A stretch of 64,000 nucleotides of DNA from Batkoa obscura (Eukaryota). The position numbers and the translations under genes are program-made. The stretch spans positions 496,001-560,000 of the forward strand of contig JASVEC010000011.1 of the NCBI GenBank assembly GCA_030770535.1. Reading direction: 5' to 3'. Every line of letters starts with the position of its first letter. The first letter of the stretch is position 1. The notes beneath the pieces were generated by a model. The model was given only the letters and a program-made list of their open reading frames with translations. It made no database searches and was not told the origin of the DNA. Shown one piece after another: positions 1 to 64,000 of the stretch.

Positions 1-51
1 AATTTACTTGTCGAAAATGATTTATTTGTAATAAAGAATAAACATATATAT

Positions 52-149
52 GGGGGTGTTTTTTTGGCTTCATCACTTTTTCCGTTTTTTAAGTGCTATT
101 TAAGTGGAAAAATTGTTAGTAAAATTCTTAAATACAAAAATACATCCTC
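52..149 (+). mobile_element. ~98-bp MITE (family A), Sola2-like termini
   Basis: GGGGGTGTTTTTT...ATACATCCTC termini; ATAT on both sides; same internal sequence recurs about 15 times in the window. Confidence 0.9.
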
Positions 150-328
150 ATATAGTAAATATATAAATGGAAACCCAATATACAAATTAGATAACCTGCT
201 AATTAAAGTTATAAGTAAAATCACATTGTATAAGTATGACAGACAGAACCAAATAAAAATTAAAAATAAATTAAAAATATAGCTATAAAAACTAACCCAA
301 AATTACTAAAAACTTGTATGATAACTTA

Positions 329-1099
329 ATGAAATTTACTTTTATCTTTACTCTTCTTAGTGCTGCTATTACTGCTGGTATTCCTTCCGAAATCCCACCT
401 GGTCGTATTGTAGGTGGTTATGAGGTATCTCCAAGATTTAAATACCCTTGGGTAGTATCCCTTGACTATGATGGCTTCCATTTCTGTGGTGGTACTTTAT
501 ATAATGGGAACACTGTTATTTCAGCTGCTCATTGTGCAAAAAGAGATATCTCACTATGGACTGCTCGTGTGCATCGTCATAATTTGAACGCAACTGAATC
601 TTCTGAACAAGGAAAAACTTACAATATCAAATCTCGTATTGTTCATCCATACTATAGATTACGCACTCGAGCATATGATATATCTATTTGGAAGCTTGAT
701 AATGCTTCTGGACCGTCTACTGGTATTAAAATTGATACTGGTACCTATTCTAATACTGATAACACCCTCCTCAAAGTTATTGGCTGGGGTGCTACTTCTT
801 ATGGCGGTAGCCTTTCATCAGTTCTTTTAGAGGTAAAAACACCAGTATTTAATATTGGTAACTGTAAGGAAGCTTATCCAATCTTGGATACTGAATCTCA
901 ATTTTGCGCTGCTTATCCAGAAGGTGGTAAAGATTCGTGCCAAGGCGATTCTGGAGGTCCAATGTTCATTGAAGAAGGTACTACTCCAATATTAGTCGGC
1001 ATCGTCTCATGGGGTGAAGGCTGTGCTCTTAAAGGCAAACCAGGTGTGTATACTCGCGCTTCAGCCGCTGTCGATTTTATAAAGGAAAATTCTAAATAA
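329..1099 (+). CDS. Secreted trypsin-like serine protease (S1A)
   Basis: Signal peptide MKFTFIFTLLSAAITA, activation site R-IVGG, SAAHC, DISIW, GDSGGP, S1 Asp in GKDSC; first ATG at 329. Confidence 0.97.
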   Translation: MKFTFIFTLLSAAITAGIPSEIPPGRIVGGYEVSPRFKYPWVVSLDYDGFHFCGGTLYNGNTVISAAHCAKRDISLWTARVHRHNLNATESSEQGKTYNIKSRIVHPYYRLRTRAYDISIWKLDNASGPSTGIKIDTGTYSNTDNTLLKVIGWGATSYGGSLSSVLLEVKTPVFNIGNCKEAYPILDTESQFCAAYPEGGKDSCQGDSGGPMFIEEGTTPILVGIVSWGEGCALKGKPGVYTRASAAVDFIKENSK

Positions 1100-1342
1100 A
1101 ATTATTACTAATAATAATGTTAACATTATTTATAAAATTTATAAGTCGTGAAGTCATTACATTCTTGATTTTACCTTATATAATTCTGCAAAAGATTTAT
1201 AAATTAAATAATAAAAAGTAGATATTTTAAGTTTAAAATTTTTTGAATTGTATTAACAAATATAAGTTTAAACTATATACTACCATTTGGATTTTTAACT
1301 GGGTTGTTATGTATAATATACTAATTTTAAGTGATCCTATAT

Positions 1343-1440
1343 GGGGATGTTTTTTTTGGTTTCATTATTTTTTCCATTTTTTAAGCGCTATTTGAGCGGG
1401 AAAATTGTTAGTAAAATTCTTAACATAAAAATACATCCCC
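1343..1440 (+). mobile_element. MITE family A
   Basis: GGGGATGT...ACATCCCC, ATAT TSD. Confidence 0.9.
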
Positions 1441-1630
1441 ATATAGTGATAAATGTCAAGCAAAATGCTATTGAAATGTAAAAACGGGTCATGGTTGAAA
1501 TAATTTTAAAGCTGAATATTTAAATTAATATTAGAAGTTCCCCTATGAAAAACGTATAAAATCCAATACAACTATTATACATACATGGCTATAAGATGAA
1601 ATAAAACTTGAAGAAGAATGGCAATCATAC

Positions 1631-1726
1631 GGGGATGTCTTTTTTGATTTCATTACTTTTCCCATTTTTTAAGTGCTATTTGAATGGAAAGGTTGTTAGT
1701 AAAATTCTTAAGAAAAATACATCCCC
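1631..1726 (+). mobile_element. MITE family A
   Basis: GGGGATGT...ACATCCCC; flanks ATAC/GTAT. Confidence 0.88.
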
Positions 1727-2376
1727 GTATAGTTTTTCAATCCACCAAGATTACCATAACCTTGAGTAAACTCAATAATCTCCTAAATAAAACACATGCT
1801 TCTTAGGCTTAGTAGTTTAACAAAGAATCAATGACATAATGTATCTAAATAGTAAAAATCTAACATCCTCAATTAAAGCTTTAGAGTTAAAAGATAGTAT
1901 TTATATAAACAATAAATGAAAATTGATATTTATAAAAAGTTTCAAATGTATCTATGAAGTTTGATTTCTGAGAAATATCAAGGTTCAAAAACGGCTATCC
2001 TTTTCCTTATATTTGTTATAATGTTAAATTAAAGTTAATTATCAATGATAGAACAATTATATCCCTTAACACAAATCACTTTTAAATTTATTCAATAGTT
2101 AAATTAAATACAATAAAGGCTTCTTTATCTCATTATTTCACTTCAAGCAGTTAAATTTATTTTGAATAGCCACGTTGAAACCAAGCTCTAATTTTCGATG
2201 ACATTTATAGTGGTTTGGAAGCAAATTTACTGCCAATAAAATTCAATAAGAAAAGTGATTTAATAAATTAGTACAGCCAATAAAAATTCAGTATTCATTT
2301 AGATTTTTACAAGTGCTAGATGATATAAAAGTTATAAAGGTTTAAACATCTCTTATTACGAGAATATAATAGGACA

Positions 2377-4735
2377 ATGACAGTCTTACTGGATATATGC
2401 CAATGCATCGAGGTGGGTAGGGAACTAATATCTGAAGGAGAAGAAACCAAAATACTTACTGGACAAATGAGTAAAATTACCCGTAAAGTAAAGAGAGGGG
2501 AATTGATAATCGAGGATATTAAAAAGAATTTTGACGCCGATGAAGAGCCTAATACAAAACGATTAGGGATTGTGGTAAAGAATTATTTATCAATATTAGC
2601 ATCTTGTTTAGAATTTGTGCAAGCATTGAATAAAAAATATGCAATCACTAATATGCTAAATTCAGAAAATCATAAGAAAGCACTTTACTCTATTTTAAAT
2701 GATATCGAACAAGCCATTTTTGAATTAGACACTGAAGCATGTTTAATCGAAAGATTAAACTTTGAAAAGGCCAAGAAGAGCATGCAAGCTATAGCTGAAG
2801 AAGATAAAGTATTAAATTCCGTGGTTGTTCAAAATGAAACTAAAGTTGATAATAAAGGTAAATTTTTATCAAAAGTAATTATAATTATTTTACAAGAGTA
2901 TAGTAACTACAGATACAAACCATGAAGGTAAAAAAACCGAAATCAGCGTTGAATCTAAAAATAAGGAAGAAAATGAAGTTTTGCCATCTAAATTAACTTC
3001 AAACCAACCAGAAAATGACATACCATCATCCTCGGATTTAAATGCTAGCAACGCTGAAAGCAATATTAATATTATAAATGACTCAAAGCCAGAGAATATG
3101 GCTATTAGCCAAGAACAACCCAATATTATTGGAACAAAAGGTGAGAGTAGGATTAATTCAACAGGTATTAATATTCAACAAGTGCACCAAAAGTTAGATA
3201 ACGTCGGTTCCAAAGATACAAAGATACAACTAGAAGTAAATTTGAATGTAAATAGCGCCATTAGTAATGTTAAGGAGGATGAGGTACATCAACTAACACA
3301 AGAGATGGAAGAAATGAAAATAGAAAAGCCTTATAATATATTAAGTGAGGAGTTCAAAGCATTTCTGAAAACCCATTATATCCCAGGTGGTAATTTAGTT
3401 CAAGAAGACAATCTGAATAAGAATAAAAATGTTAATGAGTTTGAGCACTATAAAATAAAGAAATATAAAATCTATTTTCCAGGATGTGTAGAATTGGTTG
3501 AAGAAAAAAGTTATGTAAATAAGTATCAAGATAATTTAAAAATGATATTAAAAGAGATAGCCAATTTACATAATTTACAGGGATCCCCTTATGTTGTTCG
3601 TTTGTTTGGAATAACAGATTCTAGTTTTGGGATGCCTGACTTTTATCCTTACTCAGTTTTGGTTGAAACTACTTCTAGTGGTTGTTTATATGATTATATA
3701 AAATATGGCAAAAATAAAGGAGTAGAGTTCAATTTGACCTTAATGGAAGACATTGCACACGGTTTAGTTTATCTCCATCACACTCGTAATTTCAGTCATA
3801 ATAACCTAAATGCATATAACATATTAATCACTGAAAGTAATCGGGGAAAAATTACAGGCTTCGAATTTTCAGTAAAATCAAGCAGCACCAATAATGATGT
3901 CAATAATTATTCCATATTTAATCTATATAAAAATGATGCAAATAATATACCATTAAGCAAATTAATTTGGTTGGATCCATATTATGTTAACAGTTCTAAT
4001 CAAAATATATCAAATTATTATAATGATATTTATAGTTATGGTTTATTATTTTTTAGTTTATTCTCGTTAACACTACCTTATGATAAATTAACCAAAGAAG
4101 AAGTTTATAATAATATGAAAAACAATATGACACCAAACAAACATTTAATAAATCAACAATATCATTTACTATTGGAGCGCACATGGGATCCAAAGCCAGA
4201 AAATCGACCAAATGCCCATCAATTATTGAGTTTGCTAAACGAACCAGTCCATCTCATTCTTCCAGATCAACAATATCACCTACAACCCCAATTTCAATTA
4301 CCACCTTCCCCTTCTAATTTCTTTTCTCCTCAATTTCAAGATGCTAATATCTCATCAATGCCACAACTACCACCAACAAATCCCAACCTCAATTATTATA
4401 GTATGCCAATGATGCCATTTCCTAATGTTTCAAGTTATAATCCAAGTTCAAATCCATCTCCTTATACTACTCCCCAAACAACATTATCTCCCACTAATTT
4501 TAATCCATCATTTCCCACTTTTCCAAATCATAATATGGTAAATAGCTCCAATAAGAATAATGCTATTGGTCAAAATCTCAATTATTCAAATACACCATCA
4601 CACAGCACTAGTAGTCTCAATTCTATTAAATACACCAATTCGCCTATGATGCCGCCACCTTTGCCATCTAAAAACAATGATGAAAATAATAATTCTGGAG
4701 TTAAGTTACCACCTTTACCACCTAGGAGAAGATGA
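2377..4735 (+). CDS. MLKL-like protein: N-terminal 4-helix-bundle-like domain, linker, pseudokinase, Pro/Asn-rich tail; join(2377..2857,2913..4735), ~767 aa
   Basis: 55-nt GTAAAT...CTACAG intron joins ORFs 2377 and 2981 in frame; kinase fold with HNNLNAYNIL (HRD lost) and KITGFE (DFG replaced); amphipathic helical N-terminal ~120 aa. Confidence 0.75.
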
Positions 4736-4909
4736 AATGAAAAACATTGATTAAAGTTAACTATTAAATTTATTTGCTAGGCCCAATTTTTGAATAATTA
4801 AACAAACTTAATGTCTATTTGAATAAAACACTTTTACTATTGGTTTGGTAATGCTTTTATACATTTCTGAAATGTTAATATTTTCTTAAATACTCCAAAA
4901 AAGTATGTT

Positions 4910-4982
4910 TGCTCCGTATAGGGGTCGAACCTATGACCTTAGCGTTATTAGCACCACGCTCTGCCAACTGAGCTAACGGAGC
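4910..4982 (-). tRNA. tRNA-Ile (AAT)
   Basis: Cloverleaf: acceptor GCTCCGT/ACGGAGC, D arm GCTC/GAGC, anticodon loop CT-AAT-AA, T loop TTCGACC. Confidence 0.95.
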
Positions 4983-6067
4983 CTCTTTTCGTTGTCTGTT
5001 TAAGCTGAAAAATATATTTTTAAAAATATAAAATTATTAAAAAAATGACATCAAACCCACAAATCAAAAAAAAGCTTAGTAATAAATACAAAAAGTTCAA
5101 ACATATTTAAACTTTATCAACTAAAACAACTATGATGAAATTAGGATTTTGCTAAATATTTTATAGTATTAAACGATTCAAAACGTTTACTCTTTTTATT
5201 TTGTTTAGTATAAATAGAATTTCGTGCAACATTCTCCACCTTTCACCCATTCTGGAGTTTTAAAACAATTTGAGTTGTACCTTTGTTGATCAAATCATTA
5301 TAAAAATATATTAAAACAAAATAAAATTGTCCTTTATACATCTGTTTTTAAACTTCTTAAATTATACCTAACTTTTGTTGATTCAAAATCTGAAATATAA
5401 TTAAATTTTATTCAAAAAGTATAAGCATATATATTTTTATCGAGGTCTAATATGCGTTTTATAAAACCCAATACCACGTACTACACTCATTTATAAAGTA
5501 AACTTTTACGTAGTATTATCCAATCGTAAATAAGATAGATTACTACTAACTTATGGACTTAAATTAAAATTATCTTAATGAAAAACTTTAAATAAATGAT
5601 TTATAAGAAAAGAAGCATCTTACAAAAATAATTAATTTTGATCAACGCTAATAAAATAATTTCAAATAAGGTTTTAAATTTAATATTGAGTATTACGATG
5701 ATCTATGAAATAAAAATTTACTAAATATAGTAAAAAATAAAAAATTTGAGTTTATTGAAATTAAAATGAATTGAATTGTGCTAAAACTAATTTATAAGTT
5801 AGAAATAAATAATTAAATTTTGTAAAAATAAAAATAAGAATAAAACATTTTTTTAAAAAAGAACAAGAATAATAACAATAAATTTCAAGTTATTTTATTT
5901 TATTGCTATTATGATCTACTAAAATTAGTGAATAAATTTAACTTTTATTTCATTTTCCTTCGCCTTTGGTTTACTTTTTTTCTTTTATTACTAACACTTT
6001 CTCTTATTTAAAGATACCTGGCTGTACTCTTTTAATTACACTTAGTTGCGTTTCACTTTTATTTCAA

Positions 6068-6955
6068 ATGGATTTAATAAATAGTATGAGTAACGAGGAA
6101 ATGGGCGACATTTCAATAGGCAATTCTAGCATCATAGAACCTTATTATTATACCTTGGACGAAGGTTATCTTACACATTACTCTACCCCAATAATTCAAT
6201 TACAACCCAACCATGATTTATGGGGGAATGAAATTTCATCGGAATCGCCACCTTTAAATCAATTTGTGGATTACTTTAACCCGGATATACATTTAAGCTG
6301 GAATTATCCAACGAATAATAGTAGCAGTAGTGGTAATAGTAAGAACACAGAGAATACTAATAATAGCACCTTTAACGAAGTCTCCAATACGAGTTTTATC
6401 ATAAATGAACACCATCATCCATATTTAAATTATTATAATTATAATCATTATCGCCATACTAATCAGCAGCATTATAACGAGCATTCTATAAATAATACTT
6501 ATAACAATAACAACATAGTTTACAATCCAAATATATACATCATAAACAAAGAGGACAAAACACTATCAAAAAACAAGTCGGATATAGAAAAGGAAAAAAA
6601 GGAAGAAAAAAAGAAATTGCACAATCATAGCAATAGTCCAATTAAGAAAAAGAAAGAAGGAAAATTTGAATGCAACTTTAATGGATGTGGCAAAAAATTT
6701 ACACGACCCTACAATTTAAAAGCACATTTTAGGATTCACACTAAAGAAAGACCGTTTATTTGTGAAATTTGCCAGTTTTCATTTTCGAGACTACACGATA
6801 TGAAAAGACATTCAAATCTTCATACTGGCATTAAACCATTTCAATGCCCCTCTTGTGATAAATCTTTTGCCCGACTCGATGCCCTTAATAGGCATTATAA
6901 AAAGGATTTGAATACTTGCGCCACTATTTCTAGAGGTAAAAAGAAGAGTCTATAA
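6068..6955 (+). CDS. Crz1-like C2H2 zinc-finger transcription factor
   Basis: Three C-terminal fingers [30 protein letters not shown] resemble Crz1 recognition helices; Asn/Ser-rich N-terminus; first ATG at 6068. Confidence 0.85.
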
Positions 6956-7204
6956 AAATAAAAGTATATAAATTTTATCAATGATTATAAAAATGTTATT
7001 GTTATAATATACTATTTACCTTTTTAGAGGTAAGGGGCAGCAACATAAAAGTAAAAATCTATCGTTATATTTTCTCTCCAATGTATGATAAAAGTGAATA
7101 AAATGATAAAGTATTTTAAAAATATACAATTTTAAACTGAATTTAAATATTGATTGGATAAACTAATAAAAAAATTAACAAAACTAAAAATTAGGATGTT
7201 AGTA

Positions 7205-7412
7205 TACTATCTTCACTTATGGTTTACGCATTTTTACAAAAATAGTAAACATTTTGTAATACGAATTTTACCAATTGATTAAAAAAAATTGCACATTTCA
7301 CGTAAACTTGAGACTAAATTTCTTATATCTATAAGGATCTGTAAAGTTCTTTTCAAGCAAATTACGATACTTATTTTTGTAAAGTGCGTAAACCGTAAGT
7401 GAAAAAATAGTG
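7205..7412. mobile_element. Putative MITE with ~40-bp imperfect TIRs
   Basis: TTCACTTATGGTTTACGCATTTTTACAAAAATA is the near reverse complement of TATTTTTGTAAAGTGCGTAAACCGTAAGTGAA. Confidence 0.6.
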
Positions 7413-7973
7413 CATAATATTTTGCACAAGATATTTCATTTTAATTTGAAAATTTATAATTTTTTTCTTACAAATTTTAAACAAAAAAATTTCACAATTT
7501 TTCAAGTTTCTATGATATTTTACCGATTTTTTGTGTCTTTTGCTAGTATTTTTATTAGCTTTTTAGTTTCAATGTTAGCAAGTTGAGTTATGATATTTTA
7601 ATATAAATCTGTTAAACTTCATATTTTTAAAATTATCATATTTTTCAAAAATGATTTATTAAAAGTGACATAGTTTTCACATATTTTTTGATAGTTTTCA
7701 ATGTAAAATTACAAATATAAAGTGGGTAATGTTTTGTTTAATATTATAATTTTTAAGATTTTACATACACTTTTACCTATGAGACAGTTCAAAAAAGAAG
7801 TAGACTTTATAAACAATTACTAACGTTAAATCGGAAATATCGCCAAAGTTGATATTAAATGTTAGTCACTATCTTTCTACATAATTATATATTTTAATGG
7901 CTTATATAAATTATTCTAGTAGATTCTGAACATTTGTAATTTGAAACAGTTAATTTATAGTACACCAATATAT

Positions 7974-8072
7974 GAGGATGTTTTTTTTAGTTTCATTACT
8001 TTTTCCATTTTTTAAGCGCTATTTGAGCGGAAAAATTGTTAGTAAAATTTTTAAACAAAAAGATACATCCCC
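7974..8072 (+). mobile_element. MITE family A
   Basis: GAGGATGT...ACATCCCC, ATAT TSD. Confidence 0.9.
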
Positions 8073-8617
8073 ATATTGTTATTTGGGTAAATTGTTGCTC
8101 AGAAAATACTAATAAAAGTTCGAATAGTCAAAACTAAAACTAAAACTATTAGTTAATCTTTTAAATAAAGTTAAACTAATTTTTTTTAATATTTGTTACT
8201 AAACATTTATATGTATGATTTAATTGAATAAGCTCAACAAATAAGAAGCTCAATGCTTTTATATGAATTCCTCAAGAATTATCCAAATAAATTAAATTAT
8301 TATTGCTGGTCCAATTTAAATGTGGATTGGGCATTTTAATCTTATGTTTGCTAAATATAAAAATAGAAATAACGTTCATGATTTAACTTAACTGATACAA
8401 AATTGAAAATACCTAATTCATGTTTAAATTGGGATAATAGTATAATCACCGGATAATACTTCAATGTAAAAACATACATTTAATTTCAAAGTATTATTAA
8501 ATGTTTAAGTATCCGTTTTATTACATGATTCTTATAAAGCTATATAAATAAGCTATATTTAAATTAAAAACTATAAAAAGGTGATTGAGGTAACTCAGAA
8601 ATAGTAACCTAATAAAT

Positions 8618-11600
8618 ATGTTCAATTTTAATAAGAAATATAATAACGAAGTGAACGAAAAGGATATTGGGTTAGAAGAAGAAAAAGAAGAAGAAAAGAG
8701 TGTAGAAAATGTACCTTTCCTTAAATTATTCAAATTTGCTACAGCTAAAGACAAATTATTAATATCTTTTGCATCATCAGTTTCTATTATTAATGGTATA
8801 TCTCAACCAATTTTATTTTTATTATTCTCCCAAGCCATTAGCTTATTTGGTGACTATCAAAAGAGTTACTCTGAGAATCCAGATCTCGCTAATAAAACAT
8901 TAAGAGAGACTGTTGATTTCTTATGTATTATGTTTGTCATAGTTGGAGCTATTACTGCAGTCGCTGCTTACTTTCAATTGTCACTTTGGTTAATGGTTGG
9001 GGAAAGTCAGGCTGTAAGAATCAGAAACAAATATTATCATTCGGTTTTAAGTCAAGAAATAGGCTGGTTTGATTCTATTTCTTCAGGAGATATTGCTTCA
9101 CGCATAGCTGGTGATATTAATTTGGTTCAAGATGGCATATCAGATAAAGTCGGTCTTCTTATACAATATGTTACCTGCTTTATTGTAGCTTTCATTGTAG
9201 CTTTTATAAAGGGGTGGAAACTAACTTTAGTAATGTTAACTTCACTGCCACTAATGGGTGTTGCTAGTATGCTCATAAGTCATGATATTGCAGATACCTC
9301 TAAAAATGGCCAAGGTGTATATGGTGAAGCAGGGTCGATAGCTGAAGAAGTACTGTCTGCTATTAAAACAATCTATTCGTTTAATACTCAGGAAAAAGAG
9401 CAAAATAGATATGAAGATAAACTAAAATTAGCTCGTAAAAAAGGATTTCGTAAAGCTTTTTTTTCTGGTTTAAATAATGGTATCTTTCTATTTATTATAT
9501 TTGCAAGCTATGCTCTGGCTATGTGGTATGGTGGTAAATTAATTCGAGATGGGGAGCAAGGCACTGTTGATGTGCTAGCTGTCTTTTTTAATGTTCTAGT
9601 TGGATCTATGGTATTAGGCATGACCTCCCCTTCTCTTACTGCTATTGCTACAGCACAAGGTGCTGCTACTAAACTATTCGAAATCATTGAAAGAGAATCA
9701 AATATTGATCCATTTTTAATAACTGAAGAACATGTGAAAAATCAATCTAAAATGTCACCAGTAAAAGGGAGTATAACATTTGAAAATGTACAATTCAGTT
9801 ATCCATCTAGACTGGATGTTCAGATCCTTAAAGGTATTAGTTTTGAAGCATTAAAAGGACAAACAGTTGCTTTAGTTGGTCATTCTGGTAGTGGTAAAAG
9901 TACATGTATTAGTTTGATAGAAAGATTTTATACACCAACATCTGGAAGGATTTTGTTAGATGGAATAGATATCTCTCAAATCTCAAATAAATTCTTAAAA
10001 GAACATGTTGGCTTAGTAGGTCAAGAACCATGTTTGTTTGGTACCACCATTAAACAGAACATCTTATTTGGTTTAAAGAACGATGATGAGTTTAAAGCTG
10101 ATGCTAAACAATTACATGATCGTGTTGTAAATGCTTGTAAACTAGCTAACATCCATGATTTTATCATGAAGTTACCACAACAATATGATACTATGGTTGG
10201 TGATCGTGGGTCTCAATTAAGTGGAGGACAAAAGCAAAGAATAGCTATTGCTAGAGCTATAATTAAAGATCCAACTATATTATTACTTGATGAAGCCACC
10301 TCAGCGTTAGATACTGAATCAGAAAGAATTGTTCAAAAAGCATTAGATAATGCTGCTAAAGATAGAACAACTATTGTGATTGCTCATCGTTTATCTACTA
10401 TTAAAAAAGCAGATAAGATTGTTGTCTTTGACGAGGGTACTATTATTGAAGAAGGAAGCCATAACGAATTAATTGAGCTTAACGGTGCTTATGCTAATTT
10501 AGTTAAACAACAAGAAATTAGAAAGGGTGGGAATGAAGGAAAAAGCAAATACGATGCTGTAATAAGCACTGATATAAATGAAGATAAAGTAGTATTAGAT
10601 ATTGAAAACATTGAATTAAATGAAGTTCTATTTAAAATAGAAAGCCAAGTTAAACCACTTCCAGAAGTTTTGGTCAAAGACAAAAATCAACCAGTAGCAT
10701 TAGCAAGATGTTTAAGAATGGTAAGATCATATTGGTATTATGGACTGTGTGGATCTATCGGTGCGATTATAGATGGAGTTTCTTACCCCATTGAAGCAAT
10801 TATTCTCACTAATGCCATAGAATCTTTTATAGGATTAACTACTCCACAATTAGTAGAGAAATCTCAGATTAATATTAATTTCTCCTCGCTCATGTTTTTG
10901 GTGTTAGCTATTGTTTGTTTTATTGCTGGTCTTATGAGGTACGCTGGCTTCAACACGCTAGGAGAACACCTTACTTATGAAATTCGTAGAAGATGCTTCC
11001 GTTCTTTATTAACTCAAGAAGTTGGTTTTTATGATGCTCCTGAAAACTCGGTTGGAATTATCACTGGTAAACTATCAACTGAGGCTGAGAATGTTCAAGG
11101 TTTAGTTGGTAAATTTTTAGGGCCGATTTTTAGTGCGTTATCTTGTACTGTTATTAGCTTGATTATTGCTTTTTTAAGCGGATGGAAACTCACTATGGTT
11201 GCGTTAGCTACAGTGCCATTTACTGCTTATGGTCAACTTGTTGAAGTATCTGCATTAACTGATGTTAATGAAAAAACAAAGCTTGCTTATTTAAAAGCGT
11301 CCCAAATTGCTATGGAGTCAATTATTAATAAGCGCACTATCAACTCACTAAATAGAGAGACTATATTTTTCGAGGACTATTTAGGAAGAGTTGAAAAAGC
11401 TCACCAAGTTTCCAAGAAAGGCTATCTTAAATCAGCAGTAGGATATTCATTTGCTATGAGTATCCCGCATTTTGTCAATGCTTTGCTATTTTGGTATGGC
11501 ACTACTTTAATTATTTCTCAAGAATATGATTATAAAAGTATTTTCCAAATTATCAATTCAATTATGTTCATGGGAATGTCATTTGGGTATGCTTCTAGTG

Positions 11601-12448
11601 AGTTGCTTTCTTTTGTTAAATCTAAAGTTGCTGCCAATGATATTTTTGCACTTTTAGACCGTACACCCAAGATTAATCAATCAGATGTTTATGGTAATAA
11701 AAATAAGCAATTATATGGTAATATTTTAAGTGAAAATGCTCACTTTGCTTACCCGTCTAGACCCGATACTAAGGTATTAAATGGATTAGATTTAGAAGTA
11801 CTTAGAAATAAAAAAGTAGCTTTAGTTGGCTCTTCTGGGTCTGGAAAATCAACTATCATTGGCCTTATCCAAATGTTCTATACACTTGATTCTGGTAAGC
11901 TTGAAGTTGAAGGCCAGGATATCAGTGAATGGAATGTACCTTATTTAAGAAGTCAATTATCTACCGTTGGTCAAGAACCTGTACTCTTCAACATTTCAGT
12001 TATGGATAATATCGCTTATGGAGCAGAAAGAGATGTCACAAAAGAAGAAATTATTCATGTAGCTAAAATGGCTAATGCACATGATTTTATCATGGATCTC
12101 CCAGATGGTTATGATACTTCATGTGGTGAGCGTGGAGGTAGACTTTCAGGTGGTCAAAAACAGAGAGTAGCTATTGCTAGAGCACTTATTAGGAATCCAA
12201 AATTATTGCTATTAGATGAAGCTACATCTGCTTTAGATTCCCAATCTGAAAAAGTTGTACAAGATGCTTTAGATAAAGCTTCGGAAGGTAGAACTACAAT
12301 TACCATTGCTCATCGTTTATCCACTATTCAAGATGCTGATATAATTATTGTTATGAAAAATGGTAAAAAAGTAGAAATGGGTACCCATGACAATCTTTTA
12401 ACACTCAATGGATTCTATGCATCTTTAGTTCAAAATCAATCTCTTTGA
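8618..12448 (+). CDS. ABCB1/MDR-type full ABC transporter (paralog 1)
   Basis: TMD-NBD-TMD-NBD; Walker A GHSGSGKS and GSSGSGKS, LSGGQKQR twice, LLLDEATSALD twice; intronless 1276 aa. Confidence 0.97.
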   Translation: MFNFNKKYNNEVNEKDIGLEEEKEEEKSVENVPFLKLFKFATAKDKLLISFASSVSIINGISQPILFLLFSQAISLFGDYQKSYSENPDLANKTLRETVDFLCIMFVIVGAITAVAAYFQLSLWLMVGESQAVRIRNKYYHSVLSQEIGWFDSISSGDIASRIAGDINLVQDGISDKVGLLIQYVTCFIVAFIVAFIKGWKLTLVMLTSLPLMGVASMLISHDIADTSKNGQGVYGEAGSIAEEVLSAIKTIYSFNTQEKEQNRYEDKLKLARKKGFRKAFFSGLNNGIFLFIIFASYALAMWYGGKLIRDGEQGTVDVLAVFFNVLVGSMVLGMTSPSLTAIATAQGAATKLFEIIERESNIDPFLITEEHVKNQSKMSPVKGSITFENVQFSYPSRLDVQILKGISFEALKGQTVALVGHSGSGKSTCISLIERFYTPTSGRILLDGIDISQISNKFLKEHVGLVGQEPCLFGTTIKQNILFGLKNDDEFKADAKQLHDRVVNACKLANIHDFIMKLPQQYDTMVGDRGSQLSGGQKQRIAIARAIIKDPTILLLDEATSALDTESERIVQKALDNAAKDRTTIVIAHRLSTIKKADKIVVFDEGTIIEEGSHNELIELNGAYANLVKQQEIRKGGNEGKSKYDAVISTDINEDKVVLDIENIELNEVLFKIESQVKPLPEVLVKDKNQPVALARCLRMVRSYWYYGLCGSIGAIIDGVSYPIEAIILTNAIESFIGLTTPQLVEKSQININFSSLMFLVLAIVCFIAGLMRYAGFNTLGEHLTYEIRRRCFRSLLTQEVGFYDAPENSVGIITGKLSTEAENVQGLVGKFLGPIFSALSCTVISLIIAFLSGWKLTMVALATVPFTAYGQLVEVSALTDVNEKTKLAYLKASQIAMESIINKRTINSLNRETIFFEDYLGRVEKAHQVSKKGYLKSAVGYSFAMSIPHFVNALLFWYGTTLIISQEYDYKSIFQIINSIMFMGMSFGYASSELLSFVKSKVAANDIFALLDRTPKINQSDVYGNKNKQLYGNILSENAHFAYPSRPDTKVLNGLDLEVLRNKKVALVGSSGSGKSTIIGLIQMFYTLDSGKLEVEGQDISEWNVPYLRSQLSTVGQEPVLFNISVMDNIAYGAERDVTKEEIIHVAKMANAHDFIMDLPDGYDTSCGERGGRLSGGQKQRVAIARALIRNPKLLLLDEATSALDSQSEKVVQDALDKASEGRTTITIAHRLSTIQDADIIIVMKNGKKVEMGTHDNLLTLNGFYASLVQNQSL

Positions 12449-12809
12449 TTTAACCAAAGAATGCTTTGTTTTGTTTTGTTTTAATATAATAAAAATAATT
12501 TAAACAATATACATCTCTTATAAAGCTGTATTTTTTCTTTTACATTTATGATTATCTAAAGTTCTTTAAAAATATGAACGTTTCACTTAGCATTCTTATT
12601 TTTATCTAATGATTTAAAAAATATAATAATAATTTAATTTAATTTAATTTTCAGCATTGCTATTTAAGTTATCTTTAGTAATTAGTACAAAAAACATTAG
12701 ATTTGAATATTCAGTGTTGGTTTTTATTAAACAATACATTGGAAGCGTAAAATACAATACAACTTCCCAACGTACATTTTATAAAACAACAGAGTTTACA
12801 GTGTATCTC

Positions 12810-15800
12810 TCACTTATCAAAATAAGGCTCTCTAGGTTTAACGTGGATAGCAGACCCAACTTCACTACCAACATTTTGATTTGAGATATCCTTAGAACTA
12901 GGTGGAGTAGGTTCTCTACCTAATAAATTCGTTAAACTAAAAGGGTTAGAATCCACTTTATTTTCTTTTGATTCTGTATTAAATTTCTTTATTCTGTATT
13001 TTGGGTACTTTGGTATCTTTTCTTCCTCAATTGAAAACACTAAATAGTCATCTCTAAGCCTAGACCCAAGCTTATGTTTGACGATATTAATATAAGCACG
13101 CTCATCCACCTTGGTATGGATCAGAAGATAAAGCGCGGTGATCACATCAGGTAAGCTAATATCCAAACTTTGTACAATCCTTAATAGATCCTTTAAACGT
13201 TTAACACCAACCTTGTTCACTCCAGTAGCTAATATCTCCGTATAAATATCATGACGGAATTTAAGCAGTAAACTGACAATATCTTCCATCAATGTAAACT
13301 CTTCCAATTGTTGAGCTTCTTGGATATCTGTAGCTGCATCAATCACTTCTATAAATGTAGCCAAGGTGGGTCGTTTTGGTCGAATGTTGCCCTTGATGCT
13401 AGCGTCACATACTGGGCAGATGCAATAATCGGTATCAGTTTCAAATCCTTTAATACAATTGGAATGGTAATTGACCCCACATACCTGGCATAATAGATTA
13501 CTTTCTTTAGCGTGATGAAAGCAAAAACAAGCACCTTGAGAATACTTTAAATTATGTCCCTTTTCAACCTTTTTCTTCATCTGAGTTAGTTTAGTTGAAA
13601 ATGGCGCATGCCTTCCCTTTGGTGTAATTAGTAAACGTAAGCTTTGATCGTACCACTCTTTAACTCGAGCTTGAGACGAATTGGTAGCATTACTCTCAAT
13701 GATATTTAAATTAGTTGATGACAGCTTTCGTCTTAAACCGATATCTGGGATTGATATATCAGACTCACCTCTAAATCCCCCTGGTAAAAGTGGCACATGA
13801 GCATTGTTTGCAATGGGCAATGGGGATGCTTCGAAAATAGACTCTGTCTCTTCCACATTGGTTTGTTGCTTTACTCGCTCGCCTTTTAATTTTTTCGCTT
13901 CATCTAAGTGATAATTGACAAACTTTATTTTGGGCTTAGTACCAATAAAGGAGGACGAAAAAGGATTTAATTTATCAGTTGAATAAACAGACGGTGATCT
14001 TTCATCTTGTTCATTGTTTAATATTGACAAATTTTCATTAGGCTGTTCGCTATTTAGGTTAGGTAAGCTTTCATTATGCTCGCTGCTTAGGGTTATTGTA
14101 CTTACATTATGAGGTTCATTATTTGAGACAGTCAATCTATCTCGTTTTTGATTATTCCTCGGGCTGGCCAGGTTAAATGGAAGTTGTCTTTCGGTATTAA
14201 CTCGATGTTGATTATAAATAGCAGACTCTTCAACTAAGCTATGGGTAATATTGTTAGAATGAGAATAAACTGGATGTGCTTTTTGACTATTAATAGAATA
14301 AAAATTGTTCGGCAGGTCTGATTTATATTTTTCTAAACGAGTTGGGTCATAAACTTGTAAATTGTCTAATTTGCGCGTTTCTACATGGGCTGGCACATAA
14401 GTTGGTTTAACTGGATCATAAGTTAGTTTTACTGGATCATAGGTTAATTTTACTGGATCATAAATTGATTTGATAGTATCACAAAGTTGCACTTCATCAG
14501 ATCTATGATCTTTCTCTTTTATAGGCCTATAATATTGTACCTCCGCTGGCTCATAAGTTTCAACATCAATAGGTTCATGCGCATCCATTTCAACCTTGCT
14601 TCTATCTTCTTTTTCCAGCTTATCTTTCAACCCAATCAATTTCCTCATCACACTATCTTCGAAATAAACATTACAAGCCTCCTCTTTTAACTCAATGATT
14701 GCTTTAAGTGATGGTTTATTATGACTCAATAGTAATTCTACTTTATATTGCCAATCAAGACTTTCGTCAATCTTATTTAATAATTTAATGAGCATTTTAT
14801 TATCTTTTGGAATTTGAAATTCGCTTGCCAAATTACAAAGCAATACCAAATCATTAAGTGGATAGTAGGTTTCTAATAGAGCAATAGCTCTTTGGTTCCA
14901 TTCCCATTTGATTAATAACTGTTTCACTTTGTCGTTCCCCATATTAAAATTATACTTCTGACTGATTTTTTTGACAGAAAGTATTTTCGTATAATCCACT
15001 TCTTTCTGACTGAGTAATTGATTCAGCTGATCTGTATAATTAGCTAAAGCTTCATAAAAGTGTAAAAACCCATCAATTTCCGTTGAGGCAATTTTAAAGC
15101 TTAGTGCTTCATTTGCCAACTCCTTTACATAGTTAAAGTACTCCCATTCATACTCAAACTCAGACTGATTCTTATTTCCCGCCTGGTTCATACCTCTAAG
15201 AATCGCCGATGATTTATTAACCCACTCCTGATATTTATCCAGCATATGTTTCAAATTGATGCTCTCTGGAATAACACATTGTAAACTAGACGCACTATCG
15301 ATCAGATTCATCAACTCAAAATATTGGATCTTATCATTTTCTTTAAATAAATCAAGATACCTTTCCTTCCATCGCATCAAAGGTAAACTCATTCTTTCCA
15401 ATTTAGCAATCGTGTTTTGCAAATGAGCACTAGTAACATGAATAACCAAACATTTTACACTACCTTCGCACTGACATAATGTAGTAGCATGTGAAAGGCA
15501 AACAATTTTATTTATATTCTTCTCACACGTACAATAAGCATGTGAAAGATAACAAAAAGTATTACATACAGCACATTGGGGAATCTCAACTTGTCTATGA
15601 TCTCTTGAAACCTCTTTAAATATTTCTTTTGGTCCAATGCGCTTGGTTTGTTTCCTGCCTTCCAACTCTTGAAAAGCTATCTCTTTAAGGGAGGGTAATA
15701 GATGATTAGCTTGTGAAACAGTAAGCTTGGTATTGGTTAGATACAACAACAATTCCTCAAAACAAAACACAGGCATCCTATTTTGAAGTTGATAATCTGT

Positions 15801-17689
15801 TTTGGATTTCAATCCAAATGGAATCCAATCGTAAGGCGCGTAATAAATTGATTCATTAAAACTAAACCCATTGGAATACCAACAAGAATAAGATTGTGGT
15901 AGAGTAATAACAAATTCACCTGCTTTTTGTTCACATGTATAAATGGGAATCCCTGCTTTTTGAATGTCTTGGGGAGATACCATTGTTATTAATTGGTACA
16001 TCAATTCAGGGTCATTTTTAAAAAGAGAAGGTGCCAACTGTTTAAAGAAAGCTTCAAATTCATAAGCTGCATAGGAGGGTATACTATAGTACCTTTTACT
16101 TTCCCCCCAATGTTGATAGTTAATGGAATAAGCAAAATGATCATCTGTATGCCAACAATGGGTAGAAAATAACATAGTAATATATGCCCATGGGACATTC
16201 ATACCTGAATGTTTATCTTGTAAATTTGATAACACATTGCTTGGGCTATTGCCAATATTATTAAGGTTCCAAGGATGAGTGGCAATCGAATCATGTGGAT
16301 TAATTTCAGCTGTGGTAAAACCAGAGCCCTGATAAGAAGATTGCAAATCGTTGGCTGTTTCAACTTGTAAATCTACTACTGGGTTATCGATGTGATGCCA
16401 AAACTCTTTTTCTTTATTTAATGGTGACACTTTATTATTCCTTTTGTTAGATTGAGAGTCTGTTATCCTTAATTTTTGCATTAAATATTCTTGGTAAAAG
16501 TCATTTGCTTTCGTCATAAATTCATTGAGATAATACCCATTACCACTATCGAACCCAAAACTGGGCTCATAGTTTTTAAGGCATATTGGACAAAAGAAAG
16601 GAGGTAAAAGTACAACATTCATCTTCAACTCAAAACATCCTAAATGATAATAATCTTGACATGTTTCGCATTGGACCATTGCATCGGTCTTTAGCTCACC
16701 ACCTAAACAGAGCTCACATTTTTTACCTACATTCTTTCTCACTCTCTTTTTATCTTTGGCAGCTTGAATTTTATCAGCTAAATTCATATATTTGTTATAT
16801 GGCAATACATAATTCTCATAAATATTTTTTAAAGAATGAGAAAGTGAGGTGCAGTCGGCCGGATTATAACCTAAATTCCTACCAATTTGAGCCCATTTTT
16901 TGGACTTCACAACCTAAAAATTAAATTAAATATTAACTTTAATGCAAAAAATATATCAAAAGGCTGAACTTTACCGCTTCAAACCCACCCATCCCTTGTA
17001 CTGTATTATTCAAATGTAATAAGTTTAAAGTTTTGGTATAGACTGTAGGTACCCGAAACAAGTTACCAAACTGTTCATTAAAAGTCTTTAACTTTTCATT
17101 AAAGTTTAGCTGTTCCCTTGACTTTGCTCCAAGGTAATTGATCTTTTGAGTGTACGTTTTGAATTGGTATTTCTAAAAATTAATAATTATAAATAACCAG
17201 TTTCACTAACTTCTACTATTAACAAACCTCGACTTCGATTCCAAAGTTCACTTTAAAGTTAGCCGGGGGTACAACTTTACACATCCCATATCGCCCCGCT
17301 TTCAAAGTTAAAGTGGAAATGAGTTCACCCATGTTATTGAATTCTTCTTCAGTGGGGTAGAAAGTGGGTACTTCTTCAAGCTTAAAATGGTTATCTGAAG
17401 ATGTTGCCCCATTGCCATCTACCCTTAGTTCCAAGTTATTTCTACTATGACCTGAGTTCTCTTTAATGAACTCTTTCAGTTCTTCGTTTGTTATAGTGGT
17501 CGATGTATAAACTTCGGTTGGATTTGAGTTTAAGCCATCGTTGGTGACACCAGAAGATAAAGGTTGAATTTCAGGTTGAGTTCGCTTTCTTCCAGGTTTA
17601 TTACGCTTGTTGACGGACTGTGGTGTGCTGGGGTCTTGATCAGGTTGTAAAGTGCCTTTTTTAGTCGATTTTTGTTTTCTTTTTACCAT
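12810..17689 (-). CDS. KDM5/JARID1-type JmjN-ARID-PHD-JmjC-C5HC2-PLU1-PHD protein; complement(join(12810..16913,16975..17172,17228..17689)), ~1587 aa
   Basis: JmjN PTFYPTEEEF...YGMCKVVPP; ARID GGFEAVVKSKKWAQIG; PHD; JmjC WNLNN...YSINYQHWGESK; two phase-0 GT-AG introns keep the frame. Confidence 0.9.
14397..14463. repeat. 3 x 21-bp coding tandem repeat (YDPVKLT)
   Basis: ATAAGTT...ACTGGATC repeated three times inside the KDM5-like CDS. Confidence 0.85.
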
Positions 17690-18269
17690 TAAATAAGTAG
17701 CTTGGTGCGATATTTATTAATTAAAGGAGGTTGATGTTGAATTTGTTTTTAGTTGGAATAAAGCGTAATTTTTTCTTTAAAATGGTGATGCTATTTTTGG
17801 TTGTTTTTATACCTGTGATTTTAAAGTGAGAATAGTTTGGTTCTAAAAAAAGTTTTAAATTGTTGAATAACTATTGGTTTAAATTGATTTTAAAAATTTT
17901 AAAGAAAAATTATTTATTAAATTAAGATATTTTTGACATTTAAGATAAAATTAAGTTTAATATGACCAAGTTATTATGCTATTTTATTTACTTTATTAAT
18001 TTATAAATGAAGTATATAATTCACTAGACCATAAATATATTATTTACATTTAGTTATACTTACCTCATTCAAATCCAAACAATATGAATTCAAAATCTAA
18101 AATCTAAGAGATTAATTAAACTTACATAATTTGATTATACTTCTTGCTCACATTCCAACTATACATTACTAATCTTAAGACTAAAATTATCATCGTTCAC
18201 TTGATTTATAATTTTATCAGCTAATCGACTAATGCTAGCATATTTTAATTGTACCCAGTAGTTTTATAT

Positions 18270-18366
18270 GGGGATGTATTTTTTTGTTTAAGAATTTTAC
18301 TAACAATCTTTCTGCTGAAATAGTGCTTAAAAATGGAAAAAACAACGAAGCCAAAAAAACACCCCC
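18270..18366 (-). mobile_element. MITE family A
   Basis: Reverse-orientation copy, ATAT TSD. Confidence 0.9.
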
Positions 18367-18537
18367 ATATTGAGATTGAAATATCACTGCTTAGTATCCA
18401 ATAAAATAAAATAATTTTCCTTTTTTGAATCAAAAATAAACTAATTCTTAAGTTAAATATTAAAAGATTGAATCCTAATATATAATTATTAAAATACTTA
18501 ATTTCATATAATAGTGTTACTTTTCTTTTTTTCCCTA

Positions 18538-18937
18538 TGTGAAATCTGGTACTCAGGGTTTGGAGTCAAGAACAGCTATTGCTGGGTTGACTACACTATA
18601 AGTCGAAAGGTCTTAGTTTATGTGACTAAGATAGACTTGGGTTATGAGGAATAGCACGTAATAGGTTACAAGCTATATAAGACAAATAGAATAGACAATA
18701 CTAATGTAAAATCTATGTAAAATACTATTAAGAAAACTTAGTGGCTTTATTAAATGTTCGAGATATCAGGGATTAATTCAGTTAAAAAGCCTCGAACTAT
18801 TATATTCTGTAAACTCTTTTATACTCTGAAAAGTATAAGTATCAAAATGAGAAGATAATATTCTTTTGGGTGGAACTAGAAATTCTCATAACAAATCAAA
18901 ATAATTAACCATGGGACTGACAAAGCGATATTTCACA
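18538..18937 (-). repeat. 3' LTR
   Basis: TGTGAAAT...ATTTCACA; appears identical to 25691-26090. Confidence 0.97.
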
Positions 18938-19034
18938 TTTCCCTCCCTATGATTTGATATAGTGAATTTTTATGGCTTACTTACCGAGAACCTATGAGAT
19001 GGAATTTGACTAGTTACAAATTGTATTCATTGAA

Positions 19035-22000
19035 TCACATTGCTGATTTGAGAAACTTGGCATGGACTCGGTTATATATAACGCTTGTTCGTTTATGTTT
19101 AATTGAATAGCTATCATACAAGTGTTTATGTATGACTTCATATGGTCCATCCCATTTCAATGCTAGTTTATTTTTTCTAGATTGATTATAGGAAGGGTAC
19201 AGATGAACGATATCACCTACTTTGAAGACAGCTAGACGAGGAAGTCGAGAAATGTCTTGTCGATACCTCCTTGTTTTCGAGTCTGTCAATGCATTAAAGG
19301 CGTCAACTTGGATAGCTATTAGTTTTTTTGTTAGCTTAAGCAAGTACATGTCAGGACTCATCTCTTCTTGTCTAACTATCAAAGGAGCGAATGATATGGG
19401 GAGTCCCGGATGTCTCCCATAAAGCATAACAAAAGGGGATTTTTTGGTAATACTATGTACTGAATATCTATATGCTAAAATAGCAGAATGTAGATATTCA
19501 TCCCAAGAGCTAGTTTTATCGAAAGCCAGCTTCCTTAATATACGTACTAGTGTACCGTTTACTCTCTCAACCATTCCGTTAGTTTCAGGATGATATGGAG
19601 CTGCAGTAGAATGCTTTATGGCCATTAGTCTAGCTAATTTCGGGAGAACCAGGTTAACAAAATTGGCAGCGTTATCAGTAAGTATCACCTGAGGGCTTCC
19701 ATGCCTACAAATAATATCCTCGTATATAAATTTAGATATGTGAAAGGAAGTCTGATTTGGTATTGCTTTTGCTTCAACCCACTTAGTTAGATGGTCGATA
19801 GCTACAACAATAAATTTGTTCCCTCTTACCGAGGAGGCCTCACAGAGAGGACCTATTACATCTATACTTACCGTGTGAAATGCATGTTTAGGTAAAATAA
19901 ACTTATAGGCTGTAGCTTTTATTTTACTTTGTTCCCTCTTGCAAACATCGCAATTATTTATAAAGTCTTCCAAATCTGGTATCATTGATTCCCAATAGCA
20001 GGAGACTTTCATAGTATCGTATGTTTTTTGGAAGGCTGAATGTCCACAGATTACATCATGGAATTGTTGGCATGCAGATAGTCGTGAAGAAGGCCTAATA
20101 TATGGAATATATGTTCCCTTAATCTTTTTATACAAGGCATTATCTCTTACAATGATATTTTGAGCGTTTTTCTCAAGCCATTGTTTGAGTTCAGGCTGCT
20201 GCTGCGGCCATTTATCTTTATTACCCAATAGATTGTACAAATCATCATCTATGGGGGTAGCTAGACAAATTCTGGGTAACCTGCTAAGCCCATCTGCATT
20301 TTGATGATCTTTACCTGGTTTATATACTATATCAAAACTATACGATTGTAGTTTTAGAGCCCACCTAGCTAAACGTCCTTCAGGATTAGTGATTGAATAC
20401 AACCATTTTAGGGAAACATGATCAGTAATAACAGTAAAGTGAGTGCCGTAGATATACGGTCTAAATGCCTTTATAGCATGAATAATTGCAAGGCATTCTT
20501 TCTCTGTTGTAGTGTAGTTCCTTTCGTGTTTCGACAAGGTCCTAGAGGTATAGGCTATTGGGTGTTCACAATTGTTATCATCGAGTTGACTTAAAACACC
20601 TCCAACTGCAGTTAGACTAGCGTCAGTATGTAGTGAGAAGGGCTTTGAGAAATTTGGAAACATCAATACTGGGGCGTTAAGCAGCTTGTTGCGAAGCTCT
20701 TCAAAAGCTTGTTGGTGTTCTTCCTTCCATTGAAACTTGACTTCTTTCTTTAGTAATTGGAACAGTGGGGTAGCTAAATTCGAAAAGTCTTTTATAAACC
20801 TTCGATAATAATTCATTAATCCAAGGAATACTTGTACCTCCCGCATCGTAGTTGGGGGGAGAAGCTCCTTCACTGCATCTAGTTTATTTGGAATAGGGGC
20901 TAGTCCTTTGTCAGAGACTTTATAGCCTAGAAATTCCAAACTAGTTTGGAAGAATGAACACTTCTTTGGTTTTAACTTTAGATTGGCTTGACGGAGGCGC
21001 TCAAATACTGCTTTAAGATGAGTTAAGTGATCTATAAAAGTTCTTGAAAACACATTCAAGTCATCTAAGTAAATTAATACGCACGAAAGTTTAAGGTCAC
21101 CTAGTGTATTATCCATAAGACGCTGGAATGTAGCGGGAGCGTTCGAAAGGCCTTGTGGCATCCTAGTTGGTTGAAATAGTCCTTCAGAAGTTATTAAAGC
21201 GCACTTTTCTTGGTCTTCTGGATCCATTTCTACCTGCCAGTATCCTGAGATTAAATCCATTGCTGAAAAGTATTTAGCACCTTGTAATCGGTCAACCGCA
21301 TCGTCTATTCTGGGTAGAGGGTATACATCTTTCTTTGTGATTTTGTTAAGCTTTCTATAGTCCATAACTACTCTATTAGTTCCATCTTTTTTCTTAACGA
21401 TCATAAGGGGGGAGGCCCATGGACTATTTGAAGGAATGATTAAACCTAGCCTTAAGAGTTTTTGAACTTCTTCTCGTTCTGCTTTGAGTTCAGATTGAGA
21501 TTTACGATATGCTTTAGTTGCGACGGGTAATGAATCACATGTATATACTTTATGTTTAGTATTGCGAGCGCAACCAATATCTTCTTCTGAAGTTGCGAAT
21601 ATGTCTTTATATTCCTCCAGCAATTTATAAAATTGGAGTTGTTCATCTTGGTTTAGATGGTTAATAGTGTCTTTTTCCACAAAAAGGGCTTGGTTATTTG
21701 GGGCCTCTTCGTGAATTTGAAATTCTTCTAGTGTTGCAAATTTACTGAAAGTATTAATCAAGGCGTTGTTTTCTACGTATATCGTGCCAATCTGTTGGCC
21801 TCTAGAGATATTGATTTCTTTTTTGGTAATGTTTGCAAGTAATAACTTGATAGTCTCATTCATGTTGTTGCCTAAAATTCCGGGCATAGTTAGTGGTTCT
21901 AATTGTGAGACACCTTCTATACTATATATAGATAAATGGAATTCCTTAGGTATCCATAGTGAGATCTCAGTATCTAATACTATCTGTGACTTAGGCGGTA

Positions 22001-23057
22001 TTAATAAGTTCTTAGGAGAAATAACGGGAATTCCAGACTGTTTATATGCTATCTCCGGATATTGATGAATTACGGATTCTGATCCGCAGAGAGTGACATC
22101 AATTAATTTATTGTTGGTCCGATAGTTCATTATACGGCAGCCAGGAGATTTATTGTTTATCATATTGATAGATAGGTCTCTTGGTTTATTGTAGTACATT
22201 GGGATGGATTGATCTAATATTTTTAAGATATTTTGATCGTACAACAATTGACAACCGTGTTTCACAAAGAATTCGGTGCCTAGGAGGAAGTCATAACCTT
22301 CACTTTCTAATACTATTGCTGGAAAGGCTAAGGTTAGTTTTCCAAATTTGATTGGTATTGATGAGTATGCTCCTAGTGCTGTAGTAGTTCCAGTTCCAGC
22401 TGTACCAAAGGTGTCTGAGCAATCTATATCTGGTTTAAAGGATAATCGTTTTACCAGACGACTCGATATGAAATTGATAGGAGCTCCACTATCTAATATG
22501 ATGCGTACATTCTTTTTATAAATTGACGCATTGATGTAAGTACAATCGATGGAGTTAGCTTTGTCATCGAGGTTTACTAAAAGAATCTGTTTATTTGGAT
22601 TCTGGTATTCTCTAATAATTTTTCTAAATGCAATTGCTAAGTCTGATTCTCCAGTTAAGATCTTGTCTAGCGGGATTGGGATCGTAACATTGGTTAACCA
22701 CTGATGCGTGTTATCTAGTTCGCTTTGTGTGAGGGATAGTTTAGATAAATCAGATAATTGTGAGATGTAAGGTTTGGAGATCTCGTTCATTGGAATCGAA
22801 TCAGGAGCATTAATAGAGTTATCAGGTAGCTTGAAAATTCGAGGTGGAATGACTTTAGGGATTTCCACAACAGGGACTTTTTTCTTTTTAGGTCTACCAC
22901 GAATTCGCGAAGGAAGTGCTAGGATGAGGGTAGAGGGGTCAAATTTTGAAAGCGTATTAAATTTAAGGTCTAATCCAGTGCTTTCATCTGGATCAGGAGG
23001 AATTTTTAACTTCGTGGAAGGGGGATCCTCATTTATCCTCCCACTTAGAAGTTTTTT
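19035..23057 (-). CDS. pol: Pol (protease, dUTPase-like domain, RT, RNase H, integrase), probably expressed as a Gag-Pol fusion by -1 frameshift
   Basis: ILDSGA, YLDD, LHTDAS, HHCC zinc finger, DDE core, WDGPY; frame is open from the AAAAAAC site at the end of gag. Confidence 0.95.
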   Translation of the reverse strand, partial: KKLLSGRINEDPPSTKLKIPPDPDESTGLDLKFNTLSKFDPSTLILALPSRIRGRPKKKKVPVVEIPKVIPPRIFKLPDNSINAPDSIPMNEISKPYISQLSDLSKLSLTQSELDNTHQWLTNVTIPIPLDKILTGESDLAIAFRKIIREYQNPNKQILLVNLDDKANSIDCTYINASIYKKNVRIILDSGAPINFISSRLVKRLSFKPDIDCSDTFGTAGTGTTTALGAYSSIPIKFGKLTLAFPAIVLESEGYDFLLGTEFFVKHGCQLLYDQNILKILDQSIPMYYNKPRDLSINMINNKSPGCRIMNYRTNNKLIDVTLCGSESVIHQYPEIAYKQSGIPVISPKNLLIPPKSQIVLDTEISLWIPKEFHLSIYSIEGVSQLEPLTMPGILGNNMNETIKLLLANITKKEINISRGQQIGTIYVENNALINTFSKFATLEEFQIHEEAPNNQALFVEKDTINHLNQDEQLQFYKLLEEYKDIFATSEEDIGCARNTKHKVYTCDSLPVATKAYRKSQSELKAEREEVQKLLRLGLIIPSNSPWASPLMIVKKKDGTNRVVMDYRKLNKITKKDVYPLPRIDDAVDRLQGAKYFSAMDLISGYWQVEMDPEDQEKCALITSEGLFQPTRMPQGLSNAPATFQRLMDNTLGDLKLSCVLIYLDDLNVFSRTFIDHLTHLKAVFERLRQANLKLKPKKCSFFQTSLEFLGYKVSDKGLAPIPNKLDAVKELLPPTTMREVQVFLGLMNYYRRFIKDFSNLATPLFQLLKKEVKFQWKEEHQQAFEELRNKLLNAPVLMFPNFSKPFSLHTDASLTAVGGVLSQLDDNNCEHPIAYTSRTLSKHERNYTTTEKECLAIIHAIKAFRPYIYGTHFTVITDHVSLKWLYSITNPEGRLARWALKLQSYSFDIVYKPGKDHQNADGLSRLPRICLATPIDDDLYNLLGNKDKWPQQQPELKQWLEKNAQNIIVRDNALYKKIKGTYIPYIRPSSRLSACQQFHDVICGHSAFQKTYDTMKVSCYWESMIPDLEDFINNCDVCKREQSKIKATAYKFILPKHAFHTVSIDVIGPLCEASSVRGNKFIVVAIDHLTKWVEAKAIPNQTSFHISKFIYEDIICRHGSPQVILTDNAANFVNLVLPKLARLMAIKHSTAAPYHPETNGMVERVNGTLVRILRKLAFDKTSSWDEYLHSAILAYRYSVHSITKKSPFVMLYGRHPGLPISFAPLIVRQEEMSPDMYLLKLTKKLIAIQVDAFNALTDSKTRRYRQDISRLPRLAVFKVGDIVHLYPSYNQSRKNKLALKWDGPYEVIHKHLYDSYSIKHKRTSVIYNRVHAKFLKSAM

Positions 23058-25561
23058 GACTCGTTATCGGAGTCGACAAACTTCTCAGTATCATCGCCTT
23101 CAGTATCGTTATAATTGAGGTGATTTATTTGTTTATTTTTATTGAAACGTTCATTGTTGCGAACATTCTTTTCGAAATAATATTTAAAAATACCATTTTC
23201 TGGCTTTGGTTCAGTGCAGTTAACGGTAATGTGTCCATATTCACCACAGTTCCAGCATCCAGTAAATACTCGAGATTTACGATGGTTGGAGTAGTGTTGT
23301 TGAGTGATGGTAAAACAATGAAGGTATTCGTTGTTGTCCATCCCTTTATCTATGTGATTAACATATAATTTCTTGGGTCTAACTTCACTTTTTGGACTTC
23401 CAAGGTATAATTCTAAAATCTCTATCATCTGTGTAACGTTGGTGATGTTATGATGAGGATCTAGAAAAAGGCATGCGATATGACTTGGAAGGTTTCGCTG
23501 GAAGGCCAGGCGGAGGTCTGTAACGCTTAACTTTCCACAGGAAATTAAGGCATTAGCACGATTTCTTACGTTTGTAATGAAACTCTCAAGTTTACTTTCG
23601 TCGTCTAAACGTAAAGATAAGAGGGCTGCCTTTTTTGCTTCCATTTTTACATCGGAATCATAATGGTCTATAAACGCCTTTTTGAAGGAATCCCAATTAC
23701 TGCGTAAGTCGTCAGGTAAAGTCATGCACCAAGAAAGTTCATTTGTTTGTAGTTGACCTAAAAGGCATTGAGGACGACATTCATAGGTCCAGTTGTTGGC
23801 ATCGAGATGAACTTCTAGAGCTTTAATGAAGGTAGTAGCAGTAATTTCACTTGGATTGAATAAAAGACTAAAATTAAACTTTGTGTTAACAGGTTGGGAG
23901 CTTCTTGGGTAGTTGTGGCGGTGTGTTGAGAAGCTATGTGATTTTGGATCGTTACCAGAAGGTCCAGGATGACTAAAATAAGCGTCATGGGTATTGTGTG
24001 ATATACCATGATCATGTTGAACAGTAATCGGATCGGCTTGTACATAGTGAGGTGAAGATTTCTCATAGGATATATGTTGAGCGATTTGAGGAGCAATATG
24101 TGATGACTTATTTTTGTTAAAAGGATTGGCTAAGTTGACTTCAGCATAAGATTGTACACGAGGTCGTATTGGATCAGCGTTAGATCCTGTAGCAGGATTT
24201 CTTGAGTAAATACCATCAGTAGGTACAGCAGTCATTCTAGGATTTGATTGGGGTAGGTATGTGGAAACTTGAGGAGAGTTCTCTTCTTTCTTTGTTTGAT
24301 CATCCGGTTGTACCAAGTGAACAGAACCATGATACTTATGGTTTATTTGATATTCAGTACCAAAGATAGATTCTGTGGCACTATCACCCAGATCATATAT
24401 ATTGTATCTTGGAACGTCTCTGTAACTCGAGAGTCTGGAGGGAGGTGCTGAAACAGCAATACGCTCCTTTCTACAATTGCAAGAAGATGCCTTGATTTGG
24501 TTAGTATTGGAAGCTACCTTAGTCTGAAGAAGAATGAGCTCTTCTCTGGTACTCTGTATGTTACGCGAGATTTCCTCCCAGTCAACTACTGTTTGTTCTT
24601 TGTCCAGTCTAATTTGTTCCTTCAAATTATTATTGGAGGTGATAAGCTGGCTAATGGTAGTCACTTGTTGAGCCATTTGTTCATTACAAACAGCTAAATC
24701 TTGTTCTAAAGCCAAGATTCTAGCATCTTTGGTTGAAGTAGATGGAGGGGATTGTTCAATACAGGATAAGCGGTGATTATACTCTTTGAATTTATTCATT
24801 AGCGATCTATGGAGTTCTGCGAAAGTGGCTTTTGTTTTTCCGTCGATATCTGAGATTCTTTCAGTAGTATGGTCATTGATCTCAGTGAGGGAAAGGTTGA
24901 TCTCATCGGAGATTTTAACAAGTTCAGAATGTAGAGCAGTATCGAGCTGACGTAATTCAGCTTTGAGATCTCCTACTTCTCTTACTAATTCTCTGTGGGC
25001 TTCATAGGTAACGGTGTTATTAAGTCTTTGATTGAGCTCATTTAACTTACTAACATGGAGTTCATTTGAAGGGGCGATGACACCACTCTTTTGGTTACTG
25101 ATCATGGAAAGGTTGTTAACCGTAGCTAAAAGTGAGCTCAAAGAGGTAGACAATTCATTGTTATGAATTGAAAGACGGTCGAGTTCACCAACCATCTGGA
25201 TGAGTTTGTTGTGCAGGAACTCTACTAGATATTGTTGAACGTGGGAAAGGGTAGGTACCGTTTGGTACTGGGCACGAAAATTGATTTGAGTACTGGAGCC
25301 ACTATTTTGGTATTGTCTCCAAGCGGAGAGGTCACCATCAAGGACGTGCATAGGGACAGCTCCGTAGGTAACGACTGAGTTTACAACGTGAGGAGGTAGT
25401 GCAGCTTGATTTAAAGCAGCAGTTTCTATTTCTGGGGTCAGAACACTAGCTTCCTCTTCATCACTACTACCCATGTCGTATTCAGTGATGATCAACTGTT
25501 GACGGTTATCAAGAAGGTATTTTGAGTCCGCAAAATAAGGTGCAAGACCATTGTCGACCAT
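23045..25561 (-). CDS. gag: Gag, 838 aa, with N-terminal coiled coil and C-terminal CCHC knuckle
   Basis: CWNCGEYGHITVNC; capsid-like WDSFKKAFIDHY; lies between PBS and pol. Confidence 0.92.
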   Translation of the reverse strand: MVDNGLAPYFADSKYLLDNRQQLIITEYDMGSSDEEEASVLTPEIETAALNQAALPPHVVNSVVTYGAVPMHVLDGDLSAWRQYQNSGSSTQINFRAQYQTVPTLSHVQQYLVEFLHNKLIQMVGELDRLSIHNNELSTSLSSLLATVNNLSMISNQKSGVIAPSNELHVSKLNELNQRLNNTVTYEAHRELVREVGDLKAELRQLDTALHSELVKISDEINLSLTEINDHTTERISDIDGKTKATFAELHRSLMNKFKEYNHRLSCIEQSPPSTSTKDARILALEQDLAVCNEQMAQQVTTISQLITSNNNLKEQIRLDKEQTVVDWEEISRNIQSTREELILLQTKVASNTNQIKASSCNCRKERIAVSAPPSRLSSYRDVPRYNIYDLGDSATESIFGTEYQINHKYHGSVHLVQPDDQTKKEENSPQVSTYLPQSNPRMTAVPTDGIYSRNPATGSNADPIRPRVQSYAEVNLANPFNKNKSSHIAPQIAQHISYEKSSPHYVQADPITVQHDHGISHNTHDAYFSHPGPSGNDPKSHSFSTHRHNYPRSSQPVNTKFNFSLLFNPSEITATTFIKALEVHLDANNWTYECRPQCLLGQLQTNELSWCMTLPDDLRSNWDSFKKAFIDHYDSDVKMEAKKAALLSLRLDDESKLESFITNVRNRANALISCGKLSVTDLRLAFQRNLPSHIACLFLDPHHNITNVTQMIEILELYLGSPKSEVRPKKLYVNHIDKGMDNNEYLHCFTITQQHYSNHRKSRVFTGCWNCGEYGHITVNCTEPKPENGIFKYYFEKNVRNNERFNKNKQINHLNYNDTEGDDTEKFVDSDNESKNF

Positions 25562-25690
25562 AGTTGAGAATTAAGGAGGTTAAGGGGGTTTTTCTTTGTT
25601 TGGGGTGGTTACGCGGTAAGGACCGTAAAGGAAAGATTATAAAGGCTATCTAAAATAGTTATAAGAGCTTTCCCAGTTATGAGCGCCAAA

Positions 25691-26090
25691 TGTGAAATCT
25701 GGTACTCAGGGTTTGGAGTCAAGAACAGCTATTGCTGGGTTGACTACACTATAAGTCGAAAGGTCTTAGTTTATGTGACTAAGATAGACTTGGGTTATGA
25801 GGAATAGCACGTAATAGGTTACAAGCTATATAAGACAAATAGAATAGACAATACTAATGTAAAATCTATGTAAAATACTATTAAGAAAACTTAGTGGCTT
25901 TATTAAATGTTCGAGATATCAGGGATTAATTCAGTTAAAAAGCCTCGAACTATTATATTCTGTAAACTCTTTTATACTCTGAAAAGTATAAGTATCAAAA
26001 TGAGAAGATAATATTCTTTTGGGTGGAACTAGAAATTCTCATAACAAATCAAAATAATTAACCATGGGACTGACAAAGCGATATTTCACA
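25691..26090 (-). repeat. 5' LTR
   Basis: Direct repeat of 18538-18937; followed on the minus strand by TT-TGGCGCTC. Confidence 0.97.
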
Positions 26091-26611
26091 CCTATACATA
26101 TAACAGTATTACATATCTAATGGTACCAATTAGAGAGGCTTCATACATTAACATTGACGCTGTTAGTTGTCATTTCGTACCAAAGTTGTTATACTAGTGA
26201 GTGCTTAGCCGACCAACCATATATTCTTTAGATAGTTTGAGGAATAACTGGCTAAGTTGGAAGTTGATAAAGCTATCCTTAGAACGATGCTATGTACCAG
26301 GAAGAGTTATTTAAAGAGTAAATCACAATAACATATTGAATATAATTAGCTGGTAACTGTACAACATTAGAGATACTATTTAGTAGAGTCATTGACTGTT
26401 ACTTTTGGTTTGAATTGAAATGTTTATTGGTAAAATATGGAATGATTTAAATTTGGTTAAAATAAATTTAAATATTTTAATTTAAATTATTAATATAACT
26501 TAAAAATAGTAATCCTATTAGTATGCTATTAGCCAAAAATTTAAACTATTTAATTGCTGAATCATACATATATATATGTTGTCGAATATTAAATAAATTT
26601 GTAAATGAGAT

Positions 26612-26709
26612 GGGGATGTCTCTTTTTGTTTAAGAAATTTACTAACATTTTTTTGGCTCAATAGTACTTAAAAAAAAGAAAAAAGTGATAAAACCAAAAA
26701 AACACCCCC
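26612..26709 (-). mobile_element. MITE family A (diverged)
   Basis: GGGGATGTC...ACACCCCC, flanks AGAT/ATAT. Confidence 0.82.
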
Positions 26710-27134
26710 ATATAATAAATTTTAAAGCACACATTATGTCAAAACTATATAGTTACAATAAAAAATATTTATATTTGTATTTATAATTGATATAAGATTC
26801 TTTTTATTTGATGTCATATAAGTTATAAAAAGTAAAATAATTTATTAAATTTAGCCGGAAGACTATAGAAAGTTTAACCAAAATGCTATATTGTATACAT
26901 AAGCTATTTTGTTTTTTATATAACATTGTTATCTTTTTTTATTTATCAGTTTGATTGTTACATTTGGTATAAATTATAAAATCATACTTTAAAATTAAAA
27001 TTATTAGTATGATTATAGATTTTAATTCAAATGCTTTAAAGAACATCAATAATTAAATGATTTTAGAAACAGATAATTGATTAAAAAATTAATTGTAAAC
27101 TTTGTTTTGTGATTTTTAATAAATTTATTGTATT

Positions 27135-30100
27135 CTAATTGGTACTAGCGTAATATAAGAACCCTTTTCTAATAGTGGCATCGACTCCAGATTGGATTTG
27201 ACTATCAACTTCTGTTTCTTCAGCATCATTTACTTTACCATAAGATGCTAAAAGGAATCCTTGTTCTTTGACTAATTGTATTAAAAGGGGTACTTTAATT
27301 AAAGGCGTAGCTTCAGCAATAATTCCTAATAAATTATTTCGTTTAGCAAATTGTACTGCTGATTTGATACTATTAATTTCTCTAGCATCCTCTTCATTTG
27401 AAAAACCTGCCCCTGTAGATATAAATACAGCATCTATAATTTGTTAATATTATGTATATAAATAAATAAATAGCATACAATTAGGTTGCTTCCAATTGAG
27501 AGCGTTACATATGGGTGGATAAAAAGAGGAAAAGATGAAAGAGCGTTGAATTTTAGAACTATTGGCCATTTCATAAATCTGGTCTAATACTGTGTCGGTA
27601 AAGGTATTAATATCCGGCAAATGGATATCCTTCATGAAATGCGGATATTTAATATCTAGACATAAACCTAAATCATGGGGTAGCATGCCCATAATTTCTC
27701 TTAAAGATAAATGTTGACTATTTATATTTTTAATCACCATATCTCTATCCATTTTATTTAATTGATTTATAAACTCGTCGCTGTTACTAGTGTTATTTGA
27801 GCTATTTTTGAATTGTTCAAAAGTCATTGTAAATGGAGAAATTTCTAATTGCTGAATAGAAACAGTCCAGTCAGAATAAACAATCGGCACCGAATCCTTA
27901 GTTAGTTGGACTCCTAATTGGATATATTCTTGAGCTAAAGAAGAAGCGGTAACTAAAGAAGCTATAGAACCATTAGTACCAATAAATGTTTCTTGTACTG
28001 GGGCTTTCCAATATGTTTGGATTTTACCACCAACTTCCAAATTTACATTGCTATATGGTTTGACTAAGTTAAATGAAAAGTTGACTTCTCCAACGACTTT
28101 AAGATGTGAATCAAACAATGGGATGCACATAGATTTACTTTCTTTATAATTGAAATGGGAAGATAAAGCCACTCCTTTGCCTATTACCTTTGAACCAAAA
28201 GTAGGGAAAATGCTAAATTCCAGACTGAAGTTATCCAGACTATTTACTTCGAAGTTAATAGTTTCATGATCTTCAGCTAAAGGCAAGATTACAGACTGTG
28301 ATTCATTTATTATATTGTTTTCTACGTGATGTTGTTTTGGGTTCATGATTAACTTTAGAGATGTTATTTTACTGTTACCATACAAATGAACTGCGGGCCT
28401 ATTGCTTCCCCAACCAAGTTTAACTTGAACTAAGTACCTTTTATCCAAGTAATTATGACCATAAATACGGAATGGCAACAGCGGTGGTGGTAATAAAAGA
28501 GAAGGTATTTCATCAAGGATTTCATTGCCATTCGTGTGTTCTTCTATTGAGAACTCTTTTTGATTTTTTTCACCATTTATATTGTTGTTACCTTGGTTTG
28601 CTTGTATAGAGTTGGGGCAACCTGAGCTTAAGAGTAATTCAACGCACTCTGAATGGCCCTCATAAGCAGCATAATAAACTGGGGTCAACCCACTTTCATC
28701 ATAAACATCTTTTTTGCAACCAGCCTCTAATAATATTTTTAAGCAAGATAGATGCCCATCAGAAGCAGCATAAAATAAAGGTGTCCAACCCTTATCTGAG
28801 TCAACAGCATTCAAATCAGCTCCATGCTCAGTTAACAGTAAACAAATCTCTTGATGACCCTCACGACAAGCTAAATGTAAAGGGTGAAGCCCATTTTGAT
28901 CGCCGATTAATAACGTTGACATATTTTTAATTTTGTTTAGTAAAAGTATTAAAATGTCTTTATGTCCATGTTGACTGGCTAATGACAAAGTCTGATTCAC
29001 ATCTTCTTTTAACTCTCCAATTTCATTTAATAAAACTTCAACACAGTCGGTAAAACCCCCAGAAACAGCATATAGTAAGGCGGTAAAGCCTTCATGATCT
29101 AAAGGATGCGCATCTGCTCCAGAAGTCAACAACAATTTCATAGAATTTAAATTTCCGTAAATAGAAGAATAATGTAAAGCAGATCTACCATAAATATCTA
29201 CTAAGTTAAGGTCTGTTTGATGCTTAATAATTAAAGGTATCAAATTTAAATTTCCATTAATAGTAGCTTCGTGTAAGCAACTTCTATAAGATATATCATC
29301 TACGTAATTAAAGTTAATCAACTGCTTGTATTTTAATAAAATGGTGATTATTTCCATTGGGCTATTTTCTGAACAAGCTCTCCAAAATATACTAGACATG
29401 TTAAATTCTTTATTAGTTTGTAAATGATTTATATCATTCAGTTTTTCTTCAAGTAAACTAGGAATACCGCTTAATATTGCTTGGAATAATTCTTCTTCTA
29501 AATTATCGGTATTTTCATCATTAGCTCCCTCTAATATTTCAACTTCATTTTCATCTTGTTGATTTACGTTGTTGCTAGAGCTACCATTCTCCATGTAACT
29601 TTGAATTTCCATTAAATTAAAACTACAGCTATCTGCTAAGTCGGCCATCACTTCTTTATTAAAACATTTTTGTACTTTTACTTGCCTTGATAAATAGCTA
29701 TCCTTCATTGATTGACGGTTTACTTTATCCCATTTCTTCAAAATCTTGCGGAATCCAGTACCATTAATCTCAACAAATTGCTATAGTAATCGTTTTTAAT
29801 AAAAATTATTGAATTTCACCATACAAATTACCTGCAATTTGTCTAAATCTTGCTGGTATTTTATAAATGCCTCTTGTAAATTTTTCCATACACCTAATTG
29901 CTTAGAAAAGTCCTTTTTATTTGAAATCACCTTTTTTTTGTCTAATAAGCTTCGCAAACGTACTTGTAATTCATTCTCTTTTTTCAAGTAAAATGAATTT
30001 ACCTAAGTAAATAAATATTAATTATTACTACTTCAAAGTATGAATAATTTACCTTTTCCAATTCTCTATCCAATCTAAAAAAAAAAGTAGCTGACTGACT

Positions 30101-30316
30101 GCTTTTTTCTTCATCTTCAGTAATTTCACTATTTAAGCTAGCAATAGTTATTACACCATGACTTATTTGATTTGGTTTTCCGATGATTTTTTTCAAACCT
30201 TTATAATTCATATAATGGTGAGACCACTCAGGAAAGGCTTGGTCTTGAATTTGCTTTCCGAACTGATAAAAATAAACAAATCAGCTTATAAGTAAAAGAA
30301 AGTGAACTACCTTCAT
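27135..30316 (-). CDS. PHO81: SPX-ankyrin-degenerate GDPD protein, Pho81/NUC-2-like; complement(join(27135..27433,27479..29780,29832..30002,30053..30262,30311..30316))
   Basis: Spliced start MK|FGKQIQ...YMNYKGLKK; INGTGFRKILKKWDK; multiple ankyrin repeats; ALNWKQPNY motif; four GT-AG introns keep the frame. Confidence 0.85.
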
Positions 30317-30952
30317 TCTATTGAATACTTGGCTTTATTGACCTTAGTTCTTAATTATATTATTGAAAAAGCACTTAGGTTTAAATCTAAAATTCAAATA
30401 ATTCTAAAAGTTTCAAAATTCCACTTTATTACTATCACCTTGATATATTATAACAAGTACTGTATTCCTCTCAAAAAAGTTTTTACTTTTTGTTCTTTAT
30501 CTTTCCCATTTTAGTATAGTAATATGATTGATCTCTATTCCTTCACTAACGTTAAAGAACCTATCATCAAAAAATGTGGTTGTAAAATGTAAATCTAATT
30601 GGCTAATTTAAATTATGATATTTTCGAAACTATAATCACCATTGGTTAAAATTTCTTAAAGTGAGATTACAAAAATGAATCTAATTGGCTTTTAATTGGG
30701 AAAGCAAATAAAATCAAAGGAGCATGTGGCAATTTCTTGGGATTATACCTATACCTATTCTTACATGATTTTATTTTTTCAAAAATGGTTATTGGTTTAA
30801 AATTTTATTCATTTCTTAATAAAGGACTTTATCCTAACACTTTAAGCTTCTTCCATAATTAAATTTCTGGCTATTTGTATGATTTAAATTTACGAATGCA
30901 TTGTTATAGTTTGACCTTGATTTTTCATTTCATATATTTCACTTTGGTCATT

Positions 30953-31054
30953 ATAGGTAGGTAGATTTATACTGGGGTTTTTTATGTGGTTTTAGAACAA
31001 ATAAAAATACAGCCATAACAAACAATAAGCCCCAGTATAAACCTATCCACTTAT
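30953..31054. repeat. ~100-bp inverted-repeat element (MITE-like)
   Basis: TAGGTAGGTAGATTTATACTGGGG ... CCCCAGTATAAACCTATCCACTTA. Confidence 0.6.
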
Positions 31055-31173
31055 GTTTAAACTTTATACCTTATCCTTTCATTCATCCACTATTGATTGA
31101 GACAAAACACCATCAACTTTAAAAATTTGGTAGGTTTCCAAAAAGAACTTATAAATTAATTTAACTCTTGATT

Positions 31174-31249
31174 TAATTTTTATATTTACTCAGAATTATT
31201 TCTACCTAGTCATCTAAGTAAAAATAATTCTGAGCGAATATAAAAATCA
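31174..31249. repeat. Imperfect palindrome/hairpin
   Basis: TTTTTATATTTACTCAGAATTATTT ... AAATAATTCTGAGCGAATATAAAAA. Confidence 0.6.
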
Positions 31250-31262
31250 AACTAAAATATTA

Positions 31263-31536
31263 GGGAATGTTTTTTATCTATTACCCTTTTTATTTTTTAA
31301 AATTTAGAAATTAGTTAACTAATGCAGCTATTTAAGTTTGAATGTATGCTGGCAAGTGATGAATTTTATGACCAATTATTTGCTCTACATACTGGCTTGC
31401 AACTTATTGATTTAGTTTTTATTTTAAAATGAACAGTTGGCTAGCATACATCCAAGCTTGAATAGTGTACTGGTTAATTGATTTTTAAACTTAAAAAATA
31501 GTAAAAAAGAACAATCAATTGGCAAAAAACATCCCC
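31263..31536. mobile_element. 274-bp foldback MITE (family B) with family-A-like termini
   Basis: GGGAATGTTTTTT...AAAAAACATCCCC, direct ATTA TSD, ~100-bp imperfect inverted arms. Confidence 0.75.
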
Positions 31537-31750
31537 ATTATTTGAAAATGGCTAGCATCTCAATAAATATTAGCTCAATAAAAACGAGTCATCAAAGGAA
31601 TTGTGGATTTCGTAAAAGATGTAACATAAAAAGTATAAAATTAATAATGCCTATTTATTTACTTGAACTAAAATACACTAAATTTACTACCCTTATTAAA
31701 ATATTTAGGTATAACTTCGAAACTTTTTAATCATTGCCAGTAAGTTATTT

Positions 31751-33163
31751 TTAGTTTACTTTGTCACCAAGACTACTGTCAATTTTTACATCTGGGCTTA
31801 AAATCACCCCAGTAAACTCCTTGCGTTGAATACAGGCTGGATAATATTTCAAAGTTTTATTTTCGTATTGTTTGTATTGATCTATTAAGGTAGCATTATT
31901 TACGACCTTTTCAACGTTTTCAACCAATGTATCTAACTTGCTATTTTCATTTTTTATGATTTCTGTTTTTACAATTTTCCAAAAACGCTCCATTGGGTTA
32001 AGAAATAAAGAGTAAGCTGGCAATTTTATGTATTCAATTCCTTTTTTGTTTATGCTATCTTTGATTTCATCTGATAAGTTATAAATTGAAGTATTCCCCA
32101 TAATAAAAACCGCTTTGGAATTAGCCTCGAATATGTCTAGAAGATTAGTTAAAAAATTATGGAATTTTTCACCATTATATCCATTTTTCCTCAATCCTAC
32201 TATATTATCAAGTTCATAATGTATCACACCTCGTTTGCTACTAATTGCCGCTACTAGAGTCAATGAAGTTAAATATTTACCATGTGTAGTTTTATAAGCT
32301 ACAGTAGTATCTTCCAAAATTCCAAATTTTCGGACTAAATCTAAATTAAAAAACAACTTATCAATCCAAATTTTTTCGGAATCTGCATATTTATCCATAG
32401 CATTTGCAAATTCAAAACGTTGTTCAATAATATCTTGAGTATTCCACTTCTTTGGGATTAGTTTAGTTTCTTTCCAAACTGTATCTAAATTTTTCAAGAT
32501 GGTAGAAATAATATTTACTTTTAAGTCACCAAAGTTATTATCATATAAATGCTGGTGGATTTTTTTATAACTTAAACTACTACTATTTTCAACAAAAATA
32601 CCGGCTTCAACTACCATATCATTATTAATTATTTTGTTTACAGGAGGAGGACGTGATCCTTTAGGAATGCCCTGTACATTAAGTGCCCTATTCAAAGTAG
32701 ATTTGTTGAGATTATAAAGTTTACACGCTTCTATTTGAGTCATTTCACACTGAGTAACTTTTTCAACTGCTATTTTTAATGTTTCTCGATCAACTTTTTG
32801 TCTCTTAGCTGGTTTACTACTTGGGCTTTTAACTAGTTTACTACTTGAGCTTTTAACTGATTTACTGCTTGAGCTTTCAACTTGTTCTCCCTTTTCTTCT
32901 TTACTAACAACAACGTCTAGTTTATTTTGTTCCTCTTTAAGCCGATCATTTAAAAGTCTATACTCAATTTCTTCTTTAGTTGTTTTGTTAAGCAAATATT
33001 CATACACGCCGTAAAGTTGGTTTGCTTTATCGAGCATTTCTTTATACTTAACGTAAAATATGTCAGTTTCTTTTTTGTTTTCGGCGATTTTCCTCTCATA
33101 CTCTTGCATGTTCGCTTTTATTTGCTGCACTGATTCTTCCAAGATTTTACGTTCAGGAGTCAT
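31751..33163 (-). CDS. IS630/Tc1-mariner transposase-derived protein (coiled coil, Psq-like HTH, degenerate DDE domain)
   Basis: MTQIEACKLYNLNKSTL HTH; WIDK, FIMGNTSIY and LPAYSLFLNPMERFW correspond to the D, D and E motifs; open 470 aa. Confidence 0.8.
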   Translation of the reverse strand: MTPERKILEESVQQIKANMQEYERKIAENKKETDIFYVKYKEMLDKANQLYGVYEYLLNKTTKEEIEYRLLNDRLKEEQNKLDVVVSKEEKGEQVESSSSKSVKSSSSKLVKSPSSKPAKRQKVDRETLKIAVEKVTQCEMTQIEACKLYNLNKSTLNRALNVQGIPKGSRPPPVNKIINNDMVVEAGIFVENSSSLSYKKIHQHLYDNNFGDLKVNIISTILKNLDTVWKETKLIPKKWNTQDIIEQRFEFANAMDKYADSEKIWIDKLFFNLDLVRKFGILEDTTVAYKTTHGKYLTSLTLVAAISSKRGVIHYELDNIVGLRKNGYNGEKFHNFLTNLLDIFEANSKAVFIMGNTSIYNLSDEIKDSINKKGIEYIKLPAYSLFLNPMERFWKIVKTEIIKNENSKLDTLVENVEKVVNNATLIDQYKQYENKTLKYYPACIQRKEFTGVILSPDVKIDSSLGDKVN

Positions 33164-34018
33164 TAAAATTTGAAATTGTATAAAAATTAAATTACCAGTT
33201 TGAATAAAAATTAGCTAATAAATAAATATCACCCAATTCTATGATGAAACTTTTCCAACAAGTTTACAGAATTTGTCAAACATAATTTTTTTTGCCCAGA
33301 AAAGATCCAAGTTGCAATTTTGACTATTTGGGGCACAACTAATTTTTGAATTCAATGGTTGGCCTTAACTATAGCTATATTAAAATATCTCAACCAATAG
33401 ATTAGCTTTCAAAAATAAGGGATAATCACCACCTTTAATTTATTTTTTTCCTAACGTTTAATATTTTACAATATTTAGATAACTATTTTTTTACCTAAAA
33501 CTTGGCTTTTCAATTAAAATATATGTAAATATATACTATAGTGTTTGATGTTTTACCCTTGTAATAGTTTTAATACATTATCTAAATTATTGAGATTTAA
33601 ACTTTGTCAGCATTTAATCAATTTTCAAGGATTGGTTTTATTGGCTAAATATCTTTGGTATGGCAGTAATGAAATTCAACTAAAAGAGTTGGTGGGCTCT
33701 GCTTATCTGCGTAAGTGAATGGGCTGAATAGTCAAACTAGAGCAGGGTAAGCTAGATAAATGGTATATAATTGCATTTAAATTGAACTAAGCTATATTTT
33801 ACTTTTATAAATAATATTCTATTTCTTGGCAAATAGCCTTACATTACATTATACACTTTACACTACCTTTGAATAAAAATCTCAACTTTAAAGTAATAAC
33901 CTATAGTAAGAACAGATAAAAAATAGCCAATCAAAGAGCCGTTATTGTGGGAGAGATTGATTACAAAGGGATGAAACTAAAGGATCAAGAAATGTATCCT
34001 TTATTTTATAAACTAAAA

Positions 34019-36336
34019 ATGGCTGCATTGGGATGGGATAAAAATCAAATCTTTAGTACTTCAACTAAACAAAATGGCGATTACAATGAGAATGACTCGG
34101 ATGCTTTAAAAATTGAACAGAAATTTTTAAATTTTATTGAAGGCTTTAGACAAGATAATCTCTATGTTTATAGGTAATTTGATGTTTTTAATATTAACAT
34201 TTGACTTAACTTTTATACATCTAAATAGAGATCAATTGGTAAGCAATATTAAGATGAGATATTTCGGACTTAACGTCTACATCACTGATATTATTAGTCA
34301 CAATGATAAACTTGCGCAAGAAATGCAAGATGATCCTAATGAGTATTTAAAATGTTTTGAGGCAGCAGTAACTGAAGCTGCAAAAAAATTAAAAATAAAT
34401 GAAGAGTATTCAGATGAAATTGATCTGCCTGTTAGGGTACCACAATTTCAAGTCGTGCTAAAAAGTACTAGCACCATGCAATATATTAGAGATCTTAATG
34501 CAAACACTATTGGTAAATTAGTTAAGATAACTGGTATTGTAATTTCAGCATCATCTTTAAGTTCAAAAGCAACTAGTTTATTTATCAGATGTAAATCTTG
34601 TGGCCATAGCAAGCGCTTGCCGGTTAGAGCAGGTATTTCTGGCGTTCAGATACCACGCAAATGTGACAATGAAGCCAAAGAAGCTAATCAAGAAGCATGT
34701 CCTTTAGATCCCTTTACAATTGATCATGACAGATCTTTATTTGTGGACCAGCAAACCTTAAAATTACAAGAAGCTCCTGACATGGTCCCAGTTGGTGAAC
34801 TTCCAAAATATTTATTATTATCAGCTGATAGATGTTTAGTAAATCAAGTTGTCCCTGGTACAAGAGCCACAGTTATTGGTATTCATTCCGCATTTGATTC
34901 TTTTTCAAAAAATAACAACGGCAAGCAGTCGGCCACTCGTACTCCTTACTTGCGTTTAGTTGGTTTGAGCACTGATATAAAAGGATTAAATCGTGGTGTA
35001 ATTAGCTTCACTGATGAAGAAATCAGCAGTATGGAAGAAATATCACGTGAGCGCAATCTTTATGAAAAGCTTGCTAAATCTATCGCTCCTTCTATTTATG
35101 GATCAGAGGATATTAAGAAAGCAATTGCATGTTTGCTATTTGGAGGGTCTTTAAAAAGACTACCCGATGGCATGCGGTTACGTGGTGATATTAACGTACT
35201 TATGTTAGGTGATCCTTCGACTGCTAAATCTCAGCTATTGAAATTTACAGAAAGGGTAGCACCCATTTCAGTTTATACTTCTGGTAAAGGTTCTTCTGCT
35301 GCAGGTTTAACAGCTTCTGTAGTAAGAGACCCTAGTACAAGAGAATTTTATTTGGAAGGTGGAGCTATGGTCTTAGCTGATGGCGGTGTAGTATGTATTG
35401 ATGAGTTTGATAAAATGAGAGATGAAGATAGAGTTGCTATTCATGAGGCTATGGAACAACAAACTATTTCTATAGCTAAGGCAGGTATTACCACTATGCT
35501 TAATTCACGTACCTCAGTATTAGCAGCGGCAAACCCAATTTATGGTAGATACGATGATTTAAGGACACCAGGAGAAAATATTGATTTCCAAACAACTATT
35601 TTATCAAGATTCGATATGATTTTTATCGTTAGAGATCTTTTGGATAGGGAAAGAGATATTACAATCGCTAAGCATGTGATGAATATTCATCTTAACAAAA
35701 GTGTTAAAGAAAATAACCAAGATGGCGATGTTTTTGATATTAATAAGATGAAGAGATACATCGCTTTTTCTAAAACCAGATGCTCTCCAAGACTTTCTCC
35801 AGAAGCAGCAGATGCATTGGCTACAAATTTTGTAGAGCTTAGAAGCACAGTATCAAAGCATGAAGCTGAATTAGAGCAGCGTTCACCCATTCCAATAACT
35901 ATACGGTAATATATTTATTCAATCAAAGTAATTAGTTAATTAATTTGTTTTTAGTCAATTGGAAGCTATTATAAGAATTTCTGAATCATTGGCTAAAATG
36001 ACTTTATCACCATTAGCAACAGTAGATCATGTCAAAGAAGCAGTAAGATTGTTCCAAGCATCCACAATGCAAGCAATTGGAGGGGATGTGGAGGCTAATA
36101 GTTATCAAGGACTTGGTAGAAAGGATGTATTGGAACAAATGCAAAAAATTGATAGAGAAATTCGAATGATAGTACCATTAGGAAACACCACTTCAGTCCA
36201 AAAACTTAAGAATGAAATTGGCTCCATAGGTGAATATAGTGATATTGTGATTGATAGAACCATAAACAATCTTGTAAGACAAGAGGTTTTACAATTCCGT
36301 AACTTTAGAAAAACTGTTTTCCGTGCAAAGCCTTAA
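34019..36336 (+). CDS. MCM5: MCM5 helicase subunit; join(34019..34173,34229..35905,35955..36336)
   Basis: GDPSTAKSQ, YTSGKGSSAAGLTA, IDEFDKM, ILSRFD, IPITIRQLEA; CPLDPF and MVPVGELP typical of Mcm5; two GT-AG introns. Confidence 0.95.
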
Positions 36337-36471
36337 ATAACATATTTTATTGAACATAGTTATATTTTAGTTAACTATTAGCCATCCTATTTAAAATCCA
36401 ACTTAACCAATAAAATGTGGCTTTACTAAATTTAAATAATTTATTTTTTGATTTTTGATTTTCTTTTTAAA

Positions 36472-37077
36472 ATGAGTGAAAATACTAATAACAAAAATCA
36501 AAAAGATAACAATAATGATAAGAATGATAGTGGAGTAAATATATTGGATCAACTAAAGGTAATCTATTGTTAAATGTAATAATATACCATTTCGACACCA
36601 AGTCTTTAAATTTATTTATCAAAAGATATTAAAGCCTTATTAGTTTATTTTTTAATAATATAGGAGATTAAACTTTCAGACTTTAAAAATATATTCCAAA
36701 TACCATGTACAAGGACAGGTCTATTATATGGGGTAGGGGGTGGTATGAGTTTAGGTTTATTACACTTCATGATTAGTTGGAAGCGTAAGGGAGCAATATT
36801 AAAAGAATTTATAAATTCTAAAACAGTAATGGCATCATGTCATAGAGCGGTTGGTGGTTTTGCGTTTGTATCAATCCTTTCATGGTATTTTTAATATAAG
36901 TATATATATATATAATACTAAGTTTATAGGGAAAAATGTAAGTATGATAGGAAAGTTGCAGCTCAAAAAGTTCAATTGGTTGCTGAACAATTCAAAAGAA
37001 TGGAGAAGAAAAGAGCAGAAAAAGAAAACGAAAAAGAAGAAAAAAACGTCGACTCTACGAACAGTACCAATACATAA
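36472..37077 (+). CDS. COX20: COX20-like cytochrome c oxidase assembly factor; join(36472..36558,36664..36884,36930..37077)
   Basis: Spliced translation IPCTRTGLLYGVGGG...AVGGFAFVSILSWEKCKYDR matches the Cox20/FAM36A pattern; missed by the ORF track. Confidence 0.8.
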
Positions 37078-37517
37078 TATATAAGTATATTGTTAACATT
37101 AATAATAAAAAATATAAACTAGAACAAAGCTTTTAATATGAATTTTATTTATAGTTTGAAATTAACTGAATATAGACAAATATTGAATAACTTTATAATA
37201 TGCTTTATTAAATAGTGTTTTAATATAATTTGTCTTTGCTATCTATATCAATGTACATTAAAATATATTTTACTTTTATATACCCGATATTTACTAAAAT
37301 GCTTTAGGATATGATCATTAAATTATTTGCTAGACAAAAAGCTAACTAATAAAATTTATCGATTATAGGACTTTAAGCCATTTGATTTGCAGAAAAATTA
37401 AATCAGGTAAAATCTTGAAATTTAATTATGTTCAAGTAAAACTAAAGAATTGTCGGGACACGAAATATCTCCCTCTTTGAAGAAACTGTTAAACTAGCAG
37501 CTAAAGGATTAATAAAA

Positions 37518-38334
37518 ATGAAGTTTCTTAAACCAGGAAAGGTATGGAGGAAAAACAAAAGACAATCAATATAGAATAACAATATATAAAACTGAAGAAA
37601 TAAAGTCGAAACTTATTAAAAATAATCAAAGAGGAAATTGGACTAAAATTAATCAACTAGGTCGCCATTGTTCTCAAAGGACGTTATGCCGGTAAGAAAG
37701 TTGTTATTGTAAAAAATACCATATAAACTATTCACAAAAGCTAAAAGCTGAATTTGAAACTCAAAATTTAATGCATCCAACTCATGATTCCGGGTAATTA
37801 TTTGATGGATGCATTTCATTTATTTTTTATATTTTTTTTATATTTTTTTTTGGAATTGCGAGTTCCATATGACTACGATTTTTTTATTTTTTTTATATAA
37901 ACACATAACGACGATGGAACTAAAGAACATCCTTACGGTCACGCCGTTGTTGCTGGAGTTGAAAGAACCCCACTCACCGTTACCAAATATATGAGCGAAA
38001 AGAAGATCGCCAGACGTACTCGTGTCAAAGCTTTTGTTAAAGTTGTTAACTACAACCACATTATGCCAACTCGGTAAAAAAAAACAAAGAGTATAATTTT
38101 AACTTTCACTAATAGCTTATAGTTATGGACTTGAATTTGATAACCTTAAGAAGCTTGTTAATGCTGATGCTATTGCTGAACCAACCAAGCGTAAGGAATC
38201 CAAGAAAGCCGTTCAAAAAGCTTTCCAAGAACGGTAAGTCGTTTATTAAACTATTATAATTATGTATATTTAAATCTTTCTATAGTTTCAAGAGTGGTAA
38301 AAACAAGTGGTTCTTCACCAAGCTTCGTTTCTAA
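37518..38334 (+). CDS. RPL27: 60S ribosomal protein eL27; join(37518..37541,37661..37715,37905..38073,38123..38233,38286..38334)
   Basis: [26 protein letters not shown]...[13 protein letters not shown]...[10 protein letters not shown]...[12 protein letters not shown]; introns 1, 3 and 4 are GT-AG, intron 2 is non-canonical. Confidence 0.93.
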
Positions 38335-39524
38335 ACTATTAATAACTTATTAAAAGAAGCTAATTAAAATTAAAATGTTATTTATAGACATTACATTGGA
38401 ATTTGAAGTTTAATTAGATGTCATAAATGAGGCACAAACTTTTGGAAATTTTATATCAGTGTTCATCAGTTGAAGAAAATAAACGAAAAGAAAATGAACA
38501 TGGAATCGATACATTTTTTCAATATTTGAAAAAATGTATAATAATAATTGAAAGCGATATTTCAATAGAATTTTATTAAGTTAATGTAATAGCTTTTTAC
38601 TGCAATGTTTTCTAATATAATGAAATAATGATTTAATATATACAAATTGCATGATAGGTAGGTATTTAATAATTAAGATAGCAACTGTTACTATTTTATG
38701 TTTAATGAAAAATATGAGAATTACCGGATTATCCTAATTTATATTTCTCAAGCCTTATCTGTAGTATGTAAACATTAATAAATAGTTTCAAATTATTTTA
38801 TTGTGAGTTTTAGTTTGCTTTTATTATAATAAATTAATAAAAATAATCATATAAGCCATATATTCAATAGTTTGTTGTGGTAAATCATTGGACTTTTTTA
38901 GATTTTTTCTAAGACCCCAGTGTTTTATTTCGAAAGATTAAAAAACTATTAGATTACTATACCTTTTTATTGATTTATCAACCCCTGTAAAAATAAGTTA
39001 TATATTATATATATTATGAAATATTACTCTATTAAACACTATATATTTGTATATAGCCAATAGAAGCCGCATTTTAGTTTTAATTTATAAATTGAAATCC
39101 AAATTGAAATATTACAAAAATGATTAAATTTTTATATTAATTAAGTATTGTTTAAATTAAAAAACACTACAATACAGAGCTAATAATTTACTAAATTTAA
39201 AAATATGTAATAAATCATTCATTAAAGTCAAAAGAACCAAGGCAAAAAACAGCTAAATAAAAGAAAGCATAGGAGTAAGAGTATAGGATATGTGATAGTA
39301 GTAATGTTTTTTACTTGCTTTAAGCCCCTTTTTTCATTTTTGATGACGTAAATAGTTCCCAACTTTAAACTAAATATATAGCAAAGAAACAAGTTAATAG
39401 TTTACGTCAAATAAATGACTTTATCATATTTTATTTTATTCTACTTTGTAGTATTCTACTCAACAGTAAATCCGCTAATAAAAATGACTGTTTTTAAAGT
39501 CAATGACAACACAGAATCTATTAT

Positions 39525-39624
39525 GGAGGTGTTTTTTTTTGGTTTCATTATTTTTTCCATTTTTTAAGCGCTATTTGAGTGGAAAGATTGTTAGTAAAAT
39601 CCTTAAACAAAAAAATACATCCCC
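39525..39624 (+). mobile_element. MITE family A
   Basis: Non-palindromic direct TSD TTAT on both sides, showing a true 4-bp duplication. Confidence 0.92.
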
Positions 39625-39818
39625 TTATATTTGGAAAGCTTCATAAAATTTATATATTAGCCTCCTATAATGATAGCTTAAAAGTCATTGTATATTAAAG
39701 AAAGATTAGGTTTTTATTTTTTATTTTACTGGTACATCTTTTGTTAATTTTTTAAAATTGAGCAATTATACTAAAGGTTTTGTAATTGAATTAATATCTT
39801 TAAAAGTTAAAAAATATT

Positions 39819-40810
39819 TTAAAAATTATCATAAAATTTACAAATCTTTACTAAAGGTTCTACCCAAGTTAACTTTGGGATTCGCTTCAATTTACTTACT
39901 ATAAATGAACGTTGTAATTCTTCTCTGGTACCCTCATGACATAAAATAAGTGATATATTGGTAGTAAGGATAGAGTTGATTTCTTCGTCAACATCCAAAA
40001 ATTCAAAGCTATCAATTTTAAATATTTTCAAGTTCGGAAAGAGGAACAAAAAGTACATAAAATCTTGAATTGATGATTTAATACTGCGAAATTTAATTTC
40101 TTTTACAAACTCGCATTGAATCAATTTACGTTTACCAATATCATTGTAATACTGAGGATTTGTAAGATTACTATTGTCTAAATCAAAATTTTTGAGTTGA
40201 AATGTATTATGAGAACTCTCCCCATCAAAAATCAAATGATTGGAATAAACTTTTTGAATATTTAATGTTGGTAAAATAGCTAATAATTTTTCTGGATTTA
40301 GCATGGCAAAAATATCAATAATTTTTTCCTAGTATCCTTCGATTTCTACAAATTCAAATTGATCTAAATAACTATTGAAAAGTTCTGAACTAGTCCAGCG
40401 AAAGTATTTATAGGTGATAATTTTTAACTTTTTTAAATTTGGGAGGTCAATTGTTGGGGGGATTTCCTCATGATCACCACATAAGGAGTCATATAAATAA
40501 TAAATTGAAGCTATATTTGGACAGCTATTTAGTAATTCATCTACATTTAAATATAAATTCAGATGATTCATCATTGGTTCATTTTCTATAATAATCTGTT
40601 TTTGTATTGTTCAATTACTTTGTTTCCGTCTGAGGTATTGGAAATGGTGTTGTATACATGATAACTTAAATTGTAATTGATAATTTTATTAACAATATTG
40701 AGTATCGTTTTGTCTAAAAAACAAAGTTCAAACGATTTCCATGGGCTCATCAATTGAAATATTTCTTCCAATATAACATCTAGTAAAAAAGCAAGTCTCA
40801 TGCTTATCAT
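39819..40810 (-). pseudogene. Probable F-box/LRR-like gene, disrupted
   Basis: F-box-like LLDVILEEIFQLM start and LRR-like CPNIASI, LPNLKKLKI, FPNLKIFKI; split by a frame change near 40580 and an in-frame TAG at 40329-40331. Confidence 0.5.
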
Positions 40811-40825
40811 TTTGTTGTATTAATT

Positions 40826-40923
40826 GGGGGTGTTTTTTTTGGCTTAATTACTTTTTCCATTTTTTAAGCGCTATTTGAGCGGAAAGATTGTTAGTAAAAT
40901 CCTTAAACAAAAAATACATCCCC
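40826..40923 (+). mobile_element. MITE family A
   Basis: GGGGGTGT...ACATCCCC, flanks AATT/ATTT. Confidence 0.88.
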
Positions 40924-41199
40924 ATTTGATGTTATATATAAACTTTAAAACCCCAAGGGATTTATAAATATCTAAAAATTTCAATAGTGCTGCGTATGCT
41001 ATTTGCTATTAATCTCATCAATATTAATTGTAAAAACAATTTAGATATTAAGTTGAACCAATTATTATAATATTAAATTTATGGCAAGTTTTCTCATACA
41101 CCCTTGAACAAAGTTTGATGAGGGACTAATCACTTATTTCCTATATTATACACTCTTGATTAGATAAAGTGGCCTTATATAGATATTGAATATAAGAAA

Positions 41200-43050
41200 A
41201 GTAATCAAAATAAAGTATACTTTTAAAACAGTAATATATTCAATTATAAATATTCAATGTAAAAAGATGGGATCCTTAAATGGCTATTCTTTATTGTTAT
41301 ATGATTTGTTTAAAGACCCAGCGATAATTTCAATTAGCTTTAGATTGAGTACACATTTTCTTGTGGCAGAAGGCACCATTGTCAGAGATTTAAGAATTCT
41401 TTTTCTTTCTAAATATAAATCTTGTTCTCATTCTCATTCCCATTCCCTCCATAACATATCACGAAAACTAAACAAATAGAAACAACTGGGAAATCAATGG
41501 TAAGAACATATTTATGTGAGATTTCAATAGCACTGTCTAGTAACAAATAACATTCTTTGAGTGTGATTTCTATATAACTTGATGTTTTTATTTCAACGTT
41601 TATTATCAGTTTCGCGTTCCCCAAAATCATAAATTTTCTTTTCTTTAGATATATTAAACTGAATAGTGTGTATAATAAATTCAATGTGATGGAAGAAATA
41701 TGTAATACAGTTTTTTTTAATCACTAATGGTTGATTGTATGGTTCGATTCTCTGTTTTTAGTAAAATACTATTCGTAACCCGAATATTTTTCTCTTTAAT
41801 TATAATTTGAACGAAAGTTTCTTTAAAATAGTATGAATTTCTAATTGATCTTCGTCTTGCTTAACACTTTTTTCTTTGATTATACGTAAGTAAAAAAAAA
41901 TGGTATCTAAAATATAGTGAAACTCTTGTAACTTCAAGTAACAAAACTTTAATATACCCCCATTATTTATGTTAAAAGCAAACGGGGACTGAGAAAGTTT
42001 GCGTGTATAATACTTAATCATTTTTCTTAACTTCAAAGGGAATATAGGTTCAGCGATACAGGATTCAGCTAATAATAGCACTCCGCCATAATAAGAACTT
42101 AATATACAGTAGATATAAACTCGCTCAATATTCATCTTTTTAGATAGTTTTATCGAAGATCGATGTAAGCCTATTATAAACGATATCCTATACTATAGTA
42201 GTTGAATTGAAGATATTCTTTAAGCCCATTAATCCATGGAATGCAAGTTATACCCCACACTAATGTAAGGATTATTTGTGTATTTTCTAAATTAAGTTTA
42301 ATTATATGGGCATTTGAAACAAACATATAAAGCCTTTCTTCAAAATATTTCCTTAATTTTTTTACAATTTCAGTTTTTTCCGTAAATAAAAGGCCAACTT
42401 AATAGGATTGCTGCTTTTAACTCAAATGAACGTGAAGGAAAATTGAATTGTGTTTCCCTAAATAAAGGAAACGTCACGTTAACAAATTTAAACTAATTTA
42501 TTAAAGCTTCTTTTAAGATTAGGCTGATATTGAATTCAATTCCTTTTGGTGCTTTGGGTGTAAAGCTTAATCTCCTAGGTTTGAACGTAAGTAGATCCAA
42601 TTTATCTGTCAATGTAATGAAAAGATTTGAAGCTTTACTACGAAAAAACGGAAAAGGATTTTGAACAGACTTTAACAAATTTTCTTAACAATACTTTTCT
42701 CTGAAATCTATCAAGAATTCCTAAAATATTGTATAAAAAATTAAAATCCTTTGGTAATTTTACTAATTGGAATTTAGTCCTTTTTAATTGAAGTTGCTTT
42801 GAGTTGAATTTACTATCCTTTGTATAAAAAAAATTGAGGGCTTCCTTGCCTTTATATTTAGCTTCGACTTAATGTTTTCTCAATTCGTATTTTATATCTT
42901 CGTTTTTATGATATGCAATTTCTCTAATGAAAGTACATTCGGTTTTCCTTTTTATACACCTTGAACATGCTGGTAGCAATCTATAGCACTTAGCATGACT
43001 TCTAAAGCTTTGCTCACATCTATGCCCTTTTTTATTCAGGCATAAACTAT
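41200..43050 (-). pseudogene. Possible highly decayed non-LTR retrotransposon RT relic
   Basis: Fragmentary GIDVSKA (~43020), RQGSP (~42845) and VYIYCILSSYYG (~42100) in RT-like order, with many stops; weak. Confidence 0.25.
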
Positions 43051-44132
43051 TTTAATCCTTCATTATAGCAAAAATGTATAAAAAAACTATACATCATTAC
43101 AAAATAACTAATAACTTTAGATATCTCATCTAATACCCAATTAAAAAGTAGAACTTTATGTATATAAGGTTATTATTAATTGCCTATTTAAAATACTGCC
43201 AATTAAATCAAAATTAAACAAGAACATTATTAAGCTTCGGAGTTATCTTATTTTAACTCTAGAAGAACATTTAAACTAATTGGTTATTTTTTTACATCTA
43301 TGCCTATAGACACTAGCTTTTACTTTGTGCTATACATATAGCATATAAACTTATTTTTAAATTTAAAAACGACTCAAATAAAGCGTATTTAATACCAATA
43401 GTTAATCATTATATTGATTTACTAGACTTTTAATCTTATTTTTATAATTTAAACTTTACAGATATTTTAAATCAATCTAATTATCAACATAGTATGTGAT
43501 AATAATATGGTACTACTTAACCTTTTAATTTGATAGTTTTTAAAAAACAACATGAATTTAGTTACAAAATTTTTGTATGTTTGCTTCTTCAGATTTTGTA
43601 TTTTTAGCTTCAAATTAAATACTTTAAAGCATTTTTTTAATTTATCAAAATTTAAGTATAGCTATAATAAGGAAGGTGTAAACATTTGTGTAGTAAGAAA
43701 ATATGCTAATAAAAATATTTTGAAAAGATTGTCATTATCTTTATTAAAATAAGAAATAGGAATAAATAAATCATAAAAATAGACTGTAAACTTTGACTCT
43801 TTATATAAAAATAAATATATAACGTAAAGTTTTTATGTAATTAAAATCTCTTGTTGAAATTTTATATTAGCATGCATGCTTCACTATTATGATTGTAAGT
43901 ATGAAAAAAAACTACAGAACTCTCTTTAAAAGTTTAAAAGAATTCTTAAAATAAGTAACTAATATAAAAACAGTCTAATAAAGAAAATATTCATTAAAAC
44001 AGTAAAATACAATAATGATAATAGAATATGAAGCATAAGTAAGTTTTCTAATTGGTAGCTTTTTAATAGTGACAATAAATAAAAATAAAGAGTTAATTTC
44101 AAATGTCAAAATATAGTAAATTTTTAATTAAA

Positions 44133-47100
44133 TCAAAGTGATTGGTTTTGAACCAAAGATGTATAGAAGCCATTAAGCGTTAGAAGCTCATCATGAGTAC
44201 CCATTTCTACTTTTTTACCATTTTTCATAACAATAATTATATCAGCATCTTGAATAGTGGATAAACGATGAGCAATGGTAATTGTAGTTCTACCTTCCGA
44301 AGCTTTATCTAAAGCATCTTGTACAACTTTTTCAGATTGGGAATCTAAAGCAGATGTAGCTTCATCTAATAGCAATAATTTTGGATTCCTAATAAGTGCT
44401 CTAGCAATAGCTACTCTCTGTTTTTGACCACCTGAAAGTCTACCTCCACGCTCACCACATGAAGTATCATAACCATCTGGGAGATCCATGATAAAATCAT
44501 GTGCATTAGCCATTTTAGCTACATGAATAATTTCTTCTTTTGTGACATCTCTTTCTACTCCATAAGCAATGTTATCCATAACTGAAATATTGAAAAGCAC
44601 AGGTTCTTGACCAACGGTAGATAATTGACTTCTTAAATAAGGTACATTCCATTCACTGATATCCTGGCCTTCAACTTCAAGCTTACCAGAATCAAGTGTA
44701 TAGAACATTTGGATAAGGCCAATGATAGTTGATTTTCCAGACCCAGAAGAGCCAACTAAAGCTACTTTTTTATTTCTAAGTACTTCTAAATCTAATCCAT
44801 TTAATACCTTAGTATCGGGTCTGGATGGGTAAGAGAAATGAGCATTTTTACTTAAAACATCACCATAAAGCTGCTTGTTTTTATTGCCATAAGCATCTGA
44901 TTGATTGATTTTGGGTGTACGGTCTAAAAGACTAAATACCTCATTTGCTGCAACTTTAGATTTAACAAAAGAAGTCAATTCGCTAGAAGCATACCCAAAA
45001 GAATTTCCCATAAACATAATTGCAGTGACCACTTGAAACATATTGTTGTAGCTATATTCCTGATTAATTACTAAGGTGGTACCATACCAAAATAGTAAAG
45101 CGTTGATGAAATGAGGGATTCCCATAGCAAATGAGTACCCTATCGCCGATTTGAGATAGCCAATTCTAGAAGTTTTGTGAGCTTTTTCAACTCTTTCTAA
45201 ATAGTCCTCGAAGAAAAGATTCTCTCTGTTTAATGAGCTAACAGTACGCTTATTAAGAATAGATTCCATAGCGAGTTGAGACACTTTCAAATAGGCAAGC
45301 TTTGTTTTCTCATTGACATCAGATAAAGCGGAAACTTGAACAAGTTGTCCATAAATGGTAAGTGGGGCAGTGGCTAATGCAACTAAAGTGAGTTTCCACC
45401 CACTAGAGAAGGCAATACTCAAACTAGCGATGGCACAAGACAAAGCACTAAAAATTGGCCCTAAAAACTTGCCAACCAAGCCTTGAACATTTTCAGCCTC
45501 AGTTGATAGTTTACCAGTGATAATTCCAACCGAATTCTCGGGAGCATCATAAAAACCAACTTCTTGGGTTAGTAAAGAACGAAAACATTTTTTACGAATT
45601 TCATAAGTAAGATACTCTCCTAACGTATTGAAACCAGCGTATCGCATAAAACCAGCAATTAAGCAACCAATAGCTAATGTTAGGAACATAAGGGACCAGA
45701 AGTTGATATCATTCTGTCCTTTTTCTATTAATCCTGGAGTAGTCAAATGAAAAAATGATTGCGTTGCATTAGTAAGAAAAATTGAATACATAGGGAATGC
45801 AATGCCATCCAATAACGCGCCGATAGCACCAACAAGTCCAAAATACCAATATGGTGATATCATTTTTAAGCATCTCATTAATGGGATTGAGACTTTCCCT
45901 TTGTTCCTTCTGCTCTCAATTAGTTCCTTCGGAAGGGTCTCAACTCGACTTGTCATCTTAAATAAGCCCACATCTAACTCTTTAATATCCTCAATATCCT
46001 CAATATCTATTACTATTTCCTCTTCACTAGTGCTTTCAATAACTATATCGTCGTCTTCGGTTACTTCTTCTTCTCCACCTTTTCTAATTTCCTGTTGTTT
46101 TACCAAATTAGCATAAGCGCCATTAAGTGCAAGTAATTCGTTATGGCTTCCTTCTTCAATAATAGTACCCTTATCGAAAACAATAATTTTATCTGCTTTT
46201 TTAATAGTAGATAAACGATGAGCAATCACAATAGTTGTTCTATCTTTAGCAGCATTATCTAATGCTTTTTGAACAATTCTTTCTGATTCAGTATCTAAAG
46301 CTGAGGTGGCTTCATCAAGTAATAATATAGTTGGATCTTTAATTATAGCTCTAGCAATAGCTATTCTTTGCTTTTGCCCACCACTTAATTGAGACCCACG
46401 ATCACCAACCATAGTATCATATTGTTGTGGTAATTTCATGATAAAATCATGGATGTTAGCTAGTTTACAAGCATTTACAACACGATCATGTAATTGTTTA
46501 GCATCAGCTTTAAACTCATCATCGTTCTTTAAACCAAATAAGATGTTCTGTTTAATGGTGGTACCAAACAAACATGGTTCTTGACCTACTAAGCCAACAT
46601 GTTCTTTTAAGAATTTATTTGAGATTTGAGAGATATCTATTCCATCTAACAAAACTCTTCCAGATGTTGGTGCATAAAATCTTTCTATCAATCCAACACA
46701 TGTACTTTTACCACTACCAGAATGACCAACTAAAGCAACTGTTTGTCCTTTTGATGCTTCAAAGCTAATACCTTTAAGGATCTGGACATCCAGTCTAGAT
46801 GGGTAACTGAATTGTACATTTTCAAATGTTATATTCCCTTTTACTGGTGACATTTTAGATTGATTTTTCACATGTTCCTCAGTTATTAAAAATGGATCAA
46901 TGCTTGATTCTCTTTCAATGATTTCGAATAGTTTAGTAGCAGCACCTTGTGCTGTAGCAACTGCGGTAATAGAAGGAGAAGCCATACCTAATACCATGGA
47001 ACCAGTTAGCACATTAAAGAATACTGTTAACACATCACCGGCATCTTGCTCCCTGTCATGAATTAATTTACCGCCATACCACATAGCTAAAGCGTAGCTT

Positions 47101-47984
47101 GAAAACGTTATAAGCAAAAAGATGCCATTACCTAAGCCCGTAAAAAAGGCCTTACGAAAGCCACTTTTACGAGCCATCTGTAATTTATTTTCGTATCTAA
47201 TTTGTTCTTTTTCCTGAGTGTTGAACGAATATATTGTTTTTATAGCAGATAATACTTCTTCAGCTATTGATCCTGCTTCACCATATACCCCTTGTCCGCC
47301 TTTAGAAGAATCTGCTACCGTTTTACCTATCAAAATACCCGCAAGTACTAACAACGGTACTGAACTTAACATCACTAAAGTTAATTTCCATCCTTTTATA
47401 AAAGCTATAACAAAAGCACCAATAAAACAAGTAATATTTTGTATAAGCATCCCAATTTTATCAGATATACCATCTTGTACCATATTGATGTCACCAGCTA
47501 TGCGTGAAGCAATGTCACCTGAGGAGATAGAATCAAACCAACCCATTTCTTGGCTTAAAACTGAACGATAATATTTATTTCTAATCCTCACAGCTTGACT
47601 TTCACCGACTATTAGCCAAAGTGATAGCTGTAAGTAAGCAGCAATTGCTGTGACACTTCCAGCTACAACAAACATAATGCATAAGAAGTTGATTTCGTCT
47701 TTCAATATTGCATCAGCAAGATCTGGGCTGACAGGATAGTTTTTTTGATAATTGCCGAACAAGCCAATAATCTGAGAAAACAATAGAAATAAGAAAGGTT
47801 GAGATAGACCATTGATAATAGAAGCTAACATAGCTAAACCAATTATTATTTTATCATTTTTTGTTGCAAATTTAAACAGTTTGAGCAATGGTACGTTTGG
47901 AGTTTTCTCTTTTTTCTCTTCTAACCCAATGCCCTTTTCATTGACTCTATTTTCATTCTCGTTCTTTTTCTTAGCTTTAAACAT
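44133..47984 (-). CDS. ABCB1/MDR-type ABC transporter (paralog 2)
   Basis: Same TMD-NBD x2 architecture and motifs; 1283 aa. Confidence 0.97.
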   Translation of the reverse strand: MFKAKKKNENENRVNEKGIGLEEKKEKTPNVPLLKLFKFATKNDKIIIGLAMLASIINGLSQPFLFLLFSQIIGLFGNYQKNYPVSPDLADAILKDEINFLCIMFVVAGSVTAIAAYLQLSLWLIVGESQAVRIRNKYYRSVLSQEMGWFDSISSGDIASRIAGDINMVQDGISDKIGMLIQNITCFIGAFVIAFIKGWKLTLVMLSSVPLLVLAGILIGKTVADSSKGGQGVYGEAGSIAEEVLSAIKTIYSFNTQEKEQIRYENKLQMARKSGFRKAFFTGLGNGIFLLITFSSYALAMWYGGKLIHDREQDAGDVLTVFFNVLTGSMVLGMASPSITAVATAQGAATKLFEIIERESSIDPFLITEEHVKNQSKMSPVKGNITFENVQFSYPSRLDVQILKGISFEASKGQTVALVGHSGSGKSTCVGLIERFYAPTSGRVLLDGIDISQISNKFLKEHVGLVGQEPCLFGTTIKQNILFGLKNDDEFKADAKQLHDRVVNACKLANIHDFIMKLPQQYDTMVGDRGSQLSGGQKQRIAIARAIIKDPTILLLDEATSALDTESERIVQKALDNAAKDRTTIVIAHRLSTIKKADKIIVFDKGTIIEEGSHNELLALNGAYANLVKQQEIRKGGEEEVTEDDDIVIESTSEEEIVIDIEDIEDIKELDVGLFKMTSRVETLPKELIESRRNKGKVSIPLMRCLKMISPYWYFGLVGAIGALLDGIAFPMYSIFLTNATQSFFHLTTPGLIEKGQNDINFWSLMFLTLAIGCLIAGFMRYAGFNTLGEYLTYEIRKKCFRSLLTQEVGFYDAPENSVGIITGKLSTEAENVQGLVGKFLGPIFSALSCAIASLSIAFSSGWKLTLVALATAPLTIYGQLVQVSALSDVNEKTKLAYLKVSQLAMESILNKRTVSSLNRENLFFEDYLERVEKAHKTSRIGYLKSAIGYSFAMGIPHFINALLFWYGTTLVINQEYSYNNMFQVVTAIMFMGNSFGYASSELTSFVKSKVAANEVFSLLDRTPKINQSDAYGNKNKQLYGDVLSKNAHFSYPSRPDTKVLNGLDLEVLRNKKVALVGSSGSGKSTIIGLIQMFYTLDSGKLEVEGQDISEWNVPYLRSQLSTVGQEPVLFNISVMDNIAYGVERDVTKEEIIHVAKMANAHDFIMDLPDGYDTSCGERGGRLSGGQKQRVAIARALIRNPKLLLLDEATSALDSQSEKVVQDALDKASEGRTTITIAHRLSTIQDADIIIVMKNGKKVEMGTHDELLTLNGFYTSLVQNQSL

Positions 47985-48524
47985 GTTTATTAATTAAATT
48001 TGATATTCTGTAATAGACTTTTCATTTGTTTTTATACACTCATTTCAGTCACTGAATATAATGAATATTTGACTATATTTGGCTCCTTTAAAGTAAACAA
48101 TTGTAATTATAAATTCAAGTGCCTATATTCTAAGCACCGAAAATCATACCCCGAAGCCCAAATTTACCCAAATTTAACAGGCGATTCTTGCCCAAATCCT
48201 CTACAACTCTATTTTAAATTTTCTAACCGATGAAGAGTTATTCCGGCAAGAGTTCTTTATTATTCTTCTAGTTGATTTTGTATATATGATAACTGAAATT
48301 AAGCAATAAATAGATAGAAAGGCCTTCCTCATCTTTTAAAATCAATTGGTTATTAATAAAAGATTGAAAATGACATATGATAGCCTTATATGACCTTTTT
48401 GCCTTATTAAATTACTGCCAATGGTGTGATAAATGATTTCGGCTTGTATAAATCATTATTTTGTTTAAAACGCTTGGTTATTTTGGGAAAAACAATAAAA
48501 TATCAATCAACAACACTTTAATAT

Positions 48525-48623
48525 GGGGGTGTTTTTTTTGGCTTCATCACTTTCTCCATCTTTTAAACACTATTTGAGCGGAAAAATTGTTAGTAAAATT
48601 CTTAAACACAAAAATACATCCCC
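48525..48623 (+). mobile_element. MITE family A
   Basis: GGGGGTGT...ACATCCCC, ATAT TSD. Confidence 0.9.
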
Positions 48624-49141
48624 ATATGCTCTTGGAATTAGTTAGTTTCAAGGCTTCTTTTTTTATCAATTTCACCTTATAAGAAACGTCTATCAAATTA
48701 AAGATTATTTTTCTAGAGCTAAAAGTTAAAGTCTTGATCAATCATGAGAATTTCATATAAATTCAATTTATTTATAAAATCCTTGGAAATTTAAGTATTC
48801 TATTTAATATTATTAAACACTAAGATACAAATAGACGATACACACCAAAAACCAAAATAAATATGCCAAAGTAACATATTTTAAAAAAAATCAGGTTTTT
48901 CGTTAAATGTTAGTAACGACTTTAATATACAAATATTAAACTATTGTGCATCTGCGATATCAACTATCAGTATCTTAAGTTATTCATAAATTAGCAAGTT
49001 TGTTTAAATCTCGGCTTTTGTTAAGTTTTGCCATAAGTTCCCATCTTTCTTACCAAAAAGCCACCATCTGTTTAGAATAACTTGAATTTTAGATGATTGG
49101 ACCCTTTTTTTGATTTCCTTACAATTAGCTGAGATTCATAA

Positions 49142-49369
49142 CAGTGTATTGCAAACTGATTTCAGGTAGATAATTAAATCACTATTTTTTTTTAATTTTA
49201 CAAAAAGGGTAAAAAAGTATGAAGTAAAAAGCAGGATGGACATTTAGAGCTAGAGCTCTTATTTAAAAAATTTAAGTTGGTACCAGAATATTACCTTTTT
49301 ATCCTTTTTGCAAAATTAAAAAAAAATAGTGATTTAATTATCTATCTGAAATCAGTTTGCAATACACTG
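49142..49369. mobile_element. Tc1/mariner-type MITE with ~75-bp TIRs
   Basis: CAGTGTATTGCAAACTGATTTCAG... / ...CTGAAATCAGTTTGCAATACACTG followed by TA (left flank AA). Confidence 0.8.
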
Positions 49370-50478
49370 TATGTTAATAGAAATATTTGAAAAAGTTGTT
49401 ACAAGCTTTAGTTAAAATAAAAAAGTTTGGTTTATAAAAACACGAAATTGTACAAAATCATAAAAATGTTATTCTAAAAAAATTCATAAAAACGGACTGT
49501 AAACTTTGACTTAATATAAAAATAAATATATGGGGGTGTCCGAATTGGTTTCATTATTTTATCCAATTTCTAAATATAAAATATTTTAAAAACTTTGCTT
49601 AAAATTCTATAAAAATAAATTATTTATTAAAGACCAAAAGTACCCGATACAGTTTTAAATTATTTTATTACAAGTTAACGGAATTTCTATTAAATTTAAT
49701 ACAAATTCCCAGATTACCAAGGCTTTTACTAATATAACTATATACTGATACTAATCAAAGTTGTAATATGTAAATAAATACATATTCCTATAAAACCCCA
49801 TTGAGGAATATTTATTATTGACTGCTTTATAGCCAATATTACAGATTTGCTATTAAATAAATAAACTATTTTAATGTTATAATTACATTATTAATATATT
49901 GCTAAGCTAATAAATAGCTGCATGGGAGGGAGTGGTTAGTCCCAAAACTATAATTAACCATCCTTATATAATACAAGCAATATAATAATAGTTTTTACTT
50001 ATTATTACAACTACTTGCTCTTTGACTATTTATTAACTTAGCTATTAATAATTTAAGTAATATCAACATTTAATAATTAATTTTTATCATTCAATAAGCT
50101 ACTTACTTGCTTACTAAATGTTCAAACTTTTAAATTTTCTGTTATTTTTGTAAGATAAGCTGGGGTTAATCTTTTAATTTTTCTATTTTCTATTTTCTAT
50201 TTTCTATTTTCTATAGACTTTATAACTTTAATTGATAATAAACTACACTGCTATCCAGTATCTGATAGATTAAAAAAAAGTGATATAAATACATGTTTAA
50301 TAAAAATCGAAATAATCTTTAATACCTCATATTTTTATTATTTTTATTATTTTTTTTGTATCTTTGTTTCTTTCATACTTTTCAAAAATTATATTTGTTT
50401 TCCTATTATTGACAGTTGAGTTATTAATTATATGTTTACAAATAAAAATCTTAAATTTCGAAATTAATTGATCAATAT

Positions 50479-50659
50479 GGGGGTGTTTTTTTTGGCTTAA
50501 TTACTTTTTTCATTTTTTAAGCGTTATTTCAGCAGAAAGTTTATTAGTAAAATTCTTAAACAAAAAAAAACACCCCCATATGGTGATGTTTTTTTTGGCT
50601 TCATTATTTTTTCATTTTTTAAGCGCTATTTGAGTGGAAATATTGTTAGTAAAATTCTT
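50479..50659 (+). mobile_element. Two tandem family A MITEs (50479-50577; 50582-50659 truncated by an LTR)
   Basis: ATAT-MITE-ATAT-MITE arrangement. Confidence 0.85.
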
Positions 50660-51123
50660 TGTGAAAGTTGGTACTCATTGGTAGGAGTTAAAAACAGTTC
50701 TTGCTTGATTAACTTGCCTTGAGTCGAACGGTCTTAGTTTATGTAACTAAGATAGACTTAAATGAATAGGAATAATACGTAATAAGTTACGAACTATGTA
50801 AAACAAATAGAATGGAAGATACTACTGTAAAATCTACGTAAGATGTTGTCAGAAGGACTTAGTGACTTTATTAATGATACATTATCAGGGAGTAATCCAA
50901 TTAAAAAAAGCCTCGAGTTATCATATTGAAGAATCTCTTTTATACTCCAATAAGTATGGATATTAAAAGGAGATAATATTCTTTGCAATATGAAGTTATA
51001 AATTCTCGCAGCAAATCAAAATAAAGGACTCTGAATTGATTGTGTTTGAACTTGAGAACACAACAACTTAAGTGATTGTTGTGTTATAATCAATTTGAGA
51101 GCTAAATAAAGCAATATTTCACA
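50660..51123 (-). mobile_element. Solo LTR (464 bp) related to the Gypsy LTR
   Basis: TGTGAAAG...ATTTCACA; shares GGTCTTAGTTTATGT.ACTAAGATAGACT; no TSD, sits at the deletion junction. Confidence 0.88.
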
Positions 51124-51618
51124 ATAGGTTGTAACGTTGGTATTTTATTATTATTAATTATTTTTGAATAATCATATTGATTTCTATTTATATTAAATTC
51201 AAAACTTTTACATTCATCAAAAGAATATACTGAAGCTATAGTTGATAATAATGCTACTTGCTGGTTTTTATTTCCTGTTTCCTTTAAAGCACTAATTTTA
51301 TACATTGCTTGATTAAGTTTATTATTATTAATAGTAAACTTTAATCACTTTTCTTTTCTTTTTTTTTGTTTTATTATAAAATTCCATAAACTTTGGGTTA
51401 TTGTGAATAGTTGTTAAAACTGATGTAAATGAATTACAATGTTTATATAACGTGCTTCTTCCTATCGTATTAAAATTTTTAGAAATTCCATTTCGAAGTT
51501 TAGTTATAAAAGCTTGTATTTTGTTTTTATTTTAATAAAAAATAAAGTCAAATAATTATATATTTATATATTGTATATTATATATCTATTGGACATTTAA
51601 TAAAAAAATATATAACAT

Positions 51619-51979
51619 TGTGAAATATCGCTTCATCAGCTCTATGATTGATTATGATATAATAGTCACTTAACTTGTTTACAAAACTAGTTGGAGTATA
51701 AAAGAGATTCTTCAATATAATACCTCGAGGCTTTTTAATTGAACTATTCCCTAACATCTTACCTTTAATAAAGCCACTAAGTCTTTCTGACAACATCTTA
51801 CGTAGATTTTACAGTAGTATCTTCTATTCTATTTATTTTACATAGTTCATAGCCTGCTATGTACTATTCCTGTTAATTTGAGTCTATCTTAGTTACATAA
51901 ACTAAGACTCTTTGGCTTACGGCCAATTAATTAAGCTAGAACTACTTTCAACTCCAACCACTAAGTACCAACTTTCACA
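51619..51979 (+). mobile_element. Solo LTR (361 bp)
   Basis: TG...CA, 5-bp TSD AACAT; same insertion as 58207-58567. Confidence 0.9.
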
Positions 51980-52366
51980 AACATGATTAAAAAAATAAGA
52001 TAAATAAAATAAGTCTTTTAAGTTAAATTTTTATATTTAATTTTAAGCTTTTTAAATTTAGCTAATCATATAAAGACTTGCAAATTTAAAAACTTAAAAT
52101 TTGGATTAATTTCTAATTAAATTCTGAAACCAATTCAGACATCCCACATACAATATTTAGAAAAATTAAAAAAGTGATAAAATTAAAAAAAAAACATATT
52201 TAATCATAGAAATAAAAGTATTTTTCATTCGAAAAGCTGTAAAATAAAATAAAACAAAGCTTTATTAAAAATTTGTAATGCAATTAAAGATAAAAAATTT
52301 AATTAAAGCTTATATTTTAATAAACAAGTATAAATAGTAAAATAATAATAAAATGTGGCAAATATA

Positions 52367-52462
52367 TAGGTGTTTTTTTGGCTTCATCACTTTTTACATT
52401 TTTAAGCACTATTCGAGCAAAAAGATTGTTGGTAAAATTCTTGAACAAAAAAATACATCCCT
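52367..52462 (+). mobile_element. Degraded family A MITE
   Basis: GGTGTTTTTTTGGCTTCATCAC...ATACATCCC with eroded ends. Confidence 0.75.
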
Positions 52463-53875
52463 ACATAGTCTCTTTGATAATGATTGGCTTGCACAAAAAA
52501 ACAAATATTGATTTGTTAACATGTAGCCACAGAAAACCATCAAACTCTCCCCTTAGCTATCCCTAGCACTAGCCCTAGCCGCGACAAAAAGGATTTATTT
52601 GTTAAATCAAAACAAATCAGAGTTGCTAAATTCCAAATTTACTATCCTCTAATTGATTAGTTTGCCATAACTATGAAGCTACAATAGAGTTACATTCAGA
52701 TTTTCCCAAAATTTAAAGTTTATCCATTTTGTAAAAAAGCGCTAGCAAGCATCATTATTTGAGTTATATAAAAATTAAGCTAAAAAACAGCATATCAAGG
52801 TTACTCATAAGCAAAAAAATACAGTATTTATTACAAATATATAAACATTAACAAAATAGAAGAAAACATTTTAAAAGTGTGGTTAAAGCTTAAGAACTAA
52901 AAATAAAGTTGCTTTTATGCAACTAATTTATAAAAGCTGAAATTTAAAAAATTACTAATTTTAGGAACCTTAAAGCATTACAAGTTAACACAGATAAATA
53001 ACAGTTTAGTGTTTATATGCTAAAATTATTAATGTTTCTGAATATATGTAAAGGTATATAATAACATATGTGCTTATCCTTTAAAAGATACAACTTTGGG
53101 AGGTTTGTTTTAATTTTATATTATACATCCTCTATTCACTTCCTTATTTTTTAGTTATATTAAATGATATTATATATATCTTCAGTGTTAATATAAATAA
53201 ATTAAAGTTATGTGAAATTCTCACAAGCTAATAAAGTTCTAAAATTTAACTCTAGTAAAAAAACGAACTTTAATTTAAAAGATTCTTATAAAGCGAAATT
53301 AATAAAAAGAAGAAGCCATGAAACTATCTAATTCCAACACATTGAAGTGTTGGTAAATAATATTTAATATTTTGCTCTAAATAAGTAATAGTTTTTAAGC
53401 AAAACAACGATTTGTATAAGCTGAAGTTATTTAGCATACTATTGGGCACAATTCAATAAGGTAAAAATGCCATACAAGGCTATCTCATATGTCATTTTCA
53501 ATCTTTTGTTGATAATCAATTGATTTCAAAGGATGAGAAAGACTTTTCTACCATTTGTTATGTAACTCTATTTATCATATATACAAATGTACCTAAAAGA
53601 ATAATGAAAAATTCTTACAAGAATAGCTCTTTATTGGCTAGAAAGTTTAAAATGAAATAAGTAGAAACATTAGATAAGAACTCTCGATTAATTTTGGCTC
53701 TCGGCTAATGTCTTTCGGAACTTAGAAGTCACGCACTTCTACTTAGTATAATAGCGGCTTTGTTTTAAATAAAAGTATTGAATATAGTAAATTATTGATT
53801 ATACTCAGTGACTGAAATGAGTGTATAAAAACAAATGAAAAGTCTATTACAGAATATCAAATTTAATTAATAAAC

Positions 53876-56800
53876 ATGTTTAAAGCTAAGAAAAAGAACG
53901 AGAATGAAAATAGAGTCAATGAAAAGGGCATTGGGTTAGAAGAGAAAAAAGAGAAAACTCCAAACGTACCATTGCTCAAACTGTTTAAATTTGCAACAAA
54001 AAATGATAAAATAATAATTGGTTTAGCTATGTTAGCTTCTATTATCAATGGTCTATCTCAACCTTTCTTATTTCTATTATTTTCTCAGATTATTGGCTTT
54101 TTTGGTAACTATCAAAAAAACTATCCTGTCAGCCCAGATCTTGCTGATGCAACATTGAAAGACGAAATCAACTTCTTATGCATTATGTTTGTTGTAGCTG
54201 GAAGTGTCACAGCAATTGCTGCTTACTTACAGCTATCACTTTGGCTAATAGTCGGTGAAAGTCAAGCTGTGAGGATTAGAAATAAATATTATCGTTCAGT
54301 TTTAAGCCAAGAAATGGGTTGGTTTGATTCTATCTCCTCAGGTGACATTGCTTCACGCATAGCTGGCGATATTAATTTAGTACAAGATGGTATGTCCGAT
54401 AAAGTCGGTCTTCTTATACAAAATATTACTTGTTTTATTGGTGCTTTTGTTATAGCTTTTATAAAAGGATGGAAATTAACTTTAGTGATGTTAAGTTCAG
54501 TACCGTTGGTAGTATTTTCTGGTATGCTACTAGGCATAATGGTAGCAGATTCTTCTAAAGGCGGACAAGGGGTATATGGTGAAGCAGGATCAATAGCTGA
54601 AGAAGTATTATCTGCTATAAAAACAATATATTCGTTCAACACTCAGGAAAAAGAACAAATTAGATACGAAAATAAATTACAGATGGCTCGTAAAAGTGGC
54701 TTTCGTAAGGCCTTTTTTACGGGCTTAGGTAATGGCATCTTTTTGCTTATAACGTTTTCAAGCTACGCTTTAGCTATGTGGTATGGCGGTAAATTAATTC
54801 ATGACAGGGAGCAAGATGCCGGTGATGTGTTAACAGTATTCTTTAATGTGCTAACTGGTTCCATGGTATTAGGTATGGCTTCTCCTTCTATTACCGCAGT
54901 TGCTACAGCACAAGGTGCTGCTACTAAACTATTCGAAATCATTGAAAGAGAATCAAGCATTGATCCATTTTTAATAACTGAGGAACATGTGAAAAATCAA
55001 TCTAAAATGTCACCAGTAAAAGGGAATATAACATTTGAAAATGTACAATTCAGTTACCCATCTAGACTGGATGTCCAGATCCTTAAAGGTATTAGCTTTG
55101 AAGCATCAAAAGGACAAACAGTTGCTTTAGTTGGTCATTCTGGTAGTGGTAAAAGTACATGTGTTGGATTGATAGAAAGATTTTATGCACCAACATCTGG
55201 AAGAGTTTTGTTAGATGGAATAGATATCTCTCAAATCTCAAATAAATTCTTAAAAGAACATGTTGGCTTAGTAGGTCAAGAACCATGTTTGTTTGGTACC
55301 ACCATTAAACAGAACATCTTATTTGGTTTAAAGAACGATGATGAGTTTAAAGCTGATGCTAAACAATTACATGATCGTGTTGTAAATGCTTGTAAACTAG
55401 CTAACATCCATGATTTTATCATGAAATTACCACAACAATATGATACTATGGTTGGTGATCGTGGGTCTCAATTAAGTGGTGGGCAAAAGCAAAGAATAGC
55501 TATTGCTAGAGCTATAATTAAAGATCCAACTATATTATTACTTGATGAAGCCACCTCAGCTTTAGATACTGAATCAGAAAGAATTGTTCAAAAAGCATTA
55601 GATAATGCTGCTAAAGATAGAACAACTATTGTGATTGCTCATCGTTTATCTACTATTAAAAAAGCAGATAAAATTATTGTTTTCGATAAGGGTACTATTA
55701 TTGAAGAAGGAAGCCATAACGAATTACTTGCACTTAATGGCGCTTATGCTAATTTGGTAAAACAACAGGAAATTAGAAAAGGTGGAGAAGAAGAAGTAAC
55801 CGAAGACGACGATATAGTTATTGAAAGCACTAGTGAAGAGGAAATAGTAATAGATATTGAGGATATTGAGGATATTAAAGAGTTAGATGTGGGCTTATTT
55901 AAGATGACAAGTCGAGTTGAGACCCTTCCGAAGGAACTAATTGAGAGCAGAAGGAACAAAGGGAAAGTCTCAATCCCATTAATGAGATGCTTAAAAATGA
56001 TATCACCATATTGGTATTTTGGACTTGTTGGTGCTATCGGCGCATTATTGGATGGCATTGTATTCCCTATGTATGCGCTTCTTCTAACCAATGCAACGCA
56101 ATCATTTTTTCATTTGACTACTCCAGGATTAATAGAAAAAGGACAGAATGATATCAACTTCTGGTCCCTTATGTTCCTAATATTGGCTATTGGTTGCTTA
56201 ATCGCTGGTTTTATGAAACATGCTGGTTTCAATACGTTAGGAGAGTATCTTACTTATGAAATTCGTAAAAAATGTTTTCGTTCTTTACTAACCCAAGAAG
56301 TTGGTTTTTATGATGCTCCCGAGAATTCGGTTGGAATTATCACTGGTAAACTATCAACTGAGGCTGAAAATGTTCAAGGCTTGGTTGGCAAGTTTTTAGG
56401 GCCAGTTTTTGGTGTTTTATCTTGCGCCATCGCTAGTTTGATTATTGCCTTCTCTAGTGGGTGGAAACTCACTTTAGTTGCATTAGCCACTGCCCCACTT
56501 AATGTTTATGGACAACTTGTTCAAGTTTCTGTACTATCTGATGTCAATGAGAAAACAAAGCTCGCTTATTTAAAAGTATCACAAATTGCTATGGAGTCTA
56601 TTCTTAGTAAGCGCACAATAAATTCACTGAATAGAGAAGCCATATTTTTTGAAGATTATTTAGAAAGAGTTGAAAAAGCCCATAGAATTTCTAGAAAAGG
56701 TTATCTTAAATCGGCGATAGGATATTCATTTGCCATGTGTATTCCCCATTTCATCAACGCTCTATTGTTTTGGTATGGCACCATTTTAATTATTAGTCAA

Positions 56801-57727
56801 GAATATACCTATACAAATATGTTTCAAGTGGTCACTGCAATTATGTTTATGGGAAATTCTTTCGGAATCGCTTCTGGCGAATTGACTTCTTTTGTTAAAT
56901 CTAAAATTGCTGCCAATGATATTTTTGCACTTTTAGACCGTACACCCAAAATCAATCAATCAGATGCTTATGGTAATAAGAACAAAAAACTTTATGGTAA
57001 CATTTCAAGTAAAAATGCTCATTTCTCTTACCCATCCAGACCCGATACTAAGGTATTAAATGGATTAGATTTAGAAGTACTTAGAAATAAAAAAGTAGCT
57101 TTAGTTGGCTCTTCTGGGTCTGGAAAATCAACTATCATTGGCCTTATCCAAATGTTCTATACACTTGATTCTGGTAAGCTTGAAGTTGAAGGCCAGGATA
57201 TCAGTGAATGGAATGTACCTTATTTAAGAAGTCAATTATCTACCGTTGGTCAAGAACCTGTGCTTTTCAATATTTCAGTTATGGATAACATTGCTTATGG
57301 AGTAGAAAGAGATGTCACAAAAGAAGAAATTATTCATGTAGCTAAAATGGCTAATGCACATGATTTTATCATGGATCTCCCAGATGGTTATGATACTTCA
57401 TGTGGTGAGCGTGGAGGTAGACTTTCAGGTGGTCAAAAACAGAGAGTAGCTATTGCTAGAGCACTTATTAGGAATCCAAAATTATTGCTATTAGATGAAG
57501 CTACATCTGCTTTAGATTCCCAATCTGAAAAAGTTGTACAAGATGCTTTAGATAAAGCTTCGGAAGGTAGAACTACAATTACCATTGCTCATCGTTTATC
57601 CACTATTCAAGATGCTGATATAATTATTGTTATGAAAAATGGTAAAAAAGTAGAAATGGGTACTCATGATGAGCTTCTAACGCTTAATGGCTTCTATACA
57701 TCTTTGGTTCAAAACCAATCACTTTGA
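53876..57727 (+). CDS. ABCB1/MDR-type ABC transporter (paralog 3)
   Basis: 1283 aa, close inverted paralog of 44133..47984. Confidence 0.97.
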   Translation: MFKAKKKNENENRVNEKGIGLEEKKEKTPNVPLLKLFKFATKNDKIIIGLAMLASIINGLSQPFLFLLFSQIIGFFGNYQKNYPVSPDLADATLKDEINFLCIMFVVAGSVTAIAAYLQLSLWLIVGESQAVRIRNKYYRSVLSQEMGWFDSISSGDIASRIAGDINLVQDGMSDKVGLLIQNITCFIGAFVIAFIKGWKLTLVMLSSVPLVVFSGMLLGIMVADSSKGGQGVYGEAGSIAEEVLSAIKTIYSFNTQEKEQIRYENKLQMARKSGFRKAFFTGLGNGIFLLITFSSYALAMWYGGKLIHDREQDAGDVLTVFFNVLTGSMVLGMASPSITAVATAQGAATKLFEIIERESSIDPFLITEEHVKNQSKMSPVKGNITFENVQFSYPSRLDVQILKGISFEASKGQTVALVGHSGSGKSTCVGLIERFYAPTSGRVLLDGIDISQISNKFLKEHVGLVGQEPCLFGTTIKQNILFGLKNDDEFKADAKQLHDRVVNACKLANIHDFIMKLPQQYDTMVGDRGSQLSGGQKQRIAIARAIIKDPTILLLDEATSALDTESERIVQKALDNAAKDRTTIVIAHRLSTIKKADKIIVFDKGTIIEEGSHNELLALNGAYANLVKQQEIRKGGEEEVTEDDDIVIESTSEEEIVIDIEDIEDIKELDVGLFKMTSRVETLPKELIESRRNKGKVSIPLMRCLKMISPYWYFGLVGAIGALLDGIVFPMYALLLTNATQSFFHLTTPGLIEKGQNDINFWSLMFLILAIGCLIAGFMKHAGFNTLGEYLTYEIRKKCFRSLLTQEVGFYDAPENSVGIITGKLSTEAENVQGLVGKFLGPVFGVLSCAIASLIIAFSSGWKLTLVALATAPLNVYGQLVQVSVLSDVNEKTKLAYLKVSQIAMESILSKRTINSLNREAIFFEDYLERVEKAHRISRKGYLKSAIGYSFAMCIPHFINALLFWYGTILIISQEYTYTNMFQVVTAIMFMGNSFGIASGELTSFVKSKIAANDIFALLDRTPKINQSDAYGNKNKKLYGNISSKNAHFSYPSRPDTKVLNGLDLEVLRNKKVALVGSSGSGKSTIIGLIQMFYTLDSGKLEVEGQDISEWNVPYLRSQLSTVGQEPVLFNISVMDNIAYGVERDVTKEEIIHVAKMANAHDFIMDLPDGYDTSCGERGGRLSGGQKQRVAIARALIRNPKLLLLDEATSALDSQSEKVVQDALDKASEGRTTITIAHRLSTIQDADIIIVMKNGKKVEMGTHDELLTLNGFYTSLVQNQSL

Positions 57728-58206
57728 TTTAATTAAAAATTTACTATATTTTGACATTTGAAATTAACTCTTTATTTTTATTTATTGTCACTATTAAAAA
57801 GCTACCAATTAGAAAACTTACTTATGCTTCATATTCTATTATCATTATTGTATTTTACTGTTTTAATGAATATTTTCTTTATTAGACTGTTTTTATATTA
57901 GTTACTTATTTTAAGAATTCTTTTAAACTTTTAAAGAGAGTTCTGTAGTTTTTTTTCATACTTACAATCATAATAGTGAAGCATGCATGCTAATATAAAA
58001 TTTCAACAAGAGATTTTAATTACATAAAAACTTTACATTATATGGGGATGTCCGAATTGATTTCAGAATTTAGAAATTAATCCAAATTTTAAGTTTTTAA
58101 ATTTGCAAGTCTTTATATGATTAGCTAAATTTAAAAAGCTTAAAATTAAATATAAAAATTTAACTTAAAAGACTTATTTTATTTATCTTATTTTTTTAAT
58201 CATGTT

Positions 58207-58567
58207 TGTGAAAGTTGGTACTTAGTGGTTGGAGTTGAAAGTAGTTCTAGCTTAATTAATTGGCCGTAAGCCAAAGAGTCTTAGTTTATGTAACTAAGAT
58301 AGACTCAAATTAACAGGAATAGTACATAGCAGGCTATGAACTATGTAAAATAAATAGAATAGAAGATACTACTGTAAAATCTACGTAAGATGTTGTCAGA
58401 AAGACTTAGTGGCTTTATTAAAGGTAAGATGTTAGGGAATAGTTCAATTAAAAAGCCTCGAGGTATTATATTGAAGAATCTCTTTTATACTCCAACTAGT
58501 TTTGTAAACAAGTTAAGTGACTATTATATCATAATCAATCATAGAGCTGATGAAGCGATATTTCACA
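58207..58567 (-). mobile_element. Solo LTR (361 bp)
   Basis: TG...CA, 5-bp TSD ATGTT. Confidence 0.9.
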
Positions 58568-58929
58568 ATGTTATATATTTTTTTATTAAATGTCCAATAG
58601 ATATATAATATACAATATATAAATATATAATTATTTGACTTTATTTTTTATTAAAATAAAAACAAAATACAAGCTTTTATAACTAAACTTCGAAATGGAA
58701 TTTCTAAAAATTTTAATACGATAGGAAGAAGCACGTTATATAAACATTGTAATTCATTTACATCAGTTTTAACAACTATTCACAATAACCCAAAGTTTAT
58801 GGAATTTTATAATAAAACAAAAAAAAAGAAAAGAAAAGTGATTAAAGTTTACTATTAATAATAATAAACTTAATCAAGCAATGTATAAAATTAGTGCTTT
58901 AAAGGAAACAGGAAATAAAAACCAGCAAG

Positions 58930-59790
58930 TGTGAAATATCGCTTCATTAGCTCTAGGATTGATTATAATATGATAATCAATTCAGAGTCCCTTATATAGA
59001 TTTGCTGTGAGAATTGCTACCACCTGTTCATGAAGAACTTATTGTCCATGTTTTAATGTCCATACTTGGCAACTATAATAAGTTATAACTGTTATAATGT
59101 TCCTTATATATAGCCACCCAGTTGGAGTATAAAAGAGATTCTTCAACATACTAACTCGAGGCTTCTTAATTGGATTACTCCCTGATAATGTATCATTCAT
59201 TAATAAAGTCACTAAGTCCTTCTGACAACATCTTATATAGATTTTACAGTAGTATCTTCCATTGTATTTGTTTTACATAATTCGTAGCTTATTGCGTACT
59301 ATTTCTATTAAGTTAAGTCTATCTTATGTGAAATATTGCTTTATTTAGCTCTCGGATTGATTATAACGCAACAATCACTTAAGTTGCTGTGTTCTCAAGT
59401 TCAAATACAATCAAGTCAGAGTCCCTTATTTTGATTTGCAGCGAGAATTTATAACTTCATATTGCAAACAATATTATCCTCTCTTTTGATACCCATACTT
59501 GTTGGAGTATAAAAGAGATTCTTCAACGTGATAACTCGAGGCTTTTTAACTGAATTACCCCCTGATATCGTACTATTAATAAAGCCACTAAGTCTTTCTG
59601 ACAACTTCTTACGTAGATTTTACAGTAGTATTGTCTATTCTATTTGTTTTACATAGTTCGCAACTTATTACGTATTATTCCTATCCATTTAAGTCTATCT
59701 TAGTTACATAAAGTAAGACCGTTCGACTCAAGGCAAGTTAGTTAAGCAAGAGTAGCTTTTAACTTCGACCACTAAGTATCAACTTTCACA
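58930..59790 (+). mobile_element. Compound LTR insertion: truncated LTR 58930-59326 plus complete LTR 59327-59790
   Basis: Two TGTGAAATAT starts, one TTTCACA end, outer 4-bp TSD CAAG; the empty site is visible near 51260 in copy A. Confidence 0.85.
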
Positions 59791-60014
59791 CAAGTAGCAT
59801 TATTATCAACTATAGCTTCAGTATATTCTTTTGATGAATGTAAAAGTTTTGGATCTAATATAAATAGAAATCAATATGATTATTCAAAAATAATTAATAA
59901 TAATAAAATATTAATGCTACAACCTATTATCAAAAATATAAAAAAAATTAAAGATGAGCAAATTGAGATTATTATACAATATTTACTTAATAATTCAACT
60001 ATTTCATCAAGATT

Positions 60015-60087
60015 TAATAAAAACAATAAAAATAATAAAAATAATAAAAATAATAAAAATAATAAAAATAATAAAAATAATAAAAAT
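60015..60087. repeat. 9-bp tandem repeat (AATAATAAA)n
   Basis: About 8 units, reading NKN repeats inside the transposase relic. Confidence 0.85.
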
Positions 60088-60517
60088 TCGGCAGATAATA
60101 TATATATTAAATAAAAGTAGAAGAATGATATACAGTAAATATTTTAATGATCTAAAAGATAAAGCAGTAGCTAGGTCAACATTTTTAAATATATACCAAA
60201 TAACTTTAAAAATCCAGCAAGAAAAACAGATTTATGTAATATATGTGCCCAATATACAGTTAGAAAAAAGTTATTTGAAAATAAGATAAATACAATGATA
60301 AAAAATAAAGCAAAGATAAAAAAGTCTTTTAATAAAAAAAAAAAGTTATATAAATTATATAAATATTATGTTAATGTTCAAAAAGATATATTTAATGAAG
60401 CTATTAAAAAATTAAATAATAAAAGTTGTATAATAATTTTAGACTTTAAATAAAATATGGAAATAGGAACAAGACCAGATCCAATAAATTTAGACCATTA
60501 TAATAAACAAGCTATAT

Positions 60518-60616
60518 GGGGATGTATTTTTATGTTTAAGAATTTTACTAACAACCTTTCTGTTGAAATAGCGCTTAAAAGATGGAAAAAATAATGAAAC
60601 CAAAAAAAACACCCCC
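60518..60616 (-). mobile_element. MITE family A inserted in the transposase
   Basis: ATAT TSD; removal restores the reading KQAISVLGFG. Confidence 0.92.
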
Positions 60617-60990
60617 ATATCAGTATTAGGGTTTGGTGTTTTGTATTTAAAAAATGATAAAACAATAAGCAAAGTTTATTTTGATTATTTATCTGAAATA
60701 TTAAATCATGATTCAGCATATGTAGGAGGTTGTTTAATTGATTTAATATCTAAAGAGCTTTTATTTAAAAAGTTTACAAAAATTAATATATGGGCAGATA
60801 CAGGATATCATCTTAAATCTCAAGAGTTTTTATATTATATATTTGAAGAAATTTATAAAATAAATAGTAGTTTAAATATTGATCTTAGTTTTTTTGCTGA
60901 GCATCATGGAAAAAATATAGTTGGCGGACATTTTGGAAATCTTTCACAATGGAAAAATAACTTTGAAGCATTATATAAAATAGAAGATAT

Positions 60991-61188
60991 GGTGATGTTT
61001 TTTTGTTTAAGAATTTTACTAATAAACTTTCCGCTGAAATAACGCTTAAAAAATGAAAAAAGTAATTGGGGATGTATTTTTGTGTTTAAGAATTTTACTA
61101 AAAAGTTTTCCGCTCAAATAGCGCTTAAAAATGGAAAAAATAATGAAGCCAAAAAAACACCCCCAATTAAGCCAAAAAAAACACCCTC
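60991..61188 (-). mobile_element. MITE family A with a second copy nested inside (61068-61164)
   Basis: Outer TSD ATAT, inner TSD AATT; removal restores IEDIDQLISK. Confidence 0.92.
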
Positions 61189-62201
61189 ATATTGATCAAT
61201 TAATTTCGAAATTTAAGATTTTTATTTGTAAACATAATATAATTAATAACTCAACTGTCAATAATAGGAAAACAAATATAATTTTTGAAAAGTATGAAAG
61301 AAACAAAGATACGAAGAAAATAATAAAAATAATAAAAATAATAAAAATACAAGGTATTAAAGATTATTTCCATTTTTATTAAACATGTATTTATATCACT
61401 TTTTTTTAATCTATCAGATACTGGATAGCAGTGTAGTTTATTATCAATTAAAGTTATAAAGTCTATAGAAAATAGAAAATAGAAAATAGAAAATAGAAAA
61501 ATTAAAAGATTAACCCCAGCTTATCTTACAAAAATAACAGAAAATTTAAAAGTTTGAACATTTAGTAAGCAAGTAAGTAGCTTATTGAATGATAAAAATT
61601 AATTATTAAATGTTGATATTACTTAAATTATTAATAGCTAAGTTAATAAATAGTCAAAGAGCAAGTAGTTGTAATAATAAGTAAAAACTATTATTACACC
61701 GCTTGTGTTACATAGGGATGGTTAATTATAGTTTTGGGACCAACCACTCCCTCCCATGCAGCTATTTATTAACTTAACGATATATTAATAATGTAATCAT
61801 AACATCAAAATAGTTTATTTATTTAATAGCAAATCTGTAATGTTGGTTATAAAGCAGTCAATAATAAATTTTCTCAATGGGGTTTTATAGGAATATGTAT
61901 TTATTTACATACTACAACTTTGATTAGTATCAGTATATAGTTATATTAGTAAAAGCCTTGGTAATCTGGGAATTTGTATTAAATTTAATAGAAATTCCGT
62001 TAACTTGTAATAAAATAATTTAAAACTGTATCGGGTACTTTTGGTCTTTAAATAATTTATTTTTATAGAATTTTAAGCAAAGTTTTTAAAATATTTTATA
62101 TTTAGAAATTGGATAAAATAATGAAACCAATTGAACATTTCCCATTTGATAAAAAATAACAATCCCAATTAACTTTCAAAAAAAATCAGAGTTTAAAAAT
62201 A

Positions 62202-62274
62202 TGCTCCGTATAGGGCTTGAACCTATGACCTTAGCGTTATTAGCACCACGCTCTGCCAACTGAGCTAACGGAGC
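62202..62274 (-). tRNA. tRNA-Ile (AAT)
   Basis: Same as 4910-4982 except T loop TTCAAGC. Confidence 0.93.
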
Positions 62275-62686
62275 CTGCCAAATTTGTTATATTCCTTGAG
62301 TAAAAAGACATAAATAAACTACACTTTAGATGACTGCTAAATGTTCTTTAATTAGGATAAATTATTTATAATAACCCTCTGATGGATTGATAATTTATTG
62401 TATCGAAGAATGGAACTGTTGATATTTAAAACTGGAAAAACTTAAAAATCAATAAAATTGGGATAAACGCTTTTCAATGTGACTTTAGATTAATCAAATT
62501 AGTGTGCATCGGAAGAATGGAACAATTAATTCTAAAATTGAAGGAGTTGAAAATCATAGTTAAGTTTAGGATAAATTGAGGTCTGCCGGTGATGAAGTTA
62601 GGTGAATGGAAAAGATAATTTTTGAGAAGAGATGATAATGTATATTCTTAACAAAAGTTAAATTAGAATAGTTAAAGTTATTAATA

Positions 62687-62717
<31 letters not shown>

Positions 62718-63671
62718 TTAAGGGTTTGATTTTTTGCTAATTTAATTTAATTTTATAATAATGGCTTTTAAACCAAATTAATTAGTAGTGAGCTTTAACT
62801 CATCGTTTATAAAATTTAGAGTGCCATTAAAGCAAAAATATCCACTTTTTTTACACTGTTAATGAATTTCAACCTCTGTTTTAATTTTATACGACCTATT
62901 TTAAGGCCATTTTAGATAATAGTGGTTCGTTAACTTTATGTAATTTTTTTGGGTTTTTTTTAGATAATGAACAAATGAGCAATAAATAAATGTTTTTTTT
63001 TAATATGGAATAAAATCAATATGAATAAGATGAATAGTCACAACCTTCTATCGAAATACGATATTTAAAAACTATTGAGTGATTTAATAATGAGTCAAAT
63101 TCTAACCTTCTAGTTATCTGTAAATTGTAGTTTAATTAATAATTAACAAAATCCAGTATCATAAATAAATCAAAAAAATTATTAATCAAGAAACTTTATT
63201 TAGATAGTTTAAAATATATTATTACTTGATATAATTTTAGTAGTTAGAGTTTAAAAATGTGTTTAAAAAGATGTTAGAAATAACGTCAAATTGAATTTTA
63301 ACCACTTATTCAAGAAATTTTGAAATATTTAGCATAAATTTATAACTGGTATAATTAATATATTTGAAAATAATGATAGTGTTAGAACCATAAAAAGTAA
63401 TCTTACTTATTTAATTGGTAAACTTCAAGTTGATCTTTAAACTAAATAATTGATAATATTTATTATTATAAATTATTAAATAATAAATAAATAAAAAGTA
63501 TAAATATCAACAATATTGACAATTAATTTTAAATTTTAAACTTTCATTTTTGCTATTTAATTTAATTTAATTATTATTATTATCACTTCTTGTTCATATC
63601 TATTTTCATAATTATTATTTCAACATTTATAAAATAAATAATTAAATAATAACTTTCATATAATAACAAAA

Positions 63672-64000
63672 ATGAATTTATTCACCATAAAATCCCACTC
63701 TAATATATCAACCACAGTCTCACATACTAGTATGAGTGCTCAAAATCATTTAAGCTATATCTTCAATTTTGGTAACAAATTGAAGAAGCGTAATAGTATT
63801 TCTCAACTTAGTGAAAAAGAAATTGAAGTATATTCAACTTCCTCACCAACTTCGGAAGATCCAACTACTTTAATGACAATTCAATCTTATAATTCCACAT
63901 TAGAACCAGAAGATGTACTTCCTTTATATCAATGTAGTTTAAATAAAGAAGGTATTGTGTTATTAAAATGGGAAAAAATTCAATCGAAAAAAATGAATAA
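63672..64000 (+). CDS. 5' part of a probable fungal PH-domain protein (runs off the window)
   Basis: Open frame MNLFTIK...EDVLPLYQCSLNKEGIVLLKWEK; LPxYxCSxxKEG resembles the start of fungal PH-domain proteins. Confidence 0.5.
   Translation, partial: MNLFTIKSHSNISTTVSHTSMSAQNHLSYIFNFGNKLKKRNSISQLSEKEIEVYSTSSPTSEDPTTLMTIQSYNSTLEPEDVLPLYQCSLNKEGIVLLKWEKIQSKKMN

What the first reader, a model, noticed from the sequence alone, without database searches (positions are those of the whole stretch)
2377..4270. MLKL-like 4-helix bundle plus GFE pseudokinase in an early-diverging fungus: candidate necroptosis-type executioner
Seen: a 55-nt GT-AG intron (2858-2912) fuses two separately listed ORFs into one ~767-aa protein. 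The first ~120 aa are amphipathic helices. The kinase domain has no recognisable Gly-rich loop and has VEEK for VAIK, HNN for HRD and KITGFE for DFG. Established: animal MLKL is a 4HB-brace-pseudokinase whose DFG is replaced by GFE (KLAGFE) and whose HRD is also lost; fungi use HeLo/HeLo-like helical domains for cell death. Inference: this is a fungal MLKL homolog or a convergent analog, a membrane-disrupting domain gated by a dead kinase. The match of the GFE substitution is the most striking point.
Basis: partly seen in the sequence, partly recalled or inferred. Interest (0 to 1): 0.88.

Follow-up and report, generated by a model that had tools for sequence, protein, structure and literature searches.

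The report
Fungal MLKL-like bundle plus dead kinase
An insect-killing early-branching fungus has a spliced gene whose protein joins a four-helix bundle related to the animal cell-death protein MLKL to a kinase domain missing its catalytic residues, so it likely acts as a switch-controlled membrane-damaging protein, although cell killing and direct descent from animal MLKL are untested.

Summary
The gene is real and MLKL-like, with two corrections. The intron is 2858-2903 (46 nt, not 55), seen as a joint in 4 of 4 laid runs, and the frame ends at 4735, giving 770 aa. Its closest named relative is from Neoconidiobolus thromboides. A profile built only from fungal N-terminal domains finds MLKL as its top six solved-structure hits. 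A confident model (pLDDT 88) overlays mouse MLKL at 1.6 A. The kinase lacks the Gly loop and both catalytic aspartates in all 12 family members tabulated. The family has two Entomophthorales paralogues: this one with a Pro-rich tail, and one with Sel1 repeats. GFE alone is weak evidence, since 5 of 256 other kinase domains have it. Kinase trees join the family to vertebrate MLKL (98/90, 91/83), but this gene drops out once motif columns are removed, so orthology is open (about 40%). No brace homology, RHIM core or activating kinase was found, and killing is untested. Fungal MLKL-like proteins are mentioned in print (Basidiobolus, Glomeromycotina); I found no description of this family. The scan noted similar architectures in other fungal genomes.

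The parts
2377..2857 (+). Exon 1 coding part (aa 1-160)
   Evidence: ORF from ATG 2377; covered by spliced contigs; 99% identical to P0001 over aa 1-125
2377..2793 (+). MLKL-type four-helix bundle, helices 3-23, 28-50, 61-86, 96-139
   Evidence: AlphaFold2 with an 11-sequence fungal alignment, pLDDT 87.8; mouse MLKL 4btf Z 12.8, rmsd 1.6 over 100 residues; profile's top 6 PDB hits are MLKL
2858..2903 (+). 46-nt GT-AG intron
   Evidence: Joint skipping 46 nt in 4 of 4 runs laid; P0001 sequence agrees
2904..4735 (+). Exon 2 coding part, to stop codon
   Evidence: ORF 2885-4735; spliced product 770 aa
2904..3322 (+). Poorly conserved N/S/E/K-rich linker (aa ~161-300) where MLKL has its brace
   Evidence: 76% identical to P0001 and 5-15% to other orthologues; no profile match to the vertebrate brace region
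3323..4246 (+). TKL/TK-type pseudokinase (aa ~301-608): no Gly loop; VEEK at 3497-3508; alphaC Glu378; HNN at 3797-3805; GFE at 3857-3865
   Evidence: Pfam PF07714 E 1e-21; motif table; 96% identical to P0001
4247..4735 (+). Asn/Ser/Pro-rich tail (aa 609-770) with PPLPSK and terminal PPLPPRRR, likely SH3-ligand motifs (motif class recalled)
   Evidence: Composition and motif scan; Pro-rich ends also in P0001 and P0005; no such tail in P0007

Best explanation
The gene encodes a spliced 770-aa protein with an MLKL-type four-helix bundle and a kinase domain that lacks both catalytic aspartates, and it likely works as a switch-gated membrane-targeting effector of regulated cell death. Shown: splice, bundle fold and homology, pseudokinase motifs, conservation across Entomophthorales. 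Inferred: the pseudokinase, which keeps the beta3 Lys and alphaC Glu, would act as a conformational switch set by an upstream kinase or binding partner. Activation would cluster the protein and free the bundle, whose second helix is basic (net +4), to oligomerise on a membrane and permeabilise it. The Pro-rich tail would dock it on SH3 proteins. The Sel1-bearing paralogue is a candidate sensor or partner. In a fungus with few cross-walls (recalled), the outcome could be local membrane damage or sealing-off of a segment rather than death of the whole thallus.
For: A fungal-only N-terminal profile ranks MLKL chains 1-6 of 177,635 PDB sequences, E 6e-4 to 1e-3, colinear from the N-terminus. hhalign against vertebrate MLKL N-termini gives probability 78 and score 36, against 14 reversed and at most 19 in 30 block shuffles. 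Atlas features: MLKL_N, MCAfunc and RPW8 clusters, 0.94 with 188 shared. Fold: mouse MLKL Z 12.8, human MLKL 12.6, AtMLKL3 10.9, NRG1.1 CC-R 10.8. All 12 family rows lack both aspartates. The family profile puts RIPK1 (110.3 bits) and MLKL (109.4) at the top of single-domain PDB kinases, barely above SYK (107.7). Bundle (99%) and kinase (96%) are far better kept than the linker (76%) against P0001. Isolated bundles kill cells in invertebrate MLKLs (PMC11476962, abstract and passages) and plant MLKLs (10.1101/681015, passages).
Against: No functional data. The window's own N-terminus has no Pfam MLKL_N hit at E<=1, relatives stay under the 27-bit cut-off (20.1 and 24.4 bits), and the vertebrate profile scores the window protein 2.5 bits, below the best reversed decoy at 7.9. 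In the fold search IncA ties with MLKL (Z 12.9) and the CBL four-helix domain is close (11.9); Z under about 13 is common for helical bundles; Foldseek gives nothing at E<=0.001. The bundle is net acidic (-5) and helix 1 is not transmembrane-like, though some vertebrate MLKLs are also acidic (P0259, -6). No brace homology and no RHIM core. Strong conservation of the bundle is not the diversifying pattern of allorecognition genes. Plant MLKLs confer immunity without cell death (10.1101/681015, abstract).
Confidence: 0.5

Rival explanations
1. Non-lytic scaffold: the bundle is a protein- or lipid-binding module and the pseudokinase plus Pro-rich tail organise a signalling or cytoskeletal complex, with no pore.
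For: Terminal PPLPPRRR and long low-complexity regions; acidic helix 1; CBL TKB and IncA match the fold almost as well; AtMLKLs act without cell death and associate with microtubules (10.1101/681015, abstract); spliced contigs in 4 of 4 runs suggest routine transcription.
Against: Sequence homology points specifically to MLKL, not CBL or IncA; tested MLKL-type bundles from animals and plants kill cells when isolated (PMC11476962; 10.1101/681015).
Confidence: 0.3
2. Regulatory partner: this fast-diverged paralogue is a helper or inhibitor that pairs with the Sel1-bearing paralogue, which is the actual effector or sensor.
For: Both paralogues occur in Entomophthora muscae and Massospora cicadina; their bundles are homologous (probability 97.9); the Sel1 paralogue has MLKL-like spacing (beta3 Lys at 226-241 versus 228-232 in MLKL and 362 here) and mostly basic bundles.
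Against: No interaction data; no second paralogue is seen in this window and no whole genome is held; no Sel1 paralogue named from Neoconidiobolus was retrieved.
Confidence: 0.15
3. On origin (a separate axis): the likeness to animal MLKL is convergent. An old bundle-plus-kinase architecture lost catalysis separately in fungi and animals and reached GFE twice.
For: The joint clade collapses when 37 motif columns are dropped; dropping only 4 columns leaves this gene's subfamily unplaced; the 277-row FastTree keeps the two apart. GFE occurs in 5 of 256 other domains. Bundle-kinase proteins with intact or partly intact motifs occur among the hits (P0050, P0151, P0019). Plant MLKL is argued to be convergent (10.1101/681015, passage).
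Against: With all columns, IQ-TREE joins the fungal family and vertebrate MLKL at 98/90 and 91/83, and none of 12 other degenerate kinases, four with GFE, is pulled in. With 4 columns dropped the Sel1 paralogue still sits with MLKL at 89/66. The AU test does not reject the clade without motif columns (p 0.378).
Confidence: 0.55

Closest known systems
Vertebrate MLKL (PDB 4btf, 6ux8)
   Same: N-terminal four-helix bundle followed by a pseudokinase with GFE for DFG, a degenerate HRD and a retained beta3 Lys (MLKL motifs from PMC5104457, passages; ours).
   Different: About 140 aa of unconserved linker with no detectable brace homology; a 160-aa Pro-rich tail; EEK rather than VAIK; no activating kinase identified; killing untested.
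Plant MLKLs (AtMLKL3, PDB 6ka4)
   Same: HeLo-type bundle (Z 10.9), pseudokinase and a low-complexity C-terminal extension (10.1101/681015, passages).
   Different: No five-helix brace detected; tetramer state untested; plant sequences were not in my trees.
Glomeromycotina MLKL-family proteins with Sel1 repeats (PMC8778642) and Basidiobolus 'MLKL' ORX91397.1 (PMC11476962)
   Same: Early-diverging fungal proteins filed as MLKL-like; the paralogous subfamily here also has Sel1 repeats, and an unnamed bundle-pseudokinase (P0065) groups with it at 99-100/97 in the motif-free trees.
   Different: PMC8778642 reports the family exclusively in Glomeromycotina although it discusses Conidiobolus coronatus; this gene has no Sel1 repeats. 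The Basidiobolus sequence could not be compared.
Fungal HeLo/HELL effectors (HET-S, HELLP) and basidiomycete MLKL_NTD NLR domains
   Same: Same bundle superfamily (10.1101/2022.03.16.484565; PMC12881547, passages); HELL-kinase/pseudokinase fusions are noted in PMC12881547.
   Different: No RHIM core and no NLR domain; no Pfam HeLo hit; helix 1 is not strongly hydrophobic.

Membership tests
MLKL | N-terminal four-helix bundle homologous to the MLKL executioner domain | tested here: met
   remote, below the Pfam cut-off
MLKL | C-terminal pseudokinase lacking HRD and DFG aspartates, with GFE and retained beta3 Lys | tested here: met
   VEEK, HNN, GFE; 12 of 12 family rows lack both aspartates, 10 GFE and 2 GLE
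MLKL | Two-helix brace between bundle and pseudokinase | tested here: inconclusive
   No profile match (probability 0.07); helix 4 is predicted to run on to residue 139-159, which could stand in for part of it
MLKL | Kinase domain in one clade with animal MLKL | tested here: inconclusive
   98/90 and 91/83 with all columns; lost for this gene without motif columns; AU p 0.378
MLKL | Activation-loop phosphorylation by a RIPK3-type kinase | not testable with these tools
   Ser at +8 or +9 from the GFE Gly in 4 of 5 orthologues, the spacing of human T357/S358 (PMC5104457, PMC11476962), but not invariant; no genome to search
MLKL | Oligomerisation, membrane permeabilisation and lytic death | not testable with these tools
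   Needs experiment
HeLo/HELL amyloid-activated effectors | Amyloid signalling motif next to the bundle | tested here: inconclusive
   No RHIM core in 8 of 8 proteins scanned; other fungal amyloid motifs were not scanned
HeLo/HELL amyloid-activated effectors | Hydrophobic N-terminal transmembrane helix | tested here: inconclusive
   Helix 1 is amphipathic and acidic (mean hydropathy 0.82, net -4), and lower in orthologues; no HET-S control was run
Active TKL/TK kinase | Gly loop, HRD Asp and DFG Asp | tested here: not met
   All three absent

The most novel reading that the evidence does not exclude
This family and animal MLKL descend from one bundle-plus-GFE-pseudokinase already present in the common ancestor of animals and fungi. 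The necroptosis executioner, dead kinase included, would then predate animals, and Entomophthorales would run a necroptosis-like pathway with two paralogues, a Sel1 sensor type and this Pro-tailed effector.
Probability: 0.25. Interest if true: 0.88.

Novelty: new variant of a known kind. Interest (0 to 1): 0.58.

Why it matters
The origin of MLKL and its relation to fungal and plant look-alikes is stated to be unclear (PMC11476962, passage). Characterised fungal bundles are switched on by amyloids and NLRs, not by a pseudokinase (PMC12881547, passages). A conserved, spliced, two-paralogue family with the animal-type GFE pseudokinase gives concrete sequences for testing whether pseudokinase gating of a killer bundle is ancestral or was reinvented. 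The isolated-domain assay in yeast is cheap.

Tried and rejected
The 55-nt intron: in frame, but not the joint listed in the contigs and not matched by P0001. Two separate genes: one contig spans both exons. Decaying pseudogene: bundle and kinase are the best-kept parts and the frame is open. Single-sequence model: pLDDT 60, MLKL only rank 23, uninformative. Single-sequence kinase search of PDB: EGFR, BMX and BTK on top, MLKL not among the 60 shown of 814. Atlas search on the kinase: generic kinase clusters only. Metagenome scan: 5 distant loci of 519 candidates, 24-28% identity, not used. No whole genome is held, so copy number, synteny and partner kinases were not tested. No run is on record as RNA; contig depth was not used as an expression level. 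Complex prediction of bundle with pseudokinase was not available, so direct contact is untested. Brace-region profile comparison found nothing for either paralogue. Literature searches showed no description of this family; none of the 25 papers listed of 755 contained 'MLKL'. Subscription papers and bioRxiv supplements were not visible, and the tree figure in the PMC11476962 supplement gave only its legend.

Full report
Gene structure. Two ORFs, 2338-2925 and 2885-4735, overlap in different frames. Contigs of four public runs from two studies list a joint that skips 46 nt with GT..AG ends, i.e. 2858-2903, in 4 of 4 runs; its depth matches the depth of the neighbouring bin, and one contig spans 2353-4772 (3 further joints were not shown). 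The runs are guessed, not recorded, to be RNA, but they skip the intron and have zero depth at 1774-2167. The product is 770 aa and 90.5% identical to P0001 of Neoconidiobolus thromboides, which carries the residues that only the 46-nt form keeps. The window is therefore likely from an Entomophthorales fungus (inference).

Family. A HMMER search of 1.84 billion representatives gave 1450 hits at E<=0.001, of which 150 were listed. Subfamily A (this gene) holds P0001, Entomophthora muscae P0005/P0154, Massospora cicadina P0006 and an unnamed P0007. Subfamily B has the same N-terminal domain, HKN and GFE, and mostly C-terminal Sel1 repeats; it occurs in E. muscae, M. cicadina and Conidiobolus coronatus plus unnamed records. 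The A and B N-termini align at probability 97.9. Against P0001 the bundle is 99% identical, the kinase 96%, the tail 87% and the linker 76%; against E. muscae 42%, 38%, 33% and 15%.

N-terminal domain. Pfam finds nothing for the window's own domain and only sub-threshold MLKL_N hits in relatives (P0007 20.1 bits, P0160 24.4 bits, cut-off 27). A profile of 11 fungal N-termini, with no animal sequence in it, matched 25 of 177,635 PDB sequences at E<=10; the first six are MLKL (E 6.2e-4 to 1.0e-3), followed by a designed coiled coil at 0.0098. Against 120 vertebrate MLKLs the joint fungal profile scores up to 27.7 bits (median 8.4) while reversed decoys reach 7.2; in the other direction the vertebrate profile gives the window protein only 2.5 bits. 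hhalign of subfamily A against vertebrate N-termini gives probability 78 and score 36, with controls at most 19; subfamily B alone does not beat its controls. Atlas features point to MLKL_N, MCAfunc and RPW8 clusters. With the alignment, AlphaFold2 gives four helices at pLDDT 87.8. Among 48,161 chains the top rows are IncA (Z 12.9, rmsd 2.7), mouse MLKL (12.8, rmsd 1.6 over 100 residues) and human MLKL (12.6), with AtMLKL3 and NRG1.1 CC-R at ranks 9 and 10. Foldseek has no hit at E<=0.001, with MLKL second (TM 0.70). Each line alone is modest; together they make homology to the MLKL bundle about 90% likely (my estimate).

Kinase domain. It is TKL/TK-like. It has no Gly loop, VEEK with the beta3 Lys at 362, alphaC Glu378, HNN and GFE. 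Human MLKL has GFE and HGK, keeps K230 and binds ATP without metal (PMC5104457, passages). All 12 family rows lack both aspartates. But among 256 other kinase domains from my hits, 40 have Gly at the DFG Asp column and 5 have GFE (the sample was picked by likeness to a GFE query, and some rows may be misaligned). One, P0088, has no Gly loop, HGN and GFE in a WD40-SH3-like protein (domains read by eye) and groups with ordinary kinases. So GFE can arise repeatedly.

Phylogeny. The 277-row FastTree groups A, B and an unnamed bundle-pseudokinase P0065 (Glomeromycota-like by my recall) at 85 and leaves vertebrate MLKL apart (left out: 111 of 120 vertebrate MLKLs, 17 cluster members and short domains). 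IQ-TREE with a mixture model on 58 hand-picked rows joins them with vertebrate MLKL at 98/90. With 12 degenerate kinases as decoys, in 56 rows, the clade stands at 91/83 and admits none of them. Removing 37 motif columns breaks it, though the AU test does not reject it (p 0.378). Removing only the 4 substituted columns leaves B plus P0065 with MLKL at 89/66 and subfamily A unplaced, with an unsettled bootstrap. The window protein has a biased composition and long branch. No RIPK, plant or invertebrate MLKL, or Basidiobolus sequence was knowingly included. I put shared descent of the pseudokinase at about 40-45%.

Differences from MLKL. The beta3 Lys lies at 362 here against 228-232 in MLKL, 226-241 in subfamily B and 220 in P0007; the region between bundle and kinase shows no profile match to the vertebrate brace. 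The tail is Asn/Ser/Pro-rich and ends in a likely SH3-binding motif; no RHIM core is present. The bundle is net -5, with an acidic helix 1 and a basic helix 2. Neighbours are a trypsin, a tRNA-Ile, a C2H2 factor and an ABC transporter, with no NLR or partner kinase among the window's longer ORFs as read by eye.

Mechanism. Most likely (0.5) the pseudokinase is a switch that, once phosphorylated or bound, clusters the protein and frees the bundle to permeabilise a membrane. Fold and motifs are shown; switch, oligomer and membrane steps are inferred from animal and plant MLKLs. A non-lytic scaffold (0.3) and a helper of the Sel1 paralogue (0.15) are the rivals.

Prior art (passages read in each). 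PMC12881547 notes that some fungal HELL domains are fused to kinase or pseudokinase domains. PMC8778642 found MLKL-family homologues, with Sel1, only in Glomeromycotina. PMC11476962 names a Basidiobolus MLKL and calls the relation of fungal and animal MLKL unclear. 10.1101/681015 describes plant MLKLs as likely convergent. 10.1101/2022.03.16.484565, PMC10197012 and PMC5485727 cover HeLo/HELL and basidiomycete MLKL-like NLR domains. Seven searches showed no account of this Entomophthorales family. Earlier scan notes report HeLo-like plus kinase genes in other fungi; I did not test them.

Verdict. A real, conserved MLKL-architecture protein and a new variant of a known kind. The GFE match is suggestive, not decisive. 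Interest 0.58.

Noticed in passing
window 2902-3366, 4186-4655, 2389-2789: Runs X1, X2 and X4 each hold two versions of the gene: one identical to the window and one with 53-54 differences in 465 nt of linker and 40 in 470 nt of tail, while a 401-nt contig over the bundle has none. Two alleles or paralogues with a nearly invariant bundle region.
   Followed up: partly
window 47-156, 1337-1446, 1627-1733: Three copies of a ~110-nt element with 25-nt terminal inverted repeats, MITE-like; very many contigs map to it, so it is likely abundant in the genome.
   Followed up: partly
window 8594-12448, 44133-47993, 53867-57727: Three intronless ABC-B (MDR-type) transporter ORFs; the last two are near-identical tandem copies.
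   Followed up: no
window 19035-25570 (minus strand): Ty3/gypsy-like retrotransposon with gag-like and pol ORFs in slightly overlapping different frames, both open (identified by eye).
   Followed up: no
window 329-1099: Intronless secreted trypsin (Pfam E 1.6e-49); run contigs show diverged copies.
   Followed up: no
window 4910-4982 and 62202-62274: Two tRNA-Ile (AAT) genes on the minus strand, the first 175 nt downstream of this gene's stop codon.
   Followed up: no
P0019 and P0050 (not in the window): Unnamed proteins with a strong match to the vertebrate MLKL N-terminal profile (65 and 53 bits) followed by two kinase domains; P0019 also has ankyrin repeats. Their origin was not determined.
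   Followed up: no
P0065 (not in the window): An unnamed 1321-aa protein with a weak fungal MACPF-like hit followed by an MLKL_N-like bundle and pseudokinase: two candidate pore-forming domains in one chain.
   Followed up: no

Follow-up and report, generated by a model that had tools for sequence, protein, structure and literature searches.

According to the accessible text of Sheth et al. 2006 (PMC1557818), there are U2-type AT-AC (type II) introns, such as those of human SCN4A and SCN5A, that have AT-AC ends, neither a U12 donor nor a U12 branch site, a pyrimidine tract before the acceptor and a strong ATAAGT donor (the donor also given for this type in the visible part of PMC5029451), and a G+1>A change is rescued by G-1>C. 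The accessible portion of Gould et al. 2016 (PMC5029451) describes an AT-AC intron nested in RPL30 of Saccharomyces cerevisiae, a yeast without U12; its donor is off-consensus and unlike both types, its removal yields 1-2% of messages and is unproductive, and its mechanism is left open, with a spliceosome-free nuclease and ligase among the options raised. As far as the accessible parts of PMC2846911 and PMC10639083 go, early-diverging fungi (Rhizopus, Phycomyces, Rhizophagus, Basidiobolus) have phase-1 U12 AT-AC introns with YAC acceptors, ribosomal protein genes (S13 in Mucorales) are among those with U12 introns, and the Mucorales examples in the PMC2846911 supplement keep ATATCCTT and, near the acceptor, TCCTTAAC. 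Minor-like, hybrid and non-canonical introns with intermediate signals are read by Olthof et al. 2024 (PMC11347168, accessible part) as stages of minor-major conversion; the visible part of their species table includes Basidiobolus and not Conidiobolus, Neoconidiobolus or Entomophthora, and Conidiobolus coronatus is covered by PMC10639083 and PMC8280824 in the portions available. No RPL27-type flank (six flank spellings) occurs among the U12 introns in the accessible part of the PMC2846911 supplement, and an AT-AC intron in a fungal RPL27 was not found in the literature searched, which left most subscription journals outside.

The window, a 64,000-nt stretch of AT-rich eukaryotic DNA, contains an RPL27 gene (eL27, Pfam PF01777) whose five exons encode 135 amino acids and a stop codon, and whose second intron has AT-AC ends. 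The parts of the gene are:

37518..37541, + strand: exon 1, coding part MKFLKPGK (translation)
37542..37660, + strand: intron 1, GT-AG, 119 nt (joint in run X6; intron mapping)
37661..37715, + strand: exon 2, last bases ATT GTA AAA A (translation; contig joints)
37716..37904, + strand: intron 2, AT-AC, 189 nt, phase 1, within the Asn27 codon (translation; DNA contigs; junction contigs)
37905..38073, + strand: exon 3 (translation; match to P0001)
38074..38122, + strand: intron 3, GT-AG, 49 nt (contig joint)
38123..38233, + strand: exon 4 (translation; contigs)
38234..38285, + strand: intron 4, GT-AG, 52 nt (contig joint)
38286..38334, + strand: exon 5, through the stop codon (translation)

The intron 2 cut falls after base 1 of the Asn27 codon, with ATACCATA as the intron's first letters and TAAACAC at its end. 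The 45 printed residues of the spliced product match P0001, annotated as eL27 of Neoconidiobolus thromboides, and exon 3 is 100% identical to eL27 of N. thromboides FSU 785, 82% to that of Entomophthora muscae and 78% to that of Massospora, so that the sequence points to N. thromboides or a very near relative within Entomophthorales; the junction is already implied by the annotated P0001, the annotators' data likely having held it unremarked. Upstream, at 34019-37070 (+), RPL27 is adjoined by an MCM helicase subunit gene (Pfam MCM), which we take to be MCM5, and by a small four-exon gene, presumably COX20-like. Elsewhere the window contains an LTR retrotransposon at 19035-25570 (-) in the order protease, RT, RNase H, integrase, which also matches dUTPase weakly (24 bits against a cut-off of 22) between protease and RT; three ABC transporters, each a single ORF of about 1285 amino acids, at 8594-12448 (+), 44133-47993 (-) and 53867-57727 (+), the last two near-identical and pointing apart like an inverted duplication; an intact DDE_3 transposase with an HTH domain at 31751-33214 (-); a single-ORF trypsin-family protease with a hydrophobic N-terminus at 296-1099 (+); and two tRNA-Ile(AAT) genes at 4910-4982 and 62202-62274 (-).

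Eight of 24 listed public sequencing runs were compared with the locus, all as contigs, and six were informative, the intron 2 site being uncovered in X3 and X4. X1 and X2 are DNA runs of other strains, differing at 47 and 48 places over 1.2 kb; RNA is the guess for X5 and X6 and DNA for X14, and X16 is unlabelled, none being recorded as RNA, and X14 and X16 carry the RPL27 site solely as spliced contigs of mRNA length. The donor is identical in X1 because all three differences of the contig spanning 37642-37828 are placed elsewhere (37725, 37783, 37786), and the acceptor is identical in X2 because all 13 differences of the contig spanning 37891-38431 are at or beyond 38020. Four public runs from four separate studies contain the joint 37715>37905: it is bridged by two contigs in X5 and, in X14 and X16, by one contig of 484 nt and one of 473 nt (57-letter short side, no differences), and in X6 it is seen through overlapping loose contig ends at depths of 5,400 and 10,800. 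Intron 2 (37716-37904), which is present in DNA and absent from transcripts with an exact junction, is a real AT-AC intron excised from RPL27 transcripts. The cut can slide by 3 nt with identical mRNA (registers AT-AC, TA-CA, AC-AT and CC-TA), and AT-AC is the sole register of the four with known spliceosomal ends. No form that retains intron 2 or splices it by an alternative GT-AG pair is listed among the run contigs, from which levels are not measurable. Cover at 37792-37873 in X5, X6 and others was considered as intron retention and rejected as unrelated T-rich sequence with loose ends, and a 190-nt joint in X5, considered as a second junction, was rejected as an error variant with one other letter between.

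The donor and branch comparison given below, together with the junction in four runs, bears out a sequence-only reading that had proposed RPL27 intron 2 as an AT-AC intron fitting neither the U2 nor the U12 consensus. The in-frame TAA at 37898 on which that reading relied is real, and the only AGs within 37716-37930 start at 37739, 37746, 37861 and 37924. Where it had claimed a single in-frame GT-AG alternative, four in-frame pairings were found in the range tested, and its argument that such splicing removes protein sequence extends to all four, which delete 15-29 residues. Its description of intron 2 as the longest in the window holds among the 15 introns mapped, a subset of those in the window (the others are 42-119 nt). 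The U12 donor and branch site that it had called not evident are not seen here either, as the signals of intron 2 indicate:

37706..37718, + strand: 13 nt spanning the 5' junction, identical in the window and in the eL27 gene L083 described below (sequence comparison); putative U1 or U5 site
37716..37723, + strand: donor ATACCATA, 5/8 to ATATCCTT and 3/6 to ATAAGT (sequence against literature consensus)
37770..37815, + strand: predicted hairpin, 10-bp stem of 37770-37779 with 37806-37815 and upper stem of 37784-37789 with 37796-37801 (folding)
37851..37867, + strand: small predicted hairpin holding the last AG of the intron, 37861-37862 (7/500 shuffles; region picked after seeing the fold)
37863..37873, + strand: best branch-site candidate TTCCATATGAC, whose A would be 37869 (35 nt from the end) or 37872 (32 nt) (predicted from sequence)
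37879..37894, + strand: U-rich tract of strain-variable length (deletions at 37879 in X2 and 37887 in X1)
37894..37904, + strand: 3' end TATATAAACAC, acceptor CAC, 10/11 identical to the end of the L083 intron (sequence comparison)

U12 introns have AT-AC or GT-AG ends with YAC/YAG, and the AT...CAC of intron 2 agrees with this subject to the 3-nt register ambiguity; their donor consensus is RTATCCTT (PMC2846911, accessible part), which ATACCATA matches at 5/8 positions, and their branch site is TCCTTAAC, about 10-20 nt before the acceptor; no CCTTRAC occurs anywhere in intron 2. The donor is also not ATAAGT-like, and intron 2 is therefore said to work like a U2-type AT-AC intron and not filed as a member of that type. 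A U tract is present, and the only candidate resembling a U2-type branch motif within 45 nt of the end is ATGAC, no YTRAN being found there. A local U2 reference was provided by 14 GT-AG introns mapped in the window (three by joints and 11 by reading frame; 42-119 nt), including those of the MCM gene and the four-exon gene upstream. These have A at +3 in 13 cases, G at +5 in five, U2 donors here being loose beyond GTA, and C at +4 or +5 in none, whereas intron 2 has C at both; G at -1 is found in 12 of the 14, and all 14 have a YTRAN motif no more than 45 nt before the end; intron 2 has neither. No U11, U12, U4atac or U6atac was found in the 64-kb window with Rfam, and neither intron 2 (in the window) nor the L083 intron contains a snoRNA or known RNA near the Rfam gathering score.

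Compared with the described systems (each as given in the accessible parts of the sources), intron 2 shares AT-AC ends, the lack of a U12 donor and branch site and a tract before the acceptor with the introns of Sheth et al. 2006, but not their strong donor, to which that of L083 (5/6) is closer. It shares a fungal ribosomal protein gene, AT-AC ends and a donor unlike both types with the yeast RPL30 intron; unlike the yeast form, its removal gives the sole full-length form seen and is required to make the protein, and the intron site is common to distant lineages. It shares ends, acceptor and phase with the U12 AT-AC introns of early-diverging fungi but keeps neither of their two conserved signals, and it is like the classes of Olthof et al. 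2024, by description, in its intermediate signals.

The 37770-37815 stem is predicted beyond chance (matched in 7 of 1000 shuffles and equalled by the folds of 2 among 542 GC-matched windows; local z -2.8), and the three changes of X1 in the 5' half of intron 2 leave it intact, 37786 G>A turning a G-U pair into an A-U pair. Intron 2 as a whole is predicted to fold modestly (z -1.8) and the L083 intron strongly (z -4.4). Pairing of the two ends of intron 2, also considered, vanishes when the flanking exons are included (probability 0.002).

A scan of prokaryote genome bins for eL27 gave two loci. One (L082:31-432) is an intronless eukaryote-type eL27 on a 526-bp contig filed under a Tissierella genome and is likely contamination. 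The other, L083, is a eukaryotic contig in a bacterial bin and has a 199-nt frame-breaking insert at the position of intron 2. Near this site, AT-AC excisions alone, among those with AT-AC or GT-AG ends, keep the protein length, either 1409-1607 (the same phase-1 site) or 1411-1609; an in-frame GT-AG reading adds eight residues. The insert is likely an intron, best read from its sequence as AT-AC at the same site as intron 2. Its phase-1 donor, ATATGT, is U2-like (5/6 to ATAAGT), and it holds a branch motif CTAAT 12 nt before the acceptor as well as TTCCCTAAT, 12 nt to the acceptor. The 13 nt shared across the 5' junction include the sole GTA Val codon of each gene (one of 15 Val codons in the RPL27 coding sequence, one of 13 in the L083 part), which creates at 37709 a site resembling a GT donor, 7 nt ahead of the AT that is used; GTA AAA occurs in one of 25 intronless loci with Val-Lys there (62 distinct loci). 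The 10 identities among the last 11 intron bases were reached in 7 of 20,000 shuffles, in a test selected once the match had been noticed, and the shared stem words GATGGATG/CATCCA are within chance (37 of 300 shuffles). The L083 eL27 gene is divergent from a neighbouring PP2A-B56 gene with an ordinary GT-AG intron of about 46 nt, and its closest B56 and eL27 relatives form a long branch; searches of the bacterial bin for U12, U6atac and 18S gave no match and were uninformative.

In a metagenome eL27 alignment scan, 79 of the best 80 of 382 relatives, a choice favouring genes that are intronless here, are uninterrupted at the site; a fungal-type eL27 (L074:1576-1626) carries a GT-AG intron lying 5 nt downstream, which makes a third intron position close by, and human RPL27 probably has a GT-AG intron one base upstream. 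A viral collection gave one weak unrelated eL27 match and no pattern match. Genomic read-through of an AC end would place His at residue 27 of a protein and that of an AG end Asp, and these signatures were sought in 151 proteins (the best 150 of the list and P0032), of which 107 were contiguous with exon 2, 19 had no exon 2, 14 began too close and 11 were unaligned; those with a signature were picked by eye from 33 in the two middle groups, 22 of which were uninformative. His at 27 was found in three proteins (P0168, P0285, P0032), two of them with the LIV-x-x-H spacing of L083, as read from protein only with a query that contained His and of which P0032 was part, one of the 107 intact proteins also having His there. 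Asp after Ile, Leu or Val was found in five fungal proteins (P0179, P0242, P0282, P0302, P0316) that are 72-77% identical to Basidiobolus and that presumably belong to Mucoromycota, and Gln before residue 27, which corresponds to an AG end one base upstream, in P0257, P0309 and P0247. A quick and weak eL27 tree places the L083 group outside chytrids plus terrestrial fungi and near Rozella, where it is unresolved (SH-aLRT 83), joins N. thromboides to Entomophthora and Massospora (SH-aLRT 99), and sets the Asp group apart as a fungal clade of its own (95). Because L083 is read as AT-AC and both AC-end and AG-end signatures occur at the same site, the intron site is likely, from these sequences, as old as fungi.

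We lean, with modest confidence, towards an AT-AC intron, probably derived from a U12 intron, that is now removed by the major (U2) spliceosome. This reading is favoured because the U12 signals are gone, the tract between branch and acceptor is variable, the relatives seen at the site look U2-type (ATATGT and CTAAT in L083; five AG-ended fungal ORFs), and the major spliceosome is known to splice A+1/C-1 introns, although L083 and the signature ORFs are known from DNA or protein alone and L083 can also be read in another AT-AC register, 2 nt away. The loose U2 donors of this fungus and the GTA codon standing at the junction in both genes likewise count in its favour. In U12 introns the spacing from branch to acceptor is short and fixed, in contrast to the strain-variable tract of intron 2, and U1 can bind near a site while U6 and U5 choose the cut. 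On this model the conserved GTAAAA 7 nt upstream would recruit U1, with cleavage at the AT; U5 loop 1 would be held by the run of As in the exon; in place of G-G, the terminal pair would be a non-standard one between the first A and the last C; branching would take place at ATGAC near 37872, followed by the U tract and then the first YAC; and the hairpins would bring the intron's length nearer to the local norm of 42-119 nt. Pairing of exon ends with U5 loop uridines can offset a weak intron start (PMC8283771, accessible part). If this reading is right, a rather probable origin is an ancestral AT-AC intron of the U12 type that lost its inner signals by erosion and kept its ends, since conversion is held to go from the minor to the major type (PMC10639083, accessible part); the ends would have been kept because two changes are required to reach GT-AG and the intermediate would be spliced poorly, in a gene that is essential.

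It is possible, if on the improbable side, that intron 2 is still a minor (U12) intron, removed by a minor spliceosome with diverged or relaxed U11, U12 and U6atac as in Physarum; a divergent minor spliceosome had also been suggested in the sequence-only reading. The AT-AC ends, phase 1, the YAC acceptor, C at +5 and the lack of G at -1 speak for this and, with C at +4 and the lack of a branch motif of the local type, count against removal by the major spliceosome, as do the reported tendency of minor-like introns to depend on the minor spliceosome when they lack -1 G (PMC11347168, accessible part) and the presence of 249 minor introns in Basidiobolus, of the same phylum, where according to the sources in part they are plentiful. 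TTCCATA at 37863 also matches six of the seven first bases of TTCCTTA, and L083 has its TTCCCTAAT. Against it stand the donor and the missing CCTTRAC, a best look-alike branch 32-35 nt off across a tract of variable length, the L083 donor, which is eroded differently and towards U2, and the full consensus kept by the fungal U12 examples in the accessible part of the PMC2846911 supplement; the likeness of AGTTCC.TA between window and L083 is not significant alone, a 9-mer with one mismatch occurring in 248 of 300 shuffles.

Compatible with either spliceosome, and doubtful, is the explanation that the odd ends are kept for feedback, a competing GT(37709)-AG(37862) intron or retention leading to an early stop and eL27 or another hairpin-binding factor shifting the balance. 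In the window as in L083, a GT stands 7 nt ahead of the AT donor and an AG lies upstream of the AC acceptor, use of which gives stops after 67 and 32 codons, and the two introns, each roughly four times as long as is usual, are structured (z -2.8 locally; L083 z -4.4). No such joint and no cover of the intron interior (37751-37791) is listed in X5 or X6, though X5 lists even error-level joints at a depth of 10-40 beside exon joints of 15,000-25,000; decay would hide early-stop messages, and contigs drop rare forms. The suggestion of a weak autoregulatory splice in the sequence-only reading is unsupported by the forms listed, though contigs cannot measure levels.

Removal without a spliceosome, by a structure-guided nuclease and a ligase of the Ire1/tRNA-ligase or Euglena type and possibly in another of the four equivalent registers, is very improbable: neither consensus fits, the ends of both introns can pair in an isolated fold, and the option was raised for yeast, but the pairing is lost in the context of the exons, AG-ended introns occupy the same site in other fungi, the branch and U6-type signals of L083 are standard, and no Ire1-type cleavage loops (a motif taken from general knowledge) are evident. 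Assembly error, a wrong junction or a silent pseudogene can practically be set aside, since, in spite of homopolymer runs near both ends and a comparison of contigs and not raw reads, the donor and the acceptor that the sequence-only reading wished to see checked are confirmed by DNA contigs of two other strains (X1 and X2) and the four runs with the spliced junction (X5, X6, X14, X16), two of them without exon difference, contradict another junction and a silent copy.

The fate of AT-AC minor introns when the minor spliceosome decays, whether loss or conversion, is a long-standing question of which intermediates are rarely caught. What is likely one intron is available at this site in three states: with AT-AC ends and an eroded donor (here), with AT-AC ends and a donor that is U2-like (the L083 lineage), and AG-ended (another fungal group). 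We suggest tentatively that an AT-AC intron of the fungal ancestor outlived the minor spliceosome in at least two lineages with its ends unchanged, and that here the major spliceosome may remove it efficiently without a usable U1 or U6 match at the cut, by way of a U1 site 7 nt into the exon, U5 pairing with the exon As and a conserved fold. Introns of this kind would likely be missed by consensus-based intron classifiers. The intron lies in a highly expressed, essential gene and is therefore easy to assay, and either outcome would be informative: a major spliceosome acting with almost no U1/U6 donor match, or a diverged minor spliceosome in Entomophthorales. If the intron is indeed a relic, it would represent a third route in the fate of minor introns, beside loss and conversion to GT-AG.
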